Shown piece after piece: positions 1-64,000 of a stretch of DNA of 64,000 nucleotides (its first letter is position 1; every line of letters starts with the position of its first letter). A program made the position numbers and the translations under genes. Source of the DNA: Paraphysomonas bandaiensis. Lineage: Eukaryota; Protista; Chrysophyceae. A model generated the notes under the pieces. The model did no database searches. It saw only the letters and a program-made list of their open reading frames with translations, and was not told where the DNA came from. The stretch covers positions 1 through 64,000 of the forward strand of contig CBFFRP010000012.1 in assembly GCA_965644295.1 (NCBI GenBank), read 5' to 3'.

Positions 1-162
1 CTTGGTGCTAGTGATCTTGGGTGCCAGCGGTATACCATTGCGCGGTGACTCTTCGCGGGAGTCACTAACTGAGTTTAGGTCTAAACTTGGAAAAAAGTGT
101 TTTAATAATAATACCGTTATTACTGTGCTTGTTGGTTCAGTGTAGGTGTTGTTGTAGTTTTA

Positions 163-2297
163 TTGTTTACGAGCCAACACCCTGGTTATCAAACCGGGTG
201 TTGTTATACCCACTCCGATGCAAAGATAGCGAAGACTCGCCCTCCGAAACAATTCAATGGGAATCTAGTGCCGAATCCGGCACCACACGGTCAAGTGGAT
301 CGTGTGCGTCAGCGTGTGGCCAAACGCTGTAACAAGTCTGCTGATTCATCGGGAGATTGGAAAAATCAGGGTACACCTGAAGGGCCAAGTAAGGTCCGTG
401 CTACAGCAAAACAACAATTTTTAGCTGGTAGAAAGAGTGTTCTCCGAAGCAGGAGAATGGCCAGGAAACGGGTAATTGTAAATATACACAAACTAGGTGA
501 TGGTGTATATACATGTGATGTAAATGCTAAACATGTAGTAAATCATATGGCACATGACACACAATGTATATCAAAATTACATACAAACAATATTGATATT
601 GTTATGTATGCTATCAGTAATTGCGATGACATTGACGAGCTAACCGATACACCAAAGAGTGTTCAAGATGCTATTTCAGGTAAATATAAACAGCAGTGGA
701 TCGATGCTATCAATAGAGAAATATCCACTCTTCAGAGGAAAGGGTGCTGGAGATACACTGCGTTACCACCTGGAGCAAGAGCCATAAAGGGGAAACTCAT
801 ATTCAAAATAAAAAGAAAACAGAATGATCTCAAATTCAAGGCTCGACTAGTCGCACAGGGTTTTACTCAAATCCAAGGCATCGATTACAATGATACATAC
901 AGCCCCGTCGCGAAGGCTACATCACTACACGTACAATTATTGCCCTTTCGACTATTATGAAACTCAAATTGCACCAAATCGATTTCACAACTGCGTACAT
1001 CAATGCTGACCTCGAAGAGGACATATACATGTATCCCCCTCCTGGCATGGACGTCCCTGACGGAAAAGTCCTCAAACTGATGAAAAGCATCTATGGTCTA
1101 AAGCAAGCAGGTCTTAACTGGTATAAGTGCTGTACAAATTTTATGCCAGATATGGGTTTTACCAGACTAATATCTGACCCGTGTATATTCAAAAAGCAGA
1201 TTAATGGCAGGATTATGCTAATAGCCATGTATGTGGATGATATTATTATAGCATCTACATCCGACACTGATATCCAACAATTCAAAGACCATTTATCCAA
1301 AAAGTTCGAAATTACGGATCTCGGACTCCTAGATTATTACTTGGGCATCTCCATTCATCAAGATTTTGACAAAAATATCACGACTCTCAGTCAGGAGCAG
1401 TACGTCAGAAAGCTACTGGACAAATTCAACATGTCTAACAGTAAACCCATGTCAACACCTATGTTACTGTCTTTCAACTATGATTTACATGAATACAATC
1501 ATCTTTCAGAGTCAAATCAAAGTTATGTTCAGAATTTCCCCTACAAGGAGCTCATAGGTTCCCAGATGTATCTAGCTGTATGCACTCGACCGGATATCGC
1601 CTACGCAGTCAATACTCTTGCCAGATTTTCTGATATGCCTAATCTAACTACCTGTAATGCTGCGTTACATGTTCTTAGGTATCTCAAAGGTACTGCTAAG
1701 CAAGGATTGATATATTCTGGATCCCACATAACATTGTCAGGATACTGCGATAGCGATTGGGCACGATGTCACCTCACTCGACGGTCCACTACAGCTTTTA
1801 CATTCTTCATAGGTAATTGTCTTATATCATGGCAATCTCGATTACAGACAACTGTGGCATTGTCATCTACTGAAGCTGAGTATATGGCTCTATCGTCAGC
1901 AGCTCAGGAAGCATTATGGCTACGCTCTTTATTATCAGAAATCGGTTTCAAACTTCCATTCTCAACAACTATTTGGTGCGATAATAAAGGGGCAGTCCAA
2001 TTATGTTACAATCCTATTCATCATCGTCGTACGAAACATATTGCGATACGGTATCATTTCATTCGAGAAAATATTGCCGAAAACCAATTGACTGTTGACC
2101 ATATCCCCACCACGTCAATGTTAGCCGATCTTCTCACGAAACCACTAGGAGCAACTAATTTTCTTCAATTACGAACTACATTGATGGGGGGAGCTGGGTT
2201 CGACATCCCATCCAGCAGCAACAGGAAGCGATCAACAACCTCAGAGACACCTAAATCACAATTAACAAGCCACAAGCGACCTAGGTGGCTAGTTTGA
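163..2297 (+). pseudogene. Ty1/Copia pol 3' part (RT + RNase H), frameshifted; 5' part of element lies outside the window
   Basis: KARLVAQGFTQIQGIDYNDTYSPVA, LHQIDFTTAY, KSIYGLKQA, YVDDII, GYCDSDWA, STEAEYMA, WCDNKGA, RTKHIAIRYHF, ADLLTKPL. ORFs 163-960 and 957-2297 join if an extra AC at ~927-930 is removed (gives SLRTIIALSTIMKLKLHQID). Confidence 0.93.
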
Positions 2298-2500
2298 GTT
2301 ACACGGAGTTTTTACCATTTTTTTTTTACTTTTATTCAATACATGATGCTGGACTAGAAGGATGGTCTCACAATATGGCATCTCTGCAGTTCGCTTGTTA
2401 TTGGATAGTGACTGCTACTCTGGTTTTTACTCTCAGTGTGCATAAGTTCATATTCTCTCTATTATCTACGGTTCACTGATATTATTTCATTGAGGGGGCG

Positions 2501-2746
2501 TATTAGGATTCAGCTTAATACATGATTGTATCTGTGAGTTATAATGTTCAATGAAATATACCATGAACTGAATTAGAGAGAGTATCTGTCGAAGATACGT
2601 GATCGTCATCATAACGTCGTCATTATCAGTTACACTTCTAACTATTCCGTTGTGCATGATAGTACGTTCTATATTGTTATTCATAATTTTCACTCTATCG
2701 TGTTCATTACTTACACTCTAATAATCACAACATTGTTTTACTAATA
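2501..2746 (+). repeat. Probable 3' LTR of the first Copia (TATTAG...CTAATA termini)
   Basis: Purine tract tgagggggcg (2491-2500) is followed directly by TATTAG. The inverted CTAATA lies at 2741-2746 (alternative end 2718-2723). No second LTR in the window to confirm. Confidence 0.5.
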
Positions 2747-5021
2747 AGCTTAAATCTTATTTCTCAGAGATAATCTATCGAAGAGCCCTCTACGGCAATA
2801 AAAATTCAGTGTATTCGGACTGCACCAAGTGCTGATGTGCGCACCAATCATAAACGGAACCACGTCTTGCTGAGATGAGTGAAAGAAGGAGGTTAGTCAC
2901 CCGCTACATCTTTATTAAAAGTTTTAGTCTGAATAGGTTGAGGCACGAGATTATTTAAAAACTAAGTTGCTGCCCCGTCTATTCAATTCCGACTAAACAT
3001 ATATCAGTGTTACTACTTTCATTAGAAATATCATAGTACGCTGCTGTCTTCATAGCAAAGAACTTTACAGTTATCACATTCCTTTAAATGAGCATCATTG
3101 ATTGTACGAGTATACTGCAGGTCGTACATCTAAGTACAAGAATAGAAAAAAGCTATGTGTAATGTGTACGTAGCAAAGGGTGGAGTTTCCGGATGACATA
3201 CCTTTTACTTCAGTGAACAAGTAAACTCGTGAAGCCAGAGGTTGATTTAGTGCTTCATTACTGTTGTGAAAAGAGGGCAGGAATAGAGGAAGATATGAGA
3301 GGCACAAGATGAGTAGAAATGGGACGAGGAGCAGAAGAAGGTATCGTAAGGGGACATTACAAAAAAACATATAATTTATGTAACTATGTACCTATCTGTG
3401 TAATATCGTATCTTTGGCCTAACTTTTCGCGATACGGAATTAGATAGAATTGAAATAAGAAATAAGCAACGTGAAACCGGTCCAAGATAACCTTGGTACA
3501 ACTTTACGCAGGTGACACATCATTTCTGCCATTTAATTTGATTGAGTTTTTTTGTGCATATGATATACGCATATGCGATGATGATTTAGTTATACATACG
3601 AGGGGATTCAGAATAAATAACTGCTCTATCAATGATATCCTAAGTCGACATACTCAGCTGTAGAATGGTACCGCCAAGTAATACATATGTACTGTAGAGA
3701 TTTGTGTAATACATTATATTACATATAGTATATTGCATATATCACCTGATAGATACTACGATAATACACCGTAAGTGGGGCAATAGATGGGAGGGATAAG
3801 GAAAATATAGCATATTCTGAGAGTACTAATTAACCCACTTCAATTGCACGATGTTCATGCAGCAGAGCTACAAAAGTTCAACGCAAATTCGTGATTGTTA
3901 TAACGAAATTAAAGGTCTGACTGCCTTAAATAGAATGACATACTAGAAATACGAACGCACTGGCGTTTAAGTACCTCGCCTCTAGTATGTGGTTTCTCGC
4001 TCTTTCAGACACCACGGCACCCCACCATAGGGGGTTAAAACAAACCTAGATAGCTCATACTCAGTATTCCCTTAAATAAGATTTTCCCGGTAGCCTGCAC
4101 ATGCAGTAGGGTCATGAGCCTCCTTTCCCTAACCCGTCTTCATCATGAACTGGAGGCAATGAATTCAAAATTAATGTCGTACTATAAGTGACGATTGATG
4201 GATACAAAGTAGGAGTGTGATAGGTTGGAATCATGGTGAAATATGAAAATGGCATGTCTGTAGGTGACGAAGACAAATGCATTGAAGGTAAGCATTCTCA
4301 ACGACTTCAGGAATGTAGTCTTGTCCATATGATAGTCGAAAACGAAAGCACTTCATTATCTGTTTTGCCACCCATTGTTCTATTCAATTTATAGCGTATA
4401 TATACTTTCATGGCAATGTTGGCATTGAATTGTCGTGTTGTGGCTCATGCCAGGGTATGAATCATGTTTCTATCTTTCGAGTACAGTGTAAAGTTAAAGA
4501 ATCCAAACAAACAAGGGGACGTATAGTTCTGTATGGGGCACCACCGTTGGTCAGCATTGGTTACCTGCGCATTAAACCCTAAGAGCACTACATGTACTCT
4601 CAATCCAGGACACTGACACAGCAGTCACTCTGCGGTATGTGGCATATAAGAAGTACCGATCTTACACCGAGACAACTTTTGGTGTATGATACAGACACAG
4701 AGGTTACATATACTAACTATTTTACCAAAATATATTGTCCTTAAATTGTATTCTTCATTGATACCTTTAATATTACGCACCATATACAGAGATTACCACT
4801 ACCACTCTTAAGTGTTATACCGAATCATATACACAATATACATAGTATAGATATATACGCACTTGTGCATGTCGATTTTGTGGATTAACTTTTTCTCTTT
4901 TCATCAATGAAATAAAATCAATGTAATGGATATCTAGATATGATCATGGTTACCAAACTACGACGTAGGTACAAGTGCAATTTTTTTTTCTGGAGGTGAG
5001 TTTCGTAGAGGAATGAGAGGA

Positions 5022-8000
5022 TGTTCTTTTCAGTTTAGTACTTGAAGTGACTGTATAAGATATGCATAGGGCACATAGAGGTGTATGGTGTTATATTATG
5101 CAGTGTGTAGTGTACGGCTGTAGAATAGAGGCATAATTTCCTCTTACTGAGAAGTTCTGTAGTAACGATAAAGAGAACCTTGCTTTGACTACCTGTAGTG
5201 TAGACTGTGTGAAAGCAACGGGGGTATTCCGTCCGTTTATTGATTTGTAACATCCGTAACATTCGACCGAGTACCGTATTTTTCTCTGCGTAAGAGGAAA
5301 TTATGAAGAAGACAACGAACGACAAGCCAACAAGATTTGCAAGATTCGGCAAGAAACCGAGCACCGATAGACCAGAACATGTACCGACTTTAAGATACGG
5401 TGCCAACTCGAACTTCGCCACATTCAAACAGAGGCTTGTAGTGGTGGGCATGCAAAAGTACGGTGATCTTGCACGCCTAGTAGAGCTGGACAAATATTAT
5501 GAGCCCGATGCGATAAACCCAGAGGATTTTGATTTGGAAGACGACCCCTATGGAGTTAACCTCGACCTGATGAAGGACAAGACCAAGACCAGAGGGAGAT
5601 TAATAGACAAGATGCGGAACGATAGATCGGCATTCTACTCATTCATGGTAGACCATCTGAGCCACGAATCAATGGATGCAGTCAAGCTATTAGATGAATA
5701 CGAGCTCATGAACAGGACTAAGGATCCTCTACTACTATGGCTGGCTATCAAACAAACCCACAAAGTATCTACTAACTCCAGCGTAAGTACAGTGGTACGA
5801 GCAGAAGCGAGGAAAAGGTACAAAGACGCTAAACAGGGAGCATATGAGAGTATAGTTACTTATAAGGAGAGGTTTGATCATCTATTAGAAGCCTACAAAG
5901 ACATGAACAACGCGGAAATGAATGAAGAGGACATCGCGATGGATTTCTTCGAAGGGCTGGACGACACGAGATATGGCGAGTTCAAAACTAGCTATCTCAA
6001 CGATCTAACAATGGGAACGCAAACAGCACCTACGCATGTGAATGAGATATATACAAAAGCATCAAAATATCTGACGCCGAAGAGAGCAACGAGAGCAGGC
6101 GGCGGATCCGCATTCGTGAGCAAATCGAAGTCTGACAAAGGCAAGAAATCAGCAGATAGCGATGATACACCAGAGCAGCAACAAGGGAACGACACGAAGT
6201 CGCACAACAGCAAACGTGGTCAGAAAAAAAGGCAGCTCATATGTTGGGGCTGCGGTGAGCCAGGCCACAGAATGAACGAATGCCCAGACAGTAGTCAAGA
6301 ATCAGAAAACAAGCACTGCACGACAACAATGTTGAACGCCTTCACGTCAGGAAGCGAGCCATTCCAATGGTACGAAGTATTACTCGACAATCAGGCGGAT
6401 GTCTCGGTAGTACACCCAAGACTACTGAACAATGTAAGACCGGCGTCCAGAGGATGCACCGTGGCGGGATTATCGGGACACGCACTGGAACTACCGAATG
6501 TAGGCGAGCTAGACCAATTCTTCACCTGTAAGACAGCAGATGAGCTAAGGGCAAGCGTACTATGTCAGGCGGACGTAGAAGACATATATGAAGTGACATA
6601 TAGGCAGGGAGAGTCTTTCACTGTCCACTTACCTGACAGTGATTTGACTTTCTATCGAAAGAACAAGATGTATGTGGCCGACATGCGCGACTGGGCGACG
6701 GCCAAAGTCAACGTAACGACTGTAGCGGAGCGCGAAGCCCAATATTCGAAAGTAGAAGTCGCGAGAGCGCGAGAAGCACGAGACCTGATCCGAAACTCGG
6801 GCTTCGACTCGGAGAGAGATGCTGTGCAGCTAGTGAGCGACGGAAACGTTACAGGGGTGCGACTTACCCCGAGTGATATCAGAAGAGCTTTTGACATATA
6901 TATGGGAGACCGTTCGAAGCGGTGAGAGGCAAGCAGACGAATAAGAAAGTCAGCCGGCAATACGCGGATCCGGAACTGAAGGCAGAACAGCAGAAGGAGC
7001 AAAGGCTGTACACAGACATCTTCAGTGTGAGACAGCAATCGTTCATGCTCACACTAGCGGAACCATTGGGACTAACCATCGTTACTTCACTCGAAAACGA
7101 AACAACGGATCAGTTGGGATTGGCCCTACAGGAACAAGTAAACCTGTTAAGAAGCTACGGGTACATACCGACAGTTACCTACCTGGACCCTCAGCCGGGA
7201 TTCAAGGCCCTGAGAGGCAAGATCACAGGGATGGAGATTGACGTGGCAGGGGCTGGAGATCACCTGGACAAGATCGACGCGAAGATTAGGCGACTCAAAG
7301 AGACAATACGCAGTGTACATTCAGGGCTACCATGGAACCTACCAGATGCCAACGTCAGAGACCTGGTGAGATACGCCAACAGCCGCATGAACTTGAGGAG
7401 GCCATCCACCAATGGCACAACTGTAGCACCGCGAGTGGCATTGACTGGTCGGAAACCCAATTATAAAAAGGAACTGTCACTGGCTTTCGGGGACTACGTA
7501 GAATGCTATGACCCGAAGGTCAAGAGCAATAACGCGGAGCAGGCCAGAACAGAACCATGTATCGCGCTGTACCCATCCGGCAACGCAAACGGGAGTTGGA
7601 TATTTTTAAACCTTAAAACAAATAAATATGTGAGTAGGACCAACTGGGTGAAGATGGTGACCACGCAAATAGTAATAGACGCCGTGAATAGAATATCGTC
7701 ATTGCACAACAAGTCACACTCACCTGTCACGACCAGTGAGAATGAGAGTCGAGAGATCGAGGATACCACGCCACCAGCTGAGAATGACAAGATCGATAAG
7801 CCGAAGGAGCCTCACGAGGAGGGGCAGATGACAGCAGTTGACACAGACGAAGGGCACGGCCACACAGAAGAGAGAGAGAGAACAAAAATCACGGAACCAG
7901 TCGACGATGATGGCGACAGGGCTGATGGGCCGAGCGAACAGGAGCCGGGCACTGCAACACCCAACGACATCGACGATCCGGAAATTACAGGGGTGGAAAC

Positions 8001-9483
8001 TGCAGGGATGACACATAACACAAGCGAACTACTATCATCATCATCATCAGCCGGAGCAAGGATAGCGGCAGGCACAAGAAGAAAGCCCGTAATGTATCGA
8101 GCCTATCACACAAGCGTAACCAAAGGTTTAAAGGAACACGGCAAAGAAGCCTACCTGGCGATAGTAAGGGAGCTGAAGCAGCTGCTGCATGAAAAAAAGG
8201 CGATAGTTCCAGTACACCGGAGTGACATGTCAAAGACTCAACTCAAACGAACAATTCGATCGCTGATGTTCTTGAAGACGAAATACAACGGACTCGGAAG
8301 GTTCGAGAAAATCAAGGCGAGGCTGGTTGCGAACGGGGCGCAGCAGGACCGGAAACTGTACCCAGACACGTCGTCACCCACTGTGGACATACAGTCAGTA
8401 TTTGCATGCCTAGCAATAGCAGCGAGAGAGGGGAGACATGTATCGACAATTGATATAGGTGGTGCATACCTCAATGCGGAGATGTCAGGCGAAGAGGTAA
8501 TAATGGAATTGGAGCCGATGTTGGCCACAATACTCAGAAAACTAGACCCCACAATCCAGCCGTATGTTGATGAAAGAGGCAAAATATTGGTGCGCCTAGA
8601 CAAAGCGTTATATGGATGCGTGCAGAGCGCCAAGCTCTGGTACAACACGATAAGAGCTTACCTGGAGAGCATTGGTTTCGTGGCTAACCCGGTGGATCAG
8701 TGTGTTCTCAATAGGACTGTCAACGGCAAGCAGTGCACTATAACACTACACGTGGACGATCTACTAGTGCTATCACAAGACAAGCGTGACACCGAGTGGT
8801 TGGTGGAACAACTAAAGAAACAATATGGTGAGGTAAAATACTGTGATGACAAAGACATGTCGTATTTAGATATGCATGTGAGCATGATAGATGACAGGGC
8901 AGTGGTGTCAATGAGGGCTTACCTAGACGGAGTGCTGGAGGAGGCAGCGGTCACTGGCAGAGCAGCATCTCCAGCGACATCATCACTGTTCGCAGAGGGC
9001 GCAGGACAGAAATTGGGGAGGAAGGAGGCTGCCAATTTCCATTCAGTGGTGGCCAAATTGCTATATCTGTCAATAAGAGTTAGACCAGACATCCTGCTCA
9101 GTATAGCGTACCTCACAACAAGAGTGAAGGGTCCGACAATCGGAGATCAGCAGAAGTTGAATCGAGTGCTGAAATACCTTGCGCACACAAGGGATCAAGA
9201 TCTGCAGCTGAAGATTGGAGAACAGCTGCGGGTAAGAAGCTTCATCGACGCTTCGTTCGCCACCCACGAAGACGGAAAAGGGCATACAGGCGTAGTTGTA
9301 CAGCTTGGAGGGGCCACAGTACTATGCCGATCAACTAAGCAACGAATCGTGACGAAAGACTCGACCGAATCCGAGCTGGTCGGCCTATCTGATATGATGT
9401 CTAATGCAATGAGATTACATGAGTTTGTGTGTGGGCAGGGCTATGCGCTTGACCCACCTGTTATTTATCAGGACAACTTGTCG
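5022..9483 (+). mobile_element. CoDi-like Ty1/Copia LTR retrotransposon, 3'-truncated, no 3' LTR
   Basis: Gag-PR-IN-RT-RNaseH order. Candidate 5' LTR 5022-5220 (tgttctttt...gaaagcaacg). RNase H stops at IYQDNLS and joins unrelated repeat DNA. Confidence 0.85.
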
Positions 9484-9510
9484 AATCTCAGTGCGAGTTT
9501 TTTTGGTTGA
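5303..9510 (+). pseudogene. Copia gag-pol polyprotein broken by a +2 frameshift
   Basis: CCHC knuckle CWGCGEPGHRMNEC, protease LLDNQADVSV, integrase core YTDIF/YLDPQ, RT KARLVANG/DIGGAYL/LYGCVQSA/HVDD, RNase H FIDASFA/STESEL. gacatatatatggg at ~6893-6906 carries an extra AT; removing it gives DIYGRPFEAVRGK. Confidence 0.9.
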
Positions 9511-9807
9511 CCATACGGATACGGATATGGATACGGGCCACTACATATACCTGAATTTGTGCGTATCGGCAGTCAGCATCTTATTTTTCGGAAATAAATT
9601 GAAGCAAATATATTCTATATATCTGCAATACAACTAGAGCTGGAATACAGATAATTTTTGTCTCAGTATTTGAGGCATCTTTGAACAAAAATATACAAAA
9701 GGATGCCGATACGCGTGTGTGTGTTTTTAGGGTGTATGATCTTGTGGTCATACAATGTTCACTTGTTACTATATTCTATTAACAGTTTTGTAGCAAACCT
9801 ACCTGCG

Positions 9808-11567
9808 ATGGCAACGAGATTGCGAGGATTTGACGCCCCCACGGTGCGATAAGTTTTTTTTGACAAGTATAATTCTTGGGCATTTATTTTGTTGCTGTTG
9901 TTGTTGTTTTAGGTGTGGCACGAGATCACGCCCATGGCTGTGGCTTACAAATCAGAAAATCTGGGTCAGGGGTTTCCAGATTGGGAGACTCCTGATTTTG
10001 TCAAAGCTGCTATGTCTCAAGCAATATCAGAGAATTATAATCAATACTGCCGCTCTGGAGGGGAATTGTCACTTGTTCAAGAGTTGAGCAAACACTACAG
10101 CCCTCTCGTTGGGCGAGAAATCGACCATATGACAGAAATCACTATTGCAGTGGGTGCTACAGGAGCATTATTTGCAATTATGCAATCAATATTGAATAGT
10201 GGCGACGAAGTAGTCCTTTTCGAACCAGCGTTTGATATGTAAGTATTAAGGGTTGCTGGTTTTCTCATGTGCGATTGCACCCACAATCTTTTTGCTAATT
10301 GCAGTTATACAGCTACCCCGCTCAGGTACAGATGGCTGGAGGAACGTGTAAATTCGTTCCACTAGTGAGGGACATCACAAATTCTACGTGGACTTTCAAT
10401 GCGACAGAACTTGAAGCAGCGATCACCCCATCGACGAAAGTGTTGTTGATTAACTCCCCCCATAATCCCACGGGGAAAGTTTTTAATGATGACGAATTAA
10501 AACAGATATGTGATATTCTGCGGAGACATCCACATGTAACTGCTGTGATGGACGAGGTACACAAGTAATCAGTGTGATATCATTCGATATGAGCTCTTGC
10601 AGTACATATGCAGTCATTATAATCTTATTTATATTAAGCTTTGATTAGCGTTAAAGTACTTCATGATATAGAATAAGTGTTGTTACCTCTACCAATATCT
10701 GAGTTGTGAATCTTCATGTCCTTTCATTTTATAGGTGTATGAAAAATTGACCTACGACGGTCGCCCCCACCTACGACTGGCATCGTATCCGGACATGTGG
10801 AACAGAACTCTCACTGTCTCTTCAGCGGGAAAAACTTTCTCGTGCACTGGATGGAAGGTTGGATGGATATTTGGTCCCGCACATCTGATTAAACCTATTA
10901 TGCTGGCGAATCAGTGGATACAGTTCTCTGTATCTACGCCTGCTCAGCGCGCTATGGCCATTGTCTTGCAACGTGCCAGTCAGCCGTATGAAGGCCACGA
11001 TAACTATTATGATTACATCAGATCTGTGTATGAAACTAAGCGTAATCATCTGGTGGAAAGCTTGGTGGCTGCGAATTTGCCTCCTATTGTTCCGGAAGGT
11101 GGTTTTTTTGTAATGGCTGACACCTCGAAACATGTAGTTCCGGAAGAGTATATGCAGGACCCACTACCGAGTGGATTGCCAGCATCCAAGGACTGGGGAT
11201 TTGCCAGGTGTGTAGGATTACCAACATCGTATTGTCAGCTTGACAACTTTTCTTTGATGGCTGAATGTTCTCGTTTTTCTGGTTTGCCTGGGTGACTGAC
11301 TCGGTTGTTTAATGTTACTACGTAGATGGCTGACTAAAGCTTATGGTGTTACTCCTATTCCCCCAACATCATTTTATACACAAGCGAACATTGCCCATGG
11401 AGAGAATTTAGGTATAGCTTCACCGATATGGTACTTAATTTTACCTGATGTGTGCAGCACGATTTGCATGCTGTAAAACAGATAGATGCCTGATTGCGGC
11501 CAGGGAGAAATTGGCAGTGTTTGGGAAAGACTCCTCTGATACTCTGTTGACCGTAGAACGCGTTTAG
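9808..11567 (+). CDS. Kynurenine/glutamine aminotransferase (class I/II PLP enzyme, KAT/CCBL-like), about 6 exons
   Basis: Exons ~9808-9843, 9913-10238, 10313-10556, 10735-11207, 11326-11411, 11458-11567 with GT-AG introns. Motifs NLGQGFPD, NSPHNPTGKVF, DEVYE, SAGKTFSCTGWKVGW (PLP lysine), PEGGFF, RFACCK. Confidence 0.9.
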
Positions 11568-11849
11568 ATCAGCCGGTTTAACATTCTACCGTATGTCTTA
11601 ACACTAAATGATAACAGTTGAGACTTGTGTCCTAGTTTTGTATATTGGACCTCATATGGGTGCTTTCAATGCGACTACTTAACGTAGAAACGTAGAAGCA
11701 GTACACATTAAATTCAATAGCTTTCTGATATGGCACTTTTGATTTAAATACTTCAGCAGTACATAGATATTTATTTGCTCGCTACTTTACGGTTTCAGCA
11801 ATACATCAACAAGCAGAAATATGTAGCAGCACACTGAGAAAGCGCAGCT

Positions 11850-12805
11850 CGAGCGTTTTCTGTTGGACAGAACTGATGAGAAGTGGAAAAAGTTGATGGT
11901 GTCGCCTCACTGACGAGAAGCCACCACACGCACCAAGAACAAAAGCGTCTATATATACGCACGACCAAACCAACTAAGTACCGCTGCTTGAAGCATATTT
12001 ACTCCACTACTAGCTACTACTAGTTGTGTAGAAAGGCTTTTCAGTAGAGCCAAAATCAACATGAGTGATCTGTTATATGTTCTATGGTACCTCATCGAAT
12101 AGAGGCCATTATGTTCTTGCGCTTTAATAGATTTCTGTGGAATGCAAGTACGATTGAAGATGCTATACGTGCTTATAATGAGTATCTAAGTTAACTAGAC
12201 AATAATTGGCACCTCATCTCAAGGGGAGACATCCTGATCACACACACCAGAGAGTCCTGGGACCCACGATCATGGCGAACCTCACAATCAACATTTGAAC
12301 GTAAGTGGTCGCACCTTGGTGCTTGCGGCGACGCACAAGCAGCTTCTGTAGCGCTAAATAGTAGGATAATAGAGTTTGTGCTGATTAGTTATGGGTAGAG
12401 GTCTAAATAGTCTGTCTGGCATTCAACTGAGTTAGTAATATTTTATAGTAATATTATTATGATATTATTATACCATATATGACTTAGTCTAGATAATGTA
12501 AAAGGTTTCTTGGAATCGTCATCATTACACAACATTAATATTCTTCATTACCTCTGTCTAAATTATATCATCAATAAACATGAGGTTTTCATGATGAATT
12601 TTTTAAAAAGTCCCAAATTTAGAAATTTTTCCCAAGTTTGAAAAAAGTTTGCTTCTCTAGCCACTACATTGGTGCAGATTTTTAACGCCTATATTGCTAA
12701 ATAATATAATAAGACTTTCAATATAATTGCGCGAGCTATAACTAATAATTGCAATTTAATTGCAAAAAAACATTTTAAATTGCAATTAATTGTTACGCAG
12801 CCCTG
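11850..12805 (+). mobile_element. Degenerate hAT DNA transposon right half, interrupted by retroposon 3' fragments
   Basis: Translates to KYRCLKHIYSTT...VERLFSRAKINMSDL...IEAIMFLRFNRFLW (hAT C-terminal dimerisation-like). Right TIR ...aattaattgttacgcagccctg ends at 12805 and matches the TIR at 24979. Confidence 0.7.
12219..12723 (+). mobile_element. 5'-truncated 3' end of the ribozyme-retroposon family (pieces 12219-12430 and 12657-12723)
   Basis: gcaccttggtgcttgcggcgacgcacaagcag...aacgcctatattgcta...aagactttcaat; colinear with 28478-28745. Confidence 0.75.
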
Positions 12806-14003
12806 TTGTGCAATGTGGGGGGTATATTATTCAAACGTAGTCAATTTGGTGGAATCACCTACTACTAGTTCCACCAATTTTGGAGTAAAACCTAGTCATG
12901 TAGTTAAAATGCAGACAGGCATTGTATACATACATTACACATTACATCAGATTTTCAGAAAAAGAGTTTTTAGTTCTTGTCATTAAGTACTAAAAGCAGT
13001 AATCAGGTATTCTTTAAGATTCCTGCCCCATTCCGAAGGCGTGTGGTCATAGTGTAGGCTCGGTGGTATACCACCAATAATAAGGAGATATTTTATAACA
13101 TTGATTCTTCCACCCGCCTACTACCCGTGTACCAACGTAGCTGACCATCATATAGATCACACACAGATTGTGTTGCCGCCCCACCCGTGTTTACCATTAT
13201 TGCTAAGATTACGCGAGATTTCACATAACTTTTATAGAATATATGTAATTAAGTTAGCACTCTCTAGTAGGACCATGTGTACCTTCCCATTACCTCTAAC
13301 AAATATTACGCGGAGCTTCTCGTGACCACACATTACACAGTGTATAGGCCTAGCGTGACATATTGGGCGCCCCCTCCCCTAGAATACGCGGGGTTTCTCG
13401 TACTGTAGATCTCTAGTTTTTAGTGTATAATGCAAGTTTAGTGTAAATCTCTAGCTAGAGCTTGCTTGGTGCCGATACACAAAGAATACGCTGAGATTTA
13501 TTAACAATCTATACTTATAGCTTTTAGTCACCACTAGCACTTTACTAGGGAGCGCTCTCGGAATGGGGCATCCTGGTCTAAGTGTCATGGCTCTGGCGGG
13601 CTCCTCGTTGATGAAGGCTCTCGTTTTAGCTTGACATCAATGTCTCCTGAGAATTAACTAGATATTTACACCTGGCTAGTAAATAATGCCTAGCTATTGA
13701 ATGTCAGATTATTAAGAAGCGCAAGCTTGTGCGTTGCCGCGACCAACCTAACAACTCGCGCGACACTATATGCATAACATGACTCTCATCTAGTTACTAT
13801 TGCATGCACCGACAAGTGCTCAACTATACAACACGATTTAGTTAGCTACATGGGCATACGACGAGTTGCGTGTTTAAGCCGGATCATACGCTCCTGCCCA
13901 ATCTACTTGTCCTAACACAAACAACTTGCGGTCGGTGTCTTCGGCATATGTCTCCTGTATATATGCGGCAGATCTTTTTAGGGCCCTCTTCAAGGTGGTG
14001 TTC

Positions 14004-15126
14004 TATGCACAAACCGGACTTGCTGGTTTGCTCCCAACAAAATGTATAATAAGGTATGAGTAAACACTTATTATTACTGTTAAATCACCCAACACGGTCA
14101 ACGATATCCGCTAGATAACGCCGCGCAGTATTCCCTCTAAGAATAAAGATCGCTGTTAAGACAGTGTCAAGTAACTTAAAACAATGACATGCAAGGAATA
14201 ACATATAGAATGGTACGCATCTACAGAATGAACCAAGTTCATTTTATATCACACACACCACACCGCATGCATTCTTGCATACACCGTGTATACCACACGT
14301 ATTATGACAATAAAACAAAACTGAATAACAGCGTATGAAACTGAATAACTGCGCATAAAACTGAAATAAAACCATAGTGATAAAACTGAAAAACAGCTAA
14401 CTAAAATGAGTAACGTGATACCGTATTCGCTGATAGTCTACTGCTCTTATCATACTCCCTAAACTCATATAAAACCTATTGCATCTTTACTCTTTCCATA
14501 TATTCCTCTTTAAGCCACACGCTTGCCATAATAGCCACCCACTATGCCTGCTTAGCAGCATCACCATGCTTAGCGTCTATAGTATGCTCTTGAATGGTCC
14601 TAACTCCTGCTCATCTCCCTATCCAGAGCACCATCATGAAAATGCAGCTCACAGAGGTATTGGGCTGTGTACATCCATAGTTCTGCACTTAACTTGAGAC
14701 ATTTATGTTCAGGATGTACTAGCAACATCTGAAGATCCCTTCTTATGCTGTTCTGAGGATGATGCAGAGAGAATTGTGTGTACATCACGTTGATGCTACC
14801 TAAGTCTCTCTCCATTGCCCTTATTGCCTCTACGTCATAAAACAACAGGTGCAGTCGGCTGGCTTCACATGTATTGCAAGTAGAGATAGTGGGTAACGTG
14901 TTTTGAGTGTCGTGATATTAATAACTGCCTAGAGTAGCCGCATGTATGTACTTCAGTGTGAATGGCTTGTTGTAATTCCATGACTCGTGGCTAGATCCTT
15001 GCACTTCCTTCGTAAATAATTGTCTTGTACTGTTTGCTGTCCTTCTTCTGTTGTTGACTCTCTTCTTGTTGTTGAATACCCTATTTCACTACTACACTTG
15101 CTACTATATAAACCCCCAGGGTTACA
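14004..15126 (-). repeat. Gypsy 3' LTR (1123 bp)
   Basis: Matches 21208-22348 apart from 3 substitutions I could see and an 18-bp indel in an aaactgaa tandem block. Confidence 0.95.
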
Positions 15127-15195
15127 CTACCTTTTTCCCTCTCTCTTTTTTTTTTTTTCGATAATAATATAACTCAGTATAAAAATAAGTCAAAA

Positions 15196-18100
15196 TTAAT
15201 GTTGATTGACTTGGGGAAAACGTAGCGCAAAGTCGGAATCTACCAGTACCATAGTTGTCGGATCGAAGTCGCGATGTACAAAACATTTCACGTGATAGTT
15301 ATCAAATCTGTATGTGGCTTTGGTCATGGGATTCTTGACAGAAATTAGCTTCTTGCTGGTCTTATGGTACCAGTGAGTGAGCATAAATTGCATCACATAT
15401 GTAACAGTGGGCGAATCTGGTAGTTGTAGGGCATCATACCAGTCATCTCCGAATACTCTGATATCTACATACACCTCGTCACCCGGTTGAACCGTAGTTA
15501 TTGACTGCTTCCTCTTCTCACTGATATATTTGGCGGCCCCATCCGTGGTATAAATAAGATGATGTAGATAAGGCTTGCTGCTACAGAATTCCTCATAGGC
15601 TATGGAATCAAATAAATCCTGGCTGTAAGGTAGCTCTCTGATATCTCCATCCTTGAAACGTACTGTAAACAACATTGTTGAACGCCGTTCTCTGTCTCCA
15701 GTGTAGTATAAAATAGTGTCAATCTCATGCTGATCATGATCTCGCATAGCCATTTTATAGGCGTGTTCCCTGTCTCCTGGATACAATTTTACATCCCGTA
15801 CGTCTACTTTTGTTACAACACCGGTCACCAAATGCTTGCAGTCAATATCATTCTTATACTGCGATATAACCTGAAACGGTCCTAGGTATCTATGAGACAT
15901 TTTAGGGTAAACCTTGGCCCCTTTGTCAAATAAAACAAAGTCGCCCGGCTGATACTGATTCTGTCGCTGAGGGGATATGCCTTTACTGAAACGTTTGGCC
16001 TTCAACTGATCTTGATATTCTCTCGAACTGCGTTGCAACAGAGCTAGATTATCATTGAGTTTATGTAGTCTGGCGTGGGCTTTCTCTGGTACTTCATCCC
16101 TTCCCATATTGTTATACCTCTCACTCTCAGAACCAAATGTTAACTCAAAAGGCGAATACCCCGTTTCAGATGATACTTCAGAATTCAATACATGTGCCAC
16201 TGTAGGAATCCAGCTGGGGTCTTCAAATACATCTCGCTTCTCTTCTTTCTCGCTGTAATCAAATACTAATGCTCTTAAATGCCGCACTACCTCTCCTATG
16301 ATCCTCTCGCATCCGTTGGCATGTCTATCCGCTATGCTGAATGTGTGTTTGACACCGATATATGAGCAAAGTTGATCAAATAATTGGGATTTTAGATCAG
16401 GTCCTTGATCCGATATGATCACATCAGTATGACCAAATTGACTCCAATACTTCCATACAGTATTAGCAAGATTTATGGCAGTGACTCCCTTCACTGGTTC
16501 GAGGAAGACATGTTTTGTAAACAGATTTACCACCACGTTAATATGTGTGTAGCCTTCTTTACCGTGGGGTGTAATTTCCACTGCATCAATACCGATGGCA
16601 CTACGAGCTGAAGGTGGTTTTAAACTGCGAGGTATGGCTATCAAAGCTTCTTGCATTCCGAGTCGTGTCTTAGCACAGTTGGGACATTTATTAATCATCT
16701 CGGTGACTTCTTCAAAAGATATTCTGTGTCCTGGGCACTTCTTGTTTAACTTAACCCAAGTAGCGTAAGCTCCTTTGTGACCTTGTCTGGCATTATGAAC
16801 TGCTTGAAAACATTCCTCTTTGGATAAATACAACGGTTCCAACTCTTCTTCCTTATCATCCGGATCCATAAAGTTGTTAAGATAGATGTCTAAGTTGCCA
16901 AACATAGTTTCATCAATGTATTCCTCAATGTCCACATCAAGAAATATACCAGCTAAATGTTGCAACTTATGTGCTCTGGAGAGCCAATCTGCTAACCAAT
17001 TTTGAGAACCTGGAATGTGTCGAATCATAAAGTTAAACGATTGCAGGTATATACGCCATCTCACAATTTTCGGTACTTCAGATGCCTCCATCCACACTAA
17101 ATTGTTATGATCAGTCTCAATAATAAACTCCTTGCCCACTAAATAATATGCGAGGTTTCTGACAGCATAATAGATACCGTAGCCTTCCTGCTCTATCGTA
17201 GCCCATCGTTGTGCTTGCGTTGAGAATTTTTTCGATATAAATGCTATTGGTTGTAACTGAACAGTACCATCCTCTAAAATTTTCTTCTGTAATAATACTG
17301 CTCCTACTCCTAGCTCGCTAGCATCAGTTCTTAGGATCCATTCTAACGAATAGTCGGGATAAAATAACTCACAGGCGTCTTGTAGACCTTTTATGAATCT
17401 TCGATACTCCTCTTCATAATCATGCTTCCATGTAGATTTATCCCAGTTGAAAGTTTTCTTGGTCATGTCCGGAAGATGACCTACCAAGTCAGAATATCTA
17501 GGTGTGAACCCTGAGAAGAAAACTCCTTTTCCTAGTAAGCTTCTGGCCGTCTTAGTACTCGTAGGCATTGGAATGTTAGCCAAAGCTTCCTTCTTATCAG
17601 GACTGACCTCATACGATTTGTGTCTGCACACGTAGCCAAAGAAATTCACTTCCCGGAATCCCAGCCAACTCTTAGGCATCTTGAGTTTTACATTACGTTC
17701 TATACACCTGTCAATTATCATTTCGAACTTCTTATAAGCGTCTGTGGCATCCTCCGCTAAGATTAACATATTATCAAAAATTACGATGGCCCAGTCGCTG
17801 AAATCCGAAAACAAATCTCTTACAACTTCTTGAAGAATTCCAGTGGCAGGTGCGATGCCTTCAGGCATAAACTTCGGAGCGAACTGTCCCCATGGTGTTT
17901 GGATGGACAATCTTTCCGAGGTTTCTTCATGCAAAGCTACTTGATGGAAAGCATTAGTCAGATCGATGTCCATGTACAAAGGAAAGTTTGTGATCTTCTG
18001 AATCTCGTGCCTGACATTGGGGATAGTATGATTTCCTACCTCCATGTGCTTATTTATTTGCACATAATCACCACAGAATCTTATGTAGGGTGGCGTAGCC

Positions 18101-19197
18101 TTTGGTGCGACTACTAAACATGATGCCCATGGCGATCTGCTTTTCCCATAGAAGTATCCACATAACCTACGAAATTCCTTCTCAGACGCTTCCCAAAGTT
18201 TCGGGTTGATGGGTCTGGCTTTAGGCTTCATGCGCTCCGGCAAAGTCTCTTTCCATTTCAAACGCAAGGGCTCTATTCCTTTTATGCCACTCCATTCCTC
18301 TGGAACAAAGACTTTCTCTGCCTTTCCTTTCAATAATGCTACTATATCCGTATTACACCGAAGTTCCTCACTAACATGTTTGTCTATCAAGTCATGGTAA
18401 TCCTGAACTGCTTCTTGCCTAGGCTTCCCTAAGAAAGTCAATGCATCCCCAAAGTTTACGGGCAGTTCCACTTCAGCTTCCTCTGGCGCTTCCTCATCAT
18501 TGGATTTTAGCCACGGCTTGATTAAATTGTCTCTTGTAAACGTATTTGATCTTCTCTGTTCCAGATCTTCTGTGTCTTTCATCTCTTCTATTTGGTTTAA
18601 TTGCGAGTCTAGGACATCCTGCTCCTTTAGCTCCCGGTTAGCCTGTCTAAGCAGCTCGTCCATAAAAGGATATAATTTACCAGTGAGTGCCGGCAAACCC
18701 AGTATTATGTCCTGACTCTTCATGTCTAAGACGAAAAACTCTCCAGTGTATGTGTGAGTCCTCGCTCTCTTGTCTTCAACTTTCAAATTTAACTTCACTG
18801 CCTCCTTCAAAGGTTTCACTGTACGACTGTCTGCCAATATGACTCTGCACTTGGTCTTCATAATATCTTTGTCATCTAGTCTACTTCGTATCCTCTTGAT
18901 TAAATCAGCACTAACATAATTTGCTGACAAGGCTCCCGTATCACATAATATATATACTAATTCTTCAATATCCATTTTTCTGTCTAGCACTACTCTTCCT
19001 ACCGTGTGACTACTGGATAGAATTTTCTTATCTGGATAACTGGCGTATAAAACTGAAGACCTATTGTCTTCTTGCTTCAGTCTACGTAAATCAAAATCCT
19101 GCGAAAGCGTTCTCCTCTTATCATCTTCACTCTCGCAAGATTCTTCATGTTCGACTTTATGCCTACTATGTACATATTCAGTGTCTCTACTTCCTAG
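15196..19197 (-). CDS. Gypsy Pol: protease, RT, RNase H, integrase, chromodomain-like C-terminus
   Basis: LCDTGA; RFCGDY; DIDLTNAFHQ; MPEGI; IFDN; TDASELGVGAVL; ETDHNNL; ADWLSR; HHCC (H..H..CPNC); IGIDAV/ISDQG/NGCER; YLGPF; EIDTILYYTG..MLFTVRFKDG. The frame is open from the gag stop (19197) through to the annotated ORF start 18990. Confidence 0.93.
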   Translation of the reverse strand, partial: LGSRDTEYVHSRHKVEHEESCESEDDKRRTLSQDFDLRRLKQEDNRSSVLYASYPDKKILSSSHTVGRVVLDRKMDIEELVYILCDTGALSANYVSADLIKRIRSRLDDKDIMKTKCRVILADSRTVKPLKEAVKLNLKVEDKRARTHTYTGEFFVLDMKSQDIILGLPALTGKLYPFMDELLRQANRELKEQDVLDSQLNQIEEMKDTEDLEQRRSNTFTRDNLIKPWLKSNDEEAPEEAEVELPVNFGDALTFLGKPRQEAVQDYHDLIDKHVSEELRCNTDIVALLKGKAEKVFVPEEWSGIKGIEPLRLKWKETLPERMKPKARPINPKLWEASEKEFRRLCGYFYGKSRSPWASCLVVAPKATPPYIRFCGDYVQINKHMEVGNHTIPNVRHEIQKITNFPLYMDIDLTNAFHQVALHEETSERLSIQTPWGQFAPKFMPEGIAPATGILQEVVRDLFSDFSDWAIVIFDNMLILAEDATDAYKKFEMIIDRCIERNVKLKMPKSWLGFREVNFFGYVCRHKSYEVSPDKKEALANIPMPTSTKTARSLLGKGVFFSGFTPRYSDLVGHLPDMTKKTFNWDKSTWKHDYEEEYRRFIKGLQDACELFYPDYSLEWILRTDASELGVGAVLLQKKILEDGTVQLQPIAFISKKFSTQAQRWATIEQEGYGIYYAVRNLAYYLVGKEFIIETDHNNLVWMEASEVPKIVRWRIYLQSFNFMIRHIPGSQNWLADWLSRAHKLQHLAGIFLDVDIEEYIDETMFGNLDIYLNNFMDPDDKEEELEPLYLSKEECFQAVHNARQGHKGAYATWVKLNKKCPGHRISFEEVTEMINKCPNCAKTRLGMQEALIAIPRSLKPPSARSAIGIDAVEITPHGKEGYTHINVVVNLFTKHVFLEPVKGVTAINLANTVWKYWSQFGHTDVIISDQGPDLKSQLFDQLCSYIGVKHTFSIADRHANGCERIIGEVVRHLRALVFDYSEKEEKRDVFEDPSWIPTVAHVLNSEVSSETGYSPFELTFGSESERYNNMGRDEVPEKAHARLHKLNDNLALLQRSSREYQDQLKAKRFSKGISPQRQNQYQPGDFVLFDKGAKVYPKMSHRYLGPFQVISQYKNDIDCKHLVTGVVTKVDVRDVKLYPGDREHAYKMAMRDHDQHEIDTILYYTGDRERRSTMLFTVRFKDGDIRELPYSQDLFDSIAYEEFCSSKPYLHHLIYTTDGAAKYISEKRKQSITTVQPGDEVYVDIRVFGDDWYDALQLPDSPTVTYVMQFMLTHWYHKTSKKLISVKNPMTKATYRFDNYHVKCFVHRDFDPTTMVLVDSDFALRFPQVNQH

Positions 19198-20847
19198 TCA
19201 AGCTCGAGTACCCGAGGGTTCTCTTCGCATGATGGAAGTTTGTGACACAGCACCCGAGTCCGAGGTGCCTTGAACAAATTTATCAATCTTTAATTTCATT
19301 TCCTTAGCCGCTTTAACCAATTCTGGACCATGGTGCAAATACTTGCAGTTGTCTCTCTTGCAAGTTCCCGTGAGTATCTTCTGTAAGCATCCATACTTCT
19401 TGTCAGAGTTGGTAGGTGGTCCCACCGCATGTAGATGTTCAGGAATCTCATCTTCCTCTTCAACTGACTCATTTAGATCAATACTCAAAGAAGCATCTGG
19501 TTTTAAATCCGCAGAAATGGTCACGGTAGGTGCTGCTGGTTCTGGTAAATAATTCCTCCAGTCATCTTCCTCAGCTGGTGATTGCTCCGCATCACTGTCT
19601 GGAACTTCATACGCTCCTTCCTCGATGGCATTTAGAGGTTTTAAGACACGAGGTTTTGAAAATATCTTCTTCTCATTCACCTTCTTCTCTCTGTAGACTC
19701 TCAACCTCTCCTTGTGCTCTGTTAAACATTTGTATGGGATTTCCCTAACAGCTACACTCAACTGATACTCATCAGAAATAATTTCGGTGTACTGATCAAA
19801 GAATTCCTGCATGTTCTTAAACTTAGTTTCTGTCATGCAACTCCATACATGTTCGAAGTACTCTGCATCATTACACGTTTTGAAAAGCCGAATAAGTCCT
19901 CCCGGCTTGTCATCAATTCTCGGGCACCAGTCCTTGTTGCCCTCCAACATAATGTTAAGCATTCTTCCGAACTCCGATATCAATTTTAGCTGTTGATGGT
20001 AGAATGTCTCGTGGTTCACGGGAGATACAACAGCCCATCCCATGACTCTGGAATGTCGTAGGGCTTCCTCTAATTCCTTGTAAAACGCTGGTCTAGAAAA
20101 CACTTTGGTCTCGTTGGCTATCACTCTAATAAGATCTGTAATACCAAGCGATCCCAGTTGTCCCTGCGTCAACTGGTATTTGGAACGCAGGTGCTCCTTG
20201 CATGCTTGAGAGAGAATTTTCTGAACTCTGACTTTCGTGTTCTCTTCCTCCTGAAAATTCATGATTGCTTTGATAGCTTTCGTCACCTTTGATAGCTGGA
20301 AACTATCTATTCTGACATTGCACTCCTTAGCCTGTCGCATCACCACTTCTCCACTCGAGGCTACCTGTCTCTCGCTGCTGGCAATCTCTCTGAATATAGA
20401 ACCTTTGACTGACTTTACATCGAATGGATCTGATTCATCGTTGGTTGAAGTTCGCGTGGGAATAATTGCGTCGATAGACTGCCTTCTGGACGCCTGAGCA
20501 ATCTCATGTAACACGGAAGGTCTACCCTTCTTTTGCTTCTCAGCATGTCCTTGTTTCGGCTTTGCCTCTTCTACGGCTTCTTCCTGGCTAAGTTCACTGG
20601 CAGGTGCTGGTGAATTTCTAGGAGGAGATGGTTCCGGAAATGAATAAGTCCCTTCCAGGACAGCTACTCTTACTCTCAATTCCTTGAGTTCATCGCTGAC
20701 CTCAGCTACGTTGTGCTTGAGCCCAGCTACATCATCTTTTACCCCAGCTACTGTCTCAGTTAGAGTATTTACAGCACCCGTTATTTGCTCTACGAATCCC
20801 TGCATTAGACGCTGCAGGTCTGTGGCTTCGTCTTGATTATTATCCAT
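19198..20847 (-). CDS. Gypsy Gag with N-terminal coiled coil and a CCCH-type zinc finger
   Basis: 549-aa ORF directly upstream of and in frame with pol; C-x8-C-x4-C-x3-H at 19333-19389. Confidence 0.85.
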   Translation of the reverse strand: MDNNQDEATDLQRLMQGFVEQITGAVNTLTETVAGVKDDVAGLKHNVAEVSDELKELRVRVAVLEGTYSFPEPSPPRNSPAPASELSQEEAVEEAKPKQGHAEKQKKGRPSVLHEIAQASRRQSIDAIIPTRTSTNDESDPFDVKSVKGSIFREIASSERQVASSGEVVMRQAKECNVRIDSFQLSKVTKAIKAIMNFQEEENTKVRVQKILSQACKEHLRSKYQLTQGQLGSLGITDLIRVIANETKVFSRPAFYKELEEALRHSRVMGWAVVSPVNHETFYHQQLKLISEFGRMLNIMLEGNKDWCPRIDDKPGGLIRLFKTCNDAEYFEHVWSCMTETKFKNMQEFFDQYTEIISDEYQLSVAVREIPYKCLTEHKERLRVYREKKVNEKKIFSKPRVLKPLNAIEEGAYEVPDSDAEQSPAEEDDWRNYLPEPAAPTVTISADLKPDASLSIDLNESVEEEDEIPEHLHAVGPPTNSDKKYGCLQKILTGTCKRDNCKYLHHGPELVKAAKEMKLKIDKFVQGTSDSGAVSQTSIMRREPSGTRA

Positions 20848-21207
20848 AACTGTCTATAGTTATTTTCGGTGAATAGCTTATTGGGGTAATATACTATCAA
20901 CGGGCAAATCCGTCCGCACTGGATCAGGTATTTCTTCCAACTCACTGTTCCCAAAATTGACTTAAAACAATTACAGGTTAATCAGCTAGCTACGATAATT
21001 GTCTGTTATGTTCCTATGTGTATACTAAGTTTTCTGCAACAACTCTACTGTCTTGACGTGCAAATCCGTCCGCACTGTACAAGATGAGATATTATTACGT
21101 CAAACGTCGACGACACAATGAGATATAACTTCCAATCTAAACAATTGCTATGTACTACTCGATTACGCAATATATAAGGCCTTGTGGGACTAGCAGTAAT
21201 TAATTAC

Positions 21208-22348
21208 TATGCACAAACCGGACTTGCTGGTTTGCTCCCAACAAAATGTATAATAAGGTATGAGTAAACACTTATTATTACTGTTAAATCACCCAACACG
21301 GTCAACGATATCCGCTAGATAACGCCGCGCAGTATTCCCTCTAAGAATAAAGATCGCTGTTAAGACAGTGTCAAGTAACTTAAAACAATGACATGCAAGG
21401 AATAACATATAGAATGGTACGCATCTACAGAATGAACCAAGTTCATTTTATATCACACACACCACACCGCATGCATTCTTGCATACACCGTGTATACCAC
21501 ACGTATTATGACAATAAAACAAAACTGAATAACAGCGTATGAAACTGAATAACTGCGCATAAAACTGAAACTACGCATAAAACTGAAATAAAACCATAGT
21601 GATAAAACTGAAAAACAGCTAACTAAAATGAGTAACGTGATACCGTATTCGCTGATAGTCTACTGCTCTTATCATACTCCCTAAACTCATATAAAACTTA
21701 TTGCATCTTTACTCTCTCCATATATTCCTCTTTAAGCCACACGCTTGCCATAATAGCCACCCACTATGCCTGCTTAGCAGCATCACCATGCTTAGCGTCT
21801 ATAGTATGCTCTTGAATGGTCCTAACTCCTGCTCATCTCCCTATCCAGAGCACCATCATGAAAATGCAGCTCACAGAGGTATTGGGCTGTGTACATCCAT
21901 AGTTCTGCACTTAACTTGAGACATTTATGTTCAGGATGTACTAGCAACATCTGAAGATCACTTCTTATGCTGTTCTGAGGATGATGCAGAGAGAATTGTG
22001 TGTACATCACGTTGATGCTACCTAAGTCTCTCTCCATTGCCCTTATTGCCTCTACGTCATAAAACAACAGGTGCAGTCGGCTGGCTTCACATGTATTGCA
22101 AGTAGAGATAGTGGGTAACGTGTTTTGAGTGTCGTGATATTAATAACTGCCTAGAGTAGCCGCATGTATGTACTTCAGTGTGAATGGCTTGTTGTAATTC
22201 CATGACTCGTGGCTAGATCCTTGCACTTCCTTCGTAAATAATTGTCTTGTACTGTTTGCTGTCCTTCTTCTGTTGTTGACTCTCTTCTTGTTGTTGAATA
22301 CCCTATTTCACTACTACACTTGCTACTATATAAACCCCCAGGGTTACA
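21208..22348 (-). repeat. Gypsy 5' LTR (1141 bp; TGTAAC...GTGCATA)
   Basis: Direct repeat of 14004-15126. Confidence 0.95.
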
Positions 22349-23175
22349 GTTCTGGAAGGGAGAATAAAGTAGCTCTATAGCGCCGGGTCCTCCCACGGTC
22401 ACGAAGCGGTCTCACTGGTGCAATTTTGCACACTGACGCATGAAACAGACATCTACCAAAATCTGTTACAAATTCAAGCTGACTCCAATGTCTTCCCTCC
22501 ATTGTGTGCACTCGTCCAGCACATGCATCCACCTTGCACTCTTCTCCCGAGTGACTTGCACTAGTAGGAAACCGTGCACCTTCCCCGCTCGGATGAAAAC
22601 CTACTAAAAGCAAGAATAACATAAAAGCACCACAATGTACCTGACACTGCTTGGAGAACAGTGCCAGTGCCTTGATATATAATCTCAATGACCTGGGTCA
22701 GGAGAAACCAAGACTAGGCAGTAGACGTGTGAGAAGACATGACAGGTCTAATCACATCATTGCCATTGCCATGCATCCATGAGGACAGTTTGACGCATTA
22801 CCTCGGTCATTTGCCACACAGATACTGAATAATGTGAACTCATACTCAGCATCAATCACTCAAAGCAAACGCAGGGAGCAAGCAGAATGTTGATATACCT
22901 GACATCTGCTGACTTCAGGTTTTTTGAGTTCTTAAGGTGAACATCCCGGATGCTTAACTTCAGCAGGCAGCCCAATACCCCGGTTACCCTTCTGGTGGGC
23001 CCTGTCCCGGATGCCCTTGAGGTGGGCTCATTCCCGGATGCCTGTTTATTTTCGTCAGGGCCCAAAAAGACGTCTACACAAGTGACACTTATTAGTAGTG
23101 TCCCTTGTACCACACAAGCATTTGGCTATATGAGTGGGCAGAACAATATATATCTGATGACTATATAATAATATA

Positions 23176-23264
23176 CGGCTCACGTTAGTTTCCCGGAGAA
23201 ATATCTCCGGTACTTATATCCCCCAGAACACCACGAAAAGGTGCGAGTCCGACTTTGTTGAGGG
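23176..23264 (-). ncRNA. HDV-like self-cleaving ribozyme fold at the retroposon 5' end
   Basis: P1 CCCUCAAC/GUUCUGGG (imperfect), P2 CGG(A)CUCGC/GUGAGCCG, P3 ACC/GGU with L3 UUUUCGU, GG, P4 CCGGAGA-UAUU-UCUCCGG, J4/2 CUAAC. Confidence 0.75.
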
Positions 23265-24004
23265 TAATGCCTAGCTAGGACACAATACATACCTGAGTCA
23301 TGTGCACCTACGACAAGCTCCACGTCTTATTTCTGTTAAACACATACATGACCTTAAGTCGGGGTATTACCAAAACCTGTTGAAATGTATAAAACCCGGT
23401 AAATTTTTTGATGATAGTCGTAAAAGGGTACTGCGCACAATAATTAATAAGCAACTATGAAGATAATATTAATAGTGTAAAGTACATTATTCATAATTTT
23501 TACTACTTTCTGAAATATTGCTTCAATGGCACCGACTATACATATACCTCTCATCTCATCATCTTTGTGAATTACCTTATGATCATTGCCACTTCTACCA
23601 ATCAATATAAATTATATATATATTAGTTCCATAAAACTAATTCATGCCATTTTATTTAGTTCATATAATACTGCTTTCAACTGCTGTATTATTCGAACAA
23701 CGGTTATAATTTACAAATTTTAAAATGCAGCTATATTAATAAAAGCAAAATTCTACAAGTAGAACGATATAATAATACTAATAATATTATCTATCATCTC
23801 TATAAACTACTTTACTTTTTTCTTCGACTATCTAAAACGTAAAACGTTAAAATGTGTTCTGATAATAATCTACAGTAGTAACTTTTTAATTTATTTGTCA
23901 GTAGTTGTCCAAGCTGTTATCGAGCTCTTCAACGAATATTTGTGCCAGTCAGAACTACATACATGTGTAAAGCTTCTACACTCTACACTGTATTCTTTGA
24001 GTCA

Positions 24005-24979
24005 CAGGCCTGCGTATCTATTAATTGCAATTAGTTGTCAATTATTGAAATTGCAATAATTGAAATTGGGCCATTATAATTGACTCCAGCTTGCTTCAAT
24101 TAATTGATAAAAAACTACCACCTTTTTTTACTGAAAAATTGCTAAAAACGGAATTCTTATTGCAAAAATTCAATATTTACGATAAAAATCGAAGGACTAA
24201 AATATATGTCCATACGATTAACTCATATAATAATTCATGTAATTAATTAGCGATAAATTGGTACCAGAGGTCATTGTACGAGTGTTGCTTGAGAAAATAA
24301 ATGATAATAACGAAGAGGTTGCAATAGACTTTTGGCAATGCCGGAAGAAGTGTCCTGTAGGAAAAGGGGCTCCACGTTTGATTGGCCGCTACTTGCTTCT
24401 GTCTAATGATTTGCAATCATGCGAGTTTGGTTCCGGCGTGTTAAGTTTAATATCACGTGAAAAGGAGCATGCCAAGCTCGTGCAACACGGGGGGAATTGG
24501 AATACTTTCAACCAGTGTCCATATATATAGTTACAGAAGGAAGGTAAACACCAGCTTGACCTTCACGACGTTAGCATATTGTTTTACAAACTCATCATAA
24601 AGCACTCAGAATGATAACGCAGCGCAACGTTTGATTGATGGTAGAAAAAAGCGGAACCAGCAAACTCGTTACCGCAGCATGAAGCACTTGCATGCCACAA
24701 CCAATAAGGTTGAAAAGTTGTTCAGTAGAGCTAGAATTGATACGACGGATTTGTGCAAGAGTATGGCTCCTCGACAACATGTAGAGCTACTTATGTTTTA
24801 CGAATAAACCGTCGCCTCTGGAATGAAATGTTGATAATTGAGGTGGCTATATTGGCAGCTAACGTAGTTTAGTACTAAATAATTGCAATAATTGAAATTG
24901 AGACAGCAAGTGATAATTTCAATTATAATTGACTATAACCTGCGTCAGTTAATTGACAATTAATTGATACGCAGCCCTG
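24005..24979 (+). mobile_element. Internally deleted hAT transposon with transposase remnant
   Basis: TIRs caggcctgcgtatctattaattg / caattaattgatacgcagccctg. Near-perfect 8-bp TSD ctttgagt/ctttaagt, allowing for an extra CA at the left end. Residual RYRSMKHLHATTNKVEKLFSRARI...MAPRQHVELLMF. Confidence 0.8.
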
Positions 24980-26340
24980 CTTTAAGTATGTATGTTTCAA
25001 ACACGATTACTTAATTCTTAGACACTTCTCCGAGAGCAAAGAACACCATTTTACATAGTGTAACTTCACTACCTTCATCTCAAGTTACCATGTCACGTAC
25101 CCAGCTGCATTATCCTGTGTCTTTAGTGCTTCAGTTGATATACAGTGTTATGACAGCCTATTGCTTCAATCATGTGAAGCAGAAATTCATTACCATAGCC
25201 CCAAAAGCTTTTCTATTCAGTACATGGGGTTTTCTATTTGTAATATGTGACGAGCAGAAGAATAATAAAATTACATCGCTTGCGCTTATCTACTAAAGCT
25301 ATAAGTTCGGTGGTATAATTAACAGGGCACTTGAATTTCAAAGCTTCCAAAGCATGCATGAAAATGATCACCTCTACTCCGGCTTTCTTCTCTCGTTACG
25401 GTAGATATGTGATCCCATACTTTCTCGTATGCTACGGGGGTTGTTATACGATGGTTCGATATAACATAAAATTATATCAGGACACTTTCCATAATTCTGG
25501 GCACAGATATAATACAGATGTCATCCAGGATTCATCATAAATTAAACTCCATGCGAATCGTTTCTATTCTCGAAGAAGCGTCATTGTAACCGACTGCATT
25601 CATATAGTGACAAATAGTGGTGTTCTGGGCTCATTCGTAGGTAGGAAGTACATGGAAAGGTGTTGACAAAAGTGTGAATAGAGTTCACGTAGTGTGTGAA
25701 GTTTTTTTATTTCTAAATACAGTATATACACAGGAGATTATTGTGTGTAAGTTTGCACTCAGGATATTTTAAAGTTAGAGATTGTTTACTTGAATATCTC
25801 TCTCCAGACACATCCAATAGCTTCGTAGAAGGCAGAGCTGTCGCTCGGCCAAAAAATGTAGAACAGCTGCACATAGGGATAACTTTTGAAGCTACCCCAT
25901 TTCCATAATATCGGATATCCCGAACGAAAAAAGATCGATTTTTTGGCTGGATCGAAAAATCTGAATACAAAATGATGGACAGATTGACTACTATACATAC
26001 ACTGTGCAATCTCCAACAACAACTTAAGTTCAATTCAGTGCATACATTCTAGCATTGATTCTTCCTTATTTTCTATAGGAATTAAGTAGTCAGTGGAGGA
26101 CGCGATACCATTATCTCGAATCTATCGTCTTAAAGTTGAACATACCGCTAACGAATATGCAGTGTAGGAAAAAGATGATATATTATTGACCTGCTCATAA
26201 TCTTGTGTTGCGGCAGGCAGTGTAACCGAATGTTTTATATTCTCCTGCATATGATTGTTTGCAGTTGAGTAGGAGTGGAGTCGTTATTAGTTTTGTGGTC
26301 AGTCATCTCACCGAACGTCTTGCCTTGTGATTTCGAAACA

Positions 26341-27063
26341 ATGGCGTGGTTATATGTAGATTATATAATGCACATGCAGCGATGTTCGGATAGTACCAGT
26401 ATTGCTTTTAAGAAATCCCAGGATATATCACAATACCTCTCCTTTTGTTCCCCAGGTATATCTTTTTAGTATACATATCATTAAATAAAATATATTTCAG
26501 ACGTTGCTATTATAACTGTCACTGTGGTATCTGCTCGTGAACTTTCTCCGTGTGCTTCTCCAATTGGGGAGCTGCGCACATTGCGCGGCCTTGCGGACCC
26601 TATTGTTCAACTGTCTGTAGAAAACATGCATCCCGATAACCCGGTGGGTGAGCAACTCCAGCGCACTTCTGTAGTACTGACAACCTTAAATCCGTCTTGG
26701 AAGCCGCCGGAACGATTTCAGTTTATACTACAGGACGCCTCAACGGAAAACATTCTTTTAAATGTGTAAGTTTTTAGCGAGATTGTATTTTTTATAATTG
26801 ACAGATAAATTATCTGTAGCATATCTCAAGCAGGGACCCAGTGCACGCAACTTGGATCTGCCGTGCTGACCAGTGTGAATATTTCGGAAGATACGCAGAC
26901 GATAGCTGTTCCACTTGTTACTGTTGACAGTGAAGAATCAGGGGAGGTATGTTAATTGTATGTGGAGACCGATTCTATATAAGTGTGCAATTAGATCGTT
27001 GTATCAACATCACGAATGTCACTTGAGGCTGCAAAGATTAGGACATGTTATGATTGCTTATAA
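26341..27063 (+). CDS. C2 domain-containing protein (about 4 exons; start uncertain)
   Basis: ITVTVVSARELSP...ADPIVQLSV...QRTSVVLTTLNPSW...FQF...LGSAVL. Exons ~26341-26455, 26501-26765, 26820-26946, 26995-27063. Confidence 0.65.
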
Positions 27064-27586
27064 ATCTTATGAAAGACGATCAGCGTGAGCAATAAGTATA
27101 CATCATTGACGGACATTGTGATAAAGAACACCTATATCCATTTACAGTTGCCACATGTAGTAGTGATATGTATATGTTATGAGATACTGATATGAAATTG
27201 CTATTATAAATAATATCATAGTTGCTACATTGATTTAACTCCCCGACAACCTAATCACAATTGAATAAGATCCCTTATTGTCAATGTATATGGGGTTATG
27301 CGCGCAACTATACAATGCATATTCCAATATGGAGATAACCTGTGGTTAACTATTTTGATAGTTACTGTTTTCGACTCAGCACTATATATTTCTAAATGAC
27401 AATATACTATGTGCTATGTGTAAATACATGTTTTCGCCAAAGCGGCCGGGTATTCTGGCAGTAGTCCTGGTTAGTAATTTTCCTACTAAATAGTGGTGAG
27501 TGTCCTTTAACTGTGATAGTGATAGCCTACCAAGCTCGAAAATCATTTGTATTTACATACATGTTGATCATAACCACAGTTTACAT

Positions 27587-27860
27587 GTCGGACCCACACC
27601 TTCTCGTGGTGTTCTGGGGGATAAGTACCGGAGATATTTCTCCGGGAAACTAACATGAGCCGCATATCTAGTCAACATAAATCGTTCTGCCCACTCATAG
27701 CCAAATGATTGTGCGGTACAAGGGAAACTAGTTAGTGTCACTTGTGTAGACGTCTTTGGGTCTTGACAATTAAACAGGTATCTGGCCTGCTGATGTTAAT
27801 CATCCGGGCTGTTCACCTGAAGGACTCAAAAATCCTGAAGTCAGCAGATGTCAGGTATAT
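27587..27860 (+). mobile_element. 5' module of the ribozyme-retroposon family, lacking the first ~12 nt
   Basis: gtcggacccacaccttctcgtggtgttctgggggataagtaccggagatatttctccgggaaactaacatgagccg, followed by the shared body. Confidence 0.8.
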
Positions 27861-28477
27861 ATCGAAAGACAAAAGTTGTTTTATAGTTTAGATAGGCATG
27901 AAACGAAGAGGAAAGACGCCATGAATGTCGAGCATTTACTAAGCGTGTGTTGTGTAAATTACTGAAAAAAATACGGAATAATCTTGATGGTATGTGAATT
28001 ACCAATGAAAAACAGTGTAGGTAAAGTACTAGCAACATCCAGCTTTGAAGGTGCAATACCAAAAATATTAGCTCTAGTATGGTAACTACATAACTACCAA
28101 AATTTAGTAGGTAAAATATTTAAACTCAATATAGAACTACTTTATAATTGCGATTTACTTACTAGCTTACTAGTGAAGGGATTATTGATCAGCATTTATC
28201 AGATGCATATGTAATTAGAGTAAAAGTATGGGTAGCATATTAAAGACGAGTATCACTGATCTTTATTAGAATATGGATCTTATTCTAGTATATTCAGTAT
28301 GTCACTTGAAGACAATGTACGAGAATACAGTGAAATATAGTGATGTACAAATGCTGTGATGATGTGGAGAAACTGAAATAGTTAGATCTTTCAAGATATG
28401 TTTAGTAACGCTTAATACAAAACCCTGAGCCCCCTCCCAACCCAGTGGAGTTTCATCCACCCAGTGGAGTTTCATCC

Positions 28478-28745
28478 CAAGGGGAGACCTCCAGATCACA
28501 CGCGCCGGTGAGTCCCAGGACACACGATTATGGAGGGCCTTATAACACACACAAAGAACGGAAGTGGTTGAACCTTGGTGCTTGCGGCGACGCACAAGCA
28601 GCTTCTGTAGAGTTAAATAGTAGGATAAAAGAGTTTGTATTGATTAGTTACGGGTAGAGGTCTAAATAGTATGTCTGGCATTCAACTCTAGCCACTAATT
28701 TGTGCAGGTTTTCAACGCCTATTGCTAAATAATAAGACATTCAAT
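28478..28745 (+). mobile_element. 5'-truncated 3' end of the ribozyme-retroposon family
   Basis: Colinear with 12219-12430/12657-12723; ends aataagacattcaat. Confidence 0.75.
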
Positions 28746-29082
28746 ATAGTAACGAGAGGTTCACATGTAGGAGATTATGCGTGGAACAAAATGAGTTTGT
28801 GTTGTTTATCACAACTTCGTGTAAACGATATTATTATAATCTATCTAGTCTAACGACAAATTCTCTCTGAAATCTAGTTAAGAAAGAGCAATTTTCAACA
28901 ATCTTCAAGTATAAGACATTCGCTTGAAACCTAGTATTCGTAGCTTTCAGACTGCGGTGAATACCAAGACGTGATACAGAGAGGGATTGCAGAAGCGAAA
29001 GATACATGGAGAGTGGAATTTCAAATTACATTATTTTTCAATTTTCGATTCCAGAACAACGTAGTAACTCGAAGAACACAAT

Positions 29083-30463
29083 TTACTTTCGAGCAGAAAT
29101 GCAATTCTTGCAGCATTTATTAATTTTCTTCTTTAATTGGCTTGAGCTAAAGCTTCCCCTCTCCAGGTATTCCTTGCATTCACTACATAATATTCGCTTC
29201 TTCGATGGCGATCGCACACTGCTACTGATTTCATTCGTATCTTGTCGTGGTGGCGCTGATGAGATAGATTCCACGGTAGTCTGAGAGGGTGTATCCTCAC
29301 TTGTCTTCGCAGTAGATTGACTGCTCTCAGTCGAAGATGGCTTGACAACACTCTGCAGACAAGGTGACGGACAAGATTCAATTACCTTTGCTTGTTCTCT
29401 TTCTGCTGGTTCATTATAGCATGCCTGGATTGATGCCGCGCCACTATCATTCTCTCGACAATTTGAACCTAATTCTGCTTCGGAATCAACAGGGACAACA
29501 TCGCTCGTTCGGTTGGCAGCATCACTATCTGTCTCTTGATTAGAATTTGACTGTGTTGCGGAAACAACAGGGGCAACGTCGCTCGTTCGGTTGGTAGCAT
29601 CATTATCTGTCTCTTGATTAGAATTTGACTGGGCTGCGGAATCAACAGGGGCAACAACGCTCGTTCGATTGGCAGCATCACTATCTGTCTCTTGATTAGA
29701 ATTTGATTGTGCTGCGGAATCAACAGGGGCAACAACGCTAGCTAGGTTGGCAGCATCACCATCACTCACTTTATGTAAGACTGATCCTACTCCAGAATGA
29801 ATGGTTTCAACAGGTACAACATCGCTTATCTGACTTGCGGTTGCACTGTCAAAATCTTGGTGAATAGTATCTGATACCTGCGCGACGGCAGCTTTATCGT
29901 CACCAGATTCAAATACAGAGGCACTTTCTACATAGTGCTCCCCATCAAAGCCGGAATTCTCAGGAACTATATCAGCACTATTAGAAACATGTGCTGTCGC
30001 TGCTTCTATATTATCAACAGGACTAGAAGACGGGCCGCACCTCTCAGCAGGCGCATTCGCCGGTTCAGAATCCACGCTACCATCAGCAGGTGTATTTTGC
30101 ATACCTTTAACTTGAGATTCTGTAGATGATACAACATACCCACTATCAGGCACAGGGTCATGCTTCGTTATGCTAGGCGGGTTGGAGTCGATAGCTTTCT
30201 CTGCTTGAGTAGCCTCAGACAGCTGCGCACACTCAGCAGTGGCCAAGTTTCCACTGTCTTCATCTTCCACACATCGCACACATGCATCGAGGCCCAGCTG
30301 GGACCCCATAACCACTTCGCTATTACAATATAACTGAATCGGCTGTGTTGAACTACCCTTTGAGTTTCCTCGATAGTGTGGTGGGGGTGAAATTTTGTCT
30401 GAGCGAATTCCAGAATTCATGCTTTCCACAGCTGCATATGGAGTTGCAACAGCAAAAATACAC
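29083..30463 (-). CDS. Low-complexity acidic protein with 26-aa tandem repeats and a C-terminal Stc1-like zinc domain; probably the last exon of a longer gene
   Basis: CSECKEYLERGSFSSSQLKKKINKCCKNC fits CxxC...FSxxQL...CxxC. Splice acceptor tcgtag near 30464. Confidence 0.65.
29480..29762 (-). repeat. Coding tandem repeat, 78-bp unit, ~3.6 copies
   Basis: DSDAANRTSVVAPVDSAAQSNSNQET repeated. Confidence 0.9.
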
Positions 30464-32071
30464 CTACGACAATAGTTGTAATTTTGTCCTATAATACTTT
30501 TTTACAGCTTACTTTATTTTCTCCTACCAGACAAGTCCAGAAAAACGAGAAAAGTTCTCACTCATCATCACCACTCACTATTCCCCACACCCTCAGATTA
30601 AAGGATGGCGGCAATTTATTTTTTTCTCCCTTTTTTACTATTTTTACTATTTTTACCCTAAAAATACAGCATTCTATTGAGAAAAGGGTAGATGTAAAAA
30701 AGGTAATTTATTGCATACGGTTTACCCCAATAATGGAGCTCTATCTGTGGAAGAGATAAAAGACGTGATAGACACATTAAAAGATAGCAACAAATACAAG
30801 ACAATATCGACATAAGACAGCAATGTCACAACCCTTTAAAGCAAAGATAAGACGAGGTTTATTCGTGGCATCATTAAGTGGGTCATTCCAGTCGTTATTA
30901 AGCATCTTATTGAGCAAGCAGGCGATCTGGTAAGTATGAAGAAGAAGAGCAGTAGAAGGCCAAAAGTTGACTTAAATATACGGAGTCTATATATATTTAT
31001 ACTCATAGAGCGTATAACTTTTATCTTTTCTATAGTGAGAGTATGAAAATATGTACAGAGTTGAAACACATTGACACACGCTCACACGTCACACCCTTAA
31101 TATGCATATCACCAGTATTCATCACAGTGAGCCCTTGAGCCGAGTGCACCTTCATAGACATCGTAAAAACATATAAATCATAAGTATATATACTGTGACA
31201 GCAGGTAACCCAAGAAATAATAATAAGCTTGTAATTTATTATTGCAATACAGATATATATTATGTATACTCCAGGTGTTAGAACATGACAAGTACATTGT
31301 ATACTATATGCACGCTGTATATTTAGCTATATTTTGACATTTATACGCATGTTTATATGTATGGAGACTCTTATTTTACTAATTATACCCCTATCGCAAG
31401 CACTTACATGCACCACCCCAGCAGCTCCCAGAGGGCACCCAAGGCATCTGGTACACTCTATACTATCTATGTCTATAATGTTTTTATAGCCTTGAAATTT
31501 CATCAATATGTGTTTTTATAACATGTTAATATACTCTATTTCTAGCTATACCTCAGAATCCCTTCAGCGTCTTTCAACTACTTCTCCCAGTGCCCTGATA
31601 AACTTGTATTACAATTCATTATTTCCCCGATATGGAATTGGTTATAGTCAAATATGTTTGCACGACACATTACATACTATATACACACTATAAATCTATA
31701 GATATTAAAGCTACCGGAAACAGCCCTTCAACACCCCCAAGCGATGATTCAAACATTCACTTAATTACCGAAATAATAATGATAGGAAAGATTGGCTAAC
31801 TAAAATTATATATATTCAAACTAATCTAAGCAAATTCATGTACAAGTTTGTGTCAAATTTAATTCTTTTGCCAGCTGCACATTCCATGATGCTTTCGACA
31901 GCCTTTATCAACAGCCTTCATTAAGGTGTTTATACAGTCTATATCATTATATGTAGTACTCGCGCCACCTGTGATATAAATTAAACAAAACCTCAAAGGT
32001 TATGCTAATAAATAAAATGTATATGCTATATATATGCATATGTGTGGTGATTCTACCGTCAGCTTCACTGG

Positions 32072-32581
32072 TCATTGCATTACCAGATCCCGCACTCGGG
32101 CTAACATAGGAGGGTGCTGGAGTTCGGACACCCCCTGGCTGGAAACAAAACCCAAACTTGTATCATCTTCGGTCTTGCTAAAGGATAGCAAATTGGCATA
32201 TTTTTGCAAAGAATCTTTATTATTGTCGGTTGTTCCAGCAAAACAGTGTAACCCTCGATCAAATGGAATGAATTCGGCAGCAACAACTTGTCGGCAGGGC
32301 CGCATTTCACTGCATGTTATGTCTCTATAATACTCTGCAACATGCAAAATTTGACCCATTTCTCTACACTTTTTCTTAATATATGTTCTCTTGTTTTCAC
32401 TGGATCTTTGACTTCCCAAAGTGACGCCCAGAGCTGCCGCAAGGAAACTGAATAAGTCCGCACAGTGGCAGAACCAGACACCCTTGTGGTTAACGTAGTG
32501 GAGTATGAAGCCACCCAATGAGAGGTAGGGCATATTAGACTGCCTAATATCGATACTTAAACAGTTCTTAGGTGTTGTCAT
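32072..32581 (-). CDS. Hypothetical protein, probable first exon; faint Bro-N-like N-terminus
   Basis: 169-aa ATG-initiated ORF head-to-head with the IQ gene; LHYVNHKGVWFCHCADLFSFL. Downstream splicing not resolved. Confidence 0.4.
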   Translation of the reverse strand: MTTPKNCLSIDIRQSNMPYLSLGGFILHYVNHKGVWFCHCADLFSFLAAALGVTLGSQRSSENKRTYIKKKCREMGQILHVAEYYRDITCSEMRPCRQVVAAEFIPFDRGLHCFAGTTDNNKDSLQKYANLLSFSKTEDDTSLGFVSSQGVSELQHPPMLARVRDLVMQ

Positions 32582-33198
32582 CGCGCCTTATGGCGGCCAC
32601 TGGAACATATTTGTTATTTCATGACGTTCGCTTATTCACTGGGAATACTGACCTGATTACACACGGTAGATATTGTCAGTAAGGCACATAGTAGTAATAA
32701 GAGTCCTCTACAAGAATATATATATATATAAGTACTTTTACGCAGCCATACGCTCGATACGGTCGTTAAGAGGGACGTACATTAACGCTGAATCACGTAC
32801 ATAAACGCTGAATTCTGCACACCAGAATATCTCCACTTCAACCCCCTCCTACACACACTCCCATACAAAAAAACAGAATTCATTTTTCTGGACTTGTGTG
32901 GTAGGATTTTCAGGTACGAAATTGTACCGTATGCCTTTGTTGTCGGGTCCTTATACATACGTATACCATTTTCTGTATACGTGTACAATGTATGGAAAAC
33001 GGTTAGGGTTACTGAGTGGAAGTGCTGTCAATTAAAGTACATATGGACAGCTGATTTCGTATGTAGTGAGCTGCGACGAGTAGTATGCGATGCTGCCAAC
33101 GTTATTAGTGGAAAGTTCTCTTATTCTCTGACCCACACAATGCTACACGATTATTTTAGAGGGTATTAATGCTGTATCCATAACTGGATTTGTTTGCC

Positions 33199-35482
33199 AT
33201 GAAATGCGCATACTCACAGTGCACGAGACCCTTACAAGAGCTTCTAGATAAATACTGTTGTCAGTGTTGCTGTAAATGTTGGGGCAGACTTTTCGGTGAG
33301 AAGAAAATTTCCCCTGAGGAGAGGAGAGAGGAAGAAACAACAAAGAAGGCGACGAAGCCGGTAAAGCAAGTTTCAGATTCGGTATATGTGAAACAATTTG
33401 TTCGTGAATGGGAGAGAGATAAGTTTTGGCCGAACCTTTGGGGAAATCTTACTAATGAAAAGGTCAAATATAGAGCGGCAACCCAAGTGCAGCGTATGAT
33501 TCGTGGGCACTTGGATAGAAAAGTATATGACAAACTGCTCACGGCAGCGCTTGCGGAAATGAATTCATTTTGGAATGATAAGCGTGCAAATAAGTTACTT
33601 GCCAAAGAGTTGAAACGAATTGAAAGAGAAACAAGAGCGAATGTATGTGCAATGCATAAGTATGAGTAACAATGATATCTGTGAGCAGTTTGCAATGAAT
33701 CTCGCACGCAACACCCTGTCGCAATGTGTTTCTCGTAAAGCTCGGCGTGACGCTGCTATGACGATACAGAGGTATCCATATTTCTCCAACAGACGCTATA
33801 ATATTATAATATTTATATGAGAAAAGCTTCTGATATCCTTCTAGTTAAATATTGTATTTTTAATGGTTTCACAGGGCATGGAGAGGAATGGTCGGCAGAA
33901 GCATTGCAAGCTACTTCATGATGCTCGCCTCCCAGCTTCGCCCCAAGAAACAACGCCCTCCTCCAAGTCGATTTAGATCTGACGTCTTACGACGCATATG
34001 GGCTAGAAAATCTTTCGAGCCGGAAGGCGGTTGGCCTGGGAAAATGGACTTTGTGGATTTCGATATGTGGGAGCATGATTATGTCCCTCCAAAAGGCAAT
34101 ACATATGGCTTAAAGACTCATAAGGTGAGTCGTGCGCGCGTAATATGGTCTAACAAGCTGAAAAGGGTATGTTCTATGTGCAGATACGCGGTGCACCGCA
34201 GACGAAAAGGGAAAAGGATTTGTTGTTGAGGGATAAGAATGCATGGGTAGGATTCCCTGTCGACATTATGACTGCAGAAGAGGCCAAGAAGCCCATCCCA
34301 GACAGAATTTTAGAGTTTCGGCATACTTCTCCTTATAGAGTCCCTGTAATTGCTCATGATGACACACTGCACGCCCCGAAGCGTCTGACTGGGCTACAGA
34401 CTTTGTACGCCCTTGGATGGAAGAATCCGCTGCAAGAAGAGAAGAAAAGAAACGAGAAGACATCGAATTTTTCTACTGGAGTATTTAAAGCTAGTCGAAC
34501 GACGTCACCCATTAAAAAAGGAAAATCCAATGACCCGATTTTGGACAACGAGTCAGTTTCAATCCAACCGCGTGCAATAGCGCAGGCACGTGTCAGATCC
34601 GCCGAATTGGCATCCTCTGTTCCCTTGCCGATTACATTGAATGGATCTCTTGCTAGATCCCAAGGAGAATATATTGGTGTGTCACAAGTTGTTGACTCTC
34701 CTACGAAGTCAAACTCTCTGGAAAGTAAAACGTTTCAGGGGCCTGGAAGAGAAGTTGTGTCACCACAACGTGGTGCAGTGAAACCTGTTGTGGGACAACC
34801 AATTGCAATAGGACCACTTACTGAAGAGCTAGCATCTGGAAAGCGATCCATTCAAGCACTAGCCAGAGCAGAGGAGAAGAAATTGCTTCATTTGACTCAA
34901 GATAACCCCACTTATTTACCTGTACATCACCAGGGAATTGCTAGTGGCAACCGATATTTTCGTGATGTATCTACGAATAGTCCGAGACCAGTGGGTGACC
35001 AATTGAAGTCTGCGTCTTCGGCGTGGCAAAAACTTCGTAGCGATGTGTCAACGATTACATATGGCACGAAAACGCGCAGTGATATTAGTAGTCGGCATCC
35101 GATGGGGGAGTTCGGAGTGCATATGCCTCGCGAAGACAGATTAGAGAAACGTACACGACCTTGGCCAGTCAAGCCCAGGAGATACTTCAAACTACAGTAT
35201 TCGTGGTTACCGGAGCACATGGTTCAAGAAGCTGCAGCGGAGATATATACAGACGATGCAGAACTAATTAGACAAAAACAAGTGGAGGAAGAAGCGGCAC
35301 TGCACGCCAAGAAAAAGAAGCTTCCATTCTTGGTGCAGCTTCAAGCATATAATACCGATGATGTATCTACGATATCTACTCTGACTGGATTGCGAGAGTT
35401 TGAACGCAAGACGGCCCTTAGCATACGCGACGAGAGGCTTAGAGCCGAACCTCTCAATCATCCTTATCCCTGGGTGACGTAG
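33199..35482 (+). CDS. IQ calmodulin-binding motif protein, 4 exons
   Basis: AATQVQRMIRGHLDRK, plus AAMTIQRAWRGMVGR rebuilt across the intron at ~33772-33874. GT-AG introns near 33643, 33772 and 34125. Confidence 0.75.
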
Positions 35483-35689
35483 TGTGTCATTTTGTTCCGC
35501 GTTTAACATTAATTCGTTCTTTTTTATTGTGTCAGTGTGTGCAAGTATTCATAATAATTTCATATGTTTCACTCAAAAGTCGACTACGTTTAAACGGAAT
35601 GAAAAAGAAGTAGACTTTCTTCGTGATATGAGAAAGCCAATATAAGTACAGTGCAAAGTTATATACCATGTTCACAGTTAATTATCATA

Positions 35690-36795
35690 TTGAAAATCTG
35701 ATTATTAAGAAGCGCAAGCTTGTGCGTTGCCGCGACCAACCTAACAACTCGCGCGACACTATGCATAACATGACTCTCATCTAGTTACTATTGCATGCAC
35801 CGACAAGTGCTCAACTATACAACACGATTTAGTTAGCTACATGGGCATACGACGAGTTGCGTGTTTAAGCCGGATCATACGCTCCTGCCCAATCTACTTG
35901 TCCTAACACAAACAACTTGCGGTCGGTGTCTTCGGCATATGTCTCCTGTATATGCGGCAGATCTTTAGGGCCCTCTTCAAGGTGGTGTTCACAGCAGCAG
36001 GTAGTCTGGAAGGGAGAATAAAGTAGCTCTATAGCGCCGGGTCCTCCCACGGTCACGAAGCGGTCTCACTGGTGCAATTTTGCACACTGACGCATGAAAC
36101 AGACATCTACCAAAATCTGTTACAAATTCAAGCTGACTCCAATGTCTTCTCTCCATTGTGTGCACTCATCCAGCACATGCATCCACCTTGCACTCTTCTC
36201 CCGAGTGACTTACACTAGTAGGAAACCGTGCACCTTCCCCGCTCGGATGAAAACCTACTAAGCAAGAATAACATAAAAGCACCACATATGTACCTGACAC
36301 TGCTTGGAGAACAGTGCCAGAGCCTTGATATAATCTCAATGACCTGGGTCAGGAGAAACCAAGACTAGGCAGTAGACGTGTGAGAAGACATGACAGGTCT
36401 AATCACATCATTGCCATTGCCATGCATCCATGAGGACAGTTTGACGCATTACCTCGGTCATTGGCCGGCCACACAGATACCGAATAATGTGAACTCATAC
36501 TCAGCATCAATCACTCAAAGCAAACGCAGGGAGCAAGCAGAATGTTGATATACCTGACATCTGCTGACTTCAGGTGTTTTGAGTTCTTAAGGTGAACATC
36601 CCGGATGCTTAACTTCAGCAGGCAGCCCAATACCCCGGTTACCCTTCTGGTGGGCCCTGTCCCGGATGCCCTTGAGGTGGGCCCATTCCCGGATGCCTGT
36701 TTATTCGTCAGGGCCCAAAGACGTCTACACAAGTGACACTTATTAGTGTCCCTTGTACCACACAAGCATTTGGCTATGAGTGGGCAGAACAATAT
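35690..36795 (-). mobile_element. 5'-truncated copy of the ribozyme-retroposon (ribozyme missing) flanked by a 139-bp direct repeat
   Basis: Colinear with the 13697-23264 copy; 35551-35689 equals 36796-36934. Confidence 0.88.
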
Positions 36796-37252
36796 ATAAT
36801 AATTTCATATGTTTCACTCAAAAGTCGACTACGTTTAAACGGAATGAAAAAGAAGTAGACTTTCTTCGTGATATGAGAAAGCCAATATAAGTACAGTGCA
36901 AAGTTATATACCATGTTCACAGTTAATTATCATACTGTGTATAGAAAACTACCTTGGTTTCATTTAAAATTGCTTATATATATGTAAACAATTTAAACAA
37001 GTACCTACCGTGAATTTCTGTTCATTTTGCGTTTTACTGATGATGCAATTTGACCATTATTACATACTTATACTTGGTGCATTTATATGCTATATGATTA
37101 GTAAAGTTATTCTCTTTGCACTGTTGAGTCCATTGTATGATACTATATATATTGTGCAATTGAAGTAAGCTAATAGGTGATCCCAACTCCTAGTTGTGAA
37201 GGGTAAATATGATGGTTACAAAAGAATTAAATTCTGTTGCTGGTGTATGTCT

Positions 37253-37945
37253 ACCTTTTCGTGGTGTTCTGGGGGATAAGATAAGTACCGGGAAACTATA
37301 TATATATAAGATAAGCAGAAAACGTTCTACCTACTCATAGCCAAATGCTTCTTGTGTGGTACAAGGGACACAAAGAAGTGTCGTAGTGAATAGAGGCGTT
37401 TAAGAGCCAGTGCTTAACTCGTCTGATAATCTTACTATTTAACGCTACGAAAGCTGCTTGTGTGTCACCGCATGCACCAAGGTGCAACCACTTTCGCTCT
37501 ATCACTCAAAGCAAAAGCCGTGAGTAATCAGAGTGTTGGTACACCTGACAACTTCTGGCTTCAGGAGATTTGAGTCCTTAAGGTGAACAGCCCTTGACTT
37601 GTGTAGACGTCTTTGGGCCTTGACAAAATAGTCTCAGGCATCTGGAAAATTTCCACCTCAAAGGCATTCGGGGTATTGGACTGTCTGCTGAGAAGTCAAG
37701 CATCCCGGCTGTTCACCTTAAGAACTCAAAATCTTGAAGCCAGCAGATGTCAGGTATACCAACACTCTGATTCCTCACGGCTTTTGCTTTGAGTGATAGA
37801 GCGAAAGTGGTTGCATCTTTGTGCTTGCAGTAACGCACAAGCAGTTTTAGTAGCGTTAAATAGTAAGATTATCAGACGAGTTAAGCACTATAGTTAGTTA
37901 TGCTAAATTAGTAATTAGTTCTGACTCTTAAACGCCTATTGCTAA
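37253..37945 (+). mobile_element. Short retroposon copy with an antisense copy of the same family inserted (37383-37595)
   Basis: The sense body is interrupted at aagtgtc|acttgtgtagacg. The result is ~183-bp inverted arms 37410-37592 / 37707-37889. Confidence 0.8.
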
Positions 37946-38001
37946 TTTGTAGAAATGCGATGCCTACAATAATTTTACTTCTAGTATCTAGTATATATGA
38001 A

Positions 38002-38235
38002 GGGGAAATATTATTCAGCCTAGTCAAATTGGTTGACAAACCTAGTCATACCAAAATTGGTGGAATAATCTAGTCAAAGTAATTAATGACTCAACCTAGT
38101 CAATTTTGATATTCAACCTTGTCGTTCTTATATCTATTGATTACACACTGTGACTGTCTAAGATACCATCTCACACCACACAATATATTAGTGGCTTACA
38201 GAGCATTAAAACAAACATTCAAACATAACAATAAG
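38002..38235 (+). repeat. Fragment of a GGG-terminated, cctagtcaa-rich MITE family (also 12816-12910 and 59590-60308)
   Basis: ggggaaatattattcagcctagtcaa... plus the shared block tacacactgtgactgt...aaacattcaaacataacaa. Confidence 0.55.
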
Positions 38236-38437
38236 CTCATACTTACATATCTACTGAACTATATGATGAAAGATACTTCGCCTATTAACATAATTCCATT
38301 GTGCCAGCAGAACTTAGTCCTTTGCAATGTAGTAAATATATTTTGCGTAAAACAGCAATGGTGAGAACGCACTTCAAATGTCAACTTTTCCACTAACACG
38401 TTAATATATCACTGAATAAAAGTGGAATAAAAAATTC

Positions 38438-39479
38438 CTAATCATAAATAGATATGCGAACTCTAGGAAGGGATTTCTGCAATTCAGATCTGCCTGCACT
38501 TGTGGTTCTGAAGCAATAATGTAGATCCAAAAGTAATAACGCCGAACATTTCATGAGAGCTCTCAATCCAGCATCAGTGATGAGGTGACAGCTATACATG
38601 TTCAAGTACGAGATGTTGATACAGCCCCGAGACAGTGCAATAATACCAGCATCTGTAATCGCGTCACATGAACGAATATTTAGAGAAGCAAGTGACTTGC
38701 ATTCATATGATAATCGGACTAATGCATAATCCGTGATCTTATAGCAATGACATAAGTTCAAGTAATTGGCATTCGGACACCCTCTGGCAATCGCAGCAGT
38801 CGATACATAAATTGGTGAGTTGAGGACAGTTTTCACCTATACATTTCAGGCTAGCAGATGTAATGTGACACTTGCTTAAATTGATAGATCTCAGTGAGGT
38901 ATTTCGAGATATCAAAGCAGTAAGTCCGCTGTCGGAAATTCCAATACAGTTCGAAATGCCCAGTGTGTGCAGTTCATTGCATCCTCGCGAGAGTTGAATC
39001 AATCCATAAGATGAAATATTCGGACAGCTACTTAAGTTTAAACTAATCAACAGCTTGGAATATTGAGCAAATGTCGATAGTGAAATATCAGATATTTGCT
39101 CACATTTACGCAAGTCCAAATCTTGCAAATTGCAACATCCTTTACACAACTGTAAAACTCCTGTATCTGTGATATCATAACATCCACTCATATCAACCTT
39201 TCGTAGATGCGGATTCCTTTGAGCGACAATTTCAAGAGCACTATCGGGCAGGTAACTGCATGATGACAAAGTCAACGAGAAAGTAGATTCCGAACTACTT
39301 TTGCTAAGCAATGAGAAGAAATTTCTGCTTGCAAGACTGCTCGTATATATAGCACGTGACTTGCGTATATTAGCATCCCCATCAGTATTTCGTAGAGATT
39401 TATCTTGGGAAATATCCGTAGCTGTCATACAATAATTAGAATGGATGCAAAGAGTGCGTTGCGCAGTGATCGTTTTCAA
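38438..39479 (-). pseudogene. Cys-containing LRR (FBXL/AMN1-like) protein with one frameshift
   Basis: Repeated LxxLxLxxCxxITDxG. The frame switches near 38800 with no intron visible. Confidence 0.7.
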
Positions 39480-39901
39480 CCAACAGTAATCACTATCCTC
39501 ACTTCAGGTGAAAAATTACAAAGCTGATACATTGTACGGTAGAAATGTGAAGATTTATCCGCGCCGTTACTTTAACAATATCGTGATTGATTCTACTATT
39601 CATCATATCTCATCACTGGACACTCATATCCAGATATCTGCCAGTAAGAATTCCTAGCTACGCACGAGTTGAGCTAACGACAAGCTCAACCTTGTTTTAT
39701 ACGTTAAACTACGCTGAAATACTGATAACTTCGGTACGGTCAGTCCGGATATTGCAGTATGTTTGGATGGGATGTCAGCATCATGTCATGCTCTGATGCA
39801 GGAATTCCTACTATGGTGTGCGAGTAGTTGTGTGCAGGTAGAGATTACCAGCACAGTGTGACATACTGTTTATCACTACACTTAGCTCCATATATACAAC
39901 C

Positions 39902-41394
39902 ATGTTCAAAGTTGTTACCGCCGGACTAACTGCTGCTCTTGTGGCCTCCTCTGGAAACCTTGAGGGACGGTCTAAGTCCCATCGCTTCTCCAGACACCAT
40001 GAGCTGGACAGATACACATTCGAGGACTACTTGAGGGAGTCGGGGAAGATGTATTCGTCAGATGAGTTCGAGCGCAGGAAAGAGATATTTGAGAGTAATC
40101 TCAAAGTAATCCAATCTCATAATGCGGGTGAGTCGTCCTGGAAGATGGGTGTGAACCAATTCACTGACATGACTCGGGATGAGCTCCGATATACTCGAGG
40201 AGCTGATAAGGTTGCCCTAGCATCATCGAAGAAGGTTCAAACTTCACAGTTTCATGATGTGGATATCTCTTCTTTGCCGAAATCTGTGGACTGGAGAGAT
40301 GCTGGTGTTGTGACTGCTGTCAAAGATCAGGTACTTTTCCTCGTTGTGTGCATGTTACTTGTTTGTACGGCTATGTCGTTATGTATATGTAATGTTAGCA
40401 TTAAGTTTCTACAATTTGACGTATAAGTACTATCAAAGTGAACAACATGCTGCTTTTTGTGAGTACTGAATGTCAGGGTCACTGCGGTTCGTGCTGGGCG
40501 CATGCTGCAGCTGAGACTATCGAGTCATTCGTAGCGATTAATACTGGTCTATTGTACGAAGTCAGTCTTCAAGAGCTTGTTTCTTGTATGCCTAACTCCG
40601 ATTCCTGCGGAGGTATAGGTGGGTGCGAAGGAGCAACGGCGGAGCTTGCGTTTGACTATTTGGCGCAATACGGTCTCCCAGAGGTGTTTGTATGGGGATA
40701 CTTGACTGAAACGTACTGGTTTAGCTCCACCAATTCTAACGGAGCATGTATTCGGGACGAAATGTATGGAGGGTCATCGGCAGTGCCACGCGCTGTTACC
40801 GGTACGGGTTACAGCCTCTTACCTCGCAACAGCTACAAAGACACTATGGCTGCGGTGGCCACTCTCGGTCCCCTGGCTGTAAATGTTGACGCTTCTGACT
40901 GGCACCTGTACGAGTCTGGAGTCTTCTCGGGATGCCCGCAGACGGATGTTGATATTAACCATGTTGTTCAACTGGTCGGATACGGGACTGATGATGTGTC
41001 GGGTGAAGATTACTGGTGAGCCATACTTCTTTGATATGCGTACATATATCCATACATCTCAAATATTTCTGTCTATTGATATGCATTTTAGTGTTAAATG
41101 GATTTATACTTTAAATGAACATGTGCCCTTGTAAATACCATTGACATATGATGATTCGTAGCATTAGATGTATATTAAGTTGTTTTCTTTTATAGGTTAG
41201 TGCGGAACTCCTGGTCTCCTGCCTATGGTGAGGAAGGTTATATTCGTATCGCCCGCAGCGAGGGATATTGTGGTATGGACTATCACAACGGAGATGGAGT
41301 GGGGTGCTCATATGACCCCACCAACGTCACTGTGTGTGGTATGTGTGGAATTCTGTACGATGTGTCCTACCCGACAGGAGCTACTGTTGTGTAA
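39902..41394 (+). CDS. Papain-family (C1A) cathepsin L-like cysteine protease with I29 propeptide, 3 exons
   Basis: Signal peptide, ERFNIN-like and GVNQFTD motifs, LPKSVDWR, QGHCGSCWA, NHVVQLVGYG, WLVRNSW. Exons 39902-40330, 40477-41015, 41196-41394. Confidence 0.95.
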
Positions 41395-41663
41395 TGAATC
41401 AGTGTGTGCGCCTTGTTAGGGTAATAGTTTTGTGATACTGTTTCCTTGATCAAATGGTAGTTATAAATGTCTACAGAAATTGCTGGTTGCCATTTAGCTA
41501 TGTATGATTACAGCTGTAAGCTGCATCGCATAATTACAACTGCAAATGTAGTAATATGAATGAAGAATTATTGAACAATGAATAAAACTTCAGAACATTG
41601 AAACATAACAAACACACGTGTGTGAGCACTCATGCGATTATAACGCTAATTAGTAGTAAATGG

Positions 41664-42429
41664 CTGGGCCTGGTAACCGTTAATGGTAGTGGCATTAATG
41701 GTAATTCCATCTTAATTGCCGGGACATTTTTCATTAATGCCATTTTAATTGCCGGGAACCGGACTACCATTAATGACCTGTACTGCTATTTATAGAGCTG
41801 AGTGCTTTTAAGATAATATAGAATATAGTAAATTCCTCTACACTCCGAAGAAACTCTAAACAATTTAGACAACAATGTTCATGCAACTCTACAGGCACTC
41901 TGTGGCAACCTTGTTCATTATCCTCTCAATGCATTCTAGAGTTAGAAAATAGTTTCCTGAGCAAGCAATATCTATAGCGACGTACTCATATACCCAAAAC
42001 TCTAAAATAATTATTGAAAATGTGCATATTTCACCTAGACAACATTCATAAAAATTCTATTTTCCCCAAAAGTTGAAAGAAGTACAGTTGAAAGAACCCT
42101 AACCATGAAGCCCTGAAAGAAGATCCTGATGTGCCAGTAGAGAGCGAGAAGTAGTTAAAATTTGTAGTTTGCTATTTAACTAAAAATTAGTAATTAAGGG
42201 AACACAACACTATCTATTATATGAGTGGTGCTATCTACATTAAGTCTAGCATTCTTCTAGCCACTAATTGATGCAAGGTCTCAACGCCTATTGCTAAATA
42301 ATCAGACATTCACTACTCTACATTAAGTTAGTAGCTATTAATGGCCATTAATGGTAATGCCATCATAATTGCCGAGGCATTTTTCATTAATGCCATTTTA
42401 ATTGCCGGGAACTGGACTACCAGGCCCTG
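41664..42429. mobile_element. hAT-type MITE
   Basis: TIRs ctgggcctggta / taccaggccctg, perfect 8-bp TSD gtaaatgg (41656-41663, 42430-42437), subterminal cattaatg/aattgccgg repeats. Contains a retroposon 3' tip at ~42258-42316. Confidence 0.88.
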
Positions 42430-43599
42430 GTAAATGGTGCCTAGAGTTATTTCTAGTAAATATAAGAAACAGTAATAACAATTTTTGCTCAGAGAGTAAA
42501 ACCTGTTCATGCAGGCTCGTAGTATTTGTTTATTGAAATTAGACTTTAGTCATCTATCTCATAGTCAATATTGCAGTTTACATAGGTAAGAATAAACCTG
42601 GCCAATTGAAACGGCTACATTATTAGGAAATTGCTTTCAAAACGCACAGCGCCGTTATAAGGTATTGACGTATTGACGCGGATAAATCGTAGTTGTGTGT
42701 GATGTTAGCTTTGATAACAGAATAGTTTTAGGATAGTTTTATACGTTTTTATTACAGTACTTATTTTAGAATTCGCATATATTAAGTTAAAAACCGAAGA
42801 CACACTACACGAAAAGTCAACAACAAAACATTCATTTCGATTATGCACCCACCTGCCGCCTTCTTCCACTTCCTGTAATCCTACTTTGTAATAACATTGT
42901 TAGATTTCACATTCCTATTTTCCAGTCATTGTATTCAGGGACAAGCTCAAATATCCCTGTCGTTGACGTAATTTTCTTTTTAGGTTGGTTCTCAAACTTC
43001 CCACGCGCCTTTCTAATAGTTCTACCATATTATTAGAACCCATTATACGTTCGATGTAGCCCGTTGTCACTGCAAGCAGTTATTTTGCCATGCAAGTTAT
43101 AAACATTTCTCACAACATCACCTTCACTACACATAAGATCGAGGACCGACATGGTCGAGTGTACTTTGTCAACCAACTCATCTCTCAAGTAAAAGTGAGC
43201 AATATATCGTAGTATTTTTACTAGATATCTAGATATTATATATAGAACAAAAAATTCTAGAAAAGTTCTATCCAACTGCTAAATCTGATGTGCCTACATG
43301 TAATTACGCAATTTGACTACTATATCCAATGCTATTTTATATATTTCTTGGGACGAGTTTGTTTATTAACTGTACACAGACGTGCCATAGTTCCGGCATA
43401 TCTTACCCTTTATATTCGAGGTAATGTATTACAGTTGTACGAACTTGTGTTTAGCTAAGCCCAAAATTAGCGAATACATTCGAGATAAAAATAGTCCAAC
43501 TATACGTTGGTCAAAACATTAAAAACATTGACATGATGTGCTCAATCGACAACACATGTGCTACAATAAAGATTAAAGCCCAAATTTCTCAGATATTAC

Positions 43600-46500
43600 A
43601 TGTACATCATCCTCTGGCTTTTTAATTGGTGAAACATATTCACCAAAACGACAAAAAGACTTTTCATCCACTGGCGCCTACTGACGTCCACGAATTACAA
43701 CTTTAGCAGGTCAAATCGATTCCGACTCACTTGTCACACTCAGAGGGGTGTCAATGACATCGACGCTCCAAGTTCACTACGACCCTTTTCACTTCCATGA
43801 GTTGTTCCAAACGACTTCAAAATAGCAGTTGCATCGCTAGTACCAGAAGTTACAGCCAGTCGTTTAAATTACGGCTTCATCATATTCTACCGGTCCCTCC
43901 ACTGTCGATTCCATTTCAGATCCTCCAGAGCTAGTGCTATAAAAATCGTCGAGTGAATCGAAAAATGTAGAGTTATTTCCTTCATGCCAGAGAGACTATA
44001 CTCGTCGTAATAGATATTCTTGCCGTATTCCACATTCATGTAAGATGAGCTCTTAGAGCTTCCACCGTGAGACGATCCACTTTTTAGACTCGGCTGAGAG
44101 GAATCGGTGCTCCTTTGTCGAAAGCTGTGAGCACTGGTGGCACTACTACCACTACACTTTGAGTAAGCTGACGACATATCTGAAGATTTGGTGCAGTACG
44201 AACTGTTATCAACACTTGAGTACTTCTCCGTAGAGTAACCGAACTCACTCTCACTGATATCCCGGTCTACTACAAGTGGAAAGTTGAGACCCGTGCTACT
44301 CTGCATCCTAACAGCTTTCCTACTTTTTTGGTCTAATCCTGGCTCGGAAGAACTGGAACCAGTGTACGATCTAGAACTCGAAAAGTACGAACCAGTTGAA
44401 TAACATACCGAATCATTCGATGCGGATGTGATGTTCGATCCGGAAACACTCCGAAACTAATAGATGTTCAGACGAGCTTTCTATTTCTCTTCCCAAGTGT
44501 TGTGGGCTTTGTCCTTTAGATCCTGCTGTTTCTTAATACGGTTTCGGAAGAAGATACACAAGGACAGTAAAAATACTAGCAATATAAAGAATCCAACACC
44601 GTACCCAAAACGAGAGTCCGTACTTAGCGGGGATGCTGCGACGTCGGCTAAACCACCGGAATCAATATCGGTGGGAGAAGCACTGGGTGCTTCTGTAGGA
44701 CATCCACCAATATTGGACGCTATCACCAGAATGAGACCAGACCAAGACAAAAGACAGCGTGCAATGCACGTAAATGCATTCGGAGGGTATGAAACTCTCT
44801 CACGACGAGAGTGTGGAGTGGAATTCCACACAAAGAAGACGGTATATCACCTCGAAAGCCATTGCCACTGATATCCAAGTAAGGAACAGATTTCATATAT
44901 GCAAAAACGCTAATGCTCTCGTCAATCGTTTGTAATCGGCGAGATTCTATATAGCATTGTCATCATTAGAAGGAGTAAGAGTTGACCCAAAGTAGTTGTT
45001 ATGATATCCAAAGATTCTATATTCACTAATCTGGCGAACAATGAAGGCAGAGACCCAAAAAACTGATTCGTTGACAAGTCAAGGGATCGAAGGGTGATGA
45101 TATTTCCAAAAGCAAAGGAATTGTTCCAACAATTCCAATTTCAATCAAATCAATCGGGTCAATTACATCATTTACACAGGTAACAAAGGTCCACCCATCT
45201 TCACAGTGCGGAAACAACACTATCACAGGACGATATCGGTACCAGATGATCTCCGCACTTCCATCCAGACATTGTACTGTCTGCTACCACACGGGAATAC
45301 TGGTAGAAGTTATCAGACTGCAAAGCACAACTTCAACTTCACTTGCAACTCTCATCGGAGGATAGGTCACTGCAGTCGGGAAAAAATCACTTGATGGCAC
45401 TACAGTTGGAGTGTTAGTTACACCTTCCCTTCCAGGTAACATTGTCGGAGATATCGTCGGTACCAAAGTTGGAATGTTAGTAACACCTTCCCTACCAGGT
45501 GACCTTGTCGGAGATATCGTCGTTACCAGGGTTGGAGTGTTAGTTTCACCTTCCCTACCAGGTGACATTGTTGGAGAAATCGTCGGTACAGGGAAGGAGT
45601 GTTAGTTACGCCTTCTATACCAGGTGCCATTGTAGGAGTAATCATTTGGCTCTAAAATATCCGACAATGTCGGTGCCATTGTAGTTGATTCCGTTAATGA
45701 TACCGTTGGAATTACACTAAGTATATAGGTTGGTTTCGGTCTACACACATCAACTACGGAAGTCTTTTCTACAAAGACACCGTCCCCGCCAACAATTTCA
45801 AATTCTAATTGATCCTGAGCACCACCAGACACGCCGCAAAATGACCATGAAATATTCTCCGCTCTATCGTCACAGAAACTTGTAGCACGGAATATGTAGT
45901 GACCAGGATCAATGCATGCGACATCAGTATAGTTCCAACTAGCAAAACACGAAGTTGAGCCAAATGAAAATATATCATTTCGATTATGTGCACTTGTTAT
46001 GAATAGGATGAATCAGAATAGGCATCGACCTCTCCTGGGTTACTAAATGTACTACCATTGCCATCATAGCGTTTATTATCAATATACCACGAAGTAAGGT
46101 CTACAGAAGAATTATATTCACTGTAACGTTCAGGATACGACAGTATACCCACATATGACGACAAACTATTGTGGTTGTCACCTGGAGAATACTCAAACAC
46201 CATACTCGTGTTATAGCCACCATAATACTTCGGCCCCAACTACCATTCTCAACTACCTGTACCGTTCAATGAATCTCCGAAAAATACTCAGGAAGATCAC
46301 TGGCGGCGTTATTCACATTCAAGTAGTGAGTCTGATCTCCAGCGGAACCCTGTGGAGATGTACAAGCTACACGTACTGTACAATTGCAATTCACTTCGAC
46401 AGAAACTTCATTATAAACCACCCCTTCATTCTCTAGCCAGTGATGAAACTGTACATCTGATCCCCATCCATCACCAAAACGATCGACAAGTGTCATGAGT

Positions 46501-48795
46501 AAACAAGTTTTTTCTGCAGCATACGTATATAGCGAATACTCTTTAATGCTATCAACACAGGTAAATTCGTTGTTAGAAGTTGGTGAAAAAGATGGCACGA
46601 CTGATAGAGGGGATGCCAGAGCTGATGAGGGGGCAAGTGTAGGCATACGAGTTGGAAGTACAGTGGGAACCTCGGTACAATAGTTGATGATACGGTTGGA
46701 AGCTCCATAGGAGGACGTGTAGGCTTCGAAGTAGGAGCGATGGTTGGGGGTGAGGCAGGCGTCGGTGCATTACTCGAGACAAGGGTTGGGTGGGAGGTTG
46801 GTAATATAGACGGTACGGATGTCGGTAACACAATGGGCTTGGTTTTAGGTTCTACCATGGGTGCAGCCGTCGGTGCATTACTCGGGACAAGGGTTGGGTG
46901 CAAGGTTGGTAAAACATATGGTATAATTGTTGAGGTTCTGGTAGGTACAGTTGTTGGAAAGCATGTTGGCGTCTTTGTTGGTTCAATTGTAGATATACAG
47001 TTTGGCTTTGACGTTGGTGCATCTGTGATGCTGTGATTACCATAAACTAACAAACGAACAACTTACACGTGAAGCAGTCTCTTGGCGTTGGGGTTGGTGC
47101 AACTGTGGTACCAATTTCAATCCAAGAAGGAGCTGATGTCAGCTCCGGGTTTGAGTGATATACAGCACACCTTTTGCTCGAATACCGATGAGGCGGGGGT
47201 TACATATGCACGCTGTTCCTTGAGCATTGCATTTTCCCAAAGCTACAATAAAAATTATTTATATGCGGATGACAGTATTGACCCGGTTCAAGTTGTGGTC
47301 CAGAGTGGGATTCCCTACAAGCCTCAGAGGGCCAGTAGTGTTCCATATCGTATCAAACACACTTTCCATTCTCACAGAATCCACGTCCATAGTTTGCATT
47401 CGATGTGCAGGAGGCTATTTAAAACTACGATCACGAGAACTCAAACGTGGCACACCTCACTTACCTGCGCTGAAGTATTGTATACAAGTAGAAACAGAGG
47501 TCATGCCAACTATAGAAGTGGGGACTGGAGTAGTACCAATAAAAGGAGTTGGAGCTGAGATTGTCCCTATGTGGGCAGGAGTATTACCACCAAAAGGTAT
47601 TGGAGATGAAGTTGCCGCGATATTTGGTATGAAGGGCAAAGTAGCACCAAATGATGAATTTGGAGCTGAGGTTGCCATAATGACGAGCCGAGGATACTCA
47701 GAGAGGAAATTGAGATTGTGCCCACATTAGAATTTTCGCGCAGGGGCATCACAGATAAAAAACAGCCCTGTGCAAACCACATCCCCAGAGTTCAGCTGCC
47801 AACCACCATGGAATACACTTTCACGAACGCAGTACGGGAATCCTGAGTGATGCAAGGATCTTCCTGGACACGTACATCAGCCTTACTTGGCGTTAGGGAA
47901 GACACTGCTACAGCAACTCTCCCTGATACATCCACAGGCGACACCAGTGTTGCAAACAAACCCGGCCTACTAGCATAATCAAGAGCAAACCTGAGTTCAT
48001 GTGGAGCCTTGGTGACGCTTTAAATAGATTTTGACTCGATGTTGATTCCTTCTATACAACTCACACTCATTCCTATTGGAAATACAATATAAGCCAACTC
48101 CTCAGGACTGGTCATCACAAAATTTAAATCGTCAGTTGAATCATGGTATCGCAGCAAAAATTCAATAAAGCTGCGTTGAATATTCAGACCTCGAACAACA
48201 AGCAGCCGATTGTAGACAAGAGTCTGAAGCTGGGATACTAAACCCACTGTGATGTTGCCATCAAACCGGCACTCGCGATGTATATCTCCACACCCTTTGG
48301 AAAAGTCAAACCGAATATAATTACTCCTGTCGTCAATATTTTTATTTCTTCGTGTGATATTATCCGCGCCAACAATTAGTCTATGACCCGCCAGTTCGTG
48401 CTTGCCCTTTTCCACTGCCAGCCAAGAAATAAGAGCTGAAATTCTTGGCACCGGCGCACTCCACTCCATGAAACAGCGACTGTCATTTACTCTATAATGC
48501 TTCGCTTCAAATGTAACTCTTCCAGTCAAGGTTATGTGACGTAAGCGCGTAGTCACCAGGGTTCACCAAGTTCATAAACATCACTAACAAACACAACTGC
48601 ATTGTGAAATGTTGTCAGTGCTGTAGAGGCAGCTGTCCATGAGTGCTCTGATATTTCTAAATAGCCACCCTTTAACCAAAATGATTCTTCACGCTTCTCA
48701 GTGAGGACATCTACAACACGGGCTGTAGAGGAACTATGTGCAACAATATATTGAAAATGGCACATACACAAGATAGATACAATGTGCTCTAACAT
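43600..48795 (-). pseudogene. Decayed large type-I membrane mucin-like (P/T/S-repeat) surface protein
   Basis: Signal-like MLEHIVSILCMCHFQYIVA, many APT/SPT/PTxxPT tracts, a 60-bp repeat at ~45400-45600, TM GYGVGFFILLVFLLSLCIFF-RNRIKK, Ser-rich tail. Split into more than 10 ORFs without clear introns. Confidence 0.7.
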
Positions 48796-49289
48796 TCTAC
48801 ACAAAATCTATATCAGACAGGATTAAATTGAAAGCCCAAGAAGTTGTACATGGTCACGCAGCTATTTCTCTAGGAACACCAGGCGATGAGATAGAGTACA
48901 GCGGTCAGTGTAGGAGTACATTGTATCCAAACAGGTAGATGCCGTCAGAAATCATCACAAACTTTCGAGCAGCTGGAGCTGCAACAAGGACGAGTTGAAG
49001 CTGTGAAAACTAACACTTCACTCCATAAAATCTGATTGGGGCACATACGTACGCATGAAAGGGCGGTAAGTGTACCATGTATACAGTATACTGTATACTG
49101 TGCCGATATATTTTTTGCAACGGCCACAGTCCCTTCAATTCAAAACTGAAAATATTGTGTCTCTTCAAGTTCTGTTTGTTCTATGGGTTGTGAGATGTGT
49201 TTGGGAGTGAACAATTGTATTGAGTTGAGTTCAGGGCTCAATTAAGACCACATTGACAGGACGTGGTATAGTATAGAGACACAGTAACC

Positions 49290-50186
49290 ATGGTATTCAT
49301 AGCTGCAATTTTGATGCCGAATTTTTAATACTGTGGCATATGTGCAGGCTCGTGGACCGAAGAAGCATTTGAAGCGTTTAAATACGCCCAAACACTGGAT
49401 GCTTTCCAAGATGGAGGGCATTTGGGTAAGTTTGTAGTTATACAGCCTTCGTTTATCAATAATATAAAACAATAGGCCCCTAGACCCTCTCAGGGACCTC
49501 ACAAGTTGAGAGAATGCTTGCCTCTGATGCTTATTTTGAGAAACAGACTTAAGTATGCCCTCACTGGTAAGGAGACCAAGATGATCTGCATGCAGAAGCT
49601 GGTTAAAGTTGACGGCAAGACTCGCACTGATCCCAACTTCCCAGCTGGATTCATGGATGTAGTTGAACTTCCCAAGGCTGGTGACCAGTTCCGTCTAATT
49701 TTCGATACCAAGGGTCGTTTCGTCCTCCATCGCATCAGCGATGAAGAGAAGGCTTTCAAGCTCTGCCGAGTCAAGCGTCAGGAACTCACCTTGAAAAAGG
49801 TACCTGTCATTGTAACCCATGATGGACGTACTATCAGATATCCTGACCCCCTTATCACCACCAACGACACTGTCAAGGTAGACATCGCCAGTGGCAAAGT
49901 CATCTCTTTCATCAAGTTTGAGGTCGGAAACATGTGCATGATCACCAAGGGTAGAAACACTGGTCGTGTTGGTACTATCATGCATGTTGAGAAGCACCCG
50001 GGATCTTTTGACATCGTGACTGTTCGTGATGCCGCTGGCCGCTCATTCTCCACACGTCTCGAGAATGTCTTCGTAATCGGCTCAAAGGACTCGAGCGACA
50101 TTACCCTCCCCAAGGGCAAAGGAGTTAAGCAGACCATTCTTGAGGAGCGTGAGATGATTGTCAAAAAGAGAAAGTTAATTGTTTAG
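49290..50186 (+). CDS. RPS4: 40S ribosomal protein S4 (eS4), 3 exons
   Basis: M|[26 protein letters not shown]|[17 protein letters not shown]...[12 protein letters not shown]. Exons 49290-49292, 49348-49425, 49476-50186. Confidence 0.98.
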
Positions 50187-51387
50187 ATCTGTTTTGGAAG
50201 CCACGCTGACGCCACTATAATTAATCAATTCCTGTCTCCCCATGTGTGACGTGCGCTTTTGACCTGTACAGTTACAGTAATTGATTCAAGCACGTGCTAC
50301 AAATAATATTTATTACTCGTTTTACCGATTATTAATACTTAGTAGTATTTTATGACAATAACATGGAATTGTAGTATATCGTACTGGTAGAGAACTCAAA
50401 CAGAAGCAGCGTTGAAGATTAATACCGGTGTATATAGTTATATTTAAAAGCACTTAAAAATTTCAAACGAAGGCAAAGAGCCCTTATCCCCATTTTGTCT
50501 AAAAAGTGTTTTTTGACATGAATTGGGTTCAACAGAACGCTCATAATAGAACTAATTTAGAATTTCGAACATTAGCAGCATGCAAATATAGAATATAGCA
50601 TTCAACATCAATATTCGGCTCAACAGAAGCTCTTTTCTATCTTAATTATAACTTTGCCAGTCATTTGAATGTGACTTTATTGTAATATCAGGGAAACTAC
50701 AATGATTAACCAACATTAAAGTGGATAACCAAACACTCCAATTGTATTTCATCATCCTCCAATGAGAAGAGCAAGTTGGGGTCGCATCATGCTTATGCCG
50801 CCTCAGCCTGTACCCCCCTGCACTAACACAGACGTCCGAGTCACTCCTCACAATTATGCTCATTACGTGCATAGATCTATCAGAGTACTCGACCCTGTGA
50901 CCCTCTTGTTCTGTAGCGCAGTCCCACACTCCTCAATCAGATGTTGCCTCTCTTGTACCAGTACACTTCCTCTCGACTCCCTGTTGCTGAATACACCGAA
51001 GAATCTGTGTATCCCACTGGTGTTCAACTACACACTCTCTTCCATAATATGTTCTCTGCTAGTGGCTAAGACAGCAAGGGAGCCGATTCCGATGCTTCTT
51101 CACAGTAGATCAACACCTTTTGCAAGACCTTCATCCACATACCTCCGAGCCACTTGGCACAATGCCTAAGGGAAGGGCACCAGATCGCCAAACTCAGAAG
51201 AGTATATTGCTGCTTCCCGTGGTTGCCGTGAGGCACACATAAGACAGCCCCAGATGCAAATTGCACAAAGTGTATGTGTAGTCTTAAGCGTTCCAGTGTG
51301 GTAGTAGTTGACTTAGATTACTGCTTTCTCTTCTTGTTATGCTGTACGTTGTACATAGCCCCTACATACACATCTATCATATAGCGA

Positions 51388-51583
51388 GAATGGTCGCACC
51401 TTGATGCTTGCGGCGACGCACAAGTAATTCTCGTAGCGTTAAATAATAGTAGGATATAAGAGTTTACACTATAGTGAGTAAATATGGTATATGCTTATCT
51501 AGCTTGTGACTAGTTTGTCCATCATCTAGCTACTAACCTGGTGCAGATTTTTAACGCCTATTGCTAATAATAAAACTTTCAAT
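51388..51583 (+). mobile_element. Retroposon 3' module
   Basis: tggtcgcaccttgatgcttgcggcgacgcacaag...aacgcctattgctaataataaaactttcaat. Confidence 0.75.
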
Positions 51584-52754
51584 AACATGCTTGTGCCTCT
51601 CGTATCATACACATAGCACTAGCAGAGATTGATTGTGTTGTATATAAATGTGGTGATGATGCCAATTATGCAAAGAAGTAGCCTCTCGTACGACTACATT
51701 ATTATTTCACATTCATCACACTTATGCATGAATTTCAATACCTCGCAGTCGCTATATTCCCTCGGCACCCTTATGGGTAGGGATATAATTGTTGTAGGTA
51801 TATCACTGAGATTAGTGAATTTATTGTTTTGAGTATTACAACTGCCATTCCCATATTATGTAGTTGCCACAATACTTTAATTTTCATTTCTTTTTTAATA
51901 TTAATCAGGCAACACCTATATCCTCTTACAGCATAAAACAAGGTACAAGTAGCTAGACATTTTAGATATTAAGTTTTCATCATCATGAGGGTGCCTAGAA
52001 TTTAATCTAGGGACAAGGAGTATCGTCCCTCCTTGTTGTCCAAATTTAAAACTCGGGCTTTTCAAAGTTTTCAAAAATTTTGAGCACGGGACGATATAGT
52101 AGACTCCTAATTACCCGTGGTTAAATAATATAACTCTATCCTCAATATATATATATATTAAAAACCTAATATATATTATGTCTAGAATGTATATATTTTT
52201 ATATCTATTTGTAGCTCTTGTTTTTGATGTAAGAGAGGCAATACGTGTTGTTCTGTAAACAAGAAAACTCAAAGTATTGTTTCAAATCAATGATGTCTAT
52301 ACATACGCTTACGATATCCTACTTTGCCATAAACTTGCATTCATTTCGTTTTACTACTGTAATAATATTATATTCATCGTCATGATATATTAATTCTCAT
52401 AATGCAGTTAACCACAACTGTATATTATACTCCTAGTAACGGTTATAATTTAAAATACCTTGTAACTACGGGTTTCAATTTCGCTCATATAGCAGAACTC
52501 AACATTATCGATAAATAAAATAATCTACATGTTTTTTTGGTGCTATTCTCAGTCGTTTCGTAGAGAATGTTTTACTAGTAGCATATAATATATAGGTGTT
52601 TACGCCTCAGTGCTTAACTCTGATATTTCGAACCCTTGAAAGAATCTTTCATAGGTACACATATTATAGAGTAGCAACATATTTACTAAAAGTCAGACAT
52701 TCACAACTGACAATTAATTTACGTTAACACTACAAAATCTTTCAATACTATACC

Positions 52755-53530
52755 CTACTATTTAACGCTACGAAAGCTGCTTGTGCGTCACCGCAAGCAC
52801 CAGGGTGCAACCACGTGTTGAGTTCTACATTTGAGAGAAATTGAAAGCTGTAGTTCAAAGATATTTGACTTATGATTGTTAAAAGAAGAATACAGAAGTG
52901 GTTAACTGTATTATGAGAACTAATATCATAATAGCAATCACAGTAGTGAAACTGAAATGTATTGACCGTATAAGACCGCGATATCTAAGATTGTATGGAA
53001 ATGGTTGATAGTTGAGACATGAATTTGGCAATTGACAAGTGATATTGAACTTAAGTTTATTATATTATTATGTTACTATATGTATCAGCATAGAGTAAAA
53101 GTATTGTTCAGTTATGTCAATTTCCATAACTCCGCTCTATCACTCGAAGCAAACGTAGTGAGCAAAGAGAGTGTTGATTCCTGACATCTGCTGACTTCAG
53201 GATTTTTGAGTCCTTAAGGTTTATGGTGAACGGCCTGGATGCTTCACCTCAAGGGTATCCAGGGTATTGGGCTGCCTGCCAAAGTCAAGCATCCGGGCTG
53301 TTCACCTAAGAAAGGCATCTTGGTGCTTGCGGTGACGCACAAGCAGCTTTCGTGCTTTCGTAGCGTCAAATAGTATGATATGATCAGAGTTAAGCATCAG
53401 TTAGTTAAATTGTTTCACTACATTAGTTCTGACCTTACACGCCTATTGCTAATAATCAGAGATTCACTACATGGTAGTTACCCCCCAGAATACCACCACA
53501 AAAAGGTGCGAGTCCGACTTTGTTGAGGGA
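52755..53530. mobile_element. Cluster of rearranged retroposon modules in both orientations
   Basis: 3' module reversed 52755-52813, body 53130-53310 with internal inversion, 3' module 53317-53470, half ribozyme on the minus strand 53481-53530. Confidence 0.7.
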
Positions 53531-54035
53531 TTATTTACGTATCTGGGGAGAATTTTGCAATGATGCCAACGCACAAATTACATAATTACTTAAAAAGGGT
53601 GAGCACTTTTCAAATATTTGAGTTTATCTTGAAAAATAAATCGGTAATATTATACAAGAATACATCCTATTCACTTCTCAACATACCAAGGTTATATGTT
53701 CCACCAATGCTTCAACAAGACCACCAATTTCATGATAACGGTGTCTAAAGACGTACTTCCCCACAAAGAAGCTCTAAAGCTATTAAACCTTCTGCAATAC
53801 GGAAGTGTTGGCTAAGAAATCTATATTCTAGCTATCGACAGTAAAGTAATTCGCGAAACACCAGTCGATTCGGTACTGCACATAACTAGGAAGGGCTACG
53901 AGCAGTTTCAAACACACTGTAAACATAAACTACAACCAGCAAAATAGGTATAAACGCACATTCAGTGCGAACACGACAACTGCAAGAGTAACACGTCCTC
54001 TCCTCCCACGCATTTTTGATGGTCTGTTAATGAGG

Positions 54036-55142
54036 TCAAAGCGTACCGTCCAGAATATCCTTGCCACTCTTTGTAATATCCCAATTATCCATGTATGAAC
54101 TGATATTGTCACCATATCTGGTGATCTCTCTCTCCAATGCATCCTCGTCCATGTCTTCACAGAGTCGGTAGTAGTCAAGAGACGAATGAAGGCTTTCTGA
54201 TAATTCGCTCACTCTGATGTCGGACTGGCCATCCTCTTCGTCATCAGATTTCGCAAGAGACAAAGGAGTAGTAAGCGAAGTCGCAGTTGTCGTTTCCTTT
54301 CGATTCCTTCCTTTCTGGCAGTATGCCCAGGCTAAAAAATCCATCACACATGACCATAGCATAGCGCAGGATCCCTTCTGAATGTACAAAAACACGACAA
54401 AGTAGCCCAGACCTACACAAGGAGAGGTGATCGCACTACAGAATACAGATATGATGTGAATAGTAGACGGACTATTTACGTGCTTAAAGTCTTGCAAAGT
54501 ATTGCCTGTTTGTAGATTGTACCAAATCGATCCGAAACGGGAAGCAGCCTGTACAATAGGATAAAGAGCGAGACGATTGGCAAGAACAGAGATTGGACCA
54601 TTGACACGGTCAGGACCTGTGACGACAATTTTCATTCTACTGAGCTGATATTGAACAACGATAAAAGACGTGACGTTAAATAATATAGAGGCCATGGAGA
54701 GGAAGTAATACACTTGAAATGAAACAGATTGGGCATCGGGAACGAACATAAAACAGTAGCCATTGACAGACGCAATCAGTATGACAAAGCAGCTAATGAA
54801 GAAGTAATACTTTTCGAGTGGAAATATCTTCTTTTTCACAACAACATGTAACACCATAAATACCATGACATTGGACCAAAATGCAGCAGACAGTCCGCAC
54901 AGCACGCACCCCACTCCACGTATCTTTTCACACACAGTATCACTTTCGTTACAGAAATAGAGAACCAAAGAGCAATCGTAACCGATTTCAAACAGAGTCA
55001 TAGCAATCATGATTGTTCTATACGCATTTTGTGGAAGGCGTAGCCACCATATGAGCAGTATGGTCAGTATGCCCAGACATGTATTAAGTACTGCAAGTAT
55101 TCCTATGACTAGAATTACTGCAGGAAAATACGCATTTGTCAT
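54036..55142 (-). CDS. 7-TM receptor, cAMP-receptor/Git3-like GPCR
   Basis: Seven hydrophobic segments; C before TM3, SAAFWSNV, LEKYY, RLALYPIVQ, GLGYFVVFL; acidic tail. Confidence 0.75.
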   Translation of the reverse strand: MTNAYFPAVILVIGILAVLNTCLGILTILLIWWLRLPQNAYRTIMIAMTLFEIGYDCSLVLYFCNESDTVCEKIRGVGCVLCGLSAAFWSNVMVFMVLHVVVKKKIFPLEKYYFFISCFVILIASVNGYCFMFVPDAQSVSFQVYYFLSMASILFNVTSFIVVQYQLSRMKIVVTGPDRVNGPISVLANRLALYPIVQAASRFGSIWYNLQTGNTLQDFKHVNSPSTIHIISVFCSAITSPCVGLGYFVVFLYIQKGSCAMLWSCVMDFLAWAYCQKGRNRKETTTATSLTTPLSLAKSDDEEDGQSDIRVSELSESLHSSLDYYRLCEDMDEDALEREITRYGDNISSYMDNWDITKSGKDILDGTL

Positions 55143-55728
55143 GACCAACAATAAAATGAGAGTCGCGGACCCAAGCTATACATACGCCATTTATATCTAG
55201 GATGATTATGATGCACGCAGCCAGTCTTTGTGCCATGTCTGATGTGCTTGTGTACCAGCCTGGTGTATTTGTACAGAGTATTATCTCTGCTGCAGTCTCT
55301 GGGCAAAAATAAATACCCCGCTTTCGAGATTTTTTCCCCAAATTCTGGAAATTTTGACTATGGATTGTGTCGTAAAGTCATAAACTTTACGAACGATTTT
55401 GGTCACTCACCATAAAACTTCAGCCGGGGAGCATATACACAGTAGGATTCCTACCATCACATCCCTGGTGCTCTACACGGCATATACAGCAGTACCAGCG
55501 GTGTATAACCTCCTATCTCTTTGTAGCTATGCAAGTATAGCATAACCTACTCCTGTGAGCAGGATGAGCGATGGGGCAGGCTATTTGAGGCAACTCTGAA
55601 CACTTGTTGGTATATACATCATATGCAACAATATATTAGTATCTCTCATTTAATGCTTGTCCTTGTACATGTAACAGGGCGTTACTTCTTCTGAGTAATC
55701 ATATTCCACCTTTTGTTAAGTACATTTC

Positions 55729-56988
55729 ATGACGTTTCGAGCTGTATTCGTCCTTGTTGTTCTCTCCGCAGAGGTGGTGGCACGAAACGTTACATGCAGG
55801 AAACCAAGTACATCTGCTGAATCGTTAATTCAGAGTCGTAAAGTAAACGAGAAGTTTTTAAAGTATTCATGCTCCCCCTCATCTAAAGTCGATCACCACC
55901 TCTGCCCACAGGGTACGGGAATCGGAAATATATTCGAAATATACCCTGCGTTATATACGTTTGCTTTATTGGATGGGCGTAGCATTGTGATAGGGGATTC
56001 CAGCGAAATTGGTATGTTTTGCCAAGTTTTAAATTGTGGCTTTCCTTTTGCTTCGGAGGTAGAGTCTAGTTTCCCTGTCTTGAAGAACAAATCGCACCTT
56101 CGCCATGGGCACGCTTTTTTTTCGAAGTATTTTCAAGATGCCACGATGGAAGACGAGAGTGTGCTACTTCCATCCGGGCTCTCGACAGTCGCAAGTAACT
56201 GGTATCAATACACGGGACAGAACGCTACTCGTAGCTGCATTGAAAGTATTACAGGGTGCGCCTTTGGGAGTGTAGGGTGCGTAGAGCGATATGCTTATCG
56301 TCAGCTTTTCCCTGGAGGTTTACGCCAAAATGTGGAGCCAAGTGAAGTCCATGGTCTATCCGAAGGTGAGTATAAAGCCTTCCTCACTCAGCCATACGAC
56401 AGTGTGAGACGGTTCGATGCAACTATTCACATCAGAGCTCAAATGGCGCATTTAGAGACCAAAAATGAAAGGGCAACTGTCGACATTGCAGATGCAGTGC
56501 AGTATTATGCTACAGTCATATTCCCGGCATTCAGTGATAAATTGACAGATTACTTCTATAAATCCCCAGATACGAAGGACTCCTGGAGGGCGCTCTCGAA
56601 TGCCTCATTAAGCGACCCTCCAAGAGTATTCATATCTTGCGATGACGTAGTATTAAAAACCGCATTGGTGAGTTTACTTCACCGTCGGCCAGTAGAGTAC
56701 CCTATCATACCAGTATATGTAAATGGATCAAGAATAGTACATATGAAGTATCATAATACTCTCAAAGGGACCGTCACAGTCGACCAGTCGGTTGTTGATA
56801 CAGCGTTTGATTGGTATGCGATGAGCCTTGGAAATGTTTTGTTTGCCTACAGAAAAGGCGCAACGAAAATGTTCAGTACCTTTGCTCAGACAGCTATGAG
56901 AGTTAGTTTAGAGAATAGAAAAACAGGGAAGATTTTCATGCTCACGTCTCATAACAAGTGGAGGGCTGTGTGGGATTGGCCAGAATGA
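55729..56988 (+). CDS. Secreted/Golgi fucosyltransferase-superfamily protein (alpha-1,2/alpha-1,6/NodZ-like)
   Basis: Signal peptide; GTGIGN; IHIR (motif I); VFISCDD (motif II); DWYAMSLG...STF (motif III). Confidence 0.7.
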   Translation: MTFRAVFVLVVLSAEVVARNVTCRKPSTSAESLIQSRKVNEKFLKYSCSPSSKVDHHLCPQGTGIGNIFEIYPALYTFALLDGRSIVIGDSSEIGMFCQVLNCGFPFASEVESSFPVLKNKSHLRHGHAFFSKYFQDATMEDESVLLPSGLSTVASNWYQYTGQNATRSCIESITGCAFGSVGCVERYAYRQLFPGGLRQNVEPSEVHGLSEGEYKAFLTQPYDSVRRFDATIHIRAQMAHLETKNERATVDIADAVQYYATVIFPAFSDKLTDYFYKSPDTKDSWRALSNASLSDPPRVFISCDDVVLKTALVSLLHRRPVEYPIIPVYVNGSRIVHMKYHNTLKGTVTVDQSVVDTAFDWYAMSLGNVLFAYRKGATKMFSTFAQTAMRVSLENRKTGKIFMLTSHNKWRAVWDWPE

Positions 56989-57875
56989 GAATTTTTGTGT
57001 GAAGTTGTAGTGGTTGAAGATAGAGAGTGATGCAAGTAGGAATAAAAATTAGAAGTCTACTTACTTGTGTGGAAGTGAAAAAATGCTATTGCTCAGTCGT
57101 TGGCTGTACATTAAAATTGTAAAGTTATGTCACCAAACACACTTTTTGAGTTTTGAGATATATTGCTAGTCCAGTATAAATTTGAACAAATAACAGAATC
57201 CTGAGTGTTTTCATTCCTTCTACTGCAACTCTATGATCACTACTTGAATGTATACCACGCATACCAGAGTATTAAGCCACATATTCCGTACTCGCGATAT
57301 ATATGATTTCTGATGCCACGCTATTCGTAAAAAATTAAAATGGAATGTGTTGAGTTCTGCAATATATATTATGATGTGATATATATTGTGCAATTGAAGT
57401 GAGTTAATAGTGTGCAATAGGTGAAGTCAACTCATAGGTGTAACGGGTGATTATAGTTACAAAGGAATTAAATTCAGTTACTGATGTGTGACTATACAAG
57501 ATATGGAACTGACTGATGAACATATGATGATAAACAGGTGTTGCTGAGAACAGATGTTTCAACATATGTTACACGAATATGCAGTGAAGTGTTCAGAATA
57601 ATAATTAAAATTTCTTACTTGAAAGTGCATTGTGTTCAACATAGCAAGATTAAGGTTTACGTGTAGAGCAAAGTTAACTTCAGTGAAATGTCCAATTCTA
57701 ACAGAATTACTCTTTTATATGGACCTGTAGTGTAGTGTCCAGATCGTCGGAAACAGGGCATACTAACAGTTGGTCAACTGCATTCACGGCATTAAGCGTT
57801 GGCTCGAATATTTGTTGTTGTATCGAAGAATGTCTACCTCTCTCCAATCCATCAGTGGCAGTATTTCAAGTAGTA

Positions 57876-58341
57876 GTGAATGTCTGGCAATAGGCGTGTA
57901 AAACAATTTAACTAACTGGTACTTAACTCTGATAATATCATACTATTTAACGCAACAAAAGCTGCTTGTGCGTCACTTCAAGCACCATGGTGCAACCTAT
58001 TTCGCTCTCTGTCCTAAAAAGGTGAACTGGGCCCGGATGCCCCTGCTGAGTTGGACCCATTCCTGGATGTTTGAATTCAGTAGTAGGTAGCTCAATAGCC
58101 GGATACCCTACAGGTGGACCCATTCCAGGATACCTGTTTATTCATCAAGGCCCAATCAGGGCTACACAAGTGATATACTAATTAGTGTCCCTTGTACTTC
58201 ACAACAAGCATTAGGCTATGAGTGAGCAGAGCAATATCTGCGGACTATATATGCGACTCACGATAGTTTCCCGGAGAAATATCTCCGGTACTTATTCCCC
58301 TTAACACCACGAAAAGGTGCGAGTTCGACTTTGTTGAGGGA
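57876..58341 (-). mobile_element. Short full-length retroposon copy with ribozyme head
   Basis: TCCCTCAAC... to ...CAGACATTCAC(TACTAC); no clear TSD. Confidence 0.82.
58254..58340 (-). ncRNA. HDV-like ribozyme fold, second complete copy
   Basis: P1 CCCUCAAC/GUUAAGGG, P2 CGA(A)CUCGC/GUGAGUCG (compensatory relative to the 23176 copy), same P3/L3/P4, J4/2 CUAUC. Confidence 0.7.
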
Positions 58342-59589
58342 GTAAAGAGTTTACTGAAATTCAGGCAGATCCAATACACAACAACGGGTGCATGACTGAA
58401 TCTCTATTCAACCACAGAATAGCTTTCCAAGAGATAATATATATATTATTATGTCCTTGATGCAGGACGAGAATTACCCCAAAATATAGGCTCGTCTTAA
58501 AACATTATTTATAGGGCGTTGTAGACATCATCTTTCAGCTTAGAAATATTGCATCGCCCTTGTAATCAACACTCACGGCTCTGACACCCCACAAGTATCA
58601 ACACTTACTCATAGTCTACACAACAAGAGGAAGAGGGCAAAGAAGACAGCCTCTACTCAACATCCATACAACTGACACATGCTACGATGGGAACCCGAAA
58701 TACATAATCTACTGCACAGGGCACCCACAAGAGTCTCTCGTGAAATATAATCAACCCTTAAATAAGGACGAATCCAATTTTAAGAGCCGCCCAGCTAACT
58801 AAAAAGCAAAGACAATTATAGGGGGATTATTTACGTCTTGGTGCTTGTATAATTATACAAATAGCTGTCGTAGCATGATATATTGAAGCTGAGAAGAGGA
58901 CAAATTCACACTACACTGACTGTTAATGCTGCAATTACTATTTACTGGTATCATACTTTCAATATAATAAAATCAAATAATAAGTTATAGGGTACTGTCA
59001 AAATCATGGCAACCCCTGCCTCTGGTCTCTAGTAGTTGTGTGCCGAATGTATGATGAGAGGTCCACGTGAATGTGAGATGAGTGGTCTAAAAGGAGATAC
59101 CCACGGGACAGACATGTGAAGCACCCGTTGCCCAGTTCATAACATCGAATGGAATTTACTCATGGAGAGTGCACGAAATAAGCTGTTGTTGCTAATATGA
59201 TGGTGTAGTTTGAGCTTGTTCACGCTCTTAGTAAGAGTACATCAAAGTCTTGTGCTTATTATGTCTTCCTAAACAATCTTGTGCCTATCCTAGATATCCT
59301 CATTTTTATACTTCGTATACAACAAGGTATTGTGATAATGTGAGATTGACTGAGAAGCATATAAGGAACAAGTCTGAAGGATATAAGATGCTGTATCAGA
59401 TATGGTAAAAAATTGTTGTAAATTGTTCGGTTTTGTAAAATAGCAGTTCTATTTTGGATGTGAGTACCTGAGAAATAAGTAACTGTGCCACAAAAGCAAG
59501 TATAAAGTTTAAATACTTTAAGCTTTAATATATTCAATTTTCGCCAAGTGTTCATACGATCTTAGTTTTACTATCTACTATTTGGGCCG

Positions 59590-60308
59590 GGGGAAGACAA
59601 TTCAACCTAGTCAAGTTGGTGGCATTTTGCAGTAAATACATACGTAATCAAAGTATTAAATTATTCAACTTAGACAATATTAGTTGTAAATTAGTGGTTA
59701 TTTTATTCCTTGACTACACATTGTGACTGTTAAAGATACTTAAACCATACAAAATTAATGATTTGGAGATCATTAGAGAACAAACATTGCAACATAACAA
59801 ATAATTTATATACTCATATATACTTAACAATGTGTGTATGTATCTATCTATATAGCTCACTAGTATATAACGATGAATCCCTTAAGTTAGTGTTGTTATG
59901 AGAATGTATAAATAGTCAATAAACTGTCGACATAACTCCATGAGTCTGCGGAACATCTCTCGATCTTCGGATGCAATGAGTGAAAGCGCTTATCCTCATT
60001 AACCTCTCAATAAACGAATTCGTTGACTACAATTCACATTAATTGTAAAACGGAAATGTTATGTATTGCATGTATACGATGTCTGCATCTATGACATGCC
60101 GGGTAGAGTACGTTATCATGTGTGAATGATATATTAATTTCGCGTCGGTGAATACCATAATACCATGGACCATGAAACCTAGTCATTGTTGAACTCAAAT
60201 TCGTAATTATTTAATGACTAGGTTTTCAACCACTTCACTAAGTTTTACACCAAAATTGGTGTGACTAGGAAGTTCCATCAATTTGACTTTGTCGAATAAT
60301 AAATCCCG
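59590..60308. mobile_element. Degenerate MULE-like MITE
   Basis: Imperfect TIRs ggggaagacaattcaacctagtcaa / ttgactttgtcgaataataaatccc; possible decayed 9-bp TSD tttgggccg/cttgcgtcg. Confidence 0.45.
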
Positions 60309-60597
60309 CTTGCGTCGTTATCGTGTTTGTGGGCACTAACTAGCCAGGACATTCCTCGTACAGATCTTTTTACCTGCAAGCCAATTTGAGTGGGTATATT
60401 CTTGAATTCTCTTTCTCAATCCATATTTATAAATATCTCGTTTACGTTATTCCGTGTAAAACAAGTAGAGCATACGTGATTAGAAATATTACGCAGCTAT
60501 GGTACATCTATACAACATGTACACGTGCACACAAACAAATTTACCATAATTTAAATACAACGATACCCCGTAAAGAAGTAATGCGAAATTAGAATCC

Positions 60598-61131
60598 CTA
60601 CCCATGCTCTGATGGAACATCCGATATAACTTCATATAGTTCATCAGAAACAGACTTACAACCTATTACTGACTCCTGCTGTGACACTCCTACACCCATA
60701 ATTTCTTTGAACTTCTCGTGAGTTATTCCATCTTTTCTGGAACCTACCGCACTTAACATGTTTTCTACATCCTGGTCAGACACCTTCTCACCAACACTAA
60801 TCATGATTCGCCTCAACTCCGGTATAGATATCATTCCCGCCTGTAGCTTGCCGTAATTGCGGAGAAATTCAGATGTGTGACCCTTCTGGCCCATGTTTTT
60901 CTTTTTATTCCCCACCATAGCTAAAAACTCGTTCTTTTCAATAGTTCCATTTCCGTTTTTATCAATCTCACTAATCATCAGGGCCAACTCCTCTTTGGTG
61001 GGATTCTGGCCCAGTTGCCTCATCACATGCCCAATCTCTTCTTCAGTGATGCGGCCATCTCCATCACTATCGAACAACTCAAATGCAGCACTGTACTCAA
61101 GTTTGTCCTCCTCACTCAATAGGTGGGCCAT
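60598..61131 (-). CDS. Calmodulin-like EF-hand protein with degenerate C-lobe
   Basis: AFELFDSDGDGRITEEE, MRQLGQNPT, EIDKNGNGTIEKNEF; EF3 and EF4 lack canonical ligands. Confidence 0.85.
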   Translation of the reverse strand: MAHLLSEEDKLEYSAAFELFDSDGDGRITEEEIGHVMRQLGQNPTKEELALMISEIDKNGNGTIEKNEFLAMVGNKKKNMGQKGHTSEFLRNYGKLQAGMISIPELRRIMISVGEKVSDQDVENMLSAVGSRKDGITHEKFKEIMGVGVSQQESVIGCKSVSDELYEVISDVPSEHG

Positions 61132-61585
61132 CCTGCATGAGAAAATTATAATGCATAGAATAGACCTAATACAGAGACATACTGCATATGTACCTATATA
61201 AAGATCTGATTATTACTGCATATGTACCTACCTACCTACCTACATCCTGTACACAGGTACAAACATACATGCATACCTACCTAGATACGTACTGGTGTAC
61301 ATTCATATGCTGCCGCTGTTGTCTGTGACCTGTGACACATTTGAAAAAATGCATAATATGCGCTGCGCGCTGCACCATATGTATGCCACAACGTTCAACC
61401 TGCAGTGCGTCAACCCATGACAATCAGAGATGCGTTGGTAGCGGCCTGTATGCCAATGTTGCGTTCAACTTAGTTGAAGGGTGTTGGCCAGTTCTCTCAA
61501 CAGTGCTCTGCTCCTCAGGGGATTGTACCATGAATTAGCGAGAATAGTCAGGGGCATATTGTGAGTAGTTTTTGTTTATTTAACT

Positions 61586-62950
61586 ATGAGTACGGAGCAC
61601 AGCGACAGTGATGTATGCTGTGGAGTATGGAATAGTCAGCGTAAATCACTTGATAAGAGTGACCAGGATCCTACAAGCCGTTTATCAAACATGGGGTTCG
61701 GTAGAACCGACAATTTAAATATTTTGACCGAGCGGGGGGTGTGCTGGTTTCATACTCCTGATGAGAATTGGAGTATTTCGTACTACTTCTCCACACGAGG
61801 CCAAGATAGCTTACATATCTACCTTTGGCTCTTGAAAGATTTATCATGGGTACAGGCGTGGTATGTCAGTGGACATGTATTCGGTGCCCTGACTATTACG
61901 TGGGCAATATACATGATAATCAAGGCTATCCGTAGCCGAAGTGCAGAAGAAATATTTGTCTCTGTCTCTCAGTTTTTGTGGTTATTTGGTAACTTCTGGT
62001 GGATGTTGGGTGAGCTACATGACTCTAAATTCCCTAACGAAGCTCCTTGGTACGATCAATATGCATATGAAGCCGGGTGTGTCGTATCTGCGGCACTTGC
62101 AGTGATATCACTCTATTACTTTATACTGAAGCCTTTGGGCATATTCCCCGTGGACGCTATAACGGATGCGGAATATGATAGTCCGAACCTCGTTTGTCGA
62201 TTTCCAGGGCTCTTCAAATCTTGGCGAGAGTATGAGAACATCCATATTCTCTTCTGGGCTGGCAAGGATTTAGCGTGGAATCTGGAGATATTGGTGATGT
62301 GGTGCGTTTTCGCGGTTCCGACTTTCTTCATTGCGCTAGACTTTGTGTTTGTTTCTCTTTGGGTAAAACGTGGCCTCATCGACCACTCCCATTACTGTGC
62401 GCAATTTTTGTGGGTCATTGCTAACGCTGTATGGGCCTTTGGAGAATTTATTCTCACCCCTGACCATGACGAACCTATAGGTACGGGATATTCATACTTT
62501 ATACCTACTATATATATCAATTGAATAATGTGTATTCTGATGGTAAGATCCCTGTTAAGTGAACGATGTAAATGTATGCTGTATTTGTCCGCGATTTGTG
62601 ATTAGTGTTTCATAGAGATTGAAAAATTCAATCGTGAAGCTAGACTCACGTCGCGATGGTACTCCTCCTGGGCGGTAACTTTTGCTTTTGTTCCACTAGT
62701 GGTGCTGTATTTTGTGTGGATTCCCGCCACATTAATGGGCTGGATCGAGACACCGGCAGATGTGTGTCGCTTATCAATGACAGTATCGGGATTGCCTATG
62801 TGCAAGAAGGATGAGGTTGGCGTCAGTGAGGTTGAATTGCGTAGCACGCAGCCTCCAGCTACTTCCAACCCCATGATAGACAATTTCCATAGCTCTGGAG
62901 AATTGAGTTCGAATGCGTCTCGTGTAGACCGTGCGGAAACTGGCACATAG
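61586..62950 (+). CDS. Multi-pass membrane protein of unknown function with internal duplication, 2 exons
   Basis: HIYLWLLKDLSW / HILFWAGKDLAW and QFLWLFGNFWWMLGE / QFLWVIANAVWAFGE. Exons 61586-62480 and 62616-62950. Confidence 0.8.
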
Positions 62951-63500
62951 CGATACTGTATTCACGTTTGTATTCATGGCAATGTAGAAATGACAGAATG
63001 AAAATTTTATTTTATGTGAGGTACATGAAATAAAGTACTGACGTGAATAATCAGGGCTGAACTATGTGCAAAGCTGAGAGCAATGCTCTCGCCTTCCACA
63101 TACACCGGCACTGCGCTTAGAGTAACACGAAACCAGTTATTAATAACATTTTGGACTGAACTATAATTGGAACAGCTTTCCTACATGCGTCCTTATCGTC
63201 TACAACACGTAAGAGTTGACGAACAACGTATACGTAATTGTAAAATACGTATATGAAGTGAGAAGCAATATAATTGTTAATTTTGACGCAATATTGTGTT
63301 ATTAAACTGACAAAATGTTGCCAAGACGCTCTCATACGAGTCAGAACATTGACGACTGCATATTCATTTATACTACTGTATATTGCAGTATTTTACACCC
63401 CAATCATTCCCCCTTTGAATCCTTGCAATATGAAAAGGAATAAGAAAATCAATTCTAATTCAAAACATCAAACTTCAAAGTAAAAAACACACGGAAAGCC

Positions 63501-63990
63501 TCCCTCAACAAAGTCGGACTTGCACCTTTTCGTGGTGTTCTGGAGGATAAGTACCAGAGAGCCACAAACATAGTCAGCAGACATTCTTCTGTCCACTCAT
63601 AGCAGAATGCTTGTGTGGTACAAGGGACACCAATAAGTGTCACTTATGTAGACGTCTTTGGGCCCTGACGAATAAACAGGTATCCGGGAATGGGCCCACC
63701 TCAAGGGCGTCCGGGACAGGACCCACCTGAAGGGTAGCCAAGGTATTGGGCTGCCTGCTGAAGTCAAGCATCCGGGATGTTCACCGTAAGAACTCAGAGC
63801 GGAAGTGGTCGCACCTTGGTGCTTGCTGCGGCGACGCACAAGCAGTTCTCGTCGCGTTAAATAGTAGGATAAAAAAAGTGTGTACTGATTAGATACAGGT
63901 AGAGGTCTAACTAGTTTGTCTAGCATTCATATAGCTACTATAAGTTGGTTCAGGTTTTTAACGCCAATTGCTAATAATAAGACTTTCAAT
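63501..63990 (+). mobile_element. Short full-length retroposon copy (ribozyme P4/J4-2 deleted)
   Basis: TCCCTCAAC...GACTTTCAAT flanked by acacggaaag(cc) at 63489-63500 and 63991-64000 (cut by the window end). Confidence 0.88.
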
Positions 63991-64000
63991 ACACGGAAAG

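Follow-up and report, generated by a model that had tools for sequence, protein, structure and literature searches.

A candidate HDV-like, Pr77-like ribozyme module at the 5′ end of a recently active SINE-like retroposon family in Paraphysomonas bandaiensis

In the 64,000-nucleotide stretch of Paraphysomonas bandaiensis DNA analysed here (the window), 89 nt on the minus strand (positions 23176–23264) stand at the 5′ terminus of a SINE-like non-LTR retroposon, 1.2 kb long and non-coding, that belongs to an abundant and recently active family. This terminal segment, referred to below as the head, is compatible with an HDV-like fold beyond what chance would give and resembles the L1Tc ribozyme (L1TcRz) at the level of motifs. 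At roughly even confidence, we read the 87-nt consensus head as a self-cleaving ribozyme of the HDV-like, L1Tc/Pr77 type that would set the 5′ end of the SINE-like element and would perhaps also act as a promoter. The copies in the window, the structural parts of the head and the features around them are collected in Table 1.

Table 1. Copies, flanking features and parts of the head in the window and in the family consensus
Feature	Positions	Strand	Remarks
Whole copy 1, 1.2-kb retroposon	13695..23264	-	split by Gypsy; ends ...AATAATCTGACATTCAATA, no poly(A)
Head of copy 1, putative HDV-like/Pr77-like module	23176..23264	-	89 nt
Upstream TSD copy	23265..23275	-	11 bp, GCTAGGCATTA
Downstream TSD copy	13684..13694	-	11 bp, GCTAGGCATTA; adjoins element 3′ end at 13695
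Gypsy LTR retrotransposon nested in copy 1	14003..22348	-	interrupts the body only
Gypsy LTRs	21207-22348 and 14003-15126	-	98% identical
Gypsy pol ORF	15196-18990	-	RVT_1, RNase H and integrase domains
Full-length head, diverged subfamily	58253..58340	-	found by alignment and self-BLAST
Head copy without its first 11 nt	27587..27662	+	L3 UUCUCGU
Head copy retaining P1 to J1/4	63502..63560	+	P4, J4/2 and P2′ lost
Partial head	53479..53529	-	about the first 50 nt
Partial head	37253	+	
5′-truncated 1.2-kb family copy	35688..36798	-	about element position 113 to 3′ end; headless
Copy 1, P1 5′ strand	23257-23264	-	
Copy 1, P2 5′ strand	23243-23251	-	A17 bulged
Copy 1, P3 5′ strand	23240-23242	-	
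Copy 1, L3	23233-23239	-	
Copy 1, P3 3′ strand	23230-23232	-	
Copy 1, P1 3′ strand	23220-23229	-	
Copy 1, J1/4	23211-23219	-	
Copy 1, P4	23193-23210	-	
Copy 1, J4/2	23184-23192	-	candidate catalytic C at 23188
Copy 1, P2 3′ strand	23176-23183	-	
Consensus (87 nt), P2	14-16 and 18-22 with 80-87		8 bp, A17 bulged
Consensus, P3	23-25 with 33-35		ACC/GGU
Consensus, L3	26-32		UUUUCGU, 7 nt
Consensus, P4	53-59 with 64-70		7-bp hairpin
Consensus, J4/2	71-79		GAAACUAAC; C75 then U-A-A

The family is 1,214 bp long, and the copies that we fetched are about 99% identical to one another. A sharp 5′ boundary at CCCTCAAC was found in all 30 of the other genomic copies fetched, the 3′ end reads ...AATAATCAGATTTTCAATA without poly(A), and about 20 of 23 full-length copies are flanked by readable direct repeats of variable length (target-site duplications, TSDs; 10–14 bp). 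Variable TSDs and sharp ends are marks of target-primed reverse transcription, and the element is a non-coding SINE-like non-LTR retroposon. A DNA transposon or an LTR element is ruled out by these TSDs, by the absence of a terminal inverted repeat, by ends that are defined but unlike each other, and by the empty-site allele described below. A tRNA-derived SINE head was also rejected, since ARAGORN found no tRNA in the element; an Rfam search revealed no similarity of the head to small RNAs (tRNA, 5S or 7SL). The run of four T at head nt 26–29, within L3, and the length of 1.2 kb both argue against transcription by Pol III. The minus-strand reading given in the first-pass annotation of the window is exactly as transcribed, and the fold starts, as that annotation claimed, precisely at the element end that the TSDs define.

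An exact-pattern count of the core CGTGGTG-N11-AAGTAC returned 668 copies in the genome against a single match for the reversed-pattern control. The head does stand, as proposed in the first-pass annotation, at the 5′ terminus of a non-LTR retroposon family whose copies are dispersed. The first 18 nt are identical in 599 copies, and nt 1 is T, A or G in 29, 11 and 5 copies, respectively (also exact-pattern counts). When the 62.5-Mb assembly from which the window comes was searched, the first 265 nt yielded 2,379 first-look candidates and the 165-nt tail of the 1,214-bp family only 178, both being pre-filter counts from queries of different length; 40 scored matches of the 265-nt query were near full length. 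Identity within the head is 87–95% in three of the four subfamily copies compared in the window, falling to 70–83% over the next 110 nt and to 19–44% beyond; the exception is the copy at 63502, in which the head has been affected by deletion. The candidate counts and this subfamily comparison suggest that the head is common to several families with different bodies.

Public sequence data place the family in DNA and RNA libraries. Runs with the label marine metatranscriptome, together with runs of three organisms listed under codes, contain the element, and DNA- and RNA-library contigs aligned to one copy include a joint, 523 to 1750, that skips 1,226 bases. The skipped bases equal the element plus one copy of its TSD, so the joint represents an empty-site allele, a sign of recent insertion; this allele and the near-identity of the copies show that the family has been active recently. 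Contigs from polyA libraries cover most of the element, a coverage to which DNA carry-over may have contributed, and one of them spans the 5′ junction of a copy into another flank. A scan of metagenomes for related heads returned five matches only, all of them chance matches in unrelated contexts.

Within the window, the copies differ in informative ways. The head of copy 1 exceeds the 87-nt family consensus by an extra AU in J1/4. Its 3′ half (23176–23210) recurs three times in the window at no more than three mismatches, where chance would be expected to give none. The full-length head of the diverged subfamily carries G16A with C85U, AA at positions 39–40, G45A, and A78U in J4/2. For the copy that begins at 27587, the loop sequence given by the first-pass annotation stands, but the loss of its first 11 nt means that it has no P1 5′ strand, and this copy is presumably dead.

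All the parts of an HDV-like double pseudoknot can be drawn in the head in the order P1-P2-P3-L3-P3′-P1′-P1.1-P4-J4/2-P2′, and the core looks canonical, in agreement with the first-pass annotation. P3 is paired in 93% of cells and closes a 7-nt L3 of the form U...CGU, and P3′ directly abuts P1′. P1.1 can be drawn either as two G·U pairs (U27/U28 with G45/G44) or as the single pair U28–A46. J4/2 reads C75-U-A-A-(C)-GUGAGCCG, with C-U-A-A lying 1 nt before P2′, and is intact in most copies.

In the HDV-like class, P1 is a continuous helix of about 6–7 bp that begins at the cleavage site and whose 3′ strand comes directly after P3′; it is broken here by tandem mismatches or by a 2-nt bulge, depending on the register. 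P1 had initially been drawn as positions 1–8 with 36–43, with the caveat that mismatches occur in every copy. The caveat was sound, as U4·U40 and C5·C39 are unpaired in 73 and 74, respectively, of 77 distinct heads. The register itself, however, is probably wrong. A bulged register probably fits better: it pairs C1–G45, C2–G44, C3–G43, U4·G42 and C5–G41, bulges C39-U40, and continues with A6–U38, A7–U37 and C8–G36, leaving P3′ still abutting P1′ and P1.1 as the single pair U28–A46. We prefer it because 90.6% of its cells are paired, compared with 85.1% in the original register, because positions 39–40 vary freely (CU, UU, AU, GU, AA, CC, CA, CG), because U1 goes with A45, and because of its homology to the register of L1TcRz. 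The association of U1 with A45 was seen in 3/6 versus 1/94 rows among 100 unselected rows (Fisher p = 5e-4), and A45 accompanied U1 in 11/24 versus 1/15 of a set picked for a non-C first base; it may stem from shared descent.

The nested minimum-free-energy (MFE) fold of the head pairs C1–A6 with U40–G45. Taken alone, this register (CCCUCA with UGGGGG, 6 bp) would put 4 nt between P3′ and P1′, a non-canonical linker, and it was set aside as a separate model. The MFE fold nonetheless favours it, and it has been merged into the bulged register. Predicted P1 energies for the head lie between -3.8 and -6.1 kcal/mol, compared with -12.8 for P1 of L1Tc, and even one U-U or C-C mismatch in P1 has been associated with a loss of in vitro activity (PMC3774820).

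Irregularities of this kind raise the alternative that the head is a non-cleaving structured 5′ RNA module, or the decayed relic of an HDV-like ribozyme, retained for another role. Roles proposed for a non-cleaving head include RNA stability, binding of the LINE proteins, and translation or transport signals. The tandem mismatches or bulge in P1, the minimal P1.1 and the low P1 energy would all fit such a module; P1 mismatches are tied to inactive ribozymes in the literature (PMC3774820), some Pr77 signatures of trypanosomatids were inactive in vitro although an adequate fold could be drawn for them (PMC4035085), and the head is missed by the profile and covariance models described below. Yet the master sequence of this very recently active family keeps the catalytic-core features (L3 U...CG, C75-U-A-A and P3) intact, and no other part is conserved as well among subfamilies as the head is. 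We regard this explanation as rather unlikely.

How often such an arrangement would arise by accident was estimated with a relaxed descriptor. It specifies a 3-bp P3 around U-N3-CG-N with P1′ directly after P3′, a P1 in which at least 6 of 8 positions pair or all 8 pair around a 2-nt bulge, a hairpin with 5 bp or more, and C-N-A-A no more than 1 nt before an 8-bp P2 whose bulge is optional. On both strands of 326 kb of real DNA it gave 114 matches, every one of which starts at a head. Over 40 Mb of random sequence, generated by a first-order Markov model with the composition of the window, it matched 18 times, or about 5e-7 per position, a figure that is optimistic because the descriptor was fitted after the candidate had been seen. 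A merely fortuitous HDV-like drawing at the end of an ordinary repeat would be in keeping with this after-the-fact fitting, with a nested MFE fold no stabler than that of shuffled sequences (z -0.76), and with the roughly 56 chance matches that the random rate, extrapolated, predicts for a genome of such size. But the per-position rate is low and the match begins exactly at nt 1 of the retroposon, a coincidence that is very unlikely to be accidental, and the motifs are collinear with those of the proven L1Tc ribozyme. We consider a chance resemblance highly improbable.

Sequence and covariance models behaved differently from the descriptor. The Rfam HDV-type families (HDV_ribozyme, CPEB3, drz-Agam and others), whose models are narrow and of a kind in which pseudoknots are not encodable, yielded nothing at gathering score across the window, nor any match at E up to 10 in 23100–23350. 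An nhmmer profile of five published trypanosomatid Pr77 sequences matched no head in the 326 kb, and a covariance model built from four Pr77 sequences with P1 and P3 pairs only (R1) found no window head at E up to 10. These misses mean that the likeness to Pr77 is one of motifs and architecture rather than demonstrable homology.

Covariation among 77 distinct heads equals the shuffled expectation under both P1 models (0.111 versus 0.110 for the original register and 0.094 versus 0.094 for the bulged one), in a comparison of low power given young, mostly dead copies whose variation consists mostly of CpG transitions. The swap of a P2 G–C pair for A–U, cited in the first-pass annotation, is present in the diverged full-length head noted above, but it is not enriched across the genome: of 31 genome copies with A16, 20 new and 2 known ones were read, and among the 19 in which the partner position was readable, only 4 have U85.

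For the comparison with L1Tc we used the R77 oligo and additional Pr77 ribozymes. The 77-nt Pr77 (R77) oligo, whose sequence is printed in PMC1874656, parses into P1 (1–7 with 31–37), P3 ACC/GGU around L3 UCAACGU, a 7-nt J1/4 UCUAGUA, a P4 hairpin, GGAAGCUAAG and then P2′. When the head is aligned globally with R77, 53 of the 77 columns are identical (z 3.9; 2 of 2,000 shuffles score as high), and a local alignment is weaker (z 1.9). The L1Tc motifs given in the first-pass annotation agree with this published oligo. Head and Pr77 both stand at nt 1 of non-LTR retroposons, non-autonomous ones included, and both start with CCCU; they share CACC-N4-CGUGGUG, GGG-N3-AGUAC, a 7-nt J1/4 and GGAA-N-CUAA before P2′. 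The J1/4 segments (AUAAGUA in the head, UCUAGUA in Pr77) each follow the G run of P1′ and end in AGUA, and both elements have P3 ACC/GGU with a 7-nt L3 that ends in CGU and takes in the motif CGTG. Relative to the Pr77 signature, the head substitutes GCACC for CCACC and GGAAACUAAC for GGAAGCUAAG.

The same 77 nt act in L1Tc as a Pol II promoter, whose essential downstream promoter element (DPE), CGTG at +25 to +28, is preceded by CCACC (PMC4748587). Its counterpart in the head is CGTG at +30 to +33, after GCACC. These observations raise the possibility that the head serves chiefly, at the DNA level, as an internal Pol II promoter of the Pr77 type, the precise 5′ ends being set by a focused transcription start at nt 1 instead of by cleavage and the HDV-like drawing being secondary or non-functional. 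A non-coding element without a Pol III-type head needs either its own promoter or read-through, the element is found in contigs from polyA RNA libraries, and a weak P1 with no covariation would be unsurprising in a promoter. Against this, the shared motif is only 4 nt long and lies inside the L3/P3′ core that a ribozyme would need as well, and a promoter would leave unexplained why the P2 strands, separated by 58 nt, are complementary, why there is a P4 hairpin and why CUAA stands just before P2′. Moreover, Pr77 promoter activity is known only from trypanosomatids, and the two functions coexist in L1Tc, so promoter activity would be compatible with a ribozyme. On balance, a head that is mainly a promoter seems unlikely to us, and self-cleavage, perhaps combined with promoter function, remains our preferred reading.

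Which LINE might mobilize the family is a separate question. APE-bearing LINEs with single ORFs of 2,000–3,700 aa are numerous in the genome. One of them, on contig C433, has a 12-bp TSD, a 12-nt 5′ UTR and one 2,823-aa ORF with SET, APE and RT domains; its 3′ end, ...AAATAATCAGACATTCACTA, has about 20 terminal nt in common with the tail of the SINE-like element. This SET-APE-RT LINE, the only one with a defined 5′ end, carries no head, so the head of the SINE-like family is not simply inherited from it. Over the 9.4 kb covered of a second LINE family (contig C644), a stretch that stops short of its 5′ end, no head was found either.

From these observations we infer a pathway that involves cleavage, C75 as the catalytic residue, any promoter function of the head and a trans-mobilizing LINE. 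Pol II would transcribe the element, either by read-through from upstream or from a start at a Pr77-like internal promoter within the 87 nt. The nascent head would fold into the double pseudoknot, and C75 (23188 in copy 1) would catalyse scission just 5′ of C1, so that the cleaved RNA would start exactly at nt 1 of the element. A LINE-encoded APE/RT would then copy this RNA into new sites in trans, presumably recognizing the approximately 20 nt that the 3′ termini of LINE and element have in common.

If the head does cleave, a recently active SINE-like family of at least 600 copies would have its 5′ end defined by an HDV-like ribozyme, and its LINE partner, as far as examined, would be without one. 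In the known cases considered here (L1Tc/NARTc, ingi/RIME, and R2 and its SIDEs), by contrast, the non-autonomous element inherits its ribozyme from its own LINE. Given cleavage, the likeness to Pr77 motifs would also extend the promoter/ribozyme module beyond kinetoplastids and would offer a second, distant example for separating the nucleotides needed for transcription from those needed for catalysis, while the irregular P1 is a naturally occurring probe of the distortion that an HDV fold can accommodate. If the head does not cleave, the finding reduces to an abundant retroposon of the ordinary kind whose 5′ module is conserved. A broader proposal, which we advance only as a doubtful one, is that a marine protist, too, has a Pr77-type dual promoter/ribozyme module, used there as a portable 5′ head by several SINE-like families that depend on an unrelated SET-APE-RT LINE. 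To our knowledge, this dual module has so far been described only in trypanosomatid ingi/L1Tc retroposons. Were the proposal true, the module would either be ancient or have been acquired by horizontal or modular capture, and the elements would form a class of SINEs whose 5′ end is made by self-cleavage, not by Pol III initiation.

One of the closest known systems is L1TcRz, which, like a number of its relatives, has been found to cleave at nt 1 in vitro (PMC3185411, PMC4035085). P1.1 of L1TcRz is one pair (PMC3185411); in the bulged register the head would also have one, swapped from A23–U38 in L1Tc to U28–A46. Both have an internal irregularity in P2. Other parts differ. P1 of L1Tc consists of seven perfect pairs, whereas that of the head has eight pairs with a 2-nt bulge, or two mismatches; J1/2 is longer in the head, and the sequences of P2 and P4 are unrelated. 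P1, P2 and P4 are thus unlike L1Tc in sequence yet still pair, in what is a two-sequence comparison made by eye and carries no covariation statistic. The host, too, is not a trypanosomatid, unlike those of L1Tc, NARTc, ingi, RIME and SIDER, and judging from the metatranscriptomes it seems to be marine. In trypanosomes a LINE and its deletion derivatives share Pr77; here the TSD-defined LINE is without the head.

A second group for comparison comprises R2, R4, Dong, Baggins, RTE and the R2 SIDEs, which carry HDV-like ribozymes at their 5′ ends (PMC3774820; PMC3414825). The location and the presumed role are the same, the role being to free from a longer transcript an RNA whose 5′ end lies at, or at a fixed distance from, the element start, and the double-pseudoknot order, the position of the catalytic C in J4/2 (a candidate C in the head) and the P3/L3 core are alike. 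The head differs in having a J1/4 of 7 nt, compared with 0–2 nt in R2, and a central P1 irregularity, where in R2-type ribozymes it sits at the top of the stem. Its carrier is dispersed and SINE-like, whereas R2-type carriers are site-specific, and the two show no sequence or Rfam match. With classical SINEs, finally, the family shares its non-coding nature, abundance, shortness relative to a LINE, TSDs and a 3′ terminus resembling that of a resident LINE. Classical SINEs, however, begin with a tRNA, 7SL or 5S head and an internal Pol III promoter and have a LINE-derived tail, whereas this element is 1.2 kb long, contains a run of four T at which Pol III would stop, and begins with a ribozyme-like, Pr77-like head.

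Most of the window consists of nested transposable elements, as its Copia-type ORFs, its Gypsy element and its copies of the SINE-like retroposon together indicate. The Gypsy has 1.14-kb LTRs that are 98% identical to each other and an intact pol ORF of 1264 aa, upstream of which lies a 549-aa ORF with no Pfam match.

A 1214-bp insertion of the retroposon on contig C427 is polymorphic, within or between populations: contigs from marine metatranscriptomes and DNA contigs from a single coded organism both include the empty-site allele. In old copies of the head, the putative ribozyme at the retroposon's 5' end, most recurrent changes are C-to-T or G-to-A transitions within CpG dinucleotides (alignment A2, 77 heads), a bias which suggests that methylation drives the decay of these repeats.

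Outside the window, G000:C69:5006-7072 carries four head cores spaced at exactly 681 bp, all with identical private substitutions; these repeats are a tandem array that arose from a head-bearing element. On the minus strand of L033, a complete head is immediately preceded by a partial one of 42 nt (nt 1-42, at L033:2714-2756), a fusion that may have originated by template jump or nested insertion.

Features of the window and related loci (G000, the window's own assembly; L, sequence stretches read)
Feature	Location	Strand	Remark
Copia-type reverse-transcriptase ORF (RVT_2)	window 163-2297
Copia-type reverse-transcriptase ORF (RVT_2)	window 5303-9510
Gypsy LTR retrotransposon	window 14003-22348		nested within retroposon copy 1
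1214-bp insertion with empty-site allele	L005:523-1750 (G000:C427)
Head CpG sites with recurrent changes	positions 14/15, 20/21, 30/31, 54/55, 68/69, 79/80, 86/87		alignment A2
Inverted LINE/SINE 3' tails at heads or LINE 5' regions	L002, L073, flanks of window 53479-53529
LINE, ~8.7 kb	G000:C433:107000-116900 (L073, with L153)	minus	TSD-delimited
SET domain of LINE ORF	aa 897-1001		N-terminal to APE and RT
APE domain of LINE ORF	aa 1067-1304
RT domain of LINE ORF	aa 1761-2054

At several loci, inverted LINE/SINE 3' tails (…GCCTATTGCTAAATAATCAGAC…) adjoin heads or LINE 5' regions, an arrangement which hints at insertion of these elements into one another's tails. The LINE on contig C433 has a 5' UTR of 12 nt and a single ORF of 2823 aa, whose SET domain is of the histone-methyltransferase type, an unusual component of non-LTR retrotransposon ORFs.
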